Source: Botryllus schlosseri (lineage: Eukaryota). Taken from it: a stretch of DNA of 64,000 nt. Within the stretch, counting starts at the first letter, position 1; each line of letters opens with the position of its first letter. The stretch lies in assembly GCA_051294905.1 (NCBI GenBank), contig CM119372.1:29576001-29640000 (forward strand). The letters run 5' to 3'. The position numbers and the translations under genes are program-made. Shown one piece after another: positions 1 to 64,000 of the stretch. Under the pieces are notes generated by a model, which saw only the letters and a list, made by a program, of their open reading frames with translations, ran no database searches and was not told where the DNA came from.

Positions 1-912
1 GTCAACGTTTTCGTATGACTTGACTTGACTCAAGTCACTTTGCTAAAATGACTTGACTTGACTTGACTCGGCGTATCATAAATGTGGATTGACTCGTGAC
101 TCGGAGCAAAATTCACGAGTCAATTTCAAGTCATCTAGTAAGCTGTGACGATAAAAATCAATGTATCTTGCATATGTTCGGGTTGTTCGCGAGACGCTGG
201 TGTAACCCGTGAGAGCGACCAATCACTCAATGATCGTGCGTTTTACTGAGCCTCCATTGTTCTCTCACAAATAAATAGACCGCAAACGAAGTGATCTAAG
301 CTTACATCTCACGTCGTCGTAAACTAGTATAGTGAAGTAATATAGCAAAATGTCTATTTCTGTTCTCTGTTCTTACGTTAACCAAACCTCTTGTATTATT
401 GAAATTGATTTCGAATATAGTTTATATAGTCCTCAACCATTGGCGCAGGCTCGAATTGTATCATATCAACTTGTAAATGGGTAATGCGTTGCATCTTATC
501 AATTCGTTTCTCCATTCTCTATTTTGGCTGGTAACTATAGACTGAGGCTATGCCATTACTTACGTAGTTTAGCAGTTCTACGTATATGTAATCGATACAG
601 CGCCTTATTGCGTGTATATTTAACTCTATATTCGGTCATCGGTTCAAAATCAATGACCACTCGTCAATCTGTAAACCAGACAGCTAGCAAAATGCAATGA
701 CGTAATCATACCTCATACTTCGAAAAGGCAACTTGACTTGAATTGTGACTTGACTCGTGACTCGACTTGACTCGAGTCACCTCCAAAATCGAGTGACTGG
801 ACTTGACTCGAGTCATCTTCGAAAATCGATTGACTTGACTTGACTCGAGTCGAAATGTGCAATGACTCGAAATGACTCGTGACTCGAAGGTAGTGACTTG
901 ATCCCAACACTG
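1..912 (+). mobile_element. hAT-type MITE, family A (GACTT/GACTC subterminal repeats), left end outside window
   Basis: Ends in TIR atcccaacactg (912). Subterminal gacttgactcgagtc arrays at both ends. Homologous to the complete copy at 35385-36329 (opposite orientation) and to 63291-64000. Confidence 0.9.
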
Positions 913-1239
913 ATATCAAGTGTAAAATCAAATTCAACTCAATTTTATTTCAAATTGTTCCACTGTGATAATCTATGGAAATAGTATATTGAGTATAAAA
1001 CGCCCTGATTATTCACATATGGTGATTTGCGATTTTTTGGTGATATTTGTTGATAGGTTTCAAGATACACAATTTTAATATGAATATATTATTCACCTTG
1101 TAATTAGATTTCTGTTGAGTGAATCTGATGTGGTTTTTGATGTTCGATGATCGTCCCGTGCGAATGCGTAATTTCAAGTAGAACCGCAGAAGAAAACTGG
1201 ACTATTGTTTAGCAACACGTAGACAGGCCAATATTGTAT

Positions 1240-1790
1240 TCCTTTATAAAGTGACATAGTAACTATGATACATTCTTTAAATCGAGTGTATTGTATAGTA
1301 CTGTCTTGCGCAGCGCACATCCTGCATCCGCGGAAGTTGAGTAATTGTATGTATCCTGATACTTTGATATCATAAAATATAGGCGTTGTTGCCCGCAGCA
1401 TGCCTGGTATGGATAATGTACTCTTTTATATGGTGACATAGTAACTATGATACCTTCTTCAAATCGAGTGTAGCTCGTTTAGTGCAGTGTAGTGTAGTGC
1501 GGTCTTGCGTATCCTACTTCCGGCATCTGCGGAAGTTACTTTTTAATTGTGTCAATCTTAACACCTTGACATTATAAAATAAAGACGTTATTTCCTGCCG
1601 CAGGCTTGATATGGATATTGTACTCTGTGGTGACATAGTAGCTATGATGCCTTTTTCTAATCGAATGCAATGAATAGTGCAGTCTTGCGTATCGTACTTC
1701 CTGCATCTGCAGAGGTTTCGTAATTGTACGAATCTTGATACCTTGATATCATAAAATGAAGGTGTTGTTGCCTGCAGCATGCCTGGTATA
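1240..1790. repeat. Three diverged tandem units of about 180-200 bp
   Basis: The motif gtgacatagta(a/g)ctatgat recurs at about 1251, 1433 and 1630, and the units stay similar downstream. Confidence 0.75.
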
Positions 1791-2218
1791 GATGTGCCTG
1801 GGATCGGGTGAATTTTAAAACGTTACTTCATAAGTTTCCTTGACATAATTCCCTGTAATGGAAGTAGTATGTAATCGCAATAACAGGATAGCATAGTTGC
1901 CATTGACATTTATCGTAAAAGTCGGCTGATTAGGCTACGATACCAAATTTCGAGTCTGTTGCACGTCACTGTGACTATACCTTCCAGTAGCCCACATTTA
2001 ATTTCGACTCATCGAAAATTTCGGTCTTGAAACAACCGACGCCATAGTAGATAAATATGTGACCTAAAACATTATAATGCCCCCTCCCCTCAATCGCCGC
2101 CCTGTTTCTCAAAACCGCACACTGGGGGCGATATCGCTCACGTTGGTAACCACTGCAATACATGTTTCGACCGATGCGATGCGATCGATAGGGGTTTCAA
2201 GGCTTCCACAGTCGAGGT

Positions 2219-3217
2219 CAGTGGTTCCAAACCTTTTTCGGTGTGGGAGACGTATTTCAAATTTCATAGGGTTTGGAGTCGCACGAATACACTCATTAGG
2301 AATAACAAAAAAGATAAAGGACGAAAGCACATACCAACGAATAGCAACACTAAGAAGAAAAAATCAATTTAATACCCAACTTGGCATTGGCTTTGCGCTT
2401 CAAGAAGTGTATCAAAGCGAGGTGTAATTGCAGAGAATGCAGTGCACAGTAGCTGCTTGAGGTGGTCATCGGTCAATCGATTGCGATACTGATTATTGAT
2501 TCTGACCATTTTGCTAAAAAGTGCCTCACATACATTAGTTGATCACAATAGAAATCGTTTTTCTGGGCATTGGTTATCAAGTTGGGATACGTTGCCTCCA
2601 GAATTTGACTCCGAAATTCAAGTGAAATCTTCACTTTTTAATGATTGCTTGATCTAAATATCTGACTGCATATCTAGCATCTCAAGTTGAAAATTACTAG
2701 GGGCAGTGGCCACGTTATATCCAGTAGGATTTGAAAACATTTTTATCGCGGGCAAGAAAGCATTCATTCCGTCAATGCGGCGCTTGAACTCATCAATAAA
2801 ATTGCTGATAAGCCTGTTGTATGCATCAAATGATCCATTGGTTTGATGGTCAGATACCGTTGGAAAAGGTGTTGTAACACCACGTGCACTTGAGTGTGGT
2901 GGTGAACTGAATTAAATTTGAGTGCCACATTTTAGTGTGAGTATACTTTTTGGCGTGAGTTGAGTAACGAAATCATTGACAACGATTCGTTGCTGAGTAG
3001 AGAATCGCTACTCGATAGAAGAGGAACTGGTCTCCACTCTTAATTATAAACTCCAGACTCCAAGCCAAGCAAGAGCAATTTTTGAATAGGAATTTAATTT
3101 TTCTGTTATAAATGGATTTTTTAATATTTTTGTTGTATGTTGAAACGTCAATGGGAGCCGCAAGAAGGGTAACTGAGAGCCGCATGCGGCTCTCGGAGCC
3201 GCGGTTGGGAATCAGTG
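2219..3217. mobile_element. hAT (Charlie/Buster-like) non-autonomous element
   Basis: Termini cagtggttccaaacc...ggttgggaatcagtg; gagccgcatgcggctc palindrome; imperfect 8-bp TSD gtcgaggt/gtcaagat. Partial second copy at about 56078-56595. Confidence 0.75.
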
Positions 3218-4256
3218 GTCAAGATAGTACCGAAACTCTAATTATCGTTGTTAAATTGACTATTAATGGCAGGAAGGGTATAATTTCAGTACTCGGTAAA
3301 ATCATCTCTCACTATTTGACACGAATCATTGGAATTAAAAGGGAACTGCGCTCTAAAAATGATGTGGTCTCAAATTGAAACACAGATGGACATAAAATGT
3401 TTTGGCCACAGACATTTTCTACAGAACGCCACCGTTATGTAGATGCAATTAAATGACTTTTGATAAGGCCGTCCCTCTCCAGCTGCCGCGGCTGCGCTTT
3501 GTCGTTGCTTAACCCGTTGCAAAACTTCTGGCGCGATATCTTTACTGTCGCATTTGTCGGTGCCTCATCCTTCAAGATTGCTGCTAGTAAGTGTGGATAT
3601 ACTATGCCAGGAATCAGGAACGTATGACTGGCAGTCCATATAGAACTCTTTCGGTGCATTGGCGTAGCCAGGAGGCGGCGAAATGGACCATTGTCCCTCC
3701 CAAATTTTCGTAATTAATATAAGGTAGAGTAATTTTGAGCAGACGTACTCAACTTGAAAATTTTCTTCGCTGCCCGCAATATATACTTTCAGTAGCTTTT
3801 TGGTTGTTGAATACTCGTCTTTCATTAAATCAAAATAACAGCTAGGTCCAAAAAATGCGCATGATGTACAGAATTGAATGTAACTGTGTTCGTGTGTGCT
3901 GCTTGCGGTTGCAGGACCATTAGGCACCAGCTTTTCAGCGCCGAAAATACACTTAAGGCCTGTAGGTTTTAGCCAACTCGGAAGTGCGATCCCAGAATGA
4001 TCGCCGGCGATAGAAGCGTGACAGAAGATCGCGTGGGATGGCCTTGTCCTTGCAACCTGAATCCTGCGGTGTGAATGCGAGCAGCGGTGATAAATATTGC
4101 GCCCCTTAAATAAATGCAAATTGAGAATCGTGCTCATATCACCGAATACATTTCTCTTTTATTTGGTTGTAGTAGGCCTACTTGTGAGCGATCTTGTAAG
4201 TCATGAAACAACACTATTCTTCAAATACGTAAGTAAATACAAGTGGCCCGTCTGAC

Positions 4257-5424
4257 TAGGACCGTAACTGCCGCCCCCCAAACCTCCCAATTGGGGGGGG
4301 GGGCGAGGTCGAAGGGGCCCAAAATTAATTCGTAAATTAGCATAAATGATAGACGTTATTTTGGAAATCCATGCGACTTACGCGCGATTTACTGTTGCCA
4401 GAGATGTGGCTTATTGGGTACCCCCTCCTCCGCAAAAAAAGCAGACGTGATTTATACAAATGGGCATTTCAGCTTCGGCAATTACCGCGCCACGACGCAC
4501 CAAGACTTATACAGTTTTAGGCCATGTAACATGCGACTTCAAGAAGTGAGCCCTTATGCTGACCGAAAACTTCGAGGCCCATTGTTCCCTCTAAGCTGCG
4601 CGCATGCGCAATTGCGCAGTGCTGACACGGTCTCTGCGCACAGAAAATCTAAGCTGCTCACAAAAAAGCCGAAGTGACGACCCTTTTCTTTATTCAACAC
4701 CACAAAATTAACGTGAAAACCTGTGTATTTCGGCAGTCCAATCAAAGTGATGGCCTTTTTTGTCGTTCCAATGGACCGCGCAGTAAGTTGGTGAGTGCGA
4801 GCAGACTCGTGAAAAATTATAGGGAGCATTGCATAGGCCTGTTTGTATAATTTTCCATAGGCGCCTAAATGGTTAGCTCTTCCTGTCCTGGCAATCTAAT
4901 CCCCACAAGACAAATGCCTACTCGCAAGGATAATTTAATTGAAGTACAGAAATACCAATTTGACATCATGTGCATGTGCGTTTGGCCGATTTCAATATCT
5001 TTTGACATAGCAGACAGGAGGTCACGAAACAACATCATGTAATGAAGTTATTATACCGCCGGAATATGTTTAATTATTATTTACGGGCCCTGCAGTTTCC
5101 AAGACCCCTCATTCAGATCTACCAGAAAATCATGATTACGTGAGCAGGGAGGATAAAAAATGGATAGCAACGTATATGCAATTCCCGATCATAATGACCG
5201 ATTCAATCATAACTGTTGAAACTTGTCGCGCTCGGCGCGTTTAGGCGAAGCAATGCGTCTCACCAAACAGTACAATAAATGTCGGTGACAAGTCGCGGCA
5301 AACACGACTCACCTAATGGAGGCCTGGGAGCCGGAGCCCCCCCCCCTAGAATTTCAGTGTATCACTCTATAGGGGGCCAAGACCAACGTTTGGGGGGGGC
5401 TGACGAAGTGCTGTTACGGCCCTG
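4257..5424 (+). mobile_element. hAT-type MITE, family C (cagggccgtaac TIR), with a nested small MITE at 4580-4831
   Basis: Termini taggaccgtaactg...gttacggccctg; homologous to 22490-23789. The nested cattgttccct...agggagcattg element matches 62988-63166. Confidence 0.8.
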
Positions 5425-5436
5425 AAAACATATAGC

Positions 5437-6316
5437 GATCGCGGGTATGTGTCAAATTGTTGGTTTTCGAATCACCGTCTGCGACGGTTCTGTTATTCGT
5501 TACTTATTACTTAATAGTAAAAAACTATCAACATATTACACTCTGGCGATTGGAATGTATGTAAGAACAAGTCGCGAGAGGTGGCTATGTCTTAGGTGTT
5601 ATCTTGTGAGCGATCGCGGGGTTTGTAATATATTTCACACCTATTTGAAGTGTTGGTTTGTGAGCGTGGTTATTGTTGATATTCGAATCGCCGTCTACGC
5701 CAGCTCTGTGGCACACTAATTACCAAAACATTACCTTGCAAGTGATTCCTAGATTTAGCAAACTATTTCACACCCTTTTTGCTGAAAGTACGACATGCCG
5801 CCCGCAGTTTATACCCGAAAGTACGAATCATCGCCGCGCCCGTAAGAATAACGATATATTGAAGTCGCATTCACCGTAAACGTTGGGATTAACTCGAATT
5901 GGTCATATATAATAGTTTGGGATATACACAGTTACTAAGGACCAACCACGTGACTATTTACCATACCTGATACATATTCAACACCGTGCGAGAGATGCCT
6001 ATACCCGAAAGGGCGATTCACGACCGCGCCCATAAGAACACATGGCGAATAAGCAGAGACCCCGTAAGAATACACGACAGGCGAATCACCGCCACAGCCT
6101 ATAGCAAAAAGGGCGAATCACCACCCCGAGTTTTCACGCCGAATCACCACCACGGCCTATACCTGAAAGGGCGAATCACGACCTCACCCATAAGACGCAA
6201 TGGCGACCCACCGCGGAGGGGTCTAAAAAGGCGAATCAGCACCACGAGTTTCCAGGCGAATTACCGCCGCACCCATAAGAAACAATGGCGATGTGCCACC
6301 GATCTACTATACTACT
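5437..6316. repeat. Dispersed repeat ending in an array of short GC-rich units and a terminal actact
   Basis: 5437-5980 is homologous to about 11270-11830. 5990-6300 has repeated gcgaatcacc and cctatacctgaaa units, similar to 33260-33478. Confidence 0.6.
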
Positions 6317-7479
6317 AACATATGTCAACTCCGTCCTGTTCTACTCGAAGAGGAACCAATAAGTACATTACCAACGTTTAAAGGATCAGGAGAAACATTT
6401 GTTCGTGATACCACAAAAGGAATGTAACTTACAAGCTACGTACTGCTGATATGAAAAATGAAAGTATTGTATGATATTGCATAGGGTTACCATACGTCCT
6501 CTTTTAAGAGGATTTGTCCACTTTTTTGACTTTTTTGAAAGTGTCCTCCGAGGACGCCCTTTTGTCCTATTTTTTGAGAATTTAGGTCATATTTATAGTA
6601 GAATGCGACTGATATGCCGTAAATCAGCACCGAAATGACGCTCCGGCGGGTATTTCGAGAGCCGGGCGGGAAGTTGACTTTTTTATTTAATATTTTTTTT
6701 TTATTTAGTCAACCACCTGTCAATGTGGAGTAAAAAACGGGATTTTGGGCGCTGAGGCGAGAAAGTTGACCTTATTTTTTTTTTATTCAGTCAAGGGTTG
6801 TATGTGTAATGATTGTTCGTTGCTATTATGATGGTACCGTTATTTCTAGCACCGACTTCGTGAAATGAACACTTTGTGGACACATGACAATGCATGCTTC
6901 TTCTTGTCTGAACCGGCTGCTGTGGGGACGCAGAAATTAAGCTGTCTAAAAACTATTGCGCATCTCTTTACATCGATTATATTAGGAAGTCTTCCACAAA
7001 CTCAGTTGATAGCGGGCTAAATTAATCACCTAATTCACTAAATATGAAGATGCCGCTATCCATGTTAAAACCGTCGTTATCGATTATACGGGCACTCCAA
7101 AACTTGTCCGGACTGAACATCGCAAACTGACTCGATATGCACTGATTGGTAGCCTATATGAACGAATGACGTTACGCCGACGTACGCTCATACCCCTTAC
7201 TCGGATTGAATGTAGGCGGTGGTCTAATATAGATTATAGCCTATTTACCAGATATCATTTTCATTTTGGGCAGTAGTGAAACTATTTTTGGGTAGATGGA
7301 ATACTTGGCAATCTTGTGCGAGGTCAAAAGATTGTCGAACATTTGCCAAATCTTCTCACATCCTTATTTGTACTTAACCATACCCTTCATAGTTTAGGAC
7401 TATATTTTAAAACTAGTGTATTTTTATAGAATTAGTGTTATTTGGTTGGCAAATCTGGTGATTTTTTCTCGAACCTCGA

Positions 7480-7681
7480 GCAGACTTGTGCAAACTACTG
7501 GATTTTCAAAAATCACAAATAGAACTATAACTAGAACTACTCAATTTTTAAAACTCGCATCACTAGAACTAGAACTACCCGATTTTCAAAATTCGCAACT
7601 AGAATTAGAACTAAAACTACTCAGAAAACCGTTAGTTAGTTGACCATCAACAAACCAAATGGGTAGTTTGTACAAGTTTTC
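7480..7681. mobile_element. Small MITE with AACTAG internal repeats
   Basis: Imperfect TIR cagacttgtgcaaactac...gtagtttgtacaagttt enclosing aactagaactagaacta arrays. Confidence 0.6.
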
Positions 7682-8331
7682 CCGAGTAGCTTTACTGGTA
7701 GACCTACAGATTACAACATACTTGATATGCATACATGTGGTAGTCTTCTGTTTTGTGACTCACTGAAAATTAGGGGTTCTCCGAAGACTTTTAGATTAGC
7801 GTAGGGCAGACCTGGGCATTCTACGGCCCGGGGGCCGAATACGGACTATATGTGGGAAGTGCGGAGAACATTTTGAAGAAAAATAAAATCCGTCCCGAAA
7901 GATTGTAATGCACATCAATGCATGATTATTATAATGCACATCAAATCATTTAGCGTGCTATGAAAAATCATCTTGCGTGCAGGGGTAGCCGATTCCTGGC
8001 GTATTCATAATAAAGTTGCTATTACATTAGTTAATTTAGGTCGGGATTATGACAGATGACCGCAATTCTGTAATCTGACCTCTTTATGTATTACATAGGA
8101 AGAACAATTTGACTGTATTACTGAATTTGTAGAAATTTACTTCGATCTCGTCCTTTTCCTTAGTGGGAAAGTTGCTCTCCGGATTATGTGAGATTTTCCA
8201 CATTTACTGTGAATAAAAAATATAATATATAAATACCAATATCCATGTCATTCTTATTAGTAGGGAAGTTTTTGTAGCTTTTGCAACTTTTTTTACAGCT
8301 TCCGGAAGCTTCCGAAATACCCAGAATTTAT

Positions 8332-9168
8332 GGCGCTTCTTCGATATACGCCCCAGATCGAAACAGTGTTTCACATGTCACCAGCAAGTGTTTCCCATGG
8401 ACACGATCAAAGTTTATAAACGTCAAAATAAATTGTTTTTTTTTGCCTGTGAAGAGACGGATATTAGGGTTGGATGTGGGTCAGGGTCAAAGTTGGTGTT
8501 AGGGTATCCCAAGATTAGGGTTGGGGGAGGGGTATAAAGGTTGGAGGAGAAGAGGATATCAGGGTTGGGGGATATTAGGGTTGGGGTAGGTGGATATTAG
8601 GGTAGGGTTAGGGTATTCCAAGATTAGTGCTGGGGAAGGGGGATATTAGGGTTGGAGGTGGGTTAGGGTCAAAGTTGGTGTTAGGGTATCCCAAGATTAG
8701 GGTTGGGGGATGTTATGGTCGGGAGAGTGTGGGATATTAGGGTTGGATATCGTGTCCCTCCAAACCTATTCTTGGGTTACCCTAACTCTAAACCCATCCC
8801 CTAACCCTAACTTTAAACCCATCCCCTAACCCTAACACAGCTCTTACCCTAACTCTAAACCCATCCCCTAACCCTAATACCCCCCTCTCCTCCAACCCTA
8901 ATATCCATCATTCCTCGAACCCTAATATCATTCCTCGAACCCTAATATCCTCCCTCTCCAACTCTAATATCCCCCTCTACAAAACCCTAAAATCCTCCCT
9001 CCCCAGTCCTAATATCCCCCTCTCCTCCGACCATAATATCCCCCTTCCACAACAAAGGGAAGAAATAATTTATTTTGACGTTTATAAATTTTATTGTGTT
9101 CATTTGAAACATTTGTTGCTGTCATGGGGAGCACTGTTTCGATCTGGGGCGTATATCGAAGAAGCGCC
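8332..9168. mobile_element. Foldback/MITE with telomere-like TTAGGG/CCCTAA internal arrays
   Basis: Perfect 37-bp TIR ggcgcttcttcgatatacgccccagatcgaaacagtg with imperfect extension inward; exact 8-bp TSD gaatttat (8324-8331, 9169-9176). Left half G-rich, right half C-rich. Confidence 0.9.
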
Positions 9169-9471
9169 GAATTTATGTAGTATCGTGTTTTAAGCAGTTT
9201 AAAGAAGTTTCATACTGAAACTTTTTGCAACTTTTTCTGTCTTTTCATGCAACTTAATACCGCAACTTTTATCAAGTATTGTTAACCAAATGTAAATACG
9301 TGATTTAAAAAACATGCAAAAAACTAATTTCATTGTGGTCCTCTCTTTCATTTGCTCTACAAAGAGTTATGTGATGCATATCCAATGTTATCTATGACGC
9401 AATGACTTGCAAGCTAGAAGTTCAAAAACCGCAGCCTAGCACGACAGTGCCTTAACTATATATAAATAGAT

Positions 9472-9690
9472 TAGGGTTGCCATGAGTCCGAAATTTTCAG
9501 GACATGTCCGGAATTTCACTGTTCAAACTGCGTCCAGGAGAAATTTCTAAAATATGCCTAAATGTCCGGAATTTGAAGGATTGACGTGGTCTCATAATTT
9601 TTCGTAAATCAACATAATAACATTAATTTTGGGAAGAATTATGCGCGCGATTTACTATCACATATATTGATTTTAATATGGGGACTACCA
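9472..9690 (+). mobile_element. hAT MITE fragment, family D (tagggttgccat TIR, tccgga repeats)
   Basis: Matches the left end of 38826-39799 and 39802-42212. Confidence 0.7.
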
Positions 9691-10689
9691 CCCCGGTGGG
9701 AGGGTGGTCGCATGCATTCAACAGTCGCAATCGCAAGATGTATCGTTGTAGCTAACGCAAAAAGACTGTGATGACACCACCCATGGGTAGAATATTTAAA
9801 AAATGTATTCATTACCATGATTCAGAGGCTATTTCACGCGTTTCTTTCACAATTTAGCTCATGATAGTGGTGGAATATTATCCTTGAACTACTTTCTACT
9901 TCACAAAACCCGGTTGCAAATGTAATTAGTTCATCCAGAATACTGTTCAGGTAGATTTTTAAGTAGTTGTAAAACGTTATTACTTCAGTAAGTACTGCAA
10001 GTAGCCCAAATCAACTTGAGTACCTCGCAAAAGTAGAAATATTCAACATATATAATATCTCAATAACGTGACGCGATGGAGCAAAAATAACGCCAGATTC
10101 GTTTTCAGCGCCCCCAAATTAGATTTAATAGACCCAAAGAAATCCTGGCGCAAAAATCGTGTAGCCCAGTGTTATCAATCACTTTTACAGTACAATAATG
10201 AAATATGAAGAATACAACTGAGATTCATATGGATTGTTGAATGTGGTGCTTGTACATGTACAAGCTTGGTTTGTATACTTTTCATACGGATACTCTTAGA
10301 GTTGGGTGGGCTACAAACGGATTTTCTTGACAATGTTTTCGTGATTGACTCTTTGGAGTAATGTAAGATGTTGAAATGTCGAGACGACTAGAGTTTGCAT
10401 TTTCAATTTCGACATAAATAACTGGTTCGTTAATAAAGTTGTAGGATCTCATGAGTTGTCATTATTCAAATCAAAATTTGAATATTACGGAGAAACAGAA
10501 ACACTATTCGCGTTCGCCAGGATGAATTATTCAAGTTTACAAATTGTATTGACATAATCAAGTAAGTGAAAATTGGATTAAACACTTGTGAATATTGTTG
10601 TGATTGACTTTTTTGAGCGTGGTAATATATACTAGCGATTACATTTCCAGCTATGAGAAAAATAAGTCCGACCGAGGTCGACTTCCGAA

Positions 10690-10899
10690 TTCCAATACCT
10701 AAGTGTTGGGGGTTTACCTAGGCTCCTCCTCGCCACCTCATCCGCGTCAGCGGTGTCTTACAAAAATCCTAGAGGTGTGCCGTGCTATAAGTCGGCAGTT
10801 ACGGAAAAATACGAAGAATATCGGCCTGGTGTAAATGACCATAGTAGTCGACAAGCACCATGAATACACCAAAAACAAACAAACAAATAAACAAATAAA
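10690..10899 (+). mobile_element. SINE 3' portion with (CAAA)n tail
   Basis: Core gccgtgctataagtcggcag, then ggcctggtgtaa-tgacc...gtcgacaa and a caaa tail. Reverse copies at about 55876-55980 and 32610-32685. Confidence 0.65.
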
Positions 10900-12489
10900 G
10901 TTGTAGGAGTTCATGAGTTTGCGTGTTTCAAATCACTATGTGAACATTACAATTGAGAAACGTTATTCGCAATAGCGGAAAGCACAGTAGCGTGTTTACA
11001 GACTTTGAATAATATTATCTTGATGTCAAGGTGACGAATTAACGCATTCGACTACAATTCAACTTATGTGGTGTAGTGAGTTTGATTGCGAAAAGGATTA
11101 ACCTCGCAAAGGATTAGGGTTAGAACAGAAAGTGTCAAGTTGTTGGTTTTCGAATCTTGATTTCAAGGTGACAAAATAACACATTCGAGTATGATTCAAA
11201 TTTAGTTACGCTGTGAGTCGTGAAAAGAATTAACATCACAAAGGGATTAGGGTTAGAACAGAAATATGTTACAATTTGTTGGTATTCAGGTCACCGCCGT
11301 GGGCGGTTCTGTTATTCGGTACCTATTATACTTATTATTCTTATTATATCTTACCAGTGGAAGCGGGTTCTGTGACCCACTAATTACCAAAATATTACCT
11401 TCGCGAGCGATCGACATGTCTGTAACACCAAGTCACGAGAGATAGTTATATCTGAGGCGTTATCTTGTCAGCGATCACAGGATTTGCAAGCTATTTCACA
11501 CCTATTTGAATAAGTGTTAGTTCGCGAACGCAACTATTGTTGGTTTTCGAATCACCGTCTACAACGGTTCTTGCGAGTAATTCTAACCTCTGTAACACCA
11601 AACCAAGAGAGATTAAGCAAAATATTTCTCACCTATTTGAATAAGCGTTGGTTCGCGAACGCGCCTATACCTGAACACGGTAGCATGCAACCACGCCAAT
11701 AAGAGTAAGGATATATTGATGTCACTCTCACCGTTAATGTTAGGATTGACTCGAATCGGTCATATATAATAATCTGGGATTTATGCACTAAGTATGTACT
11801 AATCACGTGACTGTTTTCTATACTTGATAAGAGCTTCTTGGAGGTACAGAACTTCAATATACAATTGAATACTATATTCATATTGAAATGAACCCGAATA
11901 TTTTCGGCTGACACTCGTCAGGGGTAATCGTCAGCAACTAGTAGAGAATTGGAAAGAACATTGTATATCAACAATCGTATCACAAAATATGACGTCACCA
12001 GCATGAAAGAGAGAGCGTTCAATATCCTATTTTTAGGTGGTACACGAACTCCTTTTGTTGACAGAGTTTTGGTTGGTGTATTTTGATAAAAGTCGACTCC
12101 AAGGCACACAAATGGAATTGTGAACGGCCCCGCCCAATGATTCGAAATCGGTCGTCTCGATAGTTATTCGCACAAATCGGATTATCCAACAGATGTTTGC
12201 CGATGGCAGAATTAATGGCCTTTGATCGATCAGCATCAATCTTAAGCGGATTAGTTAAGGGTGAGCTTTTCTGGTGCCGCCCCTGGCTCTCGCCTAAAAT
12301 GACGCCCCTGCCTCCCCCCCCCCTAAGTAGATCGCAGCAAATTTCGACATATATTCATGTTCAAGCAACCTTGTCAATAAAAATAATTACAAACAATAGG
12401 CCGCGTCTTCGCCTCACCATCTCAACGTTAATAAGGCCAAAAATTATAAAGACAAGAAATAGCGAACGATTGTATTGTGCAAATAGAAA

Positions 12490-12648
12490 ATCAATAGCTG
12501 CCTCAAAGCAAAATCGGCGATAATATCCTCAAATTCAAGTTTTTGAACGTGGTCTCTTTTTATAGACAGAATGGATAGAGCTGATAACCGATCATCATTC
12601 ATGGTAGAACGTAAATAAGACTTAATCAGTTTGAGCTTTGAGTATCTC
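12490..12648 (-). pseudogene. hAT transposase C-terminal dimerisation-domain fragment (distal half of the host element split by the 17-kb insertion)
   Basis: Translates SKLKLIKSYLRSTMNDDRLSALSILSIKRDHVQKLEFEDIIADFA, the hAT C-terminal motif. Continues from the fragment at 29889. Confidence 0.88.
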
Positions 12649-12720
12649 AGTAGTGAGGATTGAATCGTTTGTTGCCGGCCAATCAGAGAAGGCCACGTCG
12701 CCCTAATTGCCACGCCTACA

Positions 12721-12915
12721 TTGCCACATCATCCGCCCATTGCCGCACCTATAGGACGCCCCTTGCCACATCATCCGACCATTGCCGCACCTATATGACG
12801 TCCATTGCCACATCATCAGCCGCGCTCACTGCCACATCATCTGCCACGTCATCTGTGCCACATCATCAAGCGCCATACCTATAGTGCCACATCATCCATC
12901 CATTGCCACATCATC
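12721..12915 (+). repeat. Subterminal GCCACATCATC array (8 units) of the left arm; mirrored at about 29620-29830
   Basis: Seven exact gccacatcatc units plus one gccacgtcatc. A CCAAT box (ggccaatcag) lies at about 12677. Confidence 0.85.
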
Positions 12916-14792
12916 GAATCATGACTATGCGTACTGAGCTGTGTTTTGAGAATATGAATTCTCGCGTAATACACTAAACGTTGAAGTAGATTTCATAACG
13001 TCATCACAGAGGAATCAATCAACTATCTTGCTCTAGGTTGTAGGTTCAATCCCTGTAGTCACCGCATTTCATACGATTCAGCGCTTTTCATATCTTCTAA
13101 TACTTTACTCAGTCTCGTTGAAATAGCATTGTATAGTGTAAGAGTTCATTTTATTTCGAAAAAAGAGCATATCAATGATATCGTCAGTGGCGGCTCGTGA
13201 CAATATCGGGTGGTGGGGCAAGGGCCGCAAGCGACTTGTTATCAATATGACGTCACAGTAGCGTTTTTCAACGTTCATGATGGCCCCATGAATTTCCCGT
13301 AAACAATGATTTTTAACGTAGGTGCCGCGAGAGGTTTGCCGGTGGCGTGACTTGAAGTGCGGTAACAAATGTTTTATTCATTGTTTTTTATTCAAATGAT
13401 TATTTTACAAAATGTACGCGAACTAAGAATCGTTCCCATGCCACGAATCAATCATCAGGTTATCCTTAGTAGCATGCGTTATGATTTCGTGGTAGAGATT
13501 ACGCAAGCGCCGAGTAAGACTATACCAAAAATACACAGACCAACTACCTACAAAGAGCATTCGCATGACACCTTGTGGTGTTTTAATCGTTCCATGCTCA
13601 GCAATTCTGTAAAGTGCTGCAGCGCCTCCGACCCGATTTGTATATGGATTCTCGTCCCGAAAGCGAGTCAAATCGATTTGCCCTCGTCCGAAAGTGTTTG
13701 GTACACGATCCTGATGCGTTACGACCAGGAGATAGGCAATCAAAGCGGTGGCACCCATAAACGTAAAACATTATAAAAAGCCAGCTGTTATCCATGGAAG
13801 ATTGAGCTGATGCGCGTAGCAATGCAAAAAATGCGCATGCGGGTAAACTTCTTTCATTAAAACTTGTACGCTATGTCGCGATCCGCTCATGACTGCTGCG
13901 CCGTCGTAGGTTTGCGCAATAAGTTTCGACTCAACTGAATAGGGCTGTAATGTTTTTTTTAATACGTAAGAAATTCCGACAGCAGTGCGATCGTCAACAG
14001 CCACAAAGCTGTGGAATCGTTCGACTGGCATACCAAATTTCGTGAACCGAAAAATCACGACTAGTTGTGACAAACACGTAATGTCAGTTGTTTTGTCAGA
14101 CTGAATAGATAGAAATTCAGCGTCAACAATCTCGGTAAACAAATGCTGTAGATAGATGTGATATATCGAATCAAGCACATCATTTTGAATAGTCTTTGAG
14201 GTACCCTTAGCTACTGTCGCGGTGTCGAGATGTTCGCGCAAAATGCTATCAATGGAAGCCGTGTATTTAATTAGATCCAAAAATACCCCCCTATTGAGAG
14301 AGCATTCCTTCTCATCGTGGCCTCGAAGGGGCAATTCATGAACTCCAATAAATTTAATGGCATCAATCACCCGAGAGAGAACATGCCTATTCTTATCTAC
14401 AAGCTCATTGTGCTTGCAGACTGATACGCGATAACTTTCATTGAGCTGCGACATTACATTTACTCTGCCAAACAATTTATATTTAACTGCACTAGCCATG
14501 TGCACTTGGGATTTTTGGTGCGTTTTCAGACGCTCTGACAAATGCTTCAGATCGCGATAACCAATTTTGTTCCAACAAGAGCCACTGCTTCCGGTACCGG
14601 CACTGTCGAATAAAAGACAGTAAAAGCAAAACAAGGCGTTTTTATCCTCGCCATAAGTAAGCCATTCATTTTTATCGAAATGCGCTGAAGAAAAGGCACG
14701 AGTGCGCTTTCCTCCGGCGTACGATTGGATCAATGGGCAATTTCTAGGCTGATACGGACCTAGTCGCTTTACCTCTAATTTTTGCTCTAAAG

Positions 14793-16363
14793 CAGGGGTT
14801 CTCAACCCGCGGCCCGCGGGCCGCATGCGGCCCGCAGACGTATATTTTGTGGCCCGCGACATCTTTCATTATAAACGCAATTACTAATGACACGGTATTG
14901 TTACAAATTAATTTAGATACTTAGCTCTTTTATCGCACCGTCTCTGTTTCGTTTGATTACTCATTCTTGAAGACAGTGGTTCTCAAACTGGGGGCACGCG
15001 CCCTCTTTGGTGCGTGAAGCATCTGAAGGGGGCGCGAAGGTGTGGTCAACTGAAAAGAAATTCGCGCTGCGCGCAATTTATCCCTAATTCACTGTTATTT
15101 CTTTGTGTATAGTCCGAATTTCATATTTGAGAATTCTCTGATCAACGGCTATAACCTTCCATGCCATCAAACTAGCCGTTTGTATTGCTAGCATTCTGGT
15201 TGCATTTTGTTATATGACGATAAGGGGGCACGAAATTTTTCCCTATCAAAAAGGGGGGGGGGGCTTGACTAAAAAATGTTTGAGAACCACTGCTTCAATG
15301 TGCTCTCGTTTCTTGATATATGCTCGACTTCAGATTGTTATTGTTTTGAATCATTATTTGGCTGGACTCTGGTTCAAGAGAATCCCGCTTCTTAGTAGGC
15401 CTGCACTTTTAAAGAGTGTTTGACTCACTGCGAACGGTTGTTGAGATTGCCGACGACGTTACAGACGCATCGTTTAAAATTGCTTCGAATATCGCTAAAC
15501 CCAAGAAATTTGATATAGAAGGTGTGATTTCAATAAAATCGTAACATACTTTGCGAATATTTGCTGTTTTCGGAACTTAGCAGCAAGGACAACATCACCA
15601 GACAAATTTCGAAGATGCAATCGTCTGATTCAATCCTGACCAGACGAGTAACATCAATATCAGTCAATCTTTTATCGCCTGTTCTGAAACACGTTGCCGC
15701 GTAGACTACTTTTACGCAGCCTTGGATGAATCCACCGACATTGTATAACTAATTATCTGGTTGAATTTCATCAGAGTGGACATATATGCAGAGAAATACT
15801 GGCTGGGCAAACGTGGGGAGGGGACCAGCGAAAAATATCAACTTGACAAAGCTGACTTCTGTAACTATTGGTACAGTGCCCTAAGCATGAACGGAAAGGA
15901 GAAATGTTGATTGTTTTGCTCAGAAATGCCCCCAAACACCAGATTTCTTCTCATATCACTCAGAGCTCAATGTGATAATGGTCTCTGTAACGCAAAAGTT
16001 ATAGTAATTTTATACTTGCTCGCCCACGCATTGGAACCAAGAGTTCGGCTCTCTGGTGGAAGGATTTGAAGTTGCATATACCGACTTGACAACGAATGTA
16101 ATGCACGCTCCATGAAGGGATTTACATGCGCCGCTAGAAGATACACATTCTCACAAGCAGCAGCTGCAAACTTACGAACGCTGTTCATTATTACTTTATA
16201 ATGCATAGAAATGTACTAAATGCCGGTATACGACTGGTAAATCGACTACAATAGCCTAAATTTAATAGTAGCCCATGAATGCAAGGTAACATAGTTCTGC
16301 GGCCCGCAGCGTCTTTTGCTGTTAAAATGCGGCCCGTTCTACCAGGAAAGTTGAGAACCCCTG
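14793..16363 (+). mobile_element. Charlie/Buster-type hAT deletion derivative
   Basis: TIR caggggttctcaac/gttgagaacccctg; exact TSD ctctaaag; gcggcccgc repeats; decayed transposase remnants (LTRRVT, ALDESTDI). Confidence 0.92.
14974..15292. mobile_element. Small hAT MITE nested in the Charlie-type element
   Basis: TIR cagtggttctcaaac/gtttgagaaccactg; TSD degenerate (cttgaaga/cttcaatg). Confidence 0.8.
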
Positions 16364-17951
16364 CTCTAAAGGCAGCTGGCTAAACGGCGTACGGAGCAAA
16401 GATTCAACACGATTCATGTTCGCACTTGACCTGACTACTTATCTGCAGAAATGGAAATGACTATAAATCGAGAGATTGCGTATGCCTAACTGGAAAGGTC
16501 AACGAGTTCGGACACATACGCAATTGTTATCTCATAGATTGGACAAGGAAATGTCATATTGAATCCAAAACATCATTCTGAAGAACTACGGATAGCAGCC
16601 TCGGAAATTCGGTCCCGGTACAGCTTGGGAGATTCTGGCCTTGAGGCTGGAGACTGTCACACGACACATACGGCTTACGGTCTATAGTGTCTATATGTCT
16701 GCTGCAAAATCGCCTTCGGAAAATATATTACCGAATAAATACGTGGATGAAAGCCGAAAACTTGGTACACTGTTACATGAAATCATCGAGAAGTATAGCC
16801 TCATGACCGTTTTCGGTATGGTACACTGTCAAAAGTAATACGAACAGATCAACGCCGAATTTTGCGTAATATTTACTGAGGAATCGGCTGATCAAGCGAT
16901 CAGCTGTTAGCCGCCATCGAAAACGAAACAGCTATCGCGCTTGACAGGGGTTGTAATTGTGAGCAAATGGCCCGAAGGCCACCATTCCACGGTGAAATTG
17001 ACATTGGAGAATATAAAATAGAACTAAATATTTGAATGCAAACCGAGGATGTTAGTAAACTGTTTCATGATATCATCATCTCATCACCTATCTCAGTATG
17101 GAACACAGATACACCGGCTTTTGCGTGAAATCCGCAATGCGTTAGGTAGTGTCAGATCAGCGCACATCTCTACCATACTCGAACTTAATAACGAAATTGC
17201 TGCCCTAATCATTGAGTGTCAACCTTGAGACTTGGCACAGCGTTCGATACTAAAATCAAGACATACCATGTAAAAGTTCATGACGGATCTAGCTAAGGAG
17301 CATCGTTAAAATCAATGGAGACCAATACCGGCTTTGCGTGAAATATGTTTGCGATACATGACCGATCAGCACACACTCGACTTTGGAAACGGAATTACTA
17401 CCCTAAACTTTGAGTAGAAACCCTGAAACTTAGGACAGTGTTAAATACCACCATCACGACTTGACATACCAAGTTTCAAGAATTATCATGGTGTGAAACA
17501 CCATCAAAATCGACCTGTACCAGCAACGATCGACTCAACGCATATCACGGTATCCGAGTTCAGATATAGATACGATTGTTACATCACACCTTAGGGGCGA
17601 GCAAGCATATTTGCCCCGGTTGCTCGGCCATTTTACGAATAGGAGAGAGTAAAGCAACGTTTCTTAATTGTGCGCAGCTTTGAGAGAATAGATAGTGAAA
17701 GCTTGTTATGAGCGCTACCGGGGCAAGCCCCGGCTAGGCATTCACAAAGCGAAAACACAGAAGAGAATTCGATTTTCGCGGAGACTTCGCTATGTATGGG
17801 CATTTGCAAGCGAAAGCACAAGAAGAACGCGGGTTTCGCTGTGATCTCGATATATATTGAGCGCTGTGCGTCTATAAATGGTTAAATTGTTATTGAACAG
17901 AATTTTAGGTGGGGCAATGCCCCAGTTGCCCTATAGGACGAGCCGCCACTG

Positions 17952-18429
17952 GATATCGTTGATCGTTACTGCGTCGATTCACTTGCTGAAATCCTCCAGA
18001 TCGGTTGATGTTTCGAGGTACACCGCTTTGCTGCCATCCGACACTGCAATCCGAGTTCTTGCGTTCGATCTGACCGTTTTGTATGATGTAGCGATCACTG
18101 GCTTGTAGTACATACGATACGAGCGGAAGGTCGGGATTAGGAACAACTACGCTGGGCGAATAGATGACGAATTCGTCAGCCGGATTCAGAGGTTGATAAT
18201 GCTCGATCCCGTCGCGAGTATACGTAACGACCAAACCTCCTTCATGCTTCAGATTGGCTCGATATTTCTGAATGATCCCGCTTGTGGTATGTACAAAGAG
18301 TTGAGTTGAGGTCAATTCTGCTCCATTCGAGGCTTCGATACGTAATCTTGTGATGTCATTAAAAAGATACAAGTCTTTTCGACAGGGCCCGTGGGGCAGA
18401 ATAGTATCTCCACGGATTGCTAGACTCAT
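17952..18429 (-). pseudogene. Unknown intronless ORF2, left-arm copy; last codons replaced by the hAT insertion
   Basis: MSLAIRGDTILPHG...GGFQQVNRR is near-identical to 28883-29365. The native stop is separated by the insertion at 17951. Confidence 0.6.
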
Positions 18430-18445
18430 TCTTTGAAAAGAAATA

Positions 18446-19027
18446 TCAAACATAAGTACAACAGTCATCACGCAATTCCACCTCGCCATCAAATTTAGTC
18501 GAGCCTCTTCTTATGTTAGGTGTCGCATAACAGACAATACGAATACATTGCAACCCCTTCCGCTTGATGAGAAAAGGAAACGTAGGATAAAACTTTGCAT
18601 GCTCGAGCCAGGGGTCATCGCACGGCAACCAATTTTGAAACAGCCCTACGCACGAGAAACACTTTAAATGATCCTTATAGCCCAAATAGAACAATCCGCA
18701 GTCTGCGAGCTCGGCTCCGGAGGTATTGATATTATCCGGCCACCGCATGAATGTGCTTAGTCTACGAGCATAGCGTGTCATGTTATAGAAAACGGGATCA
18801 TTCAACGGGGAGACAGTTACATCTCTATGCTCCGCATAGCATTCATAAATCTTTTCCCCTCTGTTCTTTATCATAGCTTGGTACTGTTCAATGGGACCCA
18901 TCCGAGTTTCATCTTCGCTTATTTCTATGCTACTTGTGGCACCGATGCAAGCGCAGTTGGATGTAGCGTAATTTGTAGGGTCCACACTACGCTTAGGTAG
19001 CGAATCGCTTTGATCAATGTTCGAAAT
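18446..19027 (-). CDS. Single-BIR-domain (IAP-like) protein, left-arm copy; ancestral ATG appears mutated to ATT
   Basis: RLSTF..WP....LA..GLFY.G..D..KCFSC...NW...DDPW.EHAK.P is a BIR signature. Frame is open from 19027 to the stop. Fourth zinc ligand is Phe. An internal ATG (MGPIEQ) precedes the BIR. May be a pseudogene. Confidence 0.8.
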   Translation of the reverse strand: MSNIDQSDSLPKRSVDPTNYATSNCACIGATSSIEISEDETRMGPIEQYQAMIKNRGEKIYECYAEHRDVTVSPLNDPVFYNMTRYARRLSTFMRWPDNINTSGAELADCGLFYLGYKDHLKCFSCVGLFQNWLPCDDPWLEHAKFYPTFPFLIKRKGLQCIRIVCYATPNIRRGSTKFDGEVELRDDCCTYV

Positions 19028-20054
19028 TGCTATCCGAATTGATATACTCTCATGATCAGTATGCTTTATACAGATATTGAGCTATTCACCGTTGAAACAT
19101 GTGCTTGGTACCGATCGAATGATAGGCCCCCTAGGTCGTATCACGGAAAATAGAACGTCGACTGCTCACAGAAAAAGGCACGTAGCTCATATCCGTTCCT
19201 GGAACGTGTTATCAATAATTAGAATGTTAGTAAGAATGCCACGAGTACAATCACGCGGTGATGATTAATACCTAAAAAATGATTTACTCAACGACATCTT
19301 GACTCATGCGGATTATTAATTTAAAAAAATTGAACTATAGTGTATCGGAACTTAGTTTTACTTTACTGAGATTAGTTGTACTTTTCAACTAACTTGTTGT
19401 CTGTCGATACATTCATTTAATTACGATTCCGAGAAGTCGGATCGATTCCCATAATATAACGATTGAGTGCCGTCCTTTTTTTCACATCTTATACTTTAGC
19501 TGACACTTACTCAGTGTACGAGTTCATTTATTTCGAAAAAGAGCATAATATATCAATATCATTGTGCGTCATTGCATCGATTCACTTGCTGAAATCCTCC
19601 AGATCGTTTGATGTTTCGATGTCGCTTCACGAGTTCCATTCATTGTATCCATATATATCAACAAGCAGCTATGCAAATCCACACCTTACATAACTAGGAC
19701 TCTTGTATGTCATTAACATTATAGACAGCCATTCGACGATATTCAACTGGCATTGATGCTTTTGATACAGCGCAGTATGTATAACGCCACGCTGATCAAT
19801 TCAATTTCAACAATGGGAACCGCGCACGATTATATGGCCGGATTTTCGTTGAATATTGACAACAAACTTTGCTTGCTTTCAAAGCTAGTAACTAAGCATT
19901 TTTCAATATTGACCCTGTGTTCTCGGTTTCTAACTAAAATAGTTCTAATAGTTACTGGGGAGAATTCGCAACCACTTCCATCTCGCTAAATAATTCTCGC
20001 ACACCCCCTATAGCTCGTAAAGATGTCACCAATCATCTGTTCAGAGCAATAAAC

Positions 20055-20968
20055 TAGGGATGGTGTGAACTTGAGGTTCACGTTCGCGTTCTGTGTGTGA
20101 ACCTCAGAAATTTAGAGGTTCACGTTCACAAACGAACCTTGGTAGGTTCTGCACTGTGAACCTTTTTTATATATTACAATTTTAACTTCATTATAACATT
20201 TTTGGTTGAAATTTATTGCATTTCAACTGCGGGCCACTCTAGGCACGGCGCTTGCAGCATGAAAAAAATCAACACTAAACTAGCATGCACCTTGCCAATC
20301 TCAAAGCTTTGACTTGCTTTGTTACAAAAGTTTGCTCGAAATATCCAGATTTCCGTAGTGAATATTTAGTGACTCTCTACTGTAAGCTTGACCCGCAATC
20401 ACACAATATCAAGAGCGAAATACACTACAAGTAGGTAGTCAGTGAATGATGCTTATTCATTATATTCAACCAATCAATGAAATTGATATCGTTGCTTGAT
20501 GTAAAAAATCTAGCAGGCGTACGGAGTCAATCTTGACTTCATATGTTTAATGTATAATGAAAACGATTGGGGTTGGTGCGTTGGCTACTAATGTACAACT
20601 TGTTAATGGGGTAATATTAGTAGCAAGTATAGAAACCCGTTTTACACTCTGCTCAATATCAACGTAGCAATACTCAGACGCCGAATACATTCGCCCGGTC
20701 TGATCTAGACCGTTAAGTCGTAAGCTTATATTCCCTTGCAAGTCCTCGTCGAAATTGTCGGCAAAGCGACGAAAGATTCTGATTTTATGGGACTATTATA
20801 TCATTTGATGGCGCCAGTTGATACATTTGGCGACGTTTATGAAGGGTTGGAATTAGCAAAATGACGTCACGTGACGTCATGAGGTTCACGTTCATGTTCA
20901 CACAGAACCTTTCTAAAAGGTTCGCGTTCACACGAACCTGAACCTTTCAGAGGTTCACACCATCCCTA
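20055..20968. mobile_element. hAT-type MITE with GTTCAC/GTGAAC subterminal repeats
   Basis: TIR tagggatggtgtgaac/gttcacaccatcccta; exact TSD caataaac; absent from the right arm. Confidence 0.93.
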
Positions 20969-21110
20969 CAATAAACACATTTCCACGATGATTTTATATT
21001 CGTAATATACGATAATGCATCATTAATTATGCGAATCATTACCATTTGCGTAGATTAAACATCAAATTCACATATTTAGCGCAATTTGCATATTACGCTC
21101 AACGCCGAAT

Positions 21111-21718
21111 TCATTCAGTTTCACGTTTAATTTCCGGATAAAGTCTTTCGCAGTCGAGAATAGTATCATTCAGTTTTACGAGAACATTTCGGTTGCTGTT
21201 ATATGCTGAAATTAGGTTGAATTTCACATTACATCCAATAGTCCTACAGTTCCCCCGAACTTGGAAAATTGGTGATCGTCCATCGAAACCATTATAGGCT
21301 ACTCTACTTCCCTGAAGAAAAATGAGCAGCAATTCTTATACATCAGTAGCTTTCTACATAAAAACCCCTCCCATTTCAAACAATTTCCCGAATGAAATGA
21401 GTTCAGCATAACGCTCCACTCTTCTCGGGTGAGCTCAGATCGGTAGTAGACAGAAACAATATTATCTTCATATCCAAGACTTGTTGAAATTCCGTGAATC
21501 CCCGCCATTCTCATGTGAATCTCAGTCTCGTGACGCCAAAGAAATTTCTTAAGAAATTTAATGTCATTTTCCTTGCGTCTCTTCTCAAGCTCATACGGAC
21601 GGTAGTCGGATAATATATTTTTCCAGGTAGCCGGATCATTAAGATTCTCCTCTTCATGTCTTAATAGAAGCTCCACCATATTCGTTACAGTTAATCGTCT
21701 TTTCATCCTGCGAGCCAT
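21111..21718 (-). pseudogene. Unknown intronless gene of about 200 codons with one probable frameshift
   Basis: ATG-initiated 139-aa ORF (21299-21718) overlaps a 73-aa ORF in another frame (21111-21332). Protein-like composition; lies inside the Maverick-like element. No family recognised. Confidence 0.5.
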
Positions 21719-22489
21719 TTCTCTGATAGGATACGATACATAACGAATAACATTCGCTATAATATATATTCTGAATAATTTTTTTCCCTATCCATTCTCC
21801 AGGCAATTCACAAAAAAAACTATTTTCCAGAACCCTAAATAAGTGTATATCTAATTCTTTCCGAGGACTCAGACTTAACCTAAATAGAGATCAATCATTC
21901 TTACGGTACCGAAAAAACTAAACAATTCAAAAAGAAAACACAACTAGGCATAAACAAAAATTCTGCCTACATTAAATCAGCATACTCTTACCATCCTTCA
22001 AGTATAATATAGCTCCGCGAAGACAACTCAACCTTTCGTTTACCTTATGTAGCTAATTACAATCCTTCAATGTATAGACTAGTTGATAATAGCTAATTCG
22101 CGACAACACGTACCATAGCAACGTTTCAAAGCCACATGTTTATATTAGATTGTGGCTAATACTATCCTGACAGCTGACAGAGTTAGATAGAGGTTACTAG
22201 CTCTAGTTTTTTTACCAAAACGAAAACTCATCGATACTCAAGTAGAAGTAGAAGGGGCGCCATAAATTTATACTCATAGTTGTAGGATATTATGAAAATA
22301 CACCATACCGAATTTCGTCGGACATTTCCTGATGTAACACCTTTAAAACCAACGCAGTTCTATACAGACTTTTGGCTAAATCTGTTTTAGACGCAATAAT
22401 GTAAGCTGCGTCGGGTGCTGCTATAATGTTAGGAGCGAATATAGTAGAAAGTCCACGTCTGGACGCCTGTAAGCAGGTGCGCATAGTAA

Positions 22490-23789
22490 CAGGGCCGTAA
22501 CTGCCGCACCCCAAACCCCCCAATTGGGGGGGCCCGAGCTCGAAGGGGGCCCAAAATTATTTCATGAATTAGCATAAATTATAGAGTAATTTTTGAAAAT
22601 TTGTACAACTTTTTCACAATTTTTTCGCGCTGCGCGCGATTTCAAGTTGCCAAATTTCTTTATTATTGGGTACTTTTCCCCCAAGAAAAAATACGCAACA
22701 TTTATAGAAATGGGCATATTAGCGTTGGCCATTACCGCGCCACGACGAACCAAGACGTATAAAGTCTTGGACCATGCAATATGCGATTCCAAGAAGTGTG
22801 CCAGAACGATCGGCAGCGAGAAAACTTCGGCCGAAAGGGACTGCCCTTATACTGACCGAAAACTTCGTTATATATACAAATTACACATAGGTTTTGTCCA
22901 TAGGTGCCTGAATGACTGGCGCCGAATGTCATGGCAACCTGAACCTTAGAAGACAAATACCATCCCGCAGAGAAAAATGATATGGCAATGAAGAAATACC
23001 AATTTGAAATCGTGTGTACTTTTAGTTTAGTACGTTTGGGCGATTCTATTTTTTTTTTGATATAGCAGACAGGAGGTCACAAAATAACATCATTTAACGA
23101 TGTCATACCAACGGGTACGCCCGCCCGAATATGTTTAATTATTATTTACGGGCTCTAAAGTTTCGAAGACACCTCACTAAGCTATACCGGTATGAGTAGA
23201 GAGGACAAGAAATTTATAGCAATATATATGCAATTCCCGACCTTATTGACCGATTTATCATGAATTATCGAAAATTTTCGCGCATGGCGCTGGCTCACGA
23301 AACGGTACCACTATAACTTCGTGGTAAAAGTGAACAACGTGATGGGGGACGGTTTATCACCTATTAGAAGCCCATGACTCAAGTTTTGTGGGGGTGCTGT
23401 TTCGTTCCTGTGAACGGGTATACACCCGGAGATGTTTAACTATTTTCGAGGGTTCCTACCTTTTCAAACACACCTCACTCAGCTCAACCGGTAAATCAGA
23501 TTACGTGAGTAGAGAGAGGGTAAAAATTAATAGCAATATATATGCACTTCCCGATCATATTGACCGATTCATTCATGAACTATAGAAATTTCTTCGCGCT
23601 TCGCGCGGTCAGCCGAGTAAAGCTAACACACCCAACGGACACCCAATGTAGATGACATGTAGCGGTAAACAGTGTACAGCCTGAGGGGGGTCTGAGGGGC
23701 GAAGCCCCCCACAAGTAAGGTTTACCACCATATGGGGGGCCCAAGACCAACGTTTTGGAGGGGGCTGACGAAGTGCTGTTACGGCCCTG
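22490..23789 (+). mobile_element. hAT-type MITE, family C
   Basis: TIR cagggccgtaac/gttacggccctg; exact TSD catagtaa. Confidence 0.93.
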
Positions 23790-26700
23790 CATAGTAACGT
23801 AGTAAAACGCATAACAGAATTCACGCAAAAGTCGATATTGCTTTGTGATGATTTTGATGTTGCTCCATACCGATTGGGAAGATAGCAAACCTAATTTCGT
23901 AACTACATAATCCCTAGTAACGTAGCCAGACGCATAACAGAATTTACGCAAAATCGGTGTTGCTCTGGGATAATTTTGATCACTATGTTTTGATAATGAC
24001 TTGCTTCCGAGAAATAAATAACATTCATTATACGTTAGATGATACTTTTCCTTGATATTCTATTATGTGTATTTAGGGCTAATGCGACATCACTATGTTG
24101 GCGACAGGCCTGATTTGAACACACTAATTTGCGAATTAAACTTATCACCCACCACGGACACTCAATGAAGAGCACCCTGGAGCACTCACATAAATGCTCA
24201 ACAATCCTTGACATATAATATACTGATCATATAATAAGCTTACAAAACTTATACTTGAGTACTCCGAAATGTACAAGTACTTTACCTTTACACGACGTTT
24301 TTGTAAAATGAATACTAATTTTATTGAAAAATAAAAATTATCCCCCAACACGGACACTCAATGAAGAGCACCCTGAAGCATCCACGTAAAATGCTATACA
24401 ATTCTTGACATATAATATACTGGTGATGATATTAATTAACTCGTGTTTTCAACAGTATAGGGCAAGCATCAGGCAAAACTTATACTTGAGAACTCCGAAA
24501 TGTACAAGTACTTTACCTTTACACGACGTTTTTGTAAAATGATACTTTAAAATGAAGATTACACAAGTACTTCTCCACGAAGTACGAAAAATTCGATAAC
24601 ATACAAATACCACAAATTGCGCTAGCCTTCAGAGTTGATAAGTTTAATTCTTGTAACAAAGATATATGTGCACAATTTACGTTTATCGTAAGTCCTGCAC
24701 GTTCATGATTTCGTCCGAGTTTGAGTTTTAGAAAATAATATACCGACATCGCGACATCCTTCAAAAACAAAAACAACGGTCACCGCTTGAGAGACCTATC
24801 AAACGCAGGTGTAGGACATTATGACAATGGAACATATCAAATTTCATCACACATTTCATGATGGAACACCTTTAAAACTAACGCAGCTCTATACCGTCTT
24901 CGCGTGAATCTGTTTTGCGGGAGCGTATAGCACGTTGCTATGCGTACTCAACTTTAATGACGGAATTACAGATGTAATTAAGTTTCAGCACTTTTACAAT
25001 GATTCGTCTTGCTTCCTATAAAATCCCACTCGAAGCCCTCGTTATTAGGCTGTGATCTCAGTCCGAGCTATGTCTTGAAGCCTACGGAACTCTGCAAATT
25101 GTTTCGATTTATTCTGCCCGTTTTAATTTAAGATAAGGAAGTCCATTTTACTCAATTCATCGATGCCTACGGTACTCTACAAAATTTTCTGATTACTTCT
25201 CTCTATGTTAATTTATCATAAGAAAGATGATTCGAATCCTAAAGTACGAAATACTTGTTCGCTTGAGGTAAGCCGCAGCGCTTGGAGGGGAAGTTTACGA
25301 GGTATGTGGACTCATTTCGAAGGGCTCTATGCCATACGTGCATACTTTTACGCTCCAATTCGATTCCCACACATTCCATATAATTACTAACAGAACCATT
25401 GAGTACCAGCCTTGAAATTTCGCATAGTACTAGATGGCAAGTATACAATTTCATGACATCCGACAGTACGAAGGAGACTATCAAAATATCGAAAGAAGTC
25501 CTCTATACTTTTCTGAAATAATCAAGGTTTTATCAGGACTCCCTTCATATAAACTCCAGCAGAATCACCAATAACCTCTCAAGTTTACTCAATTAACTCT
25601 AATTTGATACTCGAGAACTAAATCCCTATTTTCTGCAAGTATGATAGAGGCTATCGCTCAATACTCAACGATTCGTAATTTTGCCGGAATACAAGTGCAA
25701 TTAGGGATTTAAAAGTAACTAATATAGGTGGTTATGTTTGTGGATTATTTACACTCCTACTTATCGGTTTTCAGGAGAAACTACCTACTTTTAGGACTCT
25801 ATATTTTAAAGTAGTTTGAGGTTACGTTTGTATCACCTTGACAAGTGCTATTATCAAAAACAGCTTTTACTAAACTCTTACACTTTCACTAAATGTCTAC
25901 ACTGAATATTGTAAAGTAGATAGTAAAGGAAATGTATTAACATAAGGTAAGCGAGAAGCGTGCAAATTTCGATTGCATACAAATACCACAAACTGTGCTA
26001 ACTTTCAGAGTTGTTAAGTATAGAAGTACTCGTACTTCTTGAGAGTACCCAAGTAGGTTTTTTGCCTACATGTACCAAATACTCTCAAGTCCTTATGATA
26101 TTGGAGTACATCAACTTCATGATAACTACAGTATTAAACATAAATATACCTAGAGTACTAACGTTTTACTTACTCGGAAATGACTACTTCTACCTTATTT
26201 TAAAGGATTCCTCGCTCGAAGCGAAATTTTATGTGGTTTTTGGATAATATCCAAGATGTAGGCTCACTTTGAAGGGTATTTCGTACAACTCAATTATTGC
26301 GCAGTGAGAGTTTGCAAATTCTCGATGTATTTTTGTTATTTTTATTGCTATAAGTCATTCTGCAGCGCGAAAATGCGTCGTAGGATTTATATGAAACTGG
26401 CACCACTCATCAAGACCACCGAAAACAGTACATTTCAACATTTAGTAGCAGTAAATTGCTAGTAAAGTACAAGAAGTGATGATTTCCGAGTGAGTTAAAA
26501 AGTAAGTACTGAAGGTATAGTCTACCAGAAGACCGAAAACTCCGAAATAGAAGTAGATGCAGTGTAAATAGGTAATCACTTGATTAAGTATAGTGCAACC
26601 AGATAAAACCTATACTTGAGTACTACAAAATGCACGAGTACTTTGATGTCGACTCCCTCCGCGTAAAAGTGACTACGGGTTGAGAATACTTTTACCGATA

Positions 26701-27115
26701 CTCGACAGTTTATGTTTTAGGTAAAATTCGCAAACCAAGTAATTTCATAAACAAAAGCTAATTAAATGAATTCACTCGAATGTACTATGCCGCGCTGATA
26801 AGATTAATTATAATATACTTATCATGTTACAGTGTTTTTTCTAGCGGAGAAAATCTTTAAAATGTAGTAAGCAGGCCGATATGAAGTTATTCGTTGAGCT
26901 GAATAAACATGAAAAATACTCCCGCGCCCCGAAATTTATGTATAATCTGAATTATATTTTCTGGGGAAAGTATTATCAAACGTATAATGAATGTTATTTA
27001 TTTTTGGAATATTAGTCCCAAATACACATAATAGAATATCTAAGGAAAGTATCATCTAACGAAGTTTCATAATAAACATGAAAATACCTGGTGTCGTTGA
27101 GTTGAATAAACATAA

Positions 27116-27191
27116 AAAATATTCCCGCGCCCACCTAAACCTAACTCTCTAACTCTTCCTAACCCTACAACCAGGGGCGCGGGAATATTTT
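27116..27191. repeat. 17-bp perfect stem with a C-rich (ctaacc-like) loop at the inner edge of the right arm
   Basis: aaaatattcccgcgccc...gggcgcgggaatatttt. Confidence 0.8.
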
Positions 27192-28282
27192 ACATATATT
27201 ACGAATATAAAGTCATCGTGGAAATGTGTTTATTGCTCTGAACAGATGATTGGTGTTATATTTACGAGCTATAGGGGGTGTTGCGAGAATTATTTAGCGA
27301 GATGGAAGTGGTTGCGAATTCTCCCCAGTAACTATTAGAACTATTTTAGTTAGAAACCGAGAACACAGGGTCAATATTGAAAAATGCTTAGTTACTAACT
27401 CTGAAAGCAAGCAAAGTTTGTTGTCAATATTCAACGAAAATCCGGCCATATAATCGTGCGCGGGTCCCATTGTTGAAATTGAATTGATCAGCGTGACGTT
27501 ATACATACTGCGCTGTATCGAAAGCATCAATGCCAGTTGAATATCGTCGAATGGCTGTCTATAATGTTAATGACATACAAGAGTCCTAGTTATCTAAGCT
27601 GCGGATTTGCATAGTTGCTTGTTGATATATATGGATACAAGAATGGAACTCGTGAAGCGACATCGAAACATCAAGCGATCTGAAGGATTTCAGCAAGTGA
27701 ATCGATGCAATGACGCACAATGATATCATTGATATATAATGCTCTTTTTCGAAATAAATGAACTCGTACACTATACAATGCTATTTCAATTAGACTGAGT
27801 AAGTGTCAGCTAAAGTATAAGACGTGAAAAAAAAGGTCAGCACTGAATCGTTATATTATGGGAATCGATCCGACTTCTCGGAATCGTAAATAAATGAAAG
27901 TATCGACAGACAACAAGTTAATTGAAAAGTACAACTAATCTCAGTAAAGTAAAACTAAGTTCCGATACACTATAGTTCAATTTTTTTTAATTAATAATCC
28001 GCATGAGTCAAGATGTCGTTAAGTAAATCATTTTTTAGGTATTAATCATCACCGCGTGATTGTACTCGTGGCATTCTTACTAACATTCTAATTATTGATA
28101 ACACGTACCAGGAACGGATATGAGCTACGTGCCTTTTTCTGTGAGCAGTCGACGTTCTATTTTCCGTGATACGACCTAGGGGGCCTATCATTCGATCGGT
28201 GCCAAGCACATACTTCAACGGTGCATAGCTCAATATCTGTATAAAGCATACTGATCATGAGAGTATATCAATTCGGATAGCA

Positions 28283-28866
28283 ATGTCGAACATTGATCAA
28301 AGCGATTCGCTACCTAAGCGTATAGTGTGGACCCTACAAATTACGCTACATTCAACTGCGCTTGCATCGGTACCACAAGTAGCATAGAAATAAGCGGAGA
28401 TGAAACTCGGATGGGTCCCATTGAACAGTACCAAGCTATGATAAAGAACAGAGGGGAAAAGATTTAGGAATGCTATGCGGAGCATAGAGATGTAACTGTC
28501 TCCCAGTTGAATGATCCCGTTTTCTATAACATGACACGCTATGCTCGTAGACTAAGCACATTCATGCGGTGGCCGGATAACATCAATACCTCCGGAGCCG
28601 AGCTCGCAGACTACGGATTGTTCTATTTGGGCTATAAGGGTCATTTAAAGTGTTTCTCGTGCGGAGGGCTGTTTCAAAATTGGTTGCCGTGCGATGACCC
28701 CTGGCTCGAGCATGCAAAGTTTTATCCTACGTTTCCTTTTCTCATCAAGCGGAAGGGGTTGCAATATATTCGTAATGTCTGTTATGCGACACCTAACATA
28801 AGAAGAGGCTCGACTAAATTTGATGGCGAGGTGGAATTGCGTGATGACTGTTGTACTTATGTTTGA
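28283..28866 (+). pseudogene. BIR-domain (IAP-like) gene, right-arm copy, disabled upstream of the BIR
   Basis: Keeps ATG at 28283 but has 2 extra nt near 28321 and TAG at 28465 (TAT in the left copy). The BIR-coding part stays open. Confidence 0.85.
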
Positions 28867-28882
28867 TATTTCTTTTCAAAGA

Positions 28883-29365
28883 ATGAGTCTAGCAATCCGA
28901 AGAGATACTATTCTGCCCCACGGGCTCTATCGAAAAGACTTGTATCATTTTAATGACATCACAAAATTACGTATCGAAGCCTCGAATGGAGCAGAAGTGA
29001 CCTCGGATCAACTCTTTGTACATTCCACAAGCGGGATCATTCAGAAATATCGAGCCACTCTGAAGCATGAAGGAGGTTTGGTCGTTACGTATACTCGCGA
29101 CGGGATCGAGCATTATCAACCTCTGAATCCGGCTGACGAATTCGTCATCTATTCGCCCAGCGTAGTTGTTCCTAATCCCGACCTTCCGCTCGTATCGTAT
29201 GTACTACAAGCCAGTGATCGCTACATCAAACAAAACGGTCAGATCGAACGCAAGAACTCGGATCGCAGTGTCGGATGGCAGCAAAGCGGTGTACCTCGAA
29301 ACATCAACCGATCTGGAGGATTTCAGCAAGTGAATCGACGCAATAACGATAAACGATATCATTGA
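28883..29365 (+). CDS. Unknown 160-aa intronless ORF2, right-arm copy
   Basis: ATG 16 nt after the BIR stop; open in both arms; AATAAA at about 29382. No family recognised. Confidence 0.6.
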   Translation: MSLAIRRDTILPHGLYRKDLYHFNDITKLRIEASNGAEVTSDQLFVHSTSGIIQKYRATLKHEGGLVVTYTRDGIEHYQPLNPADEFVIYSPSVVVPNPDLPLVSYVLQASDRYIKQNGQIERKNSDRSVGWQQSGVPRNINRSGGFQQVNRRNNDKRYH

Positions 29366-29888
29366 TATGCTCTTTTTTCGAAATAAAATGAACTCTTACA
29401 CTATGCAATGCTATTTCAATGAGACTGAGTAAAGTGTTAGAAGATATGAAAAGCGCTGAATCGTATGAAATGCGGTGACTACAGGGATCGAACCTACAAC
29501 CTAGAGCAAGATAGTTGATTGATTCCTCTGTGATGACGTTATGAAATCTACTTCAACGTTTAGTGTATTACGCGAGAATTCATATTCTCAAAAAACAGCT
29601 CAGTACGCATAGTCATGATTCGATGATGTGGCAATGGATGGATGATGTGGCACTATAGGTGTGGCGCTTGATGATGTGGCACAGATGACGTGACAGATGA
29701 TGTGGCAGTGAGCGCGGCTGATGATGTGGCAATGCACGTCATGTAGGTGCGGCAATGGGCGGATGATGTGGCAAGGGGCGTCCTATAGGTGCGGCAATGG
29801 GTGGATGATGTGGCAATGTAGGCGTGGCAATTAGGGCGGCGTGGCCTTCTCTGATTGGCCGGCAACAAATGATTCAATCCTCACTACT

Positions 29889-30500
29889 AAGATCGCCTCA
29901 CAGAGCTCGCAATTGAAACACCAATGGTCAGATAAAGTTTTAGACACGAGCATAAATATGGTGTCGAATCAAGTAGCATTGCATTAACTAAACACTGTAA
30001 AACATCAAACGCTTTTGCACTACGATCAAACTTGGCTTCACTGCTCCGCACCAGCCTCTTACCCTTTCAAAATCTCAAGTTGAACAACTTCATATGATCA
30101 TATTTTAATTTGTGTCCGTTCTAGAGGCCTCATATTGATTTGTACGAAAAGCCAGCAATATTCTGATTCATACGATTCGAAGGTATAAGGCATGACAATT
30201 TTCGCAGCTAACTCCAAAAAGTCCACCTCGTTGTCATAAGTGCTTCTAAAAGCGCTGGTGAATAAATTGTGACTTTCGCTTTGCCGCAGTGCGTGGGAAT
30301 TCAAAAATCCAAACATATCATTCAAGTGGTGTATGCCGGTAAACCTAGTTTCAGCTTCAAGTTTAAATCTGTCCAAAGCTTGAAACATGCATCGTCTAAC
30401 TTCTTCAACAACACTGAGGCCAGTATCTTCTGATTGTTCGCCAGCATTCTCCTTTTTCTGCGAACTCTCCGAACAATCAGCACTGGCGGCTATTTCGGAG
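29889..30500 (-). pseudogene. hAT transposase fragment (proximal half of the host element)
   Basis: KKENAGEQSEDTGLS..EEVRRCMFQALDRF..RF..LNDMFGFL, and PYLCSCLKLYLTIGVSIAS..RS directly abutting the insertion. Confidence 0.85.
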
Positions 30501-30654
30501 TGGTTCCATCGCCATGTTAACATATTAATTCTTGTTTTCGGAATCAGCGCGACACTAGCTTTCGATTGACACCCGCTTGATTAAATTTTAGCTCACGGGA
30601 CGCCAGCTATAGGACCACCAATTAACGCTTCTTTTAGCCGGCTGTGTACCCTGT

Positions 30655-30920
30655 GCCGAGCGAGATAGTGTATAATGGTGATGCGTCCGGCTTCTTGATC
30701 GGTAGGTCGTGGGTTCGATCCCCGGCCGGGTCAGACCAAAGACTCGAAAACTGGTTTCCGCGGTTATCCCGCTAGGCGCTCAACAAGGACAGAGGGAAAA
30801 CGGGGGTGCAGACTAGATGACCTTGTTATTAAAAAAGTCCGTATCGCATCTCCGTCGTCAAAGCATCTCGATGGTGCAGGCAAAAAAGAATACCATATAT
30901 CTCTCTCTCTCTCTCTCTCT
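30655..30920 (+). mobile_element. tRNA-derived SINE with (CT)n tail
   Basis: A-box-like tagtgtataatgg, B box ggttcgatcc, a non-tRNA body (cagaccaaagact...) and a CT microsatellite tail. Confidence 0.8.
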
Positions 30921-33900
30921 CACTGTGCAGCCACATTTGCCGCCCCCTTGGAGACTTCCGCCCCTGGCGCAGAGCCAGAACCGCCAAGTGGCTGGGCCAC
31001 TGGGCCTACCAATGTAGAATATGGTACTGTAAACAGTTGTCGATCATTAAATTCTGTACGCGTTGTACGAGCTTACCTCGATTTTATGAGGGGGGCCCCT
31101 CCTACATTTACGCAATTTATAGTTATCATATTGCGAGTAACCATGGATATCCATGCACCAATGTGGAATATGTTGTCGTAAAGAGGGGTCGAAGATCAAA
31201 TGTTTGCACCGATTAGAAGTGCATGCTTTGTTTTGAGTACCATACTCTATTCATTTTGTAATAAGATGAAAATCTTCTAAATGCTCTTGAAGGCGACCCG
31301 GTTTATTAACATGCTTTGAGTACCCCTCCCAGAATCCTTGCAGATTTTGGTATCGCATTATTCACTCACCAAGTATTCACATAATTTTGAAGACCCGGCT
31401 GCTACTCCTTTTCTTCTAATTTCTATTTAGGAGAGATTTGTGCTAGAGACGCGATCGCATCCGCTAACGTGAAATTTTGTCGTGAATGATTATCACTTTC
31501 ATGATATTTTCAAATATTATTCTACACCTTTTTTCTCAGTGCTTTAAAATTACAATAACATTAAAACTACTACAGTGTATTCAGTAAGTATATATTTTCA
31601 GTGACCGGTGCATCTCATTCATTTTCAGTAATAGGCTAACTCCATGGCAGTAGCCCTAAAACAAATTAATGGTTTATTTTAGTTTTTAGATTTGACAGAA
31701 ATTTGGATCAAGCGATTTTGAAATATATCCGAGTAGCCTACATCACAATTTCAAGTTTTTAAATTCAATATCCAGCTTTTCAAGTTGGCGCATGATAAAA
31801 AAAACAAGCTTTTCCGGCTCATTCAATCGCAATATTGATAGAATTTAAGGTAGGTCCGTACATAGCTATCTTGTAGAAGTTGATCTAATACATCATTCAA
31901 GTTACAATTTAGCTTTTTGTGTACTGCACTCAACTTTAAAGTCATTGCTAATGAAAATCATTGGAGTATCCCTCTTATTTGTGTCAAATTAAAAATTTTC
32001 ATCTCTAGTCATGATATGGAAGCTATTTGCTGAAAAATGAGTTTTTATTGAATATATAGGCTAATTTCAAAGTTGTGACAGCAATGTAGCCTAAATTGTA
32101 GGCCGAAGTTGGAGATTAGGATAATGTTTAGTTCCTCTTGAAACAGGCGTTCGCAATCTTTGTGTGGACAGTGTTGCGCCACCAATATTTGAATTTGACG
32201 CTGTATATGACTTGAATTTGAAAATTATTATGTACCTGGTTCTGAGCCCTCACCTCATTTTATTGTCAGGTTCAAGAGCTTCTTCTATTCTATCTTTAGA
32301 CATTTAGACGAGGTGGTCTAGCTAAGCTGTTTTATGACCGGTACCATTGCAAGCATTCAATGTAAAATTTACCATAAACATGAAACTATGTCTTGGTTAG
32401 GTCACTTCTGGGACAAATGGTGATTTGTAATATACCGGTATTTGTTCTTTTCTGTAGGTACTTTTGCTGTGTTAGCTGTTACGCATTAATAATTTTTCTT
32501 TCTTTGTAGAAATACAGTCCAAGAGTTATTCCCTGTTGAGTGATCCTGTAATAATTCTTGATGACCATAAACTCCTCTTGGTTGAGTCATCTTGTCAAAG
32601 AAGGGAAGTCATTGTTGTTTGTTGTTGTTTTGAGTATTCATGAATCATATTGTCCCGACTGCTTTGGTAAGTTTACACCTGGCCAATGTCATTTTGTACC
32701 CGCATGATAGTTTTCAGTTTCCAGTTCTTTTTTACTTTTGGTGTCATATTTCCTTATCATCATTTTGATTTCTACTTTTTTGAAGTACTAAATGCATCAA
32801 TTCAATTGTCCGGTCATAGTAGTTTCTTCATTCATTGGAAGTTTCAATTCTATGTTCGTGTGCTATCGAATTCATGGTTTGGTCACCTTAGTGATCGATT
32901 AGCTCTTGGTCTTATTCAGGGCTGTAATTGAGTCAAATGTCAATCCTATTTTTATATTTTGATCTGAGCCAAGTCGAGTCACCAAAATATCACGACTCGA
33001 GTCATTACAATCCTGTCATCGTTTCCTTGAAATAGTTACATACAGCATAAACATTCCATAAATCTTGACAGAGTATGTAGACATGCAATATATGTAATAG
33101 TTGTATTGAGAGGAGTGGGGGGGTCTTGGGGGCGGAGCCCCCCAGAAGCTGCGTTTATAGATATATCGGGGGGCTGGAGGTTTTGCCCAGTACCCCTCCC
33201 CCCTCTCAATCCTAGGGCCACTACTGCTGATAGGTATTCTCATGAGCGATCGTGCGTTGTCACCACAACGCAACCTATGCCTGAAACACCACCTCATGAC
33301 CGCAACCTATACCTGAAAGGCCATCACCACCACAGCCTATACCTGAAAAATCACCTCATGACCACAGCCTATACTTGAAACACCACCTCATCGCCCGGGT
33401 TTTCAGAAAATAGCACACCACCTCACCGCTCCGCCCATAAGAGCCGCAGACACTGGTTCAGCGATCATATACACTACTCCAGTGGTTCCAGTCAGATCAA
33501 CTGTTGTTTGTGGTAGGCTTGTAAATAGTTGATATAAATGCTTACTTTCTTTTTCCGTGGCCTGAAATTTCAGATTGACGACAGTGAACAGTGTGATACT
33601 TGTCAAGTTATTTGAGCTCTGAACGTAATGCTTACTACCTGTCCGTTGATATTTGTAATGCTAAACTGCGGACGAGTGTCGTTACCCCTTACCGAATTTT
33701 GGCGTGTTGTGGTTATGACTTTGACATCTTTTGTTGGTACAAGGCGCCGACTTACGCGGTTACGAGGTGGCGACCACCTCGTACACAATGCTCAAATGCG
33801 CAGGTGATGATTTGTGACCAGTAATTAGTAATCAGGCGAATCGATGCGACCTCGTTAGAGACGTCTTCGATTTCGATACGCGCGTGTGCCAGGCCCGTAG

Positions 33901-35064
33901 ACACGGAGGTTTCGTGGGTCGAACCGCCCTATTTGAAACGCGAAACCCCGTCATTCTGAAATGATTATTTCATTTGCAATTTAATAATTGTGCAATTCAG
34001 TGTTCCACGCGGTCGATTTATGAGAACGAGAAGAGTCTGTGATGATATCCCGCTGAGATGGTCGCGAAAGTAGGTCATTCATTCCCGTGCGCGTGGCAAT
34101 CGTCGCTAGCCTGATTTATGGCGTCTCAAACAAGCCTGGTTCCACTGGCTTGAATTGGACAGTGAATAATCGCATCTGCAATAGGCCCAGTTCACACTAT
34201 ATCATCGCTTACCTGCGTAATCGCATCTGCATTGGCAACTTCGGCGTGGTAAGCACGATATCATCGCTAGCCTACATAATAACATCTGCAATAGGCCTGG
34301 TGCAAAAGACATCACTACTGGCCTAGTATGCATTGGTGCAGCGGTTTGGAGACGATGCTGTCGAGTTTACGCTGATTAGTGATTGATTTATGTCATATTG
34401 ATTAGAGAGCGACATCGCGAAACTGAATAATATTAAATCGCTGGACAAACAGACTTTAACGTGCGTAATTGATTTCCGCTGGTACTCCAACGTAACGATC
34501 TTAAGATGTGTATCTTGGCTTGAGTTCTAAAAGACGGTCAAGGTCTGAACCACCTGAAATCGGTGCCATCAAGTTCGGACATTTTGTTTTGCGAAATCTT
34601 TCGCTGAGGCTGCGTAATACACGCGCGTATTCGATTGTTCACCACAGATCAGGGACTCGCTAATTGATAGCACTTCTGGACTCTTTGACAAACTTATCAT
34701 ACGCCGAAAATCGTCCACACGAAGAGATTATATGATAGTCATTTAGACATGAGCTTAACCCTAATTGCATTGATGCTATATTGGTAAATTTGAAAACAAT
34801 CCTGGCCCTCTAATTTTCCGACGTGCTGCGCGACTAGCCTGTGCTGAGAAGCACCATCCTAGATCTCCTCTCCCGACCAGACATGGGGTAATCACGATTA
34901 GTAATCGTAATCGATTACGACGATTACAGCATTTTCAAGTAATCGTAATCGCAATCGATTACATTCGAAAAAATCCCGAAGTAATCGTAATCTTAACCGA
35001 CTACTTCCCATATCTAATCGATTTCTTTGTGAAAGAACGATTACTTTTTATTTGTACAAGGACT

Positions 35065-38058
35065 CAGACATGGGGTAATCGCGATTAGTAATCGTAATCG
35101 ATTACGACGATTAAAGCATTTTCAAGTAATCGTAATCGCAATCGATTACGTTCGAAAAAATCCCGAAGTAATCGTAATCGTAATCGACTACTTCCCATAT
35201 TTAATCGATATTTTTTTGTGAAAGAACGATTACTTTTAATTTGTACAAGGACTGTGACATAAACTGAACACTCGTGAACAAGGAATAGATATTATACCAG
35301 TTATTGAGAGCACAAGCGTCGGATTTTCTAATACCACAGCTCATTATTACATCAGAGGTAGCTTTGCTCGTCTTTGCGTAAGAACAGTGTTGGGATCAAG
35401 TCACTACCTTCGAGTCACGAGTCATTTCGAGTCATGGCACATTTTGACTCGAGTCAAGTCAAGTCAATCGATTTTCGAAGGTGACTCGAGTCAAGTCAAG
35501 TCACTCGATTTTTGGAAGTGACTCGAGTCAAGTCAAGTCAAGTAACGAGTCAAGTCACATTTCAAGTCAAGTTGCCTTTCCGAAGTATGAGGTATGCCTA
35601 TACGTCATTGCATTTTGCTAGCTGTCAGAAACACAGATTGACTGGTCATTGATTTTGAACCGATGAACGAATATGAAGTTATGTATCTCTTACATATACG
35701 TAGAAATGCTAAACTACGCAAGTATAATTGCATAGCCTTAGTTCATAGTTACCGGCCAAAATAGAGAATAGATAAACGAATTGATAAGATGCAATACATT
35801 ACCCATTTACAAATGGATATGATACAATTCGAGCCTGCGCCAATAGTCGAGGACTATATAAACTCTCTTCGAACTTAATTTCAATAAAACAAGAGGTTTG
35901 GTTCAGGTACCGAGAACAGTAATAGACATTTTTCTATTATAATACTTTACTATATAATACTAGTTTACGACAGCGTAAGCTGTAAGCTTCGATCACTTCG
36001 TAAGCGGTCAATTTATTTGTGAGAGAACAATGGAGGCTCAGTAAAACGCACGATCATTGAATAATTGATCGTTCTCACGGGCTACACCAGCGTGTCGCGA
36101 ACAATTCGATTGCAAGATACAGTGATTTTTATCGACAGCGATTGCTTGATGACTTGAAATTGACTCGTGAATTTTGCTTCGAGTCACGAGTCAATCCACA
36201 TTTCTGATACGCCGAGTCAAGTCAAGTCAAGTCATTTTCACAAAGTGACTCGAGTCAAGTCAAGTCATGCGAAAAAGATGACTCGAGTCTGACTCGAGTC
36301 AAGTCATGACTCGAGTCATCCCAACACTGCGTAAGAAGTGTCCACACATAGTAAATAGATAATCGGTGTACATTAGTGTGATTGTAAGAAAACCCATCGT
36401 GCTGTATATCGGGTTATCAATACTTTCAGACACCACTACCTCGCAACAGGATAATTAATCACCTCTCTGCCTAAGCAACTTTTGTATTGAAGTTTGGTTC
36501 TGCTTAGTTAAACTATAGATTGTAATAATATAGATTGTTCTAATTCTATAGTTAAATGCAGTTTCAGTTTTGCTGCATGGCGATCAGTAGGCCTATATGG
36601 TACGAACCTACACCAGACAAAGGTTTCAAATTTTGTACTCGTCAAATAAGACATTACGGTCCCCACAACGGCACAAAAATCAACAGCTGCTGATATATAT
36701 CATAACTGAGCCGTTGGTTTGCCGTTTTCGTAATGGCAGTCTGTATTACATTATCTGCATTGAGTTGAAGGCAGAATTTTATTTTCACTTTCTCTTATTC
36801 TCATATTATTCTACTCAAAACGGGCGCCAATCACTATTTCACAATTCTTTACTGAACCTTTGGACCTGCCGCCATAGCCATCGGCTTATATACCATGTTA
36901 GCGTGGGTTGTAACTAGAATCAGGATCAAAACCGCGAAAGTTTCCCCCACCCAAACATTGGTCTTGTGCCCCCATAGAGTAGTCAATTTTGAAGTTGAAG
37001 ATTAAATTTATTCAATAATATTGGTAATTGCATTATATTGCATTATTAATCCTATCTCAGCGCCCGATGGCCGGATTAACCTGAAGAGCAGAGGGCGCGT
37101 AATTCATCATTATAACATCTGGTATCTTGCAATAATCACTTTATTGTATGCTGTTAATTCGTGACCTCCAGTCTGTTATATAGCCAAAAGATATTGATTG
37201 TAGTGGCCCCAACATAGCAGACTAAAAGAAAAACTTGCGTGAGACGCACTCACGAATTGTCATGTCTAATGCTCTGTGGGTGCCCGGGTGGCATTTGCAT
37301 CGTGGGCTCAGATTGAAAGGAATGGACTCTTAGTCACGCCCACCCTGCTCGGCTATTGACAATGGACACATACCCTAAGTTTCCGCCAATGTCTTTCTTT
37401 AGTAGCACACTTCGTGGAGTCTCATGTTGACCGAAACTGCATATGTCTTTTGATGTGTCGAGAAGCGGTATTGAATGGCACCTTAAGGCCTATTACTATG
37501 AATGATGCATGCTTTATTTCTTGAGGGGGAGGCGTATGCATTTCGAAATCAATCCATCAAGAGACATTTAAATCGCAAAGCTCAAAGCGAATTTCCAAGT
37601 TGATGAAATCTCTCGAAAATACTCTAATTTATGTTGGTTTACGAAATACTTTTGAGTAGCCTATCCTCCAACCACGCTCCCCACCCTATAGGGGAATTCG
37701 GGGTGCGGCAGTGATGGACCTGGCAATAATGCAAAACGTTGTGTGCGATAAACCGTCCTCTATAAAATGGGCAATGGGCACATTATGACGTAACAAGGAA
37801 ATGTCCCATCTTTTGTAAAGACAGTTGTTATATCATTAGGCCTATTCAGCGCAATCCATGTATTGTCTTCCAATATAACTACTACGATGCAAAATAAATG
37901 TAATCGTGAGTAATCGTGATTACTTTCCCAGTGTAATCGTAATCGTAATCGACTACTTCCTGATTTTGCAGTAATCGTAATCGTAATCGTAATCGCGTGA
38001 TTCAGAAGTAATCGTAATCGCAATCGATTACATTCATGGAGTAATCACCCCATGTCTG
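35065..38058 (+). mobile_element. hAT-type element, family B, complete inner copy
   Basis: TIR cagacatggggt/accccatgtctg; exact TSD caaggact (35057-35064, 38059-38066). Confidence 0.95.
35385..36329 (-). mobile_element. hAT-type MITE, family A, complete
   Basis: TIR cagtgttgggat/atcccaacactg; exact TSD cgtaagaa. Confidence 0.95.
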
Positions 38059-38825
38059 CAAGGACTATGAAATGAACTGAACATTCGTGAACAAGGAAGA
38101 GATATTATACCAGGTCCGTGATAGCACGAACGTCTGGTTTTCAATTGATATTGCTCATTATTACGTCAGAAGTAGCCTATTAGCTTTGCTAGTCATTGCG
38201 TAAGAAGTAGGCTATCCACTGTAAATGGATATTCGATGTACGTACGTCGTACATAAGTGTGATTGAAAGAACACCCGCCTTGCTGTATATCCAGTTATCA
38301 ACACGTTCCACACGGCAGTACCTCGCAGCAGGATAATTAGTCACCACTCTGCGTAGTTTAAAATAGTAACTTGTGTATTGTTGTTTGGTTATGCTTAGTT
38401 AAATGCAGTTTGACCGTTGCTGCTTGGCGAGCAGTAGGCCCATATAGTACATACGTACACCGGACAAAGATTTAAAATTTTGTACTCATCAAATAAAACG
38501 TTACGGTTTCCACAACGAAGCATTGAAAGTCAACAACTGCTAATATATATCATAACCGAGCCGTTTTTGCCGTTTCTCGTAATGGCAGCTTGCAGTACAT
38601 TATCTGTATTGAGTTGAAGGCAGAATTTTATGTTCTCTTCATCTTATTCTCATGTGACTCTATACTTGAAACGGGCGCCAATCGTTATTTCACAAATCTT
38701 TACTCAACATTTGGGACCTGCCGCCAAAGCCATATATATCATGCTAGCGTAGGTTGTAGCTAGAATCAGGACCAAAACAGCAATTAGTCCCCCAGTCCAA
38801 ACGTTGGTCTTTGGCACCCATGGGG

Positions 38826-39799
38826 TAGGGTTGCCATACGTCCGGAATTTCCCGGACATGTCCGGAATTTCACTGTTAAAACTGCGTCCGGGAGGAATTT
38901 CTAAAATATGCTTAAATGTCCGGAATTTTGAAGGCTTGAAGTATAAGCTCATAATTTTTTCGTAAATCAAGACAAACAGTATTATTTTGGGCAGATTTAT
39001 GCTACCTATATAAAAAATTTCTTCGCGCTGCGCGCGATTTAGCATCACATATATTGGTTTCAATATGGGGACTACCACCCTCGCAAAAACTGCTATCAAG
39101 CTTAGATAAAATAGCATTTATCCACAGAAATACGTCTAATTGTAATCGCAATTACAAGATAACGGTATATTCATAGGGGCGGTTTAGGCCAAATTTGGAG
39201 CTGGACCACGGCAAATTGGATACGGAGTCGCGACCATAAAAGATTGGGAACCACGGTTGTGCGGTGCTTATGTAGCTCGGTGGTGCAGTGGGCACCGGCA
39301 TTAGGCTGATAAATAGTCTTGTCGGTGTGACATGAACATGACTTAACGATCTACAATTACGCTCCTGCATTTTCGAAGTCATCATCATCCACCTGCTCTA
39401 CCGCTATCTCTGATCGCATGTGGGCGGAGAGAAGATCAAAATTATGTAGTGATATATGGAAGAACCAATATTATTGACATATTTCATTCAAATCATTTAA
39501 CAATCAAATGCATATACGTAGTAGCCCGCAGAAGTTGCATCGATTACCCTACGGTGGGCCCAAAATCAGTGTTTATTTGTGCAGAAGGGGGCTGAAAAAA
39601 TGTGACTTCGGCCCTGGTTACAACTTACAAGACACAGGCACATACTCCTGAACCGGATCGTGACCACCTCTAGCCGATGGACAAAGCTTTGCTGGTGTGA
39701 CGTCATAAGGATCGACAATGTGCCCATACCTCATTTGAAATCCACTAGTGGGCGCTAAAGACCGTCCGGAATTCATGTAACAAAAATATGGTAACCCTA
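38826..39799 (+). mobile_element. hAT MITE, family D
   Basis: Termini tagggttgccata...tatggtaacccta; tccgga subterminal repeats. Confidence 0.85.
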
Positions 39800-39801
39800 C
39801 T

Positions 39802-42212
39802 TAGGGTTGCCATACGTCCGGAATTTCCCGGACATGTCCGGAATTTCACTGAAAAATCTGCGTCCGGGAGGAATTTCTAAAATATGCCTAAATGTCCGGA
39901 ATTTTGAAGGCTCAACATAAACAATATTATTTTTAAGCAGATTAATGCTATTAAAAATTCTTTCTTCGCGCAGCGTGCGAGTTAATGTAACGTATATTGA
40001 TATTAGTATGGACATCAGGCACCACCCTCCCAAATTAGCAATGAAAATAAATATAAATAACCATCATATACTGAAATAAATCTGATTGTAATCGCAATTA
40101 TAAGCTAACGGTAAATTACTAGAGTTTGTTATAAGGCCGATTGGATGCTTCAGTCACAGACAGTGGTTCCGAATCTTGAGATCGTTTTCCTTTATCTTGG
40201 GATCGCGATGATGTTGGACGTATAATCAGCTTCCTATGCCGTAACTTTCGGCAAGCTGATTTTTTTAGTAATCAGCTTATCAAGTTTGGAGCTGGGCCAC
40301 GGAACATTCTGAAGTTGGAACTGAGGTTGCGACCATAAAAAGTTGGAAATCACCGGATGTGCCACCTGCTAGTGCATTTTATAGTAGCCTAATATATGGA
40401 ATAATCAATAATATTGATAGAAGTCATTCAAAAAATTTAACAGCAAAATGCATATTGTAAGAGCCCAAGAAGTTACATCGACTACCGTATGTGGGCCCAA
40501 GATCAGTGTTATTTTTTCGGTGTAAGGGGGCAGAAAAAATGTTGTTTCGGACCTGATTAAAACACATAACCTGATAGCCGTACCGACCTAACAGTATAGC
40601 AGGGCTGTCGAACACAATCCTGAAAGGCCAGACGCGGCCCGCCAGACGATTTCATCCGGACCGTGGAGAAATCAATTGCAGACTCTAGCAAGTAGCAATC
40701 ACCAGAGCCCGCATTACAGATGGCCCAATTCATGACCTATGCTCCTCTCCATTCCTGTATATCAAGTAAGATTTCGAGTTTTTATGCAGTGCTCGCGTAC
40801 CACCTACATAAGATAAGGTCTCCGAATGTGGTAAAAATGTTTCCGCCGTGTTGAGGTGCATTTTAAGGCGCAATAGATGATTTCTGTAGTGGATCCATAT
40901 CAAATTCTTGTGGTCAAATATACTAAAACGAAATTTGGTTAGGTAAGAAACCCAATGCTTTACGACTAGATCTCTTTGCCGTAGGCCGTCACTTGCGCGA
41001 TAGCCCCTACCAACGACGACGACCTTCACGACGACGGCGGCTTCGAAAACTCAAAATCAACCCGACTTTAACCAATAACTCCCTTCGGTCGAAAAAAACA
41101 GAATCTACTCGCGTACCACCTCGAAGACCTTCGCGTAACATTACCACTGCTGTATACACTATACCAGTGGTCGGGAACCTATGGCTCGCGAGCCATATAT
41201 GGCTCTTTTGGGTATAAGATATGGCTCTTTTCCAAATATTCATTTTTGTGCTGAATTAATCAATATTGCAGCGACTTGTTGGTGAATTTTCATCATGGCC
41301 AGAATAATTATTCTCGTGGCAGCATAAACGTGTCTTTGACAGGTATGCGGTGTTCAGGTATAGGGGATCGGACCCCCTCTTTTCAAAATCATCGAATTTA
41401 AGTTACTCGCGAATTCTATGTACCCGACTCGAAATCTTGATTTGTGCGATACGTTGATTAGTCAAAGAGCATAGCAGACATGGCGACGCCAATTTAAAAA
41501 CGAAGTTTTCAAATACATATTGTCTTCCTGAGCTCCGGCGCGAAATGAACTGTTGTGGATGTGACATGCACAATTACAAACTCCAATTACAAAAAACGCG
41601 ATAGCTATCCACGTTATTGATTGGTAAGTAATAGCTCTATGTACCAGCGATAAAATCTATGCGTATAGCCCAACGTTAGTTACCACCGAATGCTTCGAGA
41701 ATTGAGAAGTCGACAAGTATTTAGATTTTCCGAATCAGTGTGACAGTCACATTCGATTAATATCGGTTATTATAAGTTCTAAGCAACTTACGATGAATTG
41801 CGTTATCCATGGTGAGGCTTGGTCCGTCTGTGCCTTACCTCTCGTTTCGAGCTTTATTTTCGAACACTAAATACCAGTTTTCACAGAGAAAATACGGCGC
41901 ACACGAGGAATCCCATGTAGTGAGTTCGAATTGGTGTTACGATGACGTCACAATCGAATTTCCATGACGTCACGAATCTTCAATTGTGACGTGATTGGCA
42001 TGTATGGCTCTTTGGGACTTGATATGGAAAAAATAGGGCCAATATGGCTATTCGGGCAAAAAAGGTTCCCGACCACTGCACTATACAGTCGATGGCCAAT
42101 GCTTTGCTAGTGTGACGTCATATTGACAGACAATATGTCACCTCATTTTTAAATCCGCTAGTGGGCGCTGAAGACTGTCCGGAATTTGCCTCACAAGAAT
42201 ATGGTAACCCTA
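39802..42212 (+). mobile_element. hAT MITE, family D, second head-to-tail copy with nested insertions
   Basis: Same termini and a colinear internal sequence; extra DNA from about 40600 to 42086. Confidence 0.85.
41165..42078. mobile_element. Charlie-type hAT MITE
   Basis: TIR cagtggtcgggaacct/aggttcccgaccactg; exact TSD cactatac. Confidence 0.93.
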
Positions 42213-42481
42213 CTGTACATAGATGCGGCTCGTGCGTATAATAAATTGGTGTGCTACACCATGTTTGCTTGGAAAAGTTATTCTCACGAATTTTTCCACA
42301 AGGGCTTACTTCTAATACGGTAGCGCTTATAGTTGTATTAAACGTTTAAGTGCCAACTACCAGATTGCCATTTGGTGGTATGTAGCCTTACGTATCGTAC
42401 GATACGTCCCAGCATGCCGCCAGATCAGTGCACATGATTGTCCAAACCGCATCCCTGGAAGAGCTAACGACGAGTATTGGC

Positions 42482-42876
42482 TAGGGCTGGGCACAATAAT
42501 TCGGGTACTCGAATCTGAATCGATATTAATTTTAATGATTCGAGTCGAGTAGCAAAAAACGATTTTTTCGAGTACTGAAGTTATTCGCTCTTCGCCACTC
42601 GAAGTTAATTTACCAACGAGAATTAAATTTATGATACTATTTTCCACTGTGGTAGCCTTGCAACCATGATTGGCCGTATCGCAACAGACAATGTGTATCT
42701 TCAATGTGATGGATAACGGGCATTATATTCTTTGTGGTGGCATAAAAGGTACATATTTGACCTGTGTCATATTATATACTGTTATGGCGTCATAATGAGT
42801 GGTACTTGACTCGAAGCATGATGCGTGATTCAGGATCGAATCACTTAGGCAGGCTACTCGATTTTGCCCAACCATA
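42482..42876. mobile_element. hAT-type MITE with TACTCGA repeats
   Basis: Termini tagggctgggca...tgcccaaccata. Confidence 0.6.
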
Positions 42877-43319
42877 GTATACGGCCGTAAACCAATTAGT
42901 TTCGCAAAACCAATTAGTCCTGAATTAACTGGATTGGATTGCATTTCCGTTTACGTTTTCGATATGGGATAGTTCCATCAGCAGCGCCATTACAGACAAA
43001 ACAGCTTCTCCATACGCTTGCATGGGCACTGCGCTTTCGATATGATGTGGTCTTCCATCGACGTTTTTTGACCCTCAACAATGCCAATACGGCCGTAAAC
43101 CAAACTTTACGCTGATTGGTCGAGAGACAATGGCCATGGATACGGCGCAGTAACGGAGGACTCTGCATTTACCTAAGCCTAGTTGGCACTACGATGTATT
43201 CCTATGACCGTGTAGACTGTATAAAAACCACAAGATTACAGATAAATGTTTATTTCTTCATCAATAACAGAATTATTAGGAAAGTAAATAAAATATTTAG
43301 TAACATATACTAAAATATA

Positions 43320-43452
43320 TTGCCGAAATACTGCTGTGTTTATAAATGCAGTGCCACCAATGGCAACGAACTGGGTAAGAACAGATATTTCCACTCATTT
43401 CCTTCCAACGCAAAGGACAGGAAGGCTTGGAAATGCAGAGTAAGAAGGCAGG
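43320..43452 (+). pseudogene. THAP zinc-finger fragment, left arm
   Basis: PKYCCVYKCS....FHSFP....RKAW..RVRR; TTG in the start position; truncated. Confidence 0.8.
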
Positions 43453-43574
43453 CCTATTTGTGGCATACATTCGGCCTGAATTTGATGCCAATAAGAGTGG
43501 TTTACTTGTAAATATCTAGCAGCAGTCAAATAAAACTCCCTTTCTGTGATTTCTTCCCCAGTTCAAATTTCATG

Positions 43575-44390
43575 AGCTCGTCGACTATGTTGTTACGATA
43601 TTTCCAGGGGCACCTTACCTTAAGCACACAAACTGCAGATGAGGTCTGCTCAGCTAGAATCACTCTATCAGGTGAACAACCCAGATTTCCACATGAAAAG
43701 AAAGAAAAAAACTAGACCAATCTTTGCTACATTCACATGAGTGATCTTCAGTAGTTTTGAATAGCCCTTTCTTCGTGCGAGAACCCCCACAATATTGAAT
43801 CCCTGTTCATGCTGTATTGTCCTTGAAGTATGTATGTATGTATGTATTAATGGGTACAACACAGTGGAGCTTATCGCCGTTTAGGCCTTGTGCTCCACGA
43901 CATGAATTTCATAATGTTCAGAGGTCTTTGCTTTTAGTATTCTTGGGAACGTCTTTCAATCTCTCTCGCAGTCATTCTTCATTCTCTCTCGCTCCCAAGC
44001 GTTCCCATCGAGGTCGTTGCTGCCGACTTGTAGCACGGCTCACTTTCAGTCTGGGCTTTTCAATGCACTACAGTTGCAGTGAGGTCGGCGATGAGGGCCC
44101 AGAGAAACCTCCGACACGTAGAAGCGGGTCAGAACCGTGATTCGAACCCACGTCCATTGGTGTCGTGACTGCAGTGTTTAACCAACTGCGCCACTCGCTT
44201 CCCCTGTCCTTGAAGTGATTTGAAAAGAGATGGTGGATATGGAGTACCTGCAGCATGACTTGTTCCCCTCAAAGCAGTCTAAAACCCTACCAAGATTGCT
44301 ACTTGTGAGTCGAAGAGCCCTATGTATTTACCCCATTCTGCTCATTATCTCTGTTCTGATGTCCTGTGGGCAAGGTAGCTAATCTGCATA
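43575..44390 (-). pseudogene. YqaJ/lambda-exonuclease-like gene remnant, split by a SINE
   Basis: Ordered motifs across frameshifts and stops: HRALRLTSSNLGRV, SILWGFSHEERAIQNY, VNVAKIGLV, LGCSPDRV, VLKVRCPWKYR (consensus R..RLTAS, WG..E, GL, LGASPDG, EIKCP). Confidence 0.8.
43830..44204 (-). mobile_element. Full-length tRNA-derived SINE
   Basis: A box tggcgcagttgg, B box ggttcgaatc, (TACA)n tail, exact 12-bp TSD tgtccttgaagt (43818-43829, 44205-44216). Confidence 0.93.
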
Positions 44391-44672
44391 TGACTAACTT
44401 TGTTGGCTTCTAACCCTAAGATTCGTGTGATAGCGTTGAAGATTCCATTTCAAGGCTACACGATGGGGATTCTAGATCAGGATCACCAGATGACAATTTA
44501 GGATTTGCATGTGCAGCATCCACAACATTGGAGGGAGAAAGTTGACACGGAATGGAGTTCAGGGTCCGCCTTTTTGCAATGCGCGTATCTTCTGCTTCAC
44601 CACGGAGATTGTGACTGGGAATCATACCTCTCTCTAAACGTGATTTTATGAACTGCTTTGGTGTATCTATAA

Positions 44673-46041
44673 CAGTGGTTCTCAACCTTTTTCGCCTCGC
44701 GGACCGGTAAAATTTCAAAAAATGTCTGGCGGACCGGTGAACTGTCAAAATTGAAAAGAAGCCAAAATGTAAAGCATGCAACCGTTTTTGGCAATTATAT
44801 GATGCTAGAGAGTGACATTTGGAGGGTTTTGATCGTATTTAATAATATTTACGATGGCATCCATGGGATTTTATGGTAGTGAGTCTGCCAAGTCGAGGTA
44901 AAATTGCCTTGTCCAGATAAACGTGCTACCGCTGAGAGTCGTTTACAGTCTTTCGCGGCAAAGGCCGTGGGTTTAAATGGCCACGCCAACTCAATACCGA
45001 CCGACAATATCAAGAGAAGAAGAGTATCGGAGTCGAACCGAGCACCTTGTCGTGCTACCTTGCTCATTGCCCACTGCCACCAGACGCAGGCTACTCCGGC
45101 AACTGCGAATACAGTGCGTGCCGCAAGAAAACACATTACAGCATCTATACCGGCCATCCGCAAATCCGGGCCGAAAAAGCACTTCGTCAGCCCACCCCCA
45201 AAAACGTTGATCTTGGGGCCCCCACAGGGCGATACGCCAAACTTCCGGGGGCTTCGCCCCAAGACCCTACACTTGGGTTGATATTTTCACCTGTACTTGT
45301 GATCGCATCCATTCTACTCAGCGTAAGCAGAGAGTTTACGTAGCTTATCGCGACAATGGCGACAATTTTCGATCATTCACGACTGAAGCGCTTTTCTCGC
45401 GGTCGAATTTTAGGCCCAAATTTCGGAGTCCCCTATGCTAACCTAGACTTCATTATGTGTGGATACGTCGTGGTGCGGCAATGGCTAACGCCGAAATGCC
45501 TATAAATCATGCGTATTTCTCAGAGAAGGGCACCTAATAAGCAAGACATTTAGGAACACTAAATCGTGCAAAGCCCGAAAAGAAATTGAGAAATGTTGGA
45601 AAAAGTTTCAAATAAAACGCTATGATTTATATTCATATGCGAAATAATTTTGGGCCCTTGTCAAGCTCGGCCCCTCTCCAATTGGGCGGTTTGGGGTGCC
45701 CCAGTTACGGTCCTGCACAAAATAAATGAATCGAAAACCAATGATCGAACTGCGATGCTTAGTAATGAGTGAGCTCGTATCTGTTCTGTATTTGTCGCTC
45801 GCATGTCGTCAAATGAAACGTTTTGTACTTAAAGTCAAGTCGAACATGTTTCTAGCCCTAATGTTACCTCAGGAAGTTTTGAGTCAGTTTAAGATTAGAT
45901 GTTTTATTTATTTTATCAAAGGACAAGCCTTCATCATTGCATCTTGAAATTAAAGTATAAAATTGTAATATTCATCGCGGACCGGCAGGAATGTCGTCGC
46001 GGACCGGCACCGGTCCGCGGACCGGCGGTTGAGAGCCACTG
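44673..46041. mobile_element. Charlie-type hAT MITE with a nested family C copy (about 45165-45716)
   Basis: TIR cagtggttctcaacc/ggttgagagccactg; exact TSD atctataa; gcggaccgg repeats. Confidence 0.92.
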
Positions 46042-46094
46042 ATCTATAATGCACTTGCAGCAAAATCTTCCTTGCAAAAGCGGTAGGAGCAAAT

Positions 46095-46340
46095 TATTAT
46101 TATTATTATTATTATTATCATTGTACACAACGGTGGTGCTTTTAGCCTGTAAGGCTTTGTACCCCACGTCATGACAGTATTTGAACTGATCAATGCATTT
46201 CTTCTTGTCTTTGACATTCTTTCCGCTCTCTCATGCACTCGCTCGCGATTCATCGGGTCTTTTGCTGCCGACTTATAGCTCGGCTCACTGTGATTTCTGG
46301 GCTTTTTAAATCACTGCAACTGCAGTGAGGTCGGCGATGA
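46095..46340 (-). mobile_element. 5'-truncated SINE, same family as 43830-44204, (TAA)n tail
   Basis: Colinear homology to 43850-44094. Confidence 0.8.
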
Positions 46341-46671
46341 GAGAGAGAGAGAGAGGGAGAGTCTTTATTTTCATCAAACCAAAATACATAACACACAGCA
46401 GTGATGGTGGTACAAAAAATATGTTTGCACAGTATTCGGTATTAGATAGGAATGATCGATAAGACCGTGAAGGTCATCTAGTCGGATCACACCAGCATCA
46501 AACAGGTACACTTGACTCTAAACAGTCTGGCTTTAAAAAAAAGTTACAGTAGTTAAAAAAATAAAAGAAAAGAAAAATTAAACGATGGTAGCAAATGATC
46601 AATGAAGCAATGTCTGGGCGAGGTAGGGCAACATTGTTAGTGTAACGACAAGAGGTGATCAAGTAGGGCTT

Positions 46672-46842
46672 TTTTGAGCAAATGAAGCTTGTGGGAGTGG
46701 GCTGGAAGTCCTGCTTTCTTTCTCTGCATTCCCAAGTCTTCCTGTCCTTTGCGTTGGGAGGAAATGAATGGCAATATATGTTCTTCCCCAGTTCATTGCC
46801 ATTGGAGGCACTGCATTTATAACCAGAGCAGTATTTCGGCAA
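46672..46842 (-). pseudogene. THAP zinc-finger fragment, right arm
   Basis: PKYCSGYKCS....HSFP....RKTW..R.RK.DFQPTPTSFICSK; the final His is absent. Confidence 0.8.
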
Positions 46843-47127
46843 AATATTTTAGTATATGTTACTAAATATTTTATTTCCTTTCCTAATAATTCTGTTATTG
46901 ATGAAGAAATAAACATTTATCTGTAATCTTGTCGTTTTTATACAGTCCACACGGCTATAGGAATACATGGTAGCGTCAGCTAGGCTTAGGTAAATGCAGC
47001 GTCCTCCGTTGCTGCGCCGTATCCATGGCCAATGTCTCTCGACCAATCAGCGTAAAGTTTGGTTTACGGTCGTATTGGCATTGTTGGGGGTCAAAAAACG
47101 TCGATGGAAGACCACATCATATCTAAA

Positions 47128-50100
47128 GCGCAGTGCCCATGCAAGCGTATGCAGAAGCTGTTTTGTCTGTAATGGCGCTGCGGATGGAACTATCCCATAT
47201 CGAAAACGTAAACGGAAATGCAATCCAATCCAGTTAATTCAGGACTAATTGGTTTTGCGAAACCGGAACATTCATTGACTTGAAAATTGGATCGAAAATT
47301 CGTCTCTTAATTACGATTCATTTGATATCTTCAAGTCCGAGTCCACTCAAGACATTTTAGGGTAGTGACTGGAGTCAAATCCTGACTCGAGTGATCAAAC
47401 ACGAATCCCACCAAATGTAGGCCTATGGTATAATTGTGATATAATTGTTAATGTTGGGTTTAATATATATGTGTTAGGGGGCTTACAAAGTGCTGTCTTG
47501 AATCTGGAAAAATACTCCGCGTCAAACATATTCTACTTCTTGCATTTGCAGAAATCGAGTTTTTGTATTCTTGACACTTTGACATCAAAATGAAGGTCAT
47601 TTTGCTTGCAGCATGCGTGCTATGGATATGCGTGGGGTCGGGTGAGTTTGTTAACGCTGCTTCACAGGTGGCTTAAGAATAAGTCCCTGCTTTCGCAGTA
47701 CTTGTAACTTGCAGTATTTAGAGAGCATGTAATGTTAGTGGTCTTTATCGTATAAATCGGCTGTTTGGGATTCAATACAGAATTCTGAATCGGTTCAAAC
47801 AGCATATAGTTGAGAGCTACCGTCACCGACTGGAATATTACGAATGTGCTGCCTCACTCACACAGGTCGGAAGATATGCTTGGAAATTTGACTGTTTCAG
47901 ATTATGGTTATGAAATTGACGCTGTTTGATAAAATAGAGGTATATACTTGCATTCATCAAACTGAGGTCCACGGTCCTTTAGGGGTACGCAACACAATTT
48001 TCTAGGACCGCGAAGCACGTTCCAAAAATTCAAACGATCCAAAAAAATGAACAAATTTTAGAAAAAAAAAATTCACGCAACTTAATTTTAAACCAAAATC
48101 GATGATGGCCCAAAATTATATCGGTAATCAACATAAAATAGTGTATTTCGGTGCAGAAATATTTAATTTCATCATCGGCATCTAGGAGTTGACCATTTCC
48201 CTGCCAGGACACACCTAGATATATGAAGGTATTGCCAAGATGCGACATCACGTGAAGCTCGCTGCCAAAAAGATCACTAAATGCCATGGCCCAGAATTAT
48301 CACCGTATGTTGTACACAACCATACGCAGCCGAGCTGGTCAGTCGGTCGGCTACGGCTACACCTGTCCCATTGACACTATAAAATCAAACGTGTTGTTCT
48401 GTGGTGATTTTGTAAGGGACCGTGAGTCACTTACAATATTGCCTAGGGATCGATTTGTGATTTTTTTTTGAAGTTTGAGAACCACTGCTGTAGACAGATT
48501 ATAAATCTAATTCTCATTCACATCACCACTAATTAAGAATGTAAAGGCTTATTCTCTATTGATAGTCAGGGCTAATACATTTCGTCATTTAATTAGTTAC
48601 CGTTTTATCTTATTCGATCATATATTTCTATACCGTTGTGGAGAATACCCACTTGGCATTGCGTGTTAACTACTATTTGTCAATCTATATGTTTGGCACT
48701 TTCGACTCATGAATCATTATACTTACAGCGTTTGGAATCAAATGTTACGTTGGAGGGTCGTCAAACTACCAGTTAACAGACTGTTCAAGTTCTGTAACCC
48801 AATGTGCCAAGATAACAACGAGCGGTAAGAAGTCGATACTGCTAATGAAGTCACTGTTTTACATTTTTTTGCATCCAAAGTGTTTATAGCTAGATCGGGT
48901 GAAAGCATAGAATTCAAGTGTTATGTTAATGAAAATCCTTAACTTTCAGACGTCGCCGTAAGGTCGTGCTACGTGCCTATGGTCACAGGAGCTGCCGCTA
49001 CTAGCAACGCGTGTACGGAAGTGAATTTGGGACTTAAGATCGAAACGTGCCTCTGCTCTACAGGTATTAGATAATTCACCACCGATTTTATTTTAGTTGA
49101 AATCATAGTGTCAGTGACGCAACGAGGCGACATTATGCATGTAGTGTATACTTCGTTATTTTACAATATGCAATACGAATTCCTGTAGAAGTGCCGTGTC
49201 GAGTGCGCACATTAGTAGCTGCGTGACGGTATAAAATTAACGGACGTCATTTTATTAGTGACGGTTGCGGTAAAAGGCGTAGACCAAAAGTGACGAAGTT
49301 TGTTTACCTCTGAACCACCGCTATGGAGATGCCAAGTAACTTTAAGGTTATCGAGTAAACGCAACCATTTCAAAGTCCATGCACTCCTGAGCTGCCGATA
49401 ACTCAGCGGGGAAGTCGTGGATACCAGTTTGATAAACATATTTTTGGTCCTACCAAACGTATTTGGAGCCGGTGCAGATCGACACGCCAGACGCTCTACC
49501 AATGCGTTATCTCTTCGGTTAGACGCGAATGCCTCTGCAGGAGTTCTACTTGGACATTCTGACTCCATTCGATTTCACTACGTCACAACGGACATACGTA
49601 CTCAGTTATTTAAAACAATTGCTCCAGCCACAATTTACATCCTGGCTACGCTCATCGTTGTGATATAATAAATAGAAACTTTCTTCTCCTGTAGCAATGC
49701 GGCTACTGGTTGGAATTGAATCAAAGTTGGTTTGTAGGCTTAAATTAGGTATCCTAACAATTTTATCAAGTAGCCAGTACGATTTGAGAAAAAAAGTCAT
49801 ATTTAAAGAGCCCTAGTACTCAGTCATTTGAAACAATTGCCCATGCGCAGTGCCCATGCAAGCGTATGCAGAAGCTGTTTTGTCTGTAATGGCGCTGCGG
49901 ATGGAACTATCCCATATCGAAAACGTAAACGGAAATGCAATCCAATCCAGTTAATTCAGGACTAATTGGTTTTGCGAAACCGGAACATTCATTGACTTGA
50001 AAATTGGATCGAAAATTCGTCTCTTAATTACGATTCATTTGATATCTTCAAGTCCGAGTCCACTCAAGACATTTTAGGGTAGTGACTGGAGTCAAATCCT

Positions 50101-52557
50101 GACTCGAGTGATCAAACACGAATCCCACCAAATGTAGGCCTATGGTATAATTGTGATATAATTGTTAATGTTGGGTTTAATATATATGTGTTAGGGGGCT
50201 TACAAAGTGCTGTCTTGAATCTGGAAAAATACTCCGCGTCAAACATATTCTACTTCTTGCATTTGCAGAAATCGAGTTTTTGTATTCTTGACACTTTGAC
50301 ATCAAAATGAAGGTCATTTTGCTTGCAGCATGCGTGCTATGGATATGCGTGGGGTCGGGTGAGTTTGTTAACGCTGCTTCACAGGTGGCTTAAGAATAAG
50401 TCCCTGCTTTCGCAGTACTTGTAACTTGCAGTATTTAGAGAGCATGTAATGTTAGTGGTCTTTATCGTATAAATCGGCTGTTTGGGATTCAATACAGAAT
50501 TCTGAATCGGTTCAAACAGCATATAGTTGAGAGCTACCGTCACCGACTGGAATATTACGAATGTGCTGCCTCACTCACACAGGTCGGAAGATATGCTTGG
50601 AAATTTGACTGTTTCAGATTATGGTTATGAAATTGACGCTGTTTGATAAAATAGAGGTATATACTTGCATTCATCAAACTGAGGTCCACGGTCCTTTAGG
50701 GGTACGCAACACAATTTTCTAGGACCGCGAAGCACGTTCCAAAAATTCAAACGATCCAAAAAAATGAACAAATTTTAGAAAAAAAAAATTCACGCAACTT
50801 AATTTTAAACCAAAATCGATGATGGCCCAAAATTATATCGGTAATCAACATAAAATAGTGTATTTCGGTGCAGAAATATTTAATTTCATCATCGGCATCT
50901 AGGAGTTGACCATTTCCCTGCCAGGACACACCTAGATATATGAAGGTATTGCCAAGATGCGACATCACGTGAAGCTCGCTGCCAAAAAGATCACTAAATG
51001 CCATGGCCCAGAATTATCACCGTATGTTGTACACAACCATACGCAGCCGAGCTGGTCAGTCGGTCGGCTACGGCTACACCTGTCCCATTGACACTATAAA
51101 ATCAAACGTGTTGTTCTGTGGTGATTTTGTAAGGGACCGTGAGTCACTTACAATATTGCCTAGGGATCGATTTGTGATTTTTTTTTGAAGTTTGAGAACC
51201 ACTGCTGTAGACAGATTATAAATCTAATTCTCATTCACATCACCACTAATTAAGAATGTAAAGGCTTATTCTCTATTGATAGTCAGGGCTAATACATTTC
51301 GTCATTTAATTAGTTACCGTTTTATCTTATTCGATCATATATTTCTATACCGTTGTGGAGAATACCCACTTGGCATTGCGTGTTAACTACTATTTGTCAA
51401 TCTATATGTTTGGCACTTTCGACTCATGAATCATTATACTTACAGCGTTTGGAATCAAATGTTACGTTGGAGGGTCGTCAAACTACCAGTTAACAGACTG
51501 TTCAAGTTCTGTAACCCAATGTGCCAAGATAACAACGAGCGGTAAGAAGTCGATACTGCTAATGAAGTCACTGTTTTACATTTTTTTGCATCCAAAGTGT
51601 TTATAGCTAGATCGGGTGAAAGCATAGAATTCAAGTGTTATGTTAATGAAAATCCTTAACTTTCAGACGTCGCCGTAAGGTCGTGCTACGTGCCTATGGT
51701 CACAGGAGCTGCCGCTACTAGCAACGCGTGTACGGAAGTGAATTTGGGACTTAAGATCGAAACGTGCCTCTGCTCTACAGGTATTAGATAATTCACCACC
51801 GATTTTATTTTAGTTGAAATCATAGTGTCAGTGACGCAACGAGGCGACATTATGCATGTAGTGTATACTTCGTTATTTTACAATATGCAATACGAATTCC
51901 TGTAGAAGTGCCGTGTCGAGTGCGCACATTAGTAGCTGCGTGACGGTATAAAATTAACGGACGTCATTTTATTAGTGACGGTTGCGGTAAAAGGCGTAGA
52001 CCAAAAGTGACGAAGTTTGTTTACCTCTGAACCACCGCTATGGAGATGCCAAGTAACTTTAAGGTTATCGAGTAAACGCAACCATTTCAAAGTCCATGCA
52101 CTCCTGAGCTGCCGATAACTCAGCGGGGAAGTCGTGGATACCAGTTTGATAAACATATTTTTGGTCCTACCAAACGTATTTGGAGCCGGTGCAGATCGAC
52201 ACGCCAGACGCTCTACCAATGCGTTATCTCTTCGGTTAGACGCGAATGCCTCTGCAGGAGTTCTACTTGGACATTCTGACTCCATTCGATTTCACTACGT
52301 CACAACGGACATACGTACTCAGTTATTTAAAACAATTGCTCCAGCCACAATTTACATCCTGGCTACGCTCATCGTTGTGATATAATAAATAGAAACTTTC
52401 TTCTCCTGTAGCAATGCGGCTACTGGTTGGAATTGAATCAAAGTTGGTTTGTAGGCTTAAATTAGGTATCCTAACAATTTTATCAAGTAGCCAGTACGAT
52501 TTGAGAAAAAAAGTCATATTTAAAGAGCCCTAGTACTCAGTCATTTGAAACAATTGC
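47128..52557 (+). repeat. Direct tandem duplication, 47128-49840 and 49845-52557 (period 2717 bp)
   Basis: Copies look identical by eye, and the ORF track repeats at +2717. A 4-nt ccat sits at the junction. Confidence 0.97.
47590..49063 (+). CDS. Partial duplicate (exons 1-3) of the Ly6/three-finger gene: 47590-47641, 48729-48824, 48950-49063
   Basis: Same exons and GT-AG sites as the downstream copy; has no exon 4 of its own. Confidence 0.8.
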
Positions 52558-55500
52558 TCCATCCACAATTTACATCATGGCTACGCTCATCGTTGTGATC
52601 GCTGATACATTACAACACTGCCTCATTTATTTCTAGTAAGTATATGTGGGAAGAATGTTCTATCAACTGAAGAAAGAATTTCCCTAAAAGCAGCGAGCTC
52701 TGTATCTGTATTATCCATACCGTAATAGCGAACGCTTTAACGATATACACGAATGATAGCGAAATGTTAGTGATCAAAATGCAAATCAGATAAAAAGATG
52801 CATACGTTTGCAAAATAGATTCGACATCAAGTTCTTTTTATGCTTTCACTACTGCTCCAACTTCAGCCTTGATTTAGAATTGACTTTGATAATAAACACA
52901 CACAGTGAGGACCAGACATGGGGTAATCGCGATTAGTAATCGTAATCGATTACGACGATTACAGCATTTTCAAGTAATCGTAATCGCAATCAGTGGCGGC
53001 TCGTGACAATATCGGGTGGTGGGGCAACGGCTGCAAGCGACTTTTTATCAAGATGACGTTACCATGGCGTTTTCCAACGTAAACAAGTAACTTGGTGGTA
53101 CGGTAACACGAAATTCTCGACAACAGTGATTTTAACGTATGCGCCGCGAGAGGTCTGCCGGTGAGCTGTGACTTTTCGTGTGGTAACTGTGTAAACGGCG
53201 TACGGAACAAAGATTCGACAAGGTTCATGTTCGCACTATACCTGACTAATTATCTGCAGAAATGGAAAAGACTATAACTCGAGAGATTGCGAAAGCCCAA
53301 CTGGAAAGGCCAACGAGTTCGGACACATACGCAATTGTTATCTCATAGATTGGACATGTCATATTGAATCCAAAACATCATTCTGAAGAACTACGGATAG
53401 CAGCCTCGGAAATTCGGTCCCGGTACAGCATAGGAGATTTTGGCCTTGAGGCTGCAGACTGTCACACGACACATACGGCTTACGGTCTATAATAGTGTCA
53501 ATATGTCTGCTGCAAAATCGCCTTTAGAAAATATATTACCGAATAAATACGTCGATGAAAGCCGAAAACTTGGTACACTGTTACATGAAATCATCGAGAA
53601 GTAGCCTCATGACCGTTTTCGGCATGGTACACCGTCAAAATTAATACGAACAGACCAACACCGAATTTTGCGTAAAATATACTGAGGAATAGGCTGATCA
53701 AGCAATCAGCTGTTAGCCGTCATCGAAAACGAAACAGCTATCGTGCTTGACAGGGGTTGTAATTGTAAGCAAATGGCCTGAAGGCCACAATTTCACGGTG
53801 GAATTGACATTGGAGAATATAAAATAAAACTAAATATTTGAATGCAAACCGAGGATGTTAGTAAACTGTTTCATGATATCATCATCTCATCACCTATCTC
53901 AGCATGGAACACAGTTAGAGTTAGCACAGATACACCGGCTTTTGCGTGAAATCCGCAATGCGTTAGGTAGGCTAAGTGTCAGATCAGCGCACATCTCTAC
54001 CATACTCGACCTTGATAACGAAATTGCTGCCCTAATCATTGAGTGCCAACCTTGAGACTTGGCACAGCGTTCGATACTAAAATCAAGACATACCATGCCA
54101 AAGCTCATGACGGATCTAGCTAAGCACCATCGTTAAAATCAATGGAGACCAATACCGGCTTTGCGTAAAATATGTTTGCGATAAATGACGAGTCAGCTCT
54201 CACTCGACTTAGGAAACGAAATTACCACTAACATAGCTCAGCGACAAACTTGAAACTTGGTACAGCGCCCGATACTAACATTAAGACTTACCATACCAAA
54301 TGTCATGACCGATCTCGGTATGAAACATCGTCAAAATCAAGGGATACCAATACCGGCTTTTGAGTAAAATCTGTTTGCGATGCATGACGGATCAGCACAC
54401 ACTCAACTTCGGAAACGGAATTACTACCCTAAACTTTGAGTAGAAACCCTGAAACTTAGGACAGTGTTAAATACCACCATCACGACTTGACATACCAAGT
54501 TTCAAGAGTTATCATGGTGTGAAACACCATCAAAATCGACCTATACCAGCAAAGGTCGAGTAAACGCATATGACGGTAGCCGAGTTCAGATATAGATACG
54601 ATTGTTACATCACACCTTAAGGGCGACCAGGCTATGTTGCCCCACCTGCTCGGCAATTTTATGAATAGGAGAGAGTAAATCACTGTTTCTTTATTATGCG
54701 CGGCTTTGAGAGAATAGACAGTGAAAGCTTGTTATGAGCGCTACCGGGGCATGCCCCGGCTAGGCGTTCGCAAAGCAAAAACACGAAGAGAATTCGATTT
54801 TCGCAGAGACTTCGCTATATATGGGCATTTACAAGCGAAAGGACAAGAAGAATACGATTTTCGCTGTGATCTCGGTATATATAGATTGCTGTGCGTCTGT
54901 AAATGGTAAAGAATTGTTATTGAACATAATTTTAGGTGGGGCAATGCCCCAGTTGCCCTATAGGACGAGCCGCCACTGATCGCAATCGATTACATTCGAA
55001 AAAATTCCGAAGTAATCGTAATCGTAATCGACTACTTCCCATATCTAATCGATTTCTCTGTGAAAGAACAATTACTTTTTATTTTGGCAAGAACTATATG
55101 ACATAAACTGAACATTCGTGAACTAGGAAGAGATATTATACCAGGCTCGTGACAGCACAATCGTCTGATTTTCAAACGCCACAGCTCATTATTACGTCAG
55201 AAACAGCCTATTAGCTTTGTGCGTCATTGCGTAAGAAGTATCCACACTAAATAGATATTCGATATACGTACGTCGTACATTAGTGTCATTGTAAGAACAC
55301 CCGCCGTGCTGTATATCAGGTTATCAACACGTTTCACACGCCACTACTTCGGAGCAGTATAATTTATCTCCGCTCTGCCTAGTTTCAAATAGTAACTTAT
55401 GGTTGATGTTTGGTTATGCTTATGCTTAGTTAAACGCAATTTGACCGTAGCTGCTTGGCGAGCACTTGGCGAGCATTTCCACAACGAAGCAGTAAAAATC

Positions 55501-57400
55501 AACAGCTGGTGATATATATATATCAAAACCGAGCCGTTTTTGCCGTTTCTCGTAACGGCAGCTTGCAGTACAATATCTGTATTAAGTTGAAGGCAGAATT
55601 TAATCTTCGCTTCGTCTTATTCTCATATGACTCCACTTGAAAGGGCGCCAATCGTTATTTCACAATTCTTTACTCAACATTGGGACCTGCCGCCATTGTC
55701 ATGGGCTTATATATGTTAGCATGAGTTGTAGCTATGGAATCAGGACCAAAACAGCAAGTCGTCCGCCATAGGTGGTTAATCGCAAGTTGAAGACTGAATT
55801 TCGTCGAAAATTGCATTATATTACTATTGATTTTTAATCCTCTCTCAGCCCCCGATGGTCAGATTTACCTGTAGAGTTTGTTTGTTTGAGGTAATCTTGG
55901 TGTTTGTCGACTACCACGGTCAGTTACACCAGGCCGATTTTCTGCATTCCGTATCTGCCGACTTATTGTAGCACGGCCCACTTGGTTTTTTATATAATCA
56001 AACGATATTGTAGTGGCTCAAGCGTAGCAGACTAGAAGAAAAACTTTCGTGAGACGCACAAACAAATTGTCATGTCTTTATATCTGACTGCATGTCTATA
56101 GCAACTCAAGTTGTAAATTACCATGGTCAGTGGCCACATTAACTACCATAGGACATGAAAACATTTTCATCATGGGGAATAAGCATTCATTCCGTCAATG
56201 CGGCCGTTGAACTTAACAATCAAGTCAAATGATCCATTGGTTTGATGGTCAGATAGCGTTGTAAAACGTGTTGCAACACCACCTGCACTTAATTTAGTCT
56301 GATGATGAGCATACTTAAATTTGAGAGACGATCCAAACGCATTTGAGTGTGAGCATACTTTTTGACGTGAGTTTAGTAACGAAATCGTTGCTGAGTAGAG
56401 AATCGCTACTCGACAGCAAAGGAATTGGTCTCCACCCTTAATTAGAAACTCCAGATTCCAAGCCAAGCAAGTGTAATTTTTGAATATCAATTTTTTTGTT
56501 TGTTTCAACTTGATTTTATGATATTTTTGTTGGATTTTCCAACGTCAATGGGAGCCGCAAGTAGGTTAGCTCGGAGCCGCGGTTGGGAATCACTGATTTA
56601 GGGAAGATTTTCAAGTTAATTAGATCACTCGAAAATACTCTATAACTTATGTTGGTTTACGAAATACTTTTTCAGTCCCCTTTTTCGAGCTCGCTCCCCA
56701 CCCTATTGGGAAATTTAGGGTGCTGCAATTATGGCCCTGGCAAGAATGCAAATCATTGGGTGCGATAAATTGAACTCCATAGAAATGGGCAATGGGTACA
56801 TTATGACGTAGCAAGCAAATGACGCATCTCTTTTAAAGGGAGTTTGTTATCTCATTAGGCCTCTTCAGTGCAATCCATATATTGGCTTCTAACATAGCTT
56901 CCAAGATGCAAAATAAATGTAATCGTGAGTAATCGTGATTACTTTTCCAATGTAATCGTAATCGTAATCGACTACTTCCTGATTTTGCTGTAATCGTAAT
57001 CGTAATCGTAATCGCGTCATTCAGAAGTAATCGTAATCGCAATCGATTACAATCATGAAGTAATCACCCCATGTCTGGTGAGGACTTGAATCACTCCCGT
57101 AACAAAGTTAGTGATTGTGGTTGGTATGACTTCCGTTTTACCACAGCTAAAACGATAGCTAAAGTAATTTGTAAAAGTATGTATCACGCGTCGCTATTTT
57201 AATACTTCAGCTTCCAATACCAATAGAATGCAACAAATCAATGTCGGGAATACATAACATCACTATGCCTGCATACTCCAGAATCCAGTTGCCATCACTA
57301 CACAATTGTTTCAGATGCGTGCAACGGAGCAGCAACTTCCTACGTCAGCAGAATGCTTGCTGTCATTTTAACTGCCATCACTGCCCGCGCCGTGATGTAA
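50307..57400 (+). CDS. GPI-anchored Ly6/uPAR (three-finger, quiver-like) protein, 115 aa; exons 50307-50358, 51446-51541, 51667-51780, 57315-57400
   Basis: All introns GT-AG, phase 1. Product: MKVILLAACVLWICVGSAFGIKCYVGGSSNYQLTDCSSSVTQCAKITTSDVAVRSCYVPMVTGAAATSNACTEVNLGLKIETCLCSTDACNGAATSYVSRMLAVILTAITARAVM. Signal peptide, 8 Cys in the mature domain, CxCxxDxCN, hydrophobic tail; AATAAA at 57532. Confidence 0.92.
52913..57077 (+). mobile_element. hAT-type element, family B, complete, in Ly6 intron 3
   Basis: TIR cagacatggggt/accccatgtctg; exact TSD gtgaggac. Confidence 0.95.
52991..54978 (-). mobile_element. Short deletion derivative of the 13185-17951 hAT transposon
   Basis: Same TIRs; exact TSD atcgcaat; retains only the first ~16 transposase codons (MNLVESLFRTPFTQLP). 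Confidence 0.95.
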
Positions 57401-57992
57401 AGCGTGGTCCAGTTGCAATCAAGCTCGAATATAATAAAGGAGGAATTTTATTTTCGTCATAATTAAGCGCAAATACAATAACGGAAGAATTTTGTTTTCG
57501 TCGTTTCGTTTATTTTCGTATTCTATATCTGAATAAAAGTGTACCTGTCGAACTATATTGATCTTACTTCTTCACTCATATATTCACTTATTCAGCAGGA
57601 TCGCAACACTCACACAGGTAGGCCTACCGCATTGTGACAGAGTTTGTTCTGAAAACAGACTATATTAGGTTGCTTATAGTCACCAGAGTATTTCCTAATA
57701 GTTACCAGTTGGGGGAAGACCAAAATTTGTGTCCTACTTATCACATGTGTCGATACTGCAGTGTAAGATTTGATTTTGTTTTTACTGCGCGGGGCGTATT
57801 GAACTCAGACATTGGTATATCGTATTGGCGTCAAGCCAGAGATCTACGTGGGTACTTGATAGTCGATAGTCATGCAGTTCGTGTGAGTCGTGCTCTCGAT
57901 CGGCGGGCCTATAACTTTTTCGTAATCCATTCTATTAGCGTTCTATTCAATGCGCTACTGTTGTGTACGCAATCGTTACAGTAAACTGCAAA

Positions 57993-58369
57993 TAGGGCTG
58001 CATTTAAAACAAACGGTGTTTTAAAACACTTTGTTTAAAACATGTTTTAAACAGTGTTTTGAATAAAGGCTTTTAAAAAAATTGTTTGTTTTTTTCTAGT
58101 TGTAAAATTATGCCATAATTGTGTAAACACTTCCGAAAAAAACATGTTGTATGAGCCTGAACAATAACCTTCCGATATTGACGACGTATATCGATATTGG
58201 ATGGTTGGAACCCTCAAAATAGTCGGTTCAACATTATTAGTGCAGATATTTCGTCAAAGGAGCTATATTTACCCTATATTTTCAATTGTCAATGTCCATC
58301 CACTATGACGTCACACTTGAAAATTCGTGACGCCATGGCTTTTAAAAATTGGTTTTTGTTTTAAATGCA
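57993..58369. mobile_element. hAT-type MITE with TTTAAAAC repeats
   Basis: tagggctgcatttaaaac...gttttaaatgca (right end clipped); flanks actgcaaa/actgcaag. Confidence 0.6.
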
Positions 58370-61129
58370 ACTGCAAGTATCTACTATACACCGATGTCGT
58401 TTTCACCTCATCATAACTACAATGGTTAAGTAGCAGTAAATCTAATGCAAGAGGTAAATGCAATGTAAAGGTTTTATCACGCCTTTTAAAACGTTGCGAG
58501 CCGCGCAATTTGTTTCTGTTTAATCGGAAGTATGGAGTAGAGTTGGTAGCAATCGCTCTCAAACTCCATGAGCGCGCGGTGCCTATACAAAATCTGTGAT
58601 AGGCATTGGTTTTGTAATATATGGCCCGAGCATGAAACAGGTATGGTCATCCCTGCAACATATCATGCAAAGCTTTGATAATGAAGTATCCCAGTGATAA
58701 ACAAATAAGTTATTGTTATTAATTTGAAGGCATAATTTGACTGGTCCGACCCGCAAGCGACCAAAAGCTCTGAATCCGGCCAGCGATTTAAATTGAATAT
58801 TTATTGAGTTTATTATGACTGGTCTAGCGTATATCGATATATAAGTTTCCTGTGGAGTAGTGACTGATCTGCGATTTTATGTACGATGTTCAGTACATGC
58901 GTTTTATTTCATGCAGAACCCTTACTGAAAACGTCTGCAGAGTCCAAGAAAGAATCATCGGCGAAGTCATCGATTATATTGCGAGTAGGCTATAAATGAT
59001 CCAGTTCTATGAAATCAAAACCAGTTTCACGGTAGGCGATCTTGTGGCCTGACATAAAAATTGCATCATGTCTGGCCACCCAGCAGTTGTGTAGGCCCAC
59101 TACTACTTTTAGAATTTTTTTAAGCAAGCACAGATAGTGGATTAAATGAAGGAGATTGCAATACCATGTTAATTTAAGTTATTTTGCTTCAGTTTCTCTA
59201 CTCTCAATGGGATAATTTCTACGTTTGCAATTATACATCGCTGGCAATTTGAGCTGCACATTACAACTGCCACCCGTGAAGAAAATTTATTCGGCCCGTG
59301 AAGAAATGCCACTGCGAGTCGGGTGCGTAGCACGAAAGAAGTTCTTTAGGTCGATTTCGAAATCTTTTGACTGTATAGCAGACGAAATGTCACGGTAAAA
59401 CAACACACAACAAATGAATTGATAACAACGAGCCCACCAGCAGATGTAGAAGTATTAATTACGGGCACTAAATTTTTAAAGACACCAATTGATAATTTGA
59501 CAATAATATATGTAATACCAATTTTATTGACTGAATTCAGCCATGAATTTGATTTTATTCGCGCTTCGCGTGACTAGACAACGCCAGCTCCCTTACCACC
59601 GATTTCAAGGACAGTATCGTTGTGATAACGTACACGCAATGGGGTGTCTGGGGGGCTTCGTTTGGTTTATCATCCTATGGGACGCCAATAATCAGCGTGT
59701 TGGGCGGGCTGGTCAAGTGCAGTTACGGCCCAGTGATTTCCAACCTTTTTATCCTAATTCCCCACTTCCGATTTATTCCGAACCTTCATTCCCCACCTAA
59801 AATCTCCATATCCATATCTACCTCCAATAAAATTTTGCAAGACTTTGCTTAGTATTGGTGATTGTTAAGATCTCCGGAATTGATCAGCACACAATAAAAT
59901 TAACGCATTGGTGAACTTGTAACTGTAAACGCACCTCCGTAAATATATGTATCTACCCCGCCGCGCATCCAACAGAAAAATAGGAGGGGTTGAAAATTTT
60001 CCAAATGTTGCGGGATAGCATCAATTTACATACGTAAATGCCAAATAATACATGGGTCAGATAAACTTCCTGATGTTGACGAACTCATGCGTGCGATATA
60101 TATATAAGCCGCCGTAAACTACACTTTCGCACAATACCAAAAGAACTTGAAATAACATAAATATGTAATCTCATTTGTAATGAGTCCGGATGTGCTATCA
60201 ATTAGCGAGTCCAACATGTTCAGCAATATGAGCTCTTATTACAACGAATCAGAATTTTTCTACCACTACGTTTCGTGACCGATAATGGTGCACAAATGAA
60301 TAAAAACATTTCTGGAAATCGCGTGTCGCTATCCAGGCGATTCTTGCTAATTGGAGACACTGAAAATATGAATCGCTGAATTGCAAATGAGCTATGAAAT
60401 GTTCGGTCAGCATTTCAAAACGACATTTGATAAATGGAGAATAATACTGTAAAGAGTTTTTCAAAAGTGAGTCTATTCCCCACCAGAAATCCAGAAATTC
60501 CCCACCAGTGGGGAATTCCCCACCGTTTGGGAACCACTGTGCTAGAGATATACAGTTTTCCTAAAATTGCGATTACAACTGTTACATTAAATTAAAGTTA
60601 TTTCAATTTTGTAGTTTTTGCGAGGACGGGGGTGCTCATAATAAAATCAATCTATGTGACAGTAGTGACACCAACTCGCGCGCAGCGCGAAGCGACATTT
60701 CAAGTAGCATAAATTTTACCCAAAATGAGATATTGTTTATGTTAATTTACGAAAAAAAATTTCAACTCCCTTCAAGCCTTCAAAATTCCGGACATTTAAG
60801 CATATTTCAGTATTTCCTCCCGGACGCATTTTAAGCAGGGAAATTCCGCCCATGTCCGGGAAATTTTGACGTATTGCAACCATAAGTCACATATCCAACA
60901 TTTTAGCGCCAACTACTAGGATGTCGAATGGTGATATGTAGCCTACGTATCGTGCGGTACGTCCCGTCTCGTCCCGTCCCAACTGTCGCCTAACAACTGC
61001 AAAAAAATTCCAAATTACGTTCCTGGTGTAGCAAACAACAAGTATTGGGATAACTATAGGGCGTTGCGACAGCACCGGAGCGATTGTATAGCGATATTTG
61101 CTGGATTTCTTGCTACAAGTCTTTCTTTC

Positions 61130-62769
61130 CCGCCATGCCTTATATCAGGTTACCAATACACGCAGAAGCTACTGCCTCGCAGCAGGATATTAATCACAAC
61201 TTGGCCCGAGTTTCAAATAGTAACGTATGTATTGATATTTGGTTATGCTTAGTTAAATGCAGTTTGACCGATGCAGCTTGACGAACATTAGGCCTATTTA
61301 CTTACAGCAGACACAGATATGATATATTGTACGCGTCAAAATTGAACTTGACGATTTCCACATCGAAGCACTAAAAATCAACGGCTGCTGATATATATCA
61401 TAGCTGCATCGTTATTTGCCGCAATATCTGCATTGTAGGCAGAATTTAATGTTCACTTTCGTATTCTCATATGGTGCTACTTTAAACGGGCACCAATTGT
61501 TATTTCGCAATTCTTTACACAACATCTGGATCTGACACCGTAGTCATCCGCTTCTACACCATGCTAGCTTGGATTGCAGCTAGAATCAGGACCGAGACAG
61601 CACTTCGTACCCGAAAAGTTGGTCTCGGGCCCCTACAGTGTGAAGTTCTCCAAACCCCCTTTCCGACCTGGCTTTTTGCCGCAACTGGAAGACACGTTTT
61701 GAGGCATTGTGGATTCGCCGTGTATTTGTTTTTAAATCGCACCAAGTGCGAAAAATCTTTCAAGTTCATCACTGAATTTCATTTATAATATTGATAACTG
61801 CATATGTTACTATTCTTTTTTGATACTCTCTCAGTCCCGTGGTCAGATATACCGGTCTAGCTGGGGAAGGTGGTGTGTTCGAAAATTTAGGGCACGCTAC
61901 TCATATTTATAGCATCTTCGGCCGGGCCCAATTCGTGACCTCCTGTCTGCTACATAGTCAGAAGATATTGGGATCACCCGAACGTAGCAACATATAAGAA
62001 ATCTGAAAGAAATCTATTTTGAGTCGCACACACAAATTATCATTTCTTCGCGGGCGCATCATTTTTCTCTGTGGGTGGCCTAGTTGGCATTTACATTGTG
62101 GGATCTGATTAGGAGCAAGACAAGATTATTCGTCACGCCCATCCAGCGCGGTTATGGACAGTGGATACATACACAAAGTTTCGGCCAAGGTCTTTTTTTG
62201 ATAGCACACTTCACGAAGTTACATGTTGACCGAAGCTGCATATGTCTTGGATGTGTCGTGGCACGGTAATGACCGGCACCGTAATGCTTATATCAATAAA
62301 TAGGTAATTAAATCTTTCGAGAACACTCTATTAATTATATGCGTTGATTTACGAAATAACTTGGTGTCCTCTTCGGACTCTCTCCCCAACCTATCGGTAG
62401 TTTTGGTTACGACCCTGGCTAGAATGCAAATCGTTGGATGCGTGAAATCGTCAGCTATATATAGTTGATCAATGGGTATATTAGGACGTCAACAGCAAAT
62501 GACGTCATGATATCTCATCTATAAAGAAAGTTGTTCCCTCATGAGACCCTTCATCGCAATCGTGATATTGTCTTCCAATATGTGTTCAAAGATCAATTCT
62601 AAGAAAGAAAATCAATGTAATCGCGAGTAATCGTGATTACTTTTCCAATGTAATCGTAATCGTAATCGACTACTTCCAGATTTTGCTGTAATCGTAATCG
62701 TAATCGCCAGATTCAGAAGTCATCGTAATCGCAATCGATTACATTCATGAAGTAATCACCCCATGTCTG
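61130..62769 (+). mobile_element. Diverged, left-truncated family B copy
   Basis: Colinear with 36400-38058; ends gtaatcaccccatgtctg. Confidence 0.8.
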
Positions 62770-62987
62770 GTCCATTGTTATTTATAACTTTGTTAAACCA
62801 TGTTATTTCGCCATTCCCAGAAAAAGACTGCGCTATTGAAATGATATCAATATCGCTGACGAGTACGAGACCATACTAAAAGAAAAATCTCTTTCGTGAG
62901 GCCCACGTCATTGCAAATTACCATTTCTTCACAGTGCGCAATTGTATCTCGGTTTCAGACTTCAGCGAGAACACTATCTGCCCTTGG

Positions 62988-63166
62988 CAATGTTCCCTCT
63001 AATTTTTCACGAGTCTGCGCGCTTGCGCGGTACCGTGCAGAACAGTGCGCAACGACTAAAAAAAGTCATCACTTCAGATTTTTTGTGCGCAGCTTAGATT
63101 TTCTGTGCGCAGAGACCGTTTCAACACTGCGCATTTGCGCACGTGCGCAGCTTAGAGGGAACATTG
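62988..63166. mobile_element. Small MITE
   Basis: TIR caatgttccctct/agagggaacattg; tgcgc repeats; homologous to 4580-4831. Confidence 0.8.
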
Positions 63167-63290
63167 ATCGTGAGTAATAATTGTGATTGCTTTTCCAAAG
63201 TAATCGTAATCGTAATCGACTACTTGCTGATTTTGCTGTAATCGTAATCGCGTGATTTAGAAGTAATCGCACTCGTTTACATTCATGAAG

Positions 63291-64000
63291 CAGTGTTGGG
63301 ACGACTCGAGTCATGACTTGACTCGAGTCAGACTCGAGTCACCTTTTTCGTATGACTTGACTTGACTCGAGTCACTTTGCTAAAATGACTTGACTTGACT
63401 TGACTCGGCGTATCAAAATTGTGGATTGACTCGTGACTCGGAGCAAAATTCACGAGTCAATTTCAAGTCATCAAGTAATCGGTGTCGATAAAAATCCCTG
63501 TATCTTGCATATGGTCGGACTGTTCGCTAAATGCTGGTGTAACCCGTGAGAGCGACCAATCTTTCATTGATCGTGCGCTGTACTGAACCTCCATTGTTCT
63601 CTCACAAATAAATTTACCGCAAACGAAGTGATCGAATTTTACAGATTATACGTTGTCGTAAACTAGTACAGTAAAGTAATTTAATAGCAAAATGTATATT
63701 TCTGTTCTCTGTTCTTTCCCTAACCAAACCTCATGTTTTATTGAAATTGAAGTCAAATATAGTTAATACAGTCCTCATCCATTGGCGTAGGCTTGAATTG
63801 TATCATATCAATTTGTAAATGGTAATGTATTGCATCTTATCAATTCGTTTCTCTATTCTCTATTTTGACTGGTAACTATAAACTGAGGCTGTGTAATTAC
63901 TTACGTAGTTTAGCAGTTCTACGTATATGTCAGCGATACAGCGCCTTATTGCGTGTATATTTAACTCTATATTCGCTCATTGGTTCAGAATCAATGACCA
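63291..64000 (+). mobile_element. hAT-type MITE, family A, running off the window
   Basis: Starts cagtgttggga; colinear with 1-660. Confidence 0.9.

Follow-up and report, generated by a model that had tools for sequence, protein, structure and literature searches.

Maverick/Polinton elements were reportedly described by Kapitonov and Jurka in 2006. The vertebrate Mavericks carry an (AGT)2//(ACT)2 end motif with 6-bp duplications, according to the available part of the article (Barreat and Katzourakis 2021, PMC8097293). The element studied here is similar in its AGTAGT...ACTACT ends, its terminal inverted repeats and its 6-bp duplication, and core genes are found in sisters with the same ends. 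It differs in having no core genes itself and in its 2.7-kb gene-bearing arms, which are both derived from the left end. A Polinton is defined by its polymerase and integrase in the accessible portion of PMC5499653; the present element is thus a derivative and not a Polinton proper. Literature on non-autonomous or defective Polintons or Mavericks is very sparse, and the only relevant passage found, in a source available in part, concerns the Tlr1 elements.

Three further systems are comparable, each as presented in the available part of its source. The butterfly polintons have terminal repeats of ~2 kb which hold whole genes, with two copies per insertion (10.1101/2025.02.07.637071). In the butterfly elements the genes in the repeats are core ones, hexon and adenain, and the remaining genome is retained; the repeats studied here carry a BIR cassette, which is accessory, and the element has lost its core. 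The leafhopper adintoviruses were annotated with a baculoviral-type IAP gene (10.64898/2026.07.28.741253). In both cases a Polinton-class genome has a BIR/IAP gene among its accessory genes; the adintoviruses are insect virus genomes from RNA-seq, whereas the present copies are integrated, with the BIR gene by the left end and an orphan ORF downstream. Daniell is said to have reported, in 1976, defective genomes in incomplete adenovirus particles. Adenovirus is likewise linear and protein-primed in its replication, has terminal repeats and a cis element repeated near the end, is packaged with left-end polarity, and gives left-end-enriched sub-genomic molecules (PMC5033970). In the Maverick family the array is part of the terminal repeat and stands at each end, and not at the left end only as in adenovirus. 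Adenovirus may serve as a model for the formation of long inverted ends by copy-back or panhandle in the present family, which is known from genome sequence alone.

Structure and insertion site of the element

The window is the whole 64,000-nucleotide stretch of Botryllus schlosseri DNA that was analysed. Its features are as follows, where no strand is given for undirected features.

12447..12648, minus strand: left flank, from the C-terminal portion of a degraded hAT transposase copy (..SKLKLIKSYLRSTM..); its final 6 bp are a target copy
12649..29888: entire element, very probably a non-autonomous Maverick/Polinton derivative; 17,240 bp (11,543 bp minus both nested insertions and duplications)
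12649..13184, plus strand: left arm, outer part; AGTAGT, then nt 7-30 of the element, which vary, then the family-conserved block
12722..12915, minus strand: left array at 75-270 bp inside the left end, 8 copies of GATGATGTGGCA, of which 7 are exact and one has a single mismatch
13185..17951: nested insertion 1, hAT-like, 4,767 bp; terminal repeat CAGTGGCGGCTCG, 8-bp duplication GATATCGT
13774-14865, minus strand: DUF4371-matching ORF inside nested insertion 1 (Pfam)
17952..20054, plus strand: left arm, middle part with the BIR cassette (self-comparison)
20055..20968: nested insertion 2, 914 bp; terminal repeat TAGGGATGGTGTGAAC, 8-bp duplication CAATAAAC
20969..21009, plus strand: left arm, inner end (self-comparison)
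21010..27194: non-palindromic centre, 6,185 bp; no ORF with a family match
27195..29888, minus strand: right arm, an inverted left-end copy that ends in ACTACT (self-comparison)
29622..29815, plus strand: right array, 7 exact copies of GATGATGTGGCA, mirror of the left array (motif count)
29889..30580, minus strand: right flank, continues the same hAT remnant upstream (..LTIGVSIASSVRRS); its first 6 bp are a target copy

The preliminary description had placed the element at 12649-29888 between AGTAGT and ACTACT, and these ends read as given (12649-12654 and 29883-29888). It had also proposed two TSD-bounded insertions in the left arm, and arms that become reverse complements once 13185-17951 and 20055-20968 are excised. 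Both insertions are real, each with terminal repeats and an 8-bp duplication; nested insertion 2 contains no ORF of at least 90 aa. The arms are 2.7 kb long and about 97% alike, and they align in the following inverted block pairs.

12644-13184/29353-29893: 541 nt, 97%
17952-18989/28323-29360: 1038 nt, 97%
18983-19482/27828-28327: 500 nt, 97%
19556-19641/27641-27726: 86 nt, 98%
19643-20008/27275-27640: 366 nt, 97%
20001-20054/27228-27281: 54 nt, 94%
20969-21009/27195-27235: 41 nt, 98%

Alignment of the two arms found 13 mismatches over 536 nt in one part; in the other, 2134 columns held 57 mismatches and 6 gap openings. This corresponds to a divergence of ~2.6-4%, or about 70 positions.

The element integrated as a single unit into a hAT copy with a 6-bp target duplication. 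The flanks had been read as consecutive parts of one hAT interrupted by a unit inserted whole, and all nine sister hAT copies fetched are indeed uninterrupted there, with the empty site ...TTTGAG/AAGCTC/GCCTCACA. These copies fix the duplicated target as 6 bp (AAGCTC). In genome-wide searches, the flank matches also overlap by 6 bp at several loci, such as C13, C10, C6, C8, and C15. The two target copies now read TATCTC (12643-12648) and AAGATC (29889-29894), and agree at 3 of 6 letters. This mismatch exceeds by far the prediction from the arm divergence; it is unexplained and counts against the best explanation given below.

Two other readings of the arms are a local inverted duplication that followed integration, and faulty assembly of a region rich in repeats. 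In their favour are the density of repeats here and the imperfect target duplication. However, the right arm stops exactly at ACTACT and abuts the hAT continuation with 6 duplicated bases, which would not be recreated by a later local duplication. Two relatives elsewhere in the genome, B and C, have two BIR-bearing left ends arranged alike, and their duplications are perfect. A mirrored or collapsed assembly is opposed by the differences between the arms, and by the two insertions private to one of them. Contigs of single-copy depth (~13) bridge the left junction (12614-12707) and the right inner boundary (27162-27383) with 0 mismatches; they are short and come from one run, possibly from the assembly's own sample, so that independent support for the assembly is thin. 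Misassembly or local inverted duplication had been named beforehand as one of the refuting outcomes. It is itself largely refuted by the exact ends, the sisters, the arm differences, and the bridging contigs, and is considered highly improbable.

Pfam analysis of 49 stop-to-stop ORFs (at least 65 aa) identified solely BIR (twice) and DUF4371, the latter within the nested hAT. A tblastn search of the element with the 11 ORFs of a full-length sister matched only the two ORFs of the BIR cassette. Neither of these searches found a polymerase gene, an rve integrase gene, or an A32-like packaging ATPase in the element; tblastn with the sister ORFs also found no double jelly-roll capsid gene and no counterpart of the sister's 155-aa putative protease ORF. 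The replication and capsid core is thus absent, as first described. What the element has kept is its cis-acting sequence: the (AGT)2 termini at both ends, the subterminal block that the family conserves, and the arrays of GATGATGTGGCA. Since only its ends and two BIR cassettes in decay are left, it is non-autonomous and would have needed integrase in trans.

Sister copies and autonomous members of the family

A Maverick/Polinton family is abundant in this B. schlosseri genome. The preliminary description had called for a genome search for sister copies, a test for 6-bp TSDs, and a look for linked Polinton core genes; all three gave positive results. At least 52 terminus matches were found genome-wide among the matches listed (40 scored of 818 candidates), and AGTAGT starts each of the 21 family ends aligned. 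The 6-bp duplication is perfect in all six sisters with both ends read (TATAGC, CCCTGC, GTTACT, ACTATA, GCGATG, and AATATA). One of these six insertions has a paralogous empty site within the window, at 23221-23226.

In the sisters, the termini are linked to genes for a protein-primed polymerase, an integrase, an ATPase of A32-like type, and a capsid protein of the double jelly-roll type. A full-length sister with the same ends is 17,644 bp long, has a terminal repeat of ~150-260 bp, and carries a BIR gene beside its left end. It contains a Pox_A32 ATPase (PF04665, E 8.6e-9) and an rve integrase (PF00665, E 1.9e-14). Its 1294-aa ORF has the motifs FDFES, NSSRYD, YNEGD, DANALY, KTIGNSAFG, and TDTDS, which we take to be the family-B polymerase consensus (exonuclease and polymerase). 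The nearest ESM Atlas clusters score 0.97, with PF03175 in 96-100% of their members. PF03175 from Pfam matched neither the genome nor this ORF, and a PDB sequence search with the ORF gave no match, so the polymerase assignment is based on the motifs and the Atlas look-alikes. The ORF has 37 genomic matches; 20 are essentially full-length with 95-100% identity, and 17 of these 20 are stop-free. A family terminus lies ~3.4-3.5 kb from a polymerase match, in matching orientation, at at least 7 loci.

The sister's 425-aa ORF was modelled with a pLDDT of 92.6. The model matched the major capsid proteins of Sputnik, iridovirus, PBCV-1, and mavirus (E 1e-16 to 1e-14, probability 1.00), and the ORF has 4,599 sequence relatives. 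The 155-aa ORF after this capsid gene has no Pfam or PHROG match; it contains an H-W containing motif, possibly that of an adenain-like cysteine protease.

These linked genes also bear on the idea of a different kind of transposon that is Maverick-like at its tips only, either a foldback or another DDE superfamily with 6-bp duplications (e.g. IS3EU-like). In favour of this idea, the element is like a foldback in having long inverted arms, tandem repeats inside them, and no genes, and tandem units of ~200 bp do occur in relatives. FB-type transposons have long arms of tandem subrepeats, their own end sequences, and a 9-bp target duplication. Here the duplication has 6 bp and the ends are shared with autonomous Maverick copies, and the FB-type was rejected. 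In the full-length copies bounded by 6-bp duplications, the termini, the subterminal block, and the BIR cassette are continuous with the polymerase, integrase, ATPase, and capsid genes. A different kind of transposon is therefore extremely improbable and is taken as refuted.

The element at 12649-29888 is thus very probably a defective, non-autonomous member of a resident and recently active Maverick/Polinton family, with long arms made before integration and helper proteins provided in trans. The non-autonomous or defective Polinton proposed at the outset agrees with this, since the element shares its ends with copies that bear the core genes, has the family's duplication, and is without those genes. 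The proposal of an undescribed system was not sustained. Gene-bearing polinton repeats of ~2 kb and an adintovirus IAP gene are already found in preprints, as far as their available parts show (10.1101/2025.02.07.637071; 10.64898/2026.07.28.741253). The element is a genuine yet fairly ordinary relative of a known element class, a variant and no undescribed system.

The BIR cassette

Each arm carries one copy of the cassette.

17908..18510, minus strand: left downstream ORF, frame extends to 201 aa; the nested hAT lies just before the stop codon
18449..19081, minus strand: left BIR frame, open, first Met at codon 61 (Pfam PF00653)
28229..28866, plus strand: right BIR frame, stop at codon 79 (28465-28467) (Pfam PF00653)
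28802..29365, plus strand: right downstream ORF, 187 aa, open; the family length is 187 aa

The PF00653 E-values of the two arm copies are 3e-15 and 7.9e-15. The family BIR protein has 151 aa with a single BIR and no RING, and it matches the BIR domains of NAIP, cIAP1, and XIAP (E 3e-40 to 1e-21). A homologue search with the downstream ORF found none. Over 15 family copies, pN/pS is 0.17 for the BIR gene and 0.35 for the downstream ORF. Between the two arms, 6 non-synonymous and 1 synonymous changes were counted in the BIR gene, and 14 and 2 in the downstream ORF. In both copies of the element the last Cys of the ligand pattern CX2CX16HX6C is replaced by Phe (TFPF vs TCPF/ACPF in sisters); this Cys is retained in all 15 other family ends. 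Both copies are degenerate, with the fourth zinc ligand lost and a stop in the right frame, so no anti-apoptotic function can be claimed for them. The cassette had been described as anti-apoptotic and duplicated into the arms. The two copies are present; the BIR gene was not captured into the arms, and an anti-apoptotic function of these copies was not upheld.

Origin of the two left ends

Left-specific sequence of the full-length copy, beyond the terminal repeat, is found on both arms in all seven non-autonomous elements (the window element, A, B, C, D, E, and H). This suggests copy-back during replication; the seven derivatives are mutually related and represent fewer than seven independent events. 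Relatives A, B, D, and E are near-complete palindromes, with a few hundred bp between the arms. Three elements of ~15 kb, nearly all palindrome and 98.3-99.3% alike, lie on three chromosomes within three different duplications. They contain no ORF of at least 150 aa, so that mobilisation in trans is possible.

From the anatomy of the elements, we infer a copy-back step during replication. The long arms would have formed before integration, during protein-primed replication of the linear DNA. The polymerase might switch template and copy back along the left end, which would give two left termini; or a damaged right end may be repaired in a panhandle, which would leave left ends at both termini. 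Integrase, and also polymerase if the element replicated, would be supplied in trans by an autonomous copy. After integration there was only decay: the arms diverged, the two transposons entered the left arm, and the BIR frames of the two arms came to differ mostly by amino-acid-changing substitutions.

The arms might also come from recombination between two co-resident element genomes, by head-to-head joining of left ends or illegitimate recombination of replicating molecules, followed by integration with a helper integrase. The same product would be expected, with two left ends, a non-palindromic centre, and a single clean integration. The centre is a mosaic of pieces from other non-autonomous copies, showing recombination among family members. 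Its pieces 24645-25033 and 25981-26921 are common to the interiors of such copies, 21010-22276 is the colinear continuation of the left arm in three relatives, and 22490-22900 and 26900-27191 are high-copy short repeats. Microhomology was looked for at the inner breakpoint (27194/27195) and none was seen, in keeping with such recombination. However, A, B, D, and E are near-complete palindromes (B arms 99.6% identical over 5,066 bp), for which fold-back of a single molecule is simpler than repeated symmetric joining of two. Two-genome recombination is therefore rather unlikely, and copy-back is preferred. None of the 52 other genomic matches listed crosses the right inner breakpoint, so the window form was not seen moving again.

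Between copies whose bodies are 99% alike, most of nt 7-30 differ, whereas within one palindromic copy both ends have the same letters there. Rewriting of this 24-bp stretch in each cycle would account for both observations. The elements with two left ends, palindromic in part or in whole, could then be satellites of a living Maverick virus, with defective genomes made by copy-back and both multiplied and inserted by means of helper proteins, and with the window element as an early, partly folded-back fossil. This extension of the copy-back reading is put forward tentatively and is rather unlikely.

Significance

Taken alone, the window element is a decayed fossil of limited interest. The genome holds many open polymerase frames together with a graded series of gene-less derivatives, all with two left ends. 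Open-polymerase copies and graded derivatives side by side provide a natural system for the study of Maverick end replication. The questions served are the end replication of a virus-like transposon, the cis sequences sufficient for mobilisation, and the spawning of defective parasites. A BIR gene under purifying selection and its orphan neighbour are standing equipment of an animal Maverick family.

Structure of the window element

The window element, which splits a hAT copy, is the fossil of a non-autonomous Maverick whose left end has been duplicated. The preliminary description of the feature was right in its main point: the element is real and correctly delimited, and all of its coordinates and its structure were recovered in the sequence. 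It has AGTAGT at the start and ACTACT at the end. A repeat search identified seven colinear inverted segments with 94-98% complementarity, which pair the three pieces of the left arm with the right arm. Each of the two gaps in the left arm, first described as TSD-bounded insertions, is a nested transposon with terminal repeats and an 8-bp duplication.

Features of the window element (window positions)
12649-29888: whole element
12649-13184, 17952-20054 and 20969-21009: left arm
13185-17951: nested insertion 1 (hAT), 13-bp terminal repeat, 8-bp duplication GATATCGT, ORF matching DUF4371
20055-20968: nested insertion 2, 16-bp terminal repeat, 8-bp duplication CAATAAAC
21010-27194: centre
27195-29888: right arm
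12655-12678 and 29859-29882: hypervariable nt 7-30 of the two ends (also at the ends in the fetched loci L031-L044)
17908-19081 (-) and 28229-29365 (+): BIR cassette
17908-18510 (-) and 28802-29365 (+): ORF downstream of the BIR gene, 187 aa, overlapping the end of the BIR frame

Direct comparison of the arms gave 13 mismatches over one block of 536 nt; a further 2,134 columns held 57 mismatches and 6 gap openings. Once both nested insertions and their duplications are subtracted, 11,543 bp of the element remain.

The element was described as having no visible replication or capsid core, and the Pfam and tblastn searches agree. Among 49 ORFs of the element, Pfam recognized only BIR (twice) and the DUF4371 of the nested hAT; of 11 ORFs from a full-length copy used in tblastn, just two matched, the BIR gene and its neighbour. 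No gene is recognisable in the 6.2-kb centre. PMC5499653 defines a Polinton as encoding a polymerase and an integrase; the window element has neither, and is therefore a non-autonomous derivative rather than a Polinton proper. The tRNA and Rfam scans of 12000-30500 gave no match. A T-arm-like string is present in the terminal region.

Two parts of the centre (24645-25033 and 25981-26921) are common to the interiors of six other non-autonomous copies. The stretch 21010-22276 is a colinear continuation of the left arm in three diverged relatives, so the left inner "boundary" is merely the end of the duplicated segment. The true breakpoint is 27194/27195. It is spanned by none of the 52 other genomic matches listed, and neither microhomology nor a clean nested-insertion boundary was found there. 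The centre also contains repeats. A high-copy short repeat occupies 22490-22900 (the enclosing 1,891-base query gave 6,597 candidates, with about 30 listed matches there at 91-96% identity); another, a small foldback of about 292 bp, lies at 26900-27191 (enclosing 601-base query, 1,137 candidates). The segment 24803-24969 is one copy of a unit of about 200 bp that is arrayed in palindromic elements of about 15 kb.

Insertion site

The flanks are two adjacent pieces of one hAT transposase remnant, as first described. Searches with the flanks found hundreds of sister hAT copies in the genome (665 and 800 candidates; the best 40 scored for each), and the two flank matches overlap by 6 bp at several loci among the scored copies. 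The site is uninterrupted in all nine sister copies fetched (...TTTGAG AAGCTC GCCTCACA...); thus, exactly 6 bp of the target were doubled in the window. The left target copy is TATCTC (12643-12648) and the right one AAGATC (29889-29894); three of the six letters agree, and each departs from the AAGCTC of the nine hAT sisters. This mismatch exceeds the change predicted from the divergence of the arms. Read outward from the ends, the flanks show an inverted match of 4/5 (ATCTC / AAGAT).

The read data, four runs that all consist of short contigs, include joints from 12632-12642 to 29896-29956 that leave out about 17.25 kb. Their depth is multi-copy, and the letters between the joint sides, where given, are those of the uninterrupted hAT sisters (e.g. 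AAGCT, or TGAGCTTTGAG). The joints thus come from paralogous copies of the hAT and do not represent an empty allele.

Family ends in the genome

The terminal 536 bp recur throughout the searched assembly (eukaryotic, 495 Mb), with 52 matches listed from the best 40 of 818 candidates scored; several are inverted pairs 8-24 kb apart. All 21 aligned family ends start with AGTAGT. Six sister elements with both ends read have perfect 6-bp duplications (TATAGC, CCCTGC, GTTACT, ACTATA, GCGATG and AATATA), and the target-repeat paralogue of one of them stands uninterrupted within the window at 23221-23226. These features match exactly the (AGT)2//(ACT)2 ends and 6-bp duplications reported for Mavericks in PMC8097293.

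The family ends are hypervariable at nt 7-30, a stretch flanked by the invariant AGTAGT and by a block that is strongly conserved from nt 31 onward. Both ends of the window element retain the terminus and the conserved block intact. Elements D and E, two non-autonomous copies elsewhere in the genome, are 99.3% alike in the body, yet differ at most positions of nt 7-30. The stretch is identical at the two ends of each palindromic copy, and different at the two ends of the full-length copy. The motif GATGATGTGGCA occurs 15 times, versus 0.40 expected by chance; 15 copies were reached in none of 100 shuffles. All 15 lie 75-270 bp from an end, in one orientation relative to it, and their offsets are conserved in the sister copies.

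Full-length copy and core genes

Inward walks from two solo termini led to a full-length copy of 17,644 bp, bounded by ACTATA.

Features of the full-length copy, in order from the left end (L043 and L044 are fetched loci carrying parts of it)
BIR gene: first, transcribed towards the left end
L043:804-1364: ORF downstream of BIR, transcribed towards the left end
L043:2148-3419: 424-aa ORF just upstream of the polymerase gene, without family match
L043:3805-7686: 1294-aa ORF, polymerase
After the 1294-aa ORF: Pox_A32-type ATPase (E 8.6e-9)
After the ATPase: rve integrase (E 1.9e-14)
L044:139-1035: 299-aa ORF, before the 245-aa ORF
L044:1020-1754: 245-aa ORF, upstream of the 425-aa ORF
After the 245-aa ORF: 425-aa ORF, capsid
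After the 425-aa ORF: 155-aa ORF
Last: tandem repeats, unit roughly 480 bp, about 2.4 kb in total

The 1294-aa ORF contains exonuclease as well as polymerase motifs characteristic of family B. In the ESM Atlas, the clusters nearest to it (score 0.97) have PF03175 in 96-100% of their members. Pfam did not recognize the ORF itself, and a genome-wide PF03175 profile search gave no match. The empty search is a false negative, because the Pfam model misses the polymerase of this family; genome scans based on PF03175 will overlook the family entirely. Close to its N-terminus the ORF also has an OTU-like Cys motif, and at about aa 818-867 a weak RAP/endonuclease-like insert. A PDB sequence search found no match for the polymerase; PHROGs had none for the polymerase, for the 155-aa candidate protease or for the two ORFs that precede the capsid gene.

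Of 37 genomic matches to the polymerase, 20 cover practically its full length at 95-100% identity, 17 of them free of stops. Eight matches, seven without stops, belong to a second lineage at 62% identity (e.g. C16:14437283-14441149), and further matches have 72-79% identity. These divergent matches indicate that several Maverick lineages coexist in the genome. At seven loci, the distance between a listed terminus and a polymerase match in matching orientation is about 3.4-3.5 kb.

Word-based homologue searches were shallow, with two matches for the capsid ORF and one for the BIR ORF; an exhaustive HMMER search identified 4,599 relatives of the 425-aa ORF. Its structural model (pLDDT 92.6, pTM 0.90) matches the double jelly-roll capsid proteins of Sputnik, iridovirus, PBCV-1 and mavirus with a probability of 1.00. 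The 299-aa and 245-aa ORFs are distant paralogues (about 20% identical by tblastn), and a search for family matches to them found none. The pair may represent a duplicated minor capsid or penton gene. The tests that could have refuted a Maverick/Polinton affiliation, namely sister copies and linkage to core genes, all turned out in its favour: the affiliation is favoured by the recurring termini and the linked polymerase, integrase, ATPase and capsid genes.

Origin of the long arms

The full-length copy has a terminal repeat of only about 150-260 bp, and a single BIR gene on the left side. Left-specific sequence is present on each arm of all seven non-autonomous elements compared. In the window element, 2.7-kb arms enclose the 6.2-kb centre; the arms of element C are 1.6 kb long and 98.9% identical; over 5,066 bp, those of element B share 99.6% identity. 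Three others, A, D and E, are near-complete palindromes of about 15 kb, with long arrays of the unit of about 200 bp and a few hundred bp between the arms. These three share 98.3-99.3% identity, and lie on three chromosomes with three different duplications (loci L031+L032, L036+L037 and L038+L039). None has an ORF of 150 aa or more. Such near-identical, ORF-poor copies at three sites suggest that gene-less derivatives were mobilised in trans.

Local duplication after integration, or misassembly, is a very unlikely source of the arms. The right arm stops exactly at ACTACT, against continuing hAT sequence; the sister loci have the same layout; and about 70 differing sites and two private insertions distinguish the arms. 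Single-copy-depth contigs bridge 12614-12707 and 27162-27383 with no mismatches, in a run that is perhaps the assembly's own source.

The long arms might have formed by copy-back during protein-primed replication of a linear form, or alternatively by panhandle-type end repair during such replication, and the product would then have been integrated with a helper integrase. We infer that copy-back or panhandle-type repair would be the simplest account. Recombination between two molecules is the main rival, and its product would be the same as that of copy-back. Defective adenovirus genomes with long inverted repeats were reportedly described by Daniell in 1976. According to PMC5033970, incomplete adenovirus particles hold left-end DNA, and the packaging repeats are near the left end; adenovirus, a protein-primed linear replicon, offers a model for the Botryllus copy-back derivatives proposed here.

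A packaging size constraint was also considered. The non-autonomous lengths (8.4, ~9.7, 11.5 for the window element without insertions, 14.7, 14.8, 14.9 and 15.1 kb) have no fixed size, and the constraint was rejected. All are below the 17.6 kb of the full-length copy.

BIR cassette

The BIR gene was not picked up as cargo by the window element: at 14 of the 28 family ends that were compared, the BIR region stands directly inside the terminus and extends for 1,170 bp or more. Identity among copies is 94-95% in the BIR region, versus only 79-87% in the terminal 536 bp. Over 15 copies, pN/pS is 0.77 in the stretch preceding the first Met, 0.17 in the BIR frame and 0.35 in the downstream ORF; the two lower values indicate purifying selection on both ORFs in the family. 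The family protein, of about 151 aa, has a single BIR and no RING; its closest resemblance is to BIR domains from NAIP, cIAP1 and XIAP (E 3e-40 to 1e-21). Among 5.8 billion proteins, none within 110-352 aa proved homologous to the downstream ORF, and a usable match was likewise absent from the ESM Atlas.

Both copies of the cassette in the window are degenerate. The fourth zinc ligand is Phe in both arms, versus Cys at all 15 other ends; the right BIR copy has a stop at codon 79; and in the left downstream ORF the nested hAT lies immediately ahead of the stop codon. Arm-to-arm changes (non-synonymous:synonymous) are 6:1 in the BIR frame and 14:2 in the downstream ORF. The anti-apoptotic role suggested earlier is plausible as a prediction from sequence for the family protein, but cannot be claimed for the degenerate window copies.

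Relation to known systems

Gene-bearing terminal repeats of about 2 kb have already been described for butterfly polintons in a preprint (10.1101/2025.02.07.637071), and a leafhopper preprint lists an IAP gene among those of adintoviruses. On non-autonomous or defective Polintons or Mavericks, the literature searched had relevant text only on Tlr1; Repbase may hold non-autonomous entries. The family-level pattern is more interesting than the window copy itself: the putative left-end copy-back series, the conserved cassette of a BIR gene plus an orphan ORF, and the hypervariable nt 7-30.

Follow-up and report, generated by a model that had tools for sequence, protein, structure and literature searches.

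The window, as we call the analysed stretch of 64,000 nucleotides from Botryllus schlosseri, carries two inverted copies of a single-BIR IAP gene (Table 1). The left copy contains no stop codons and has no start codon at 19025-19027; its frame extends over 211 codons from stop to stop (18446-19081, minus strand), and the first methionine, at 18901, leaves 151 codons. In the right copy the start codon at 28283 is present, a 2-nt insertion brings the frame to an end at 28385, and further downstream lies a TAG in frame. Both copies match the BIR profile PF00653 in a Pfam search, with 57.0 bits for the left and 55.6 bits for the right copy at a cut-off of 22.9 bits. Their zinc ligands read Cys, Cys, His and Phe (first bases at 18661, 18652, 18601 and 18580 on the left; 28651, 28660, 28711 and 28732 on the right), so that the motif CX2CX16HX6C is incomplete in both through a phenylalanine at ligand 4. 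No Pfam profile match to a RING domain was obtained in either gene, and just 43 residues lie beyond ligand 4. An earlier reading made from the letters alone, here called the sequence-only reading, had described the start codon turned into ATT on the left, the 2-nt insertion and TAG on the right, the shared phenylalanine and the missing RING; each of these statements holds, and the Pfam search it had proposed places both arms in the BIR family.

Table 1. Features of the insertion and its flanks (positions in the window)
Feature	Position	Strand	Description
Left flank	12272..12648	-	3' part of host hAT-type transposase remnant; last 6 bp = left target-site copy
Whole insertion	12649..29888		Two right ends in inverted orientation, AGTAGT...ACTACT; 17,240 bp, about 11.5 kb minus two nested insertions
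Left arm, terminal block	12649..13184		97.6% identical to 29353-29888
Nested hAT-type insertion in left arm	13185..17951	-	8-bp target duplication GATATCGT; DUF4371 ORF 13771-14865; overwrites the end of the partner ORF
Left partner ORF	17905..18429	-	Directly 3' of the BIR gene; 174 aa, against 160 aa elsewhere in the family
Left arm, main block	17952..20054		95.8% identical to 27228-29360, gaps counted
Left single-BIR IAP gene	18446..19027	-	Open, without start codon; Phe at ligand 4 (18578-18580); without RING; C-terminus CCTYV
Nested MITE in left arm	20055..20968		8-bp target duplication CAATAAAC; arm homology picks up again to 21009
Middle region	21010..27194		Without Polinton core genes
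Right arm	27195..29888		Unbroken, 2694 bp
Right single-BIR IAP gene	28283..28866	+	Reading frame shifted near 28321-28324, stopped by TAG at 28465; ligand 4 is Phe (28732-28734)
Right partner ORF	28883..29365	+	Open, 160 aa
Right flank	29889..30241	-	Same host element continues; first 6 bp = right target-site copy

Structure of the insertion

Both genes belong to one insertion, a non-autonomous palindromic derivative of a Polinton/Maverick. Its end motifs, (AGT)2//(ACT)2, occupy 12649-12654 and 29883-29888, and both arms are Polinton right ends. Over 2679 aligned positions the arms show 71 mismatches (2.65% substitutions), a homology far above chance. Each arm measures 2.7 kb and contains genes, compared with an inverted repeat of 237 bp in a core-gene-bearing relative. 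The middle region shares 2942 of its 6185 bp with two other palindromic elements and 49 bp with core-gene-bearing relatives. Searches by tblastn with the core proteins of three relatives (L031, L037 and L038: integrase, ATPase and capsid) gave no match in the window, and those with the L037 proteins revealed no type-B polymerase in the element. As the polymerase is absent, the locus represents a non-autonomous derivative rather than a complete Polinton/Maverick.

That the element entered as one insertion follows from an empty-site copy of the host repeat (L036), which covers both flanks with a 6-bp overlap. The remnant in the left flank, which we take from a motif to be a hAT-type transposase, had no Pfam match. 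Compared with the empty site, two of six bases differ in the left target-site copy (12643-12648) and one of six in the right; these three differences in 12 bp exceed what the arm divergence predicts, and the putative target duplication has probably decayed. Four of the six bases in the left target-site copy also agree with the right flank when the latter is read as its reverse complement.

An imperfect target duplication, arms of such limited length and an asymmetric middle would suit a locus that never transposed as a palindrome, formed either by two opposite insertions with a deletion between them or by local inverted duplication of a truncated copy. Such an origin is very unlikely. It is largely refuted by the contiguity of the flanks in the empty-site copy, with an overlap of exactly 6 bp; moreover, the arms are sister sequences, the middle is partly common to other palindromic elements, and the 6-bp duplications around two other elements with two arms are perfect.

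Within the middle region, an open frame of 162 codons (21299-21787; 140 codons from a methionine) adjoins a segment common with a Bcl-2 palindrome and had no Pfam match. Outside the element, the segments 47128-49844 and 49845-52562 of the window form a 2.7-kb tandem duplication with 99.96% identity, which is either very recent or an assembly artefact.

The parent Polinton family

The BIR gene is an accessory gene (cargo) of a young Polinton/Maverick family of the adintovirus type. A search of the 495-Mb genome, to which all genome-wide scans refer, gave 212 matches to the BIR gene with the best 150 of 617 candidates scored; 47 among the matches listed are 88-100% identical. A same-family integrase lies at most 10 kb upstream of 37 of these 47, and the remaining ten include the four arms of the window palindrome and of a second palindrome on C1 described below. 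When 29 copies were read, 27 had an ACTACT end 0.9-1.5 kb downstream of the gene, 27 an open frame of 193 codons (of the other two, one has a later start and the other a nonsense codon), and 26 an open frame together with all four zinc ligands. The length of 193 residues that the sequence-only reading had reconstructed from the two damaged arms is therefore that of natural copies. In a word-based protein search only P0001 matched, with 93% identity and cysteine at ligand 4.

One relative read to both ends (L004) is 16.8 kb long, with 237-bp inverted repeats and a perfect 6-bp target duplication. It encodes an rve+chromo integrase, an A32 ATPase and a Bcl-2 protein (75 bits) and has ORFs resembling capsid and protease genes; no polymerase ORF was seen in it. 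In another relative (L037) the place of this Bcl-2 gene is taken by a type-B polymerase of 1291 aa. This ORF was assigned by Atlas to DNA_pol_B_2 clusters (0.96), and many of its homologues carry PF03175; the ORF itself matched neither PF03175 nor any entry in a PDB sequence search. A genome scan with PF03175 returned 0 of 9 candidates with an equally silent control and is hence uninformative, the polymerase having been found directly instead. Within the parent family the integrase is recognised by profile (rve 54 bits, plus chromo) and the packaging ATPase exceeds its threshold (Pox_A32, 35.8 bits). The DJR-like capsid match is weak (15-18 bits, below the cut-off of 27), the protease candidate resembles a viral cysteine protease at E 0.53 with no Pfam match, and the minor capsids are labelled by position only. 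Target duplications of 6 bp are perfect in all three relatives with both ends read. These features match the Maverick definition as given in the available text of two published accounts (PMC8097293, PMC10748475). A search of viral contigs for the family returned no locus.

Could the BIR gene instead have come from a host IAP, as a retrocopy or an exon, and lie in repeats by chance? Its BIR does group with host IAP domains of ascidians, and intronless IAPs scattered through a genome are as a rule taken for retrocopies; the available text of a 2026 survey ascribes them to retrotransposition (PMC13159474). In 37 of the 47 copies listed, however, the gene has a constant position, with the Polinton core genes on one side and the right end on the other, and BIR gene and partner ORF recur as a cassette in all four more divergent Polinton families read, with four ligands each and an integrase 8-10 kb away. 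The fixed position and the recurrence of the cassette refute a host retrocopy, to which we assign a negligible probability. The closest homologues are intronless and lie beside AGTAGT-type ends; intron-containing host exons unconnected with the termini, the opposite outcome considered in the sequence-only reading, were not what we found. Its proposal that mobile elements provide a route for IAP copy expansion is borne out on a far larger scale than the window could show.

Two further features of the family were observed. In L009 (8-1249) and other copies of the polymerase-bearing subfamily, an ORF of 411-423 aa stands head to head with the BIR gene and gave no notable Pfam or PHROG match. In core-gene-bearing elements the left accessory region is filled by a tandem array of units of about 515 bp (L032:5354-10000).

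Origin and expression of the BIR domain

The best single-domain structure matches of the BIR are BIR3 of cIAP1/2 and ML-IAP, and the residues DDPWxEHAK, presumably the type II groove for IAP-binding motifs, are retained. The closest named homologues are ascidian IAPs. A tree was calculated from 172 domains (ten element proteins, eight labelled hits and every third of P0002-P0150), leaving out domains with other ligand spacing and labelled viral IAPs. It places the window BIR in a clade of 18 domains with a support of 0.996, whose five named members are each the last BIR of an IAP from Ciona, Styela or Phallusia. The phylogeny that had been suggested as a check thus puts the gene with host IAPs of ascidians, in a comparison that did not include labelled viral IAPs. 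The BIRs of L043 and L044, which represent two cassette-bearing families at a greater distance, are placed elsewhere in the tree, and the domain on which it is built is short. From its relationships, the single BIR was likely captured from an ascidian host gene, as the last (BIR3-type) domain of a cIAP-like gene.

Expression is barely shown. In three RNA runs, of each of which 3-6% was read and two of which are single-cell libraries with a probable 3' bias, the mean depth over the BIR frame was 0-2.2; little points to expression of the family in these samples and nothing to that of the window locus. The codon of ligand 4 was covered by one read and two contigs, all of which have the family state, and no transcript of the phenylalanine form was present among them. 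A pile of minus-strand reads at 17960-18180, with a depth of up to about 70, was considered as expression of the window locus and rejected: the reads depart from the window at 18180 into common other sequence, and in run X24 86% of them continue into unlike sequence. The pile stems from a related element or a spliced form expressing the 3' part of the partner ORF.

Loss of the fourth zinc ligand in a constrained family

Scanning the whole genome for the pattern gave 46 copies of the ligand-4 site, of which 43 have cysteine, one glycine and two phenylalanine; both instances of phenylalanine are those in the window arms. Sporadic ligand loss occurs in other copies, as arginine at ligand 2 in L005 and as the glycine at ligand 4 on C6. 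The copy count and dN/dS comparison that the sequence-only reading had suggested thus separate the window from its relatives. Over the last 540 coding nucleotides of the 29 other family copies, pN/pS is 0.18; variants common to at least two copies comprise 19 nonsynonymous and 32 synonymous changes, singletons 36 and 29. The changes private to the window number 13 nonsynonymous and 2 synonymous, with 79% nonsynonymous expected under neutrality, and this ratio differs from that of the shared variants (Fisher p = 0.001). Those common to both arms (3 nonsynonymous, 1 synonymous) are too few alone to show neutrality. Between BIR families, dN/dS is 0.10-0.14 in all four estimable pairs. Judged by these substitution patterns, the BIR gene family is under purifying selection and the window-private changes look neutral.

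Regarding the phenylalanine, either early decay or a non-canonical decoy BIR had been envisaged; decay stands and the decoy does not. A selected, zinc-free decoy made as a shortened product of the left arm could draw on the open left frame across the BIR with its internal methionine, and on the presence of the change in both arms. Loss of a zinc ligand, however, usually destabilises the BIR fold, the phenylalanine is confined to this one locus, both copies have further lesions besides neutral-looking private changes, and the transcripts covering the codon show the family state. We reject this reading as extremely improbable.

History of the two arms

The two window arms group as sisters in a tree of the family (UFBoot 99). 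Among 1877 sites compared, both arms have 12 changes that no other copy read shows, spread evenly along the alignment; a further 24 changes belong to the left arm alone and 22 to the right. The replacement of cysteine by phenylalanine predates the duplication or homogenisation of the arms, as had been supposed. The lesions that had been called complementary are real; they arose as independent damage to each arm after insertion.

Other palindromes in the genome give a measure of this history. The second element with two right ends, on C1, is 14.7 kb long, with arms 99.7% identical, a perfect 6-bp duplication and cysteine in both BIR genes. Its arms have 12 shared private changes in 1178 sites and two arm-specific ones, and it is younger than the window element, an older insertion that was made once and has since decayed in both arms. 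A related gene with three BIR domains has at least 105 matches, and 80 of those listed fall in 40 inverted pairs. Seven of these pairs have a stop in both arms, five in one arm and 28 in none, and the stop is at the same codon in both of the two both-arm pairs checked. As seven of 40 pairs have a stop in both arms, shared lesions are normal in palindromes here; a lesion in both arms is no sign of selection in them, which is a caution for other loci of this genome. One 3-BIR palindrome (L039/L034/L040; C4:18241053-18255845) was read to both ends. It spans 14.8 kb from AGTAGT to ACTACT, has a perfect 6-bp duplication and arms 99.6-99.97% identical, and its sole recognisable genes are two 404-aa 3-BIR IAPs without RING. 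At L062 (C2:35122700-35126400) the arms are 100% identical over 1614 bp, and relative to L034 both carry 14 changes in 404 residues, one of them a stop; this reflects either transposition of a satellite with dead cargo, ongoing conversion or assembly smoothing. At C4:11848235-11864438, two inverted BIR copies lie 15.6 kb apart with one integrase in between, which may make the locus an intermediate that combines core genes with two right ends.

The window locus is very probably a dead copy, in which decay has overtaken a coreless palindromic Polinton derivative carrying an accessory anti-apoptotic gene. With a BIR taken from the host domain described above, working copies may bind IAP-binding-motif proteins or caspases and thereby delay cell death during element replication, as domain type and selection suggest. 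A template switch in protein-primed strand-displacement copying, a mechanism known from linear DNA viruses, could have swapped the left part of an element for a copy of its right end. The product would have had two right ends, arms identical at birth and no core genes, and would have been copied and integrated by the enzymes of complete (helper) elements. The phenylalanine and the 11 other shared changes would have arisen before the arms were last made identical, on a copy free of selection; start loss, frameshift and nonsense codon would have followed, arm by arm.

For the shared changes, the main alternative retains the same element and the same decay but lets them arise after insertion, copied from arm to arm by gene conversion as in long chromosomal palindromes. 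The identical yet damaged arms of L062, the excess of pairs with a stop in both arms over those with a stop in one (seven and five of 40), and the partial match of the left target-site copy to the right flank are in its favour. The 12 shared changes, however, are interleaved with the 46 arm-specific ones and form no tract, both nested transposons are confined to the left arm, and conversion would need to have come to an early and complete halt. We consider it unlikely, though far less so than the other alternatives, and prefer an origin of the shared changes before the arms were last made identical.

Anti-apoptotic cargo across the genome

At least 47 single-BIR, at least 105 three-BIR and at least 150 Bcl-2 matches in this genome are cargo of Polintons or of palindromes derived from them. 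The Bcl-2 search gave 150 matches from the best 150 of 417 candidates scored, and 108 of the 150 listed form at least 54 convergent inverted pairs. In one such pair the arms are 99.8-100% identical and the 13.8 kb read, which stop short of both ends, contained no other ORF of at least 100 aa. A Bcl-2 gene (L031:7341-7859) replaces the polymerase region in one subfamily, and all 14 copies read have the NWGR motif intact. When 13 paired Bcl-2 copies are pooled, of which the interior was read for one, dN/dS is 0.28; between two paired 3-BIR families it is 0.15. The cargo of Polintons and palindromic derivatives appears from these ratios to be kept under selection. The closest Bcl-2 pairs look neutral (one silent and three changing substitutions; none and two), and the signal in paired copies may date from complete ancestors.

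Intronless genes of 564-583 aa with three BIRs and a RING were also found (L047:743-2434, L048:630-2378), with many similar matches among those listed. AGTAGT lies 0.5-0.6 kb upstream of the gene at both loci, which probably represent another Polinton family carrying a full-length cIAP.

The phenylalanine codon itself is minor, the window holding a pseudogene pair, and interest lies in the family-level picture. The family is a concrete route for the expansion of IAP and Bcl-2 genes, and counts of apoptosis-regulator genes in such genomes may largely reflect viral cargo. Tentatively, we put forward that coreless, helper-dependent palindromic satellites keep IAP and Bcl-2 cargo in both arms under purifying selection; Polintons and satellites would then be the chief contributors to the number of IAP and Bcl-2 copies, among them hundreds of intronless genes scattered through the genome. 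This is possible rather than probable. If true, hundreds of Polinton-borne intronless genes would otherwise be counted as host retrocopies, and satellites may add cell survival for the replicating element population or for the host. Were the cargo of coreless satellites under selection, this would inform the question of what role Mavericks have in their host.

Comparison with known systems

A single BIR without RING is also found in African swine fever virus A224L and in host survivin; the window BIR instead is nearest to cIAP BIR3 in structure and to ascidian last BIRs in the tree, which was built without labelled viral IAPs. The palindromes recall copy-back or snap-back defective genomes of linear DNA and RNA viruses, which consist of inverted copies of one end, have lost core genes and depend on a helper. 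Here the product is integrated with a target duplication, and helper replication is a conjecture.

Homologues of Bcl2 and IAP have been observed in adintoviruses (Starrett et al. 2021, PMC8502044), at least two IAP and at least three Bcl2 hits being labelled in the supplement, and an IAP is listed in a figure legend on a leafhopper adintovirus (10.64898/2026.07.28.741253). As far as the available text of PMC8502044 goes, adintoviruses have the type-B polymerase, retroviral-type integrase and ATPase genes seen in this family, capsid genes for which the family has candidates, and accessory IAP and Bcl-2. The IAP described here is a single BIR without RING, with a conserved CTYV end and paired with a partner ORF, and three cargo architectures coexist in one genome at high copy number, many of them in coreless palindromes. 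Known already are thus IAP and Bcl-2 genes in adintoviruses; added here is the scale on which Polintons and palindromic derivatives carry them, as cargo that appears to be under selection. Vertebrate and nematode Mavericks/Polintons, in the published parts available, share the (AGT)2//(ACT)2 ends, 6-bp target duplications (as in the relatives read to both ends), a size of about 17 kb, accessory ORFs in the flanks and a mostly decayed state (PMC8097293, PMC10748475). Their inverted repeats are given there as 46-1447 bp (vertebrates) or 100-1500 bp, shorter than the gene-containing window arms; the arms of other palindromes in this genome measure 3 to 7 kb. Planarian Burro LTR retrotransposons likewise combine a mobile element with BIR and BCL2-like domains, which according to the available text lie inside a retrotransposon polyprotein (PMC6431247), whereas here they are separate genes of a DNA virus-like element. 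That intronless IAPs ride on such an element contrasts with the retrotransposition invoked in PMC13159474. A search of titles and abstract openings, with most subscription journals and Repbase outside its scope, brought up none that deals with anti-apoptotic genes in palindromic satellites of Polintons.

Partner ORF and C-terminus of the BIR protein

The ORF following the BIR gene is present in all five Polinton families examined, with 160-190 aa and 43-76% identity; in the left window arm it is longer because of the nested insertion. It had no match in Pfam, PHROG or Atlas, and an AlphaFold model from five sequences (mean pLDDT 45.7) predicts a mostly beta structure at low confidence.

The BIR protein itself ends in CTYV in both window copies (18449-18463 and 28849-28863). 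The same end was found in 29 of 29 family copies (L002-L030) and in three relatives down to 44% identity (L045, L046 and P0014), and is absent from L043 and L044. It resembles what we take to be a CaaX or class I PDZ-binding motif, and through this invariant C-terminus the single-BIR protein may be anchored to a membrane or scaffold.
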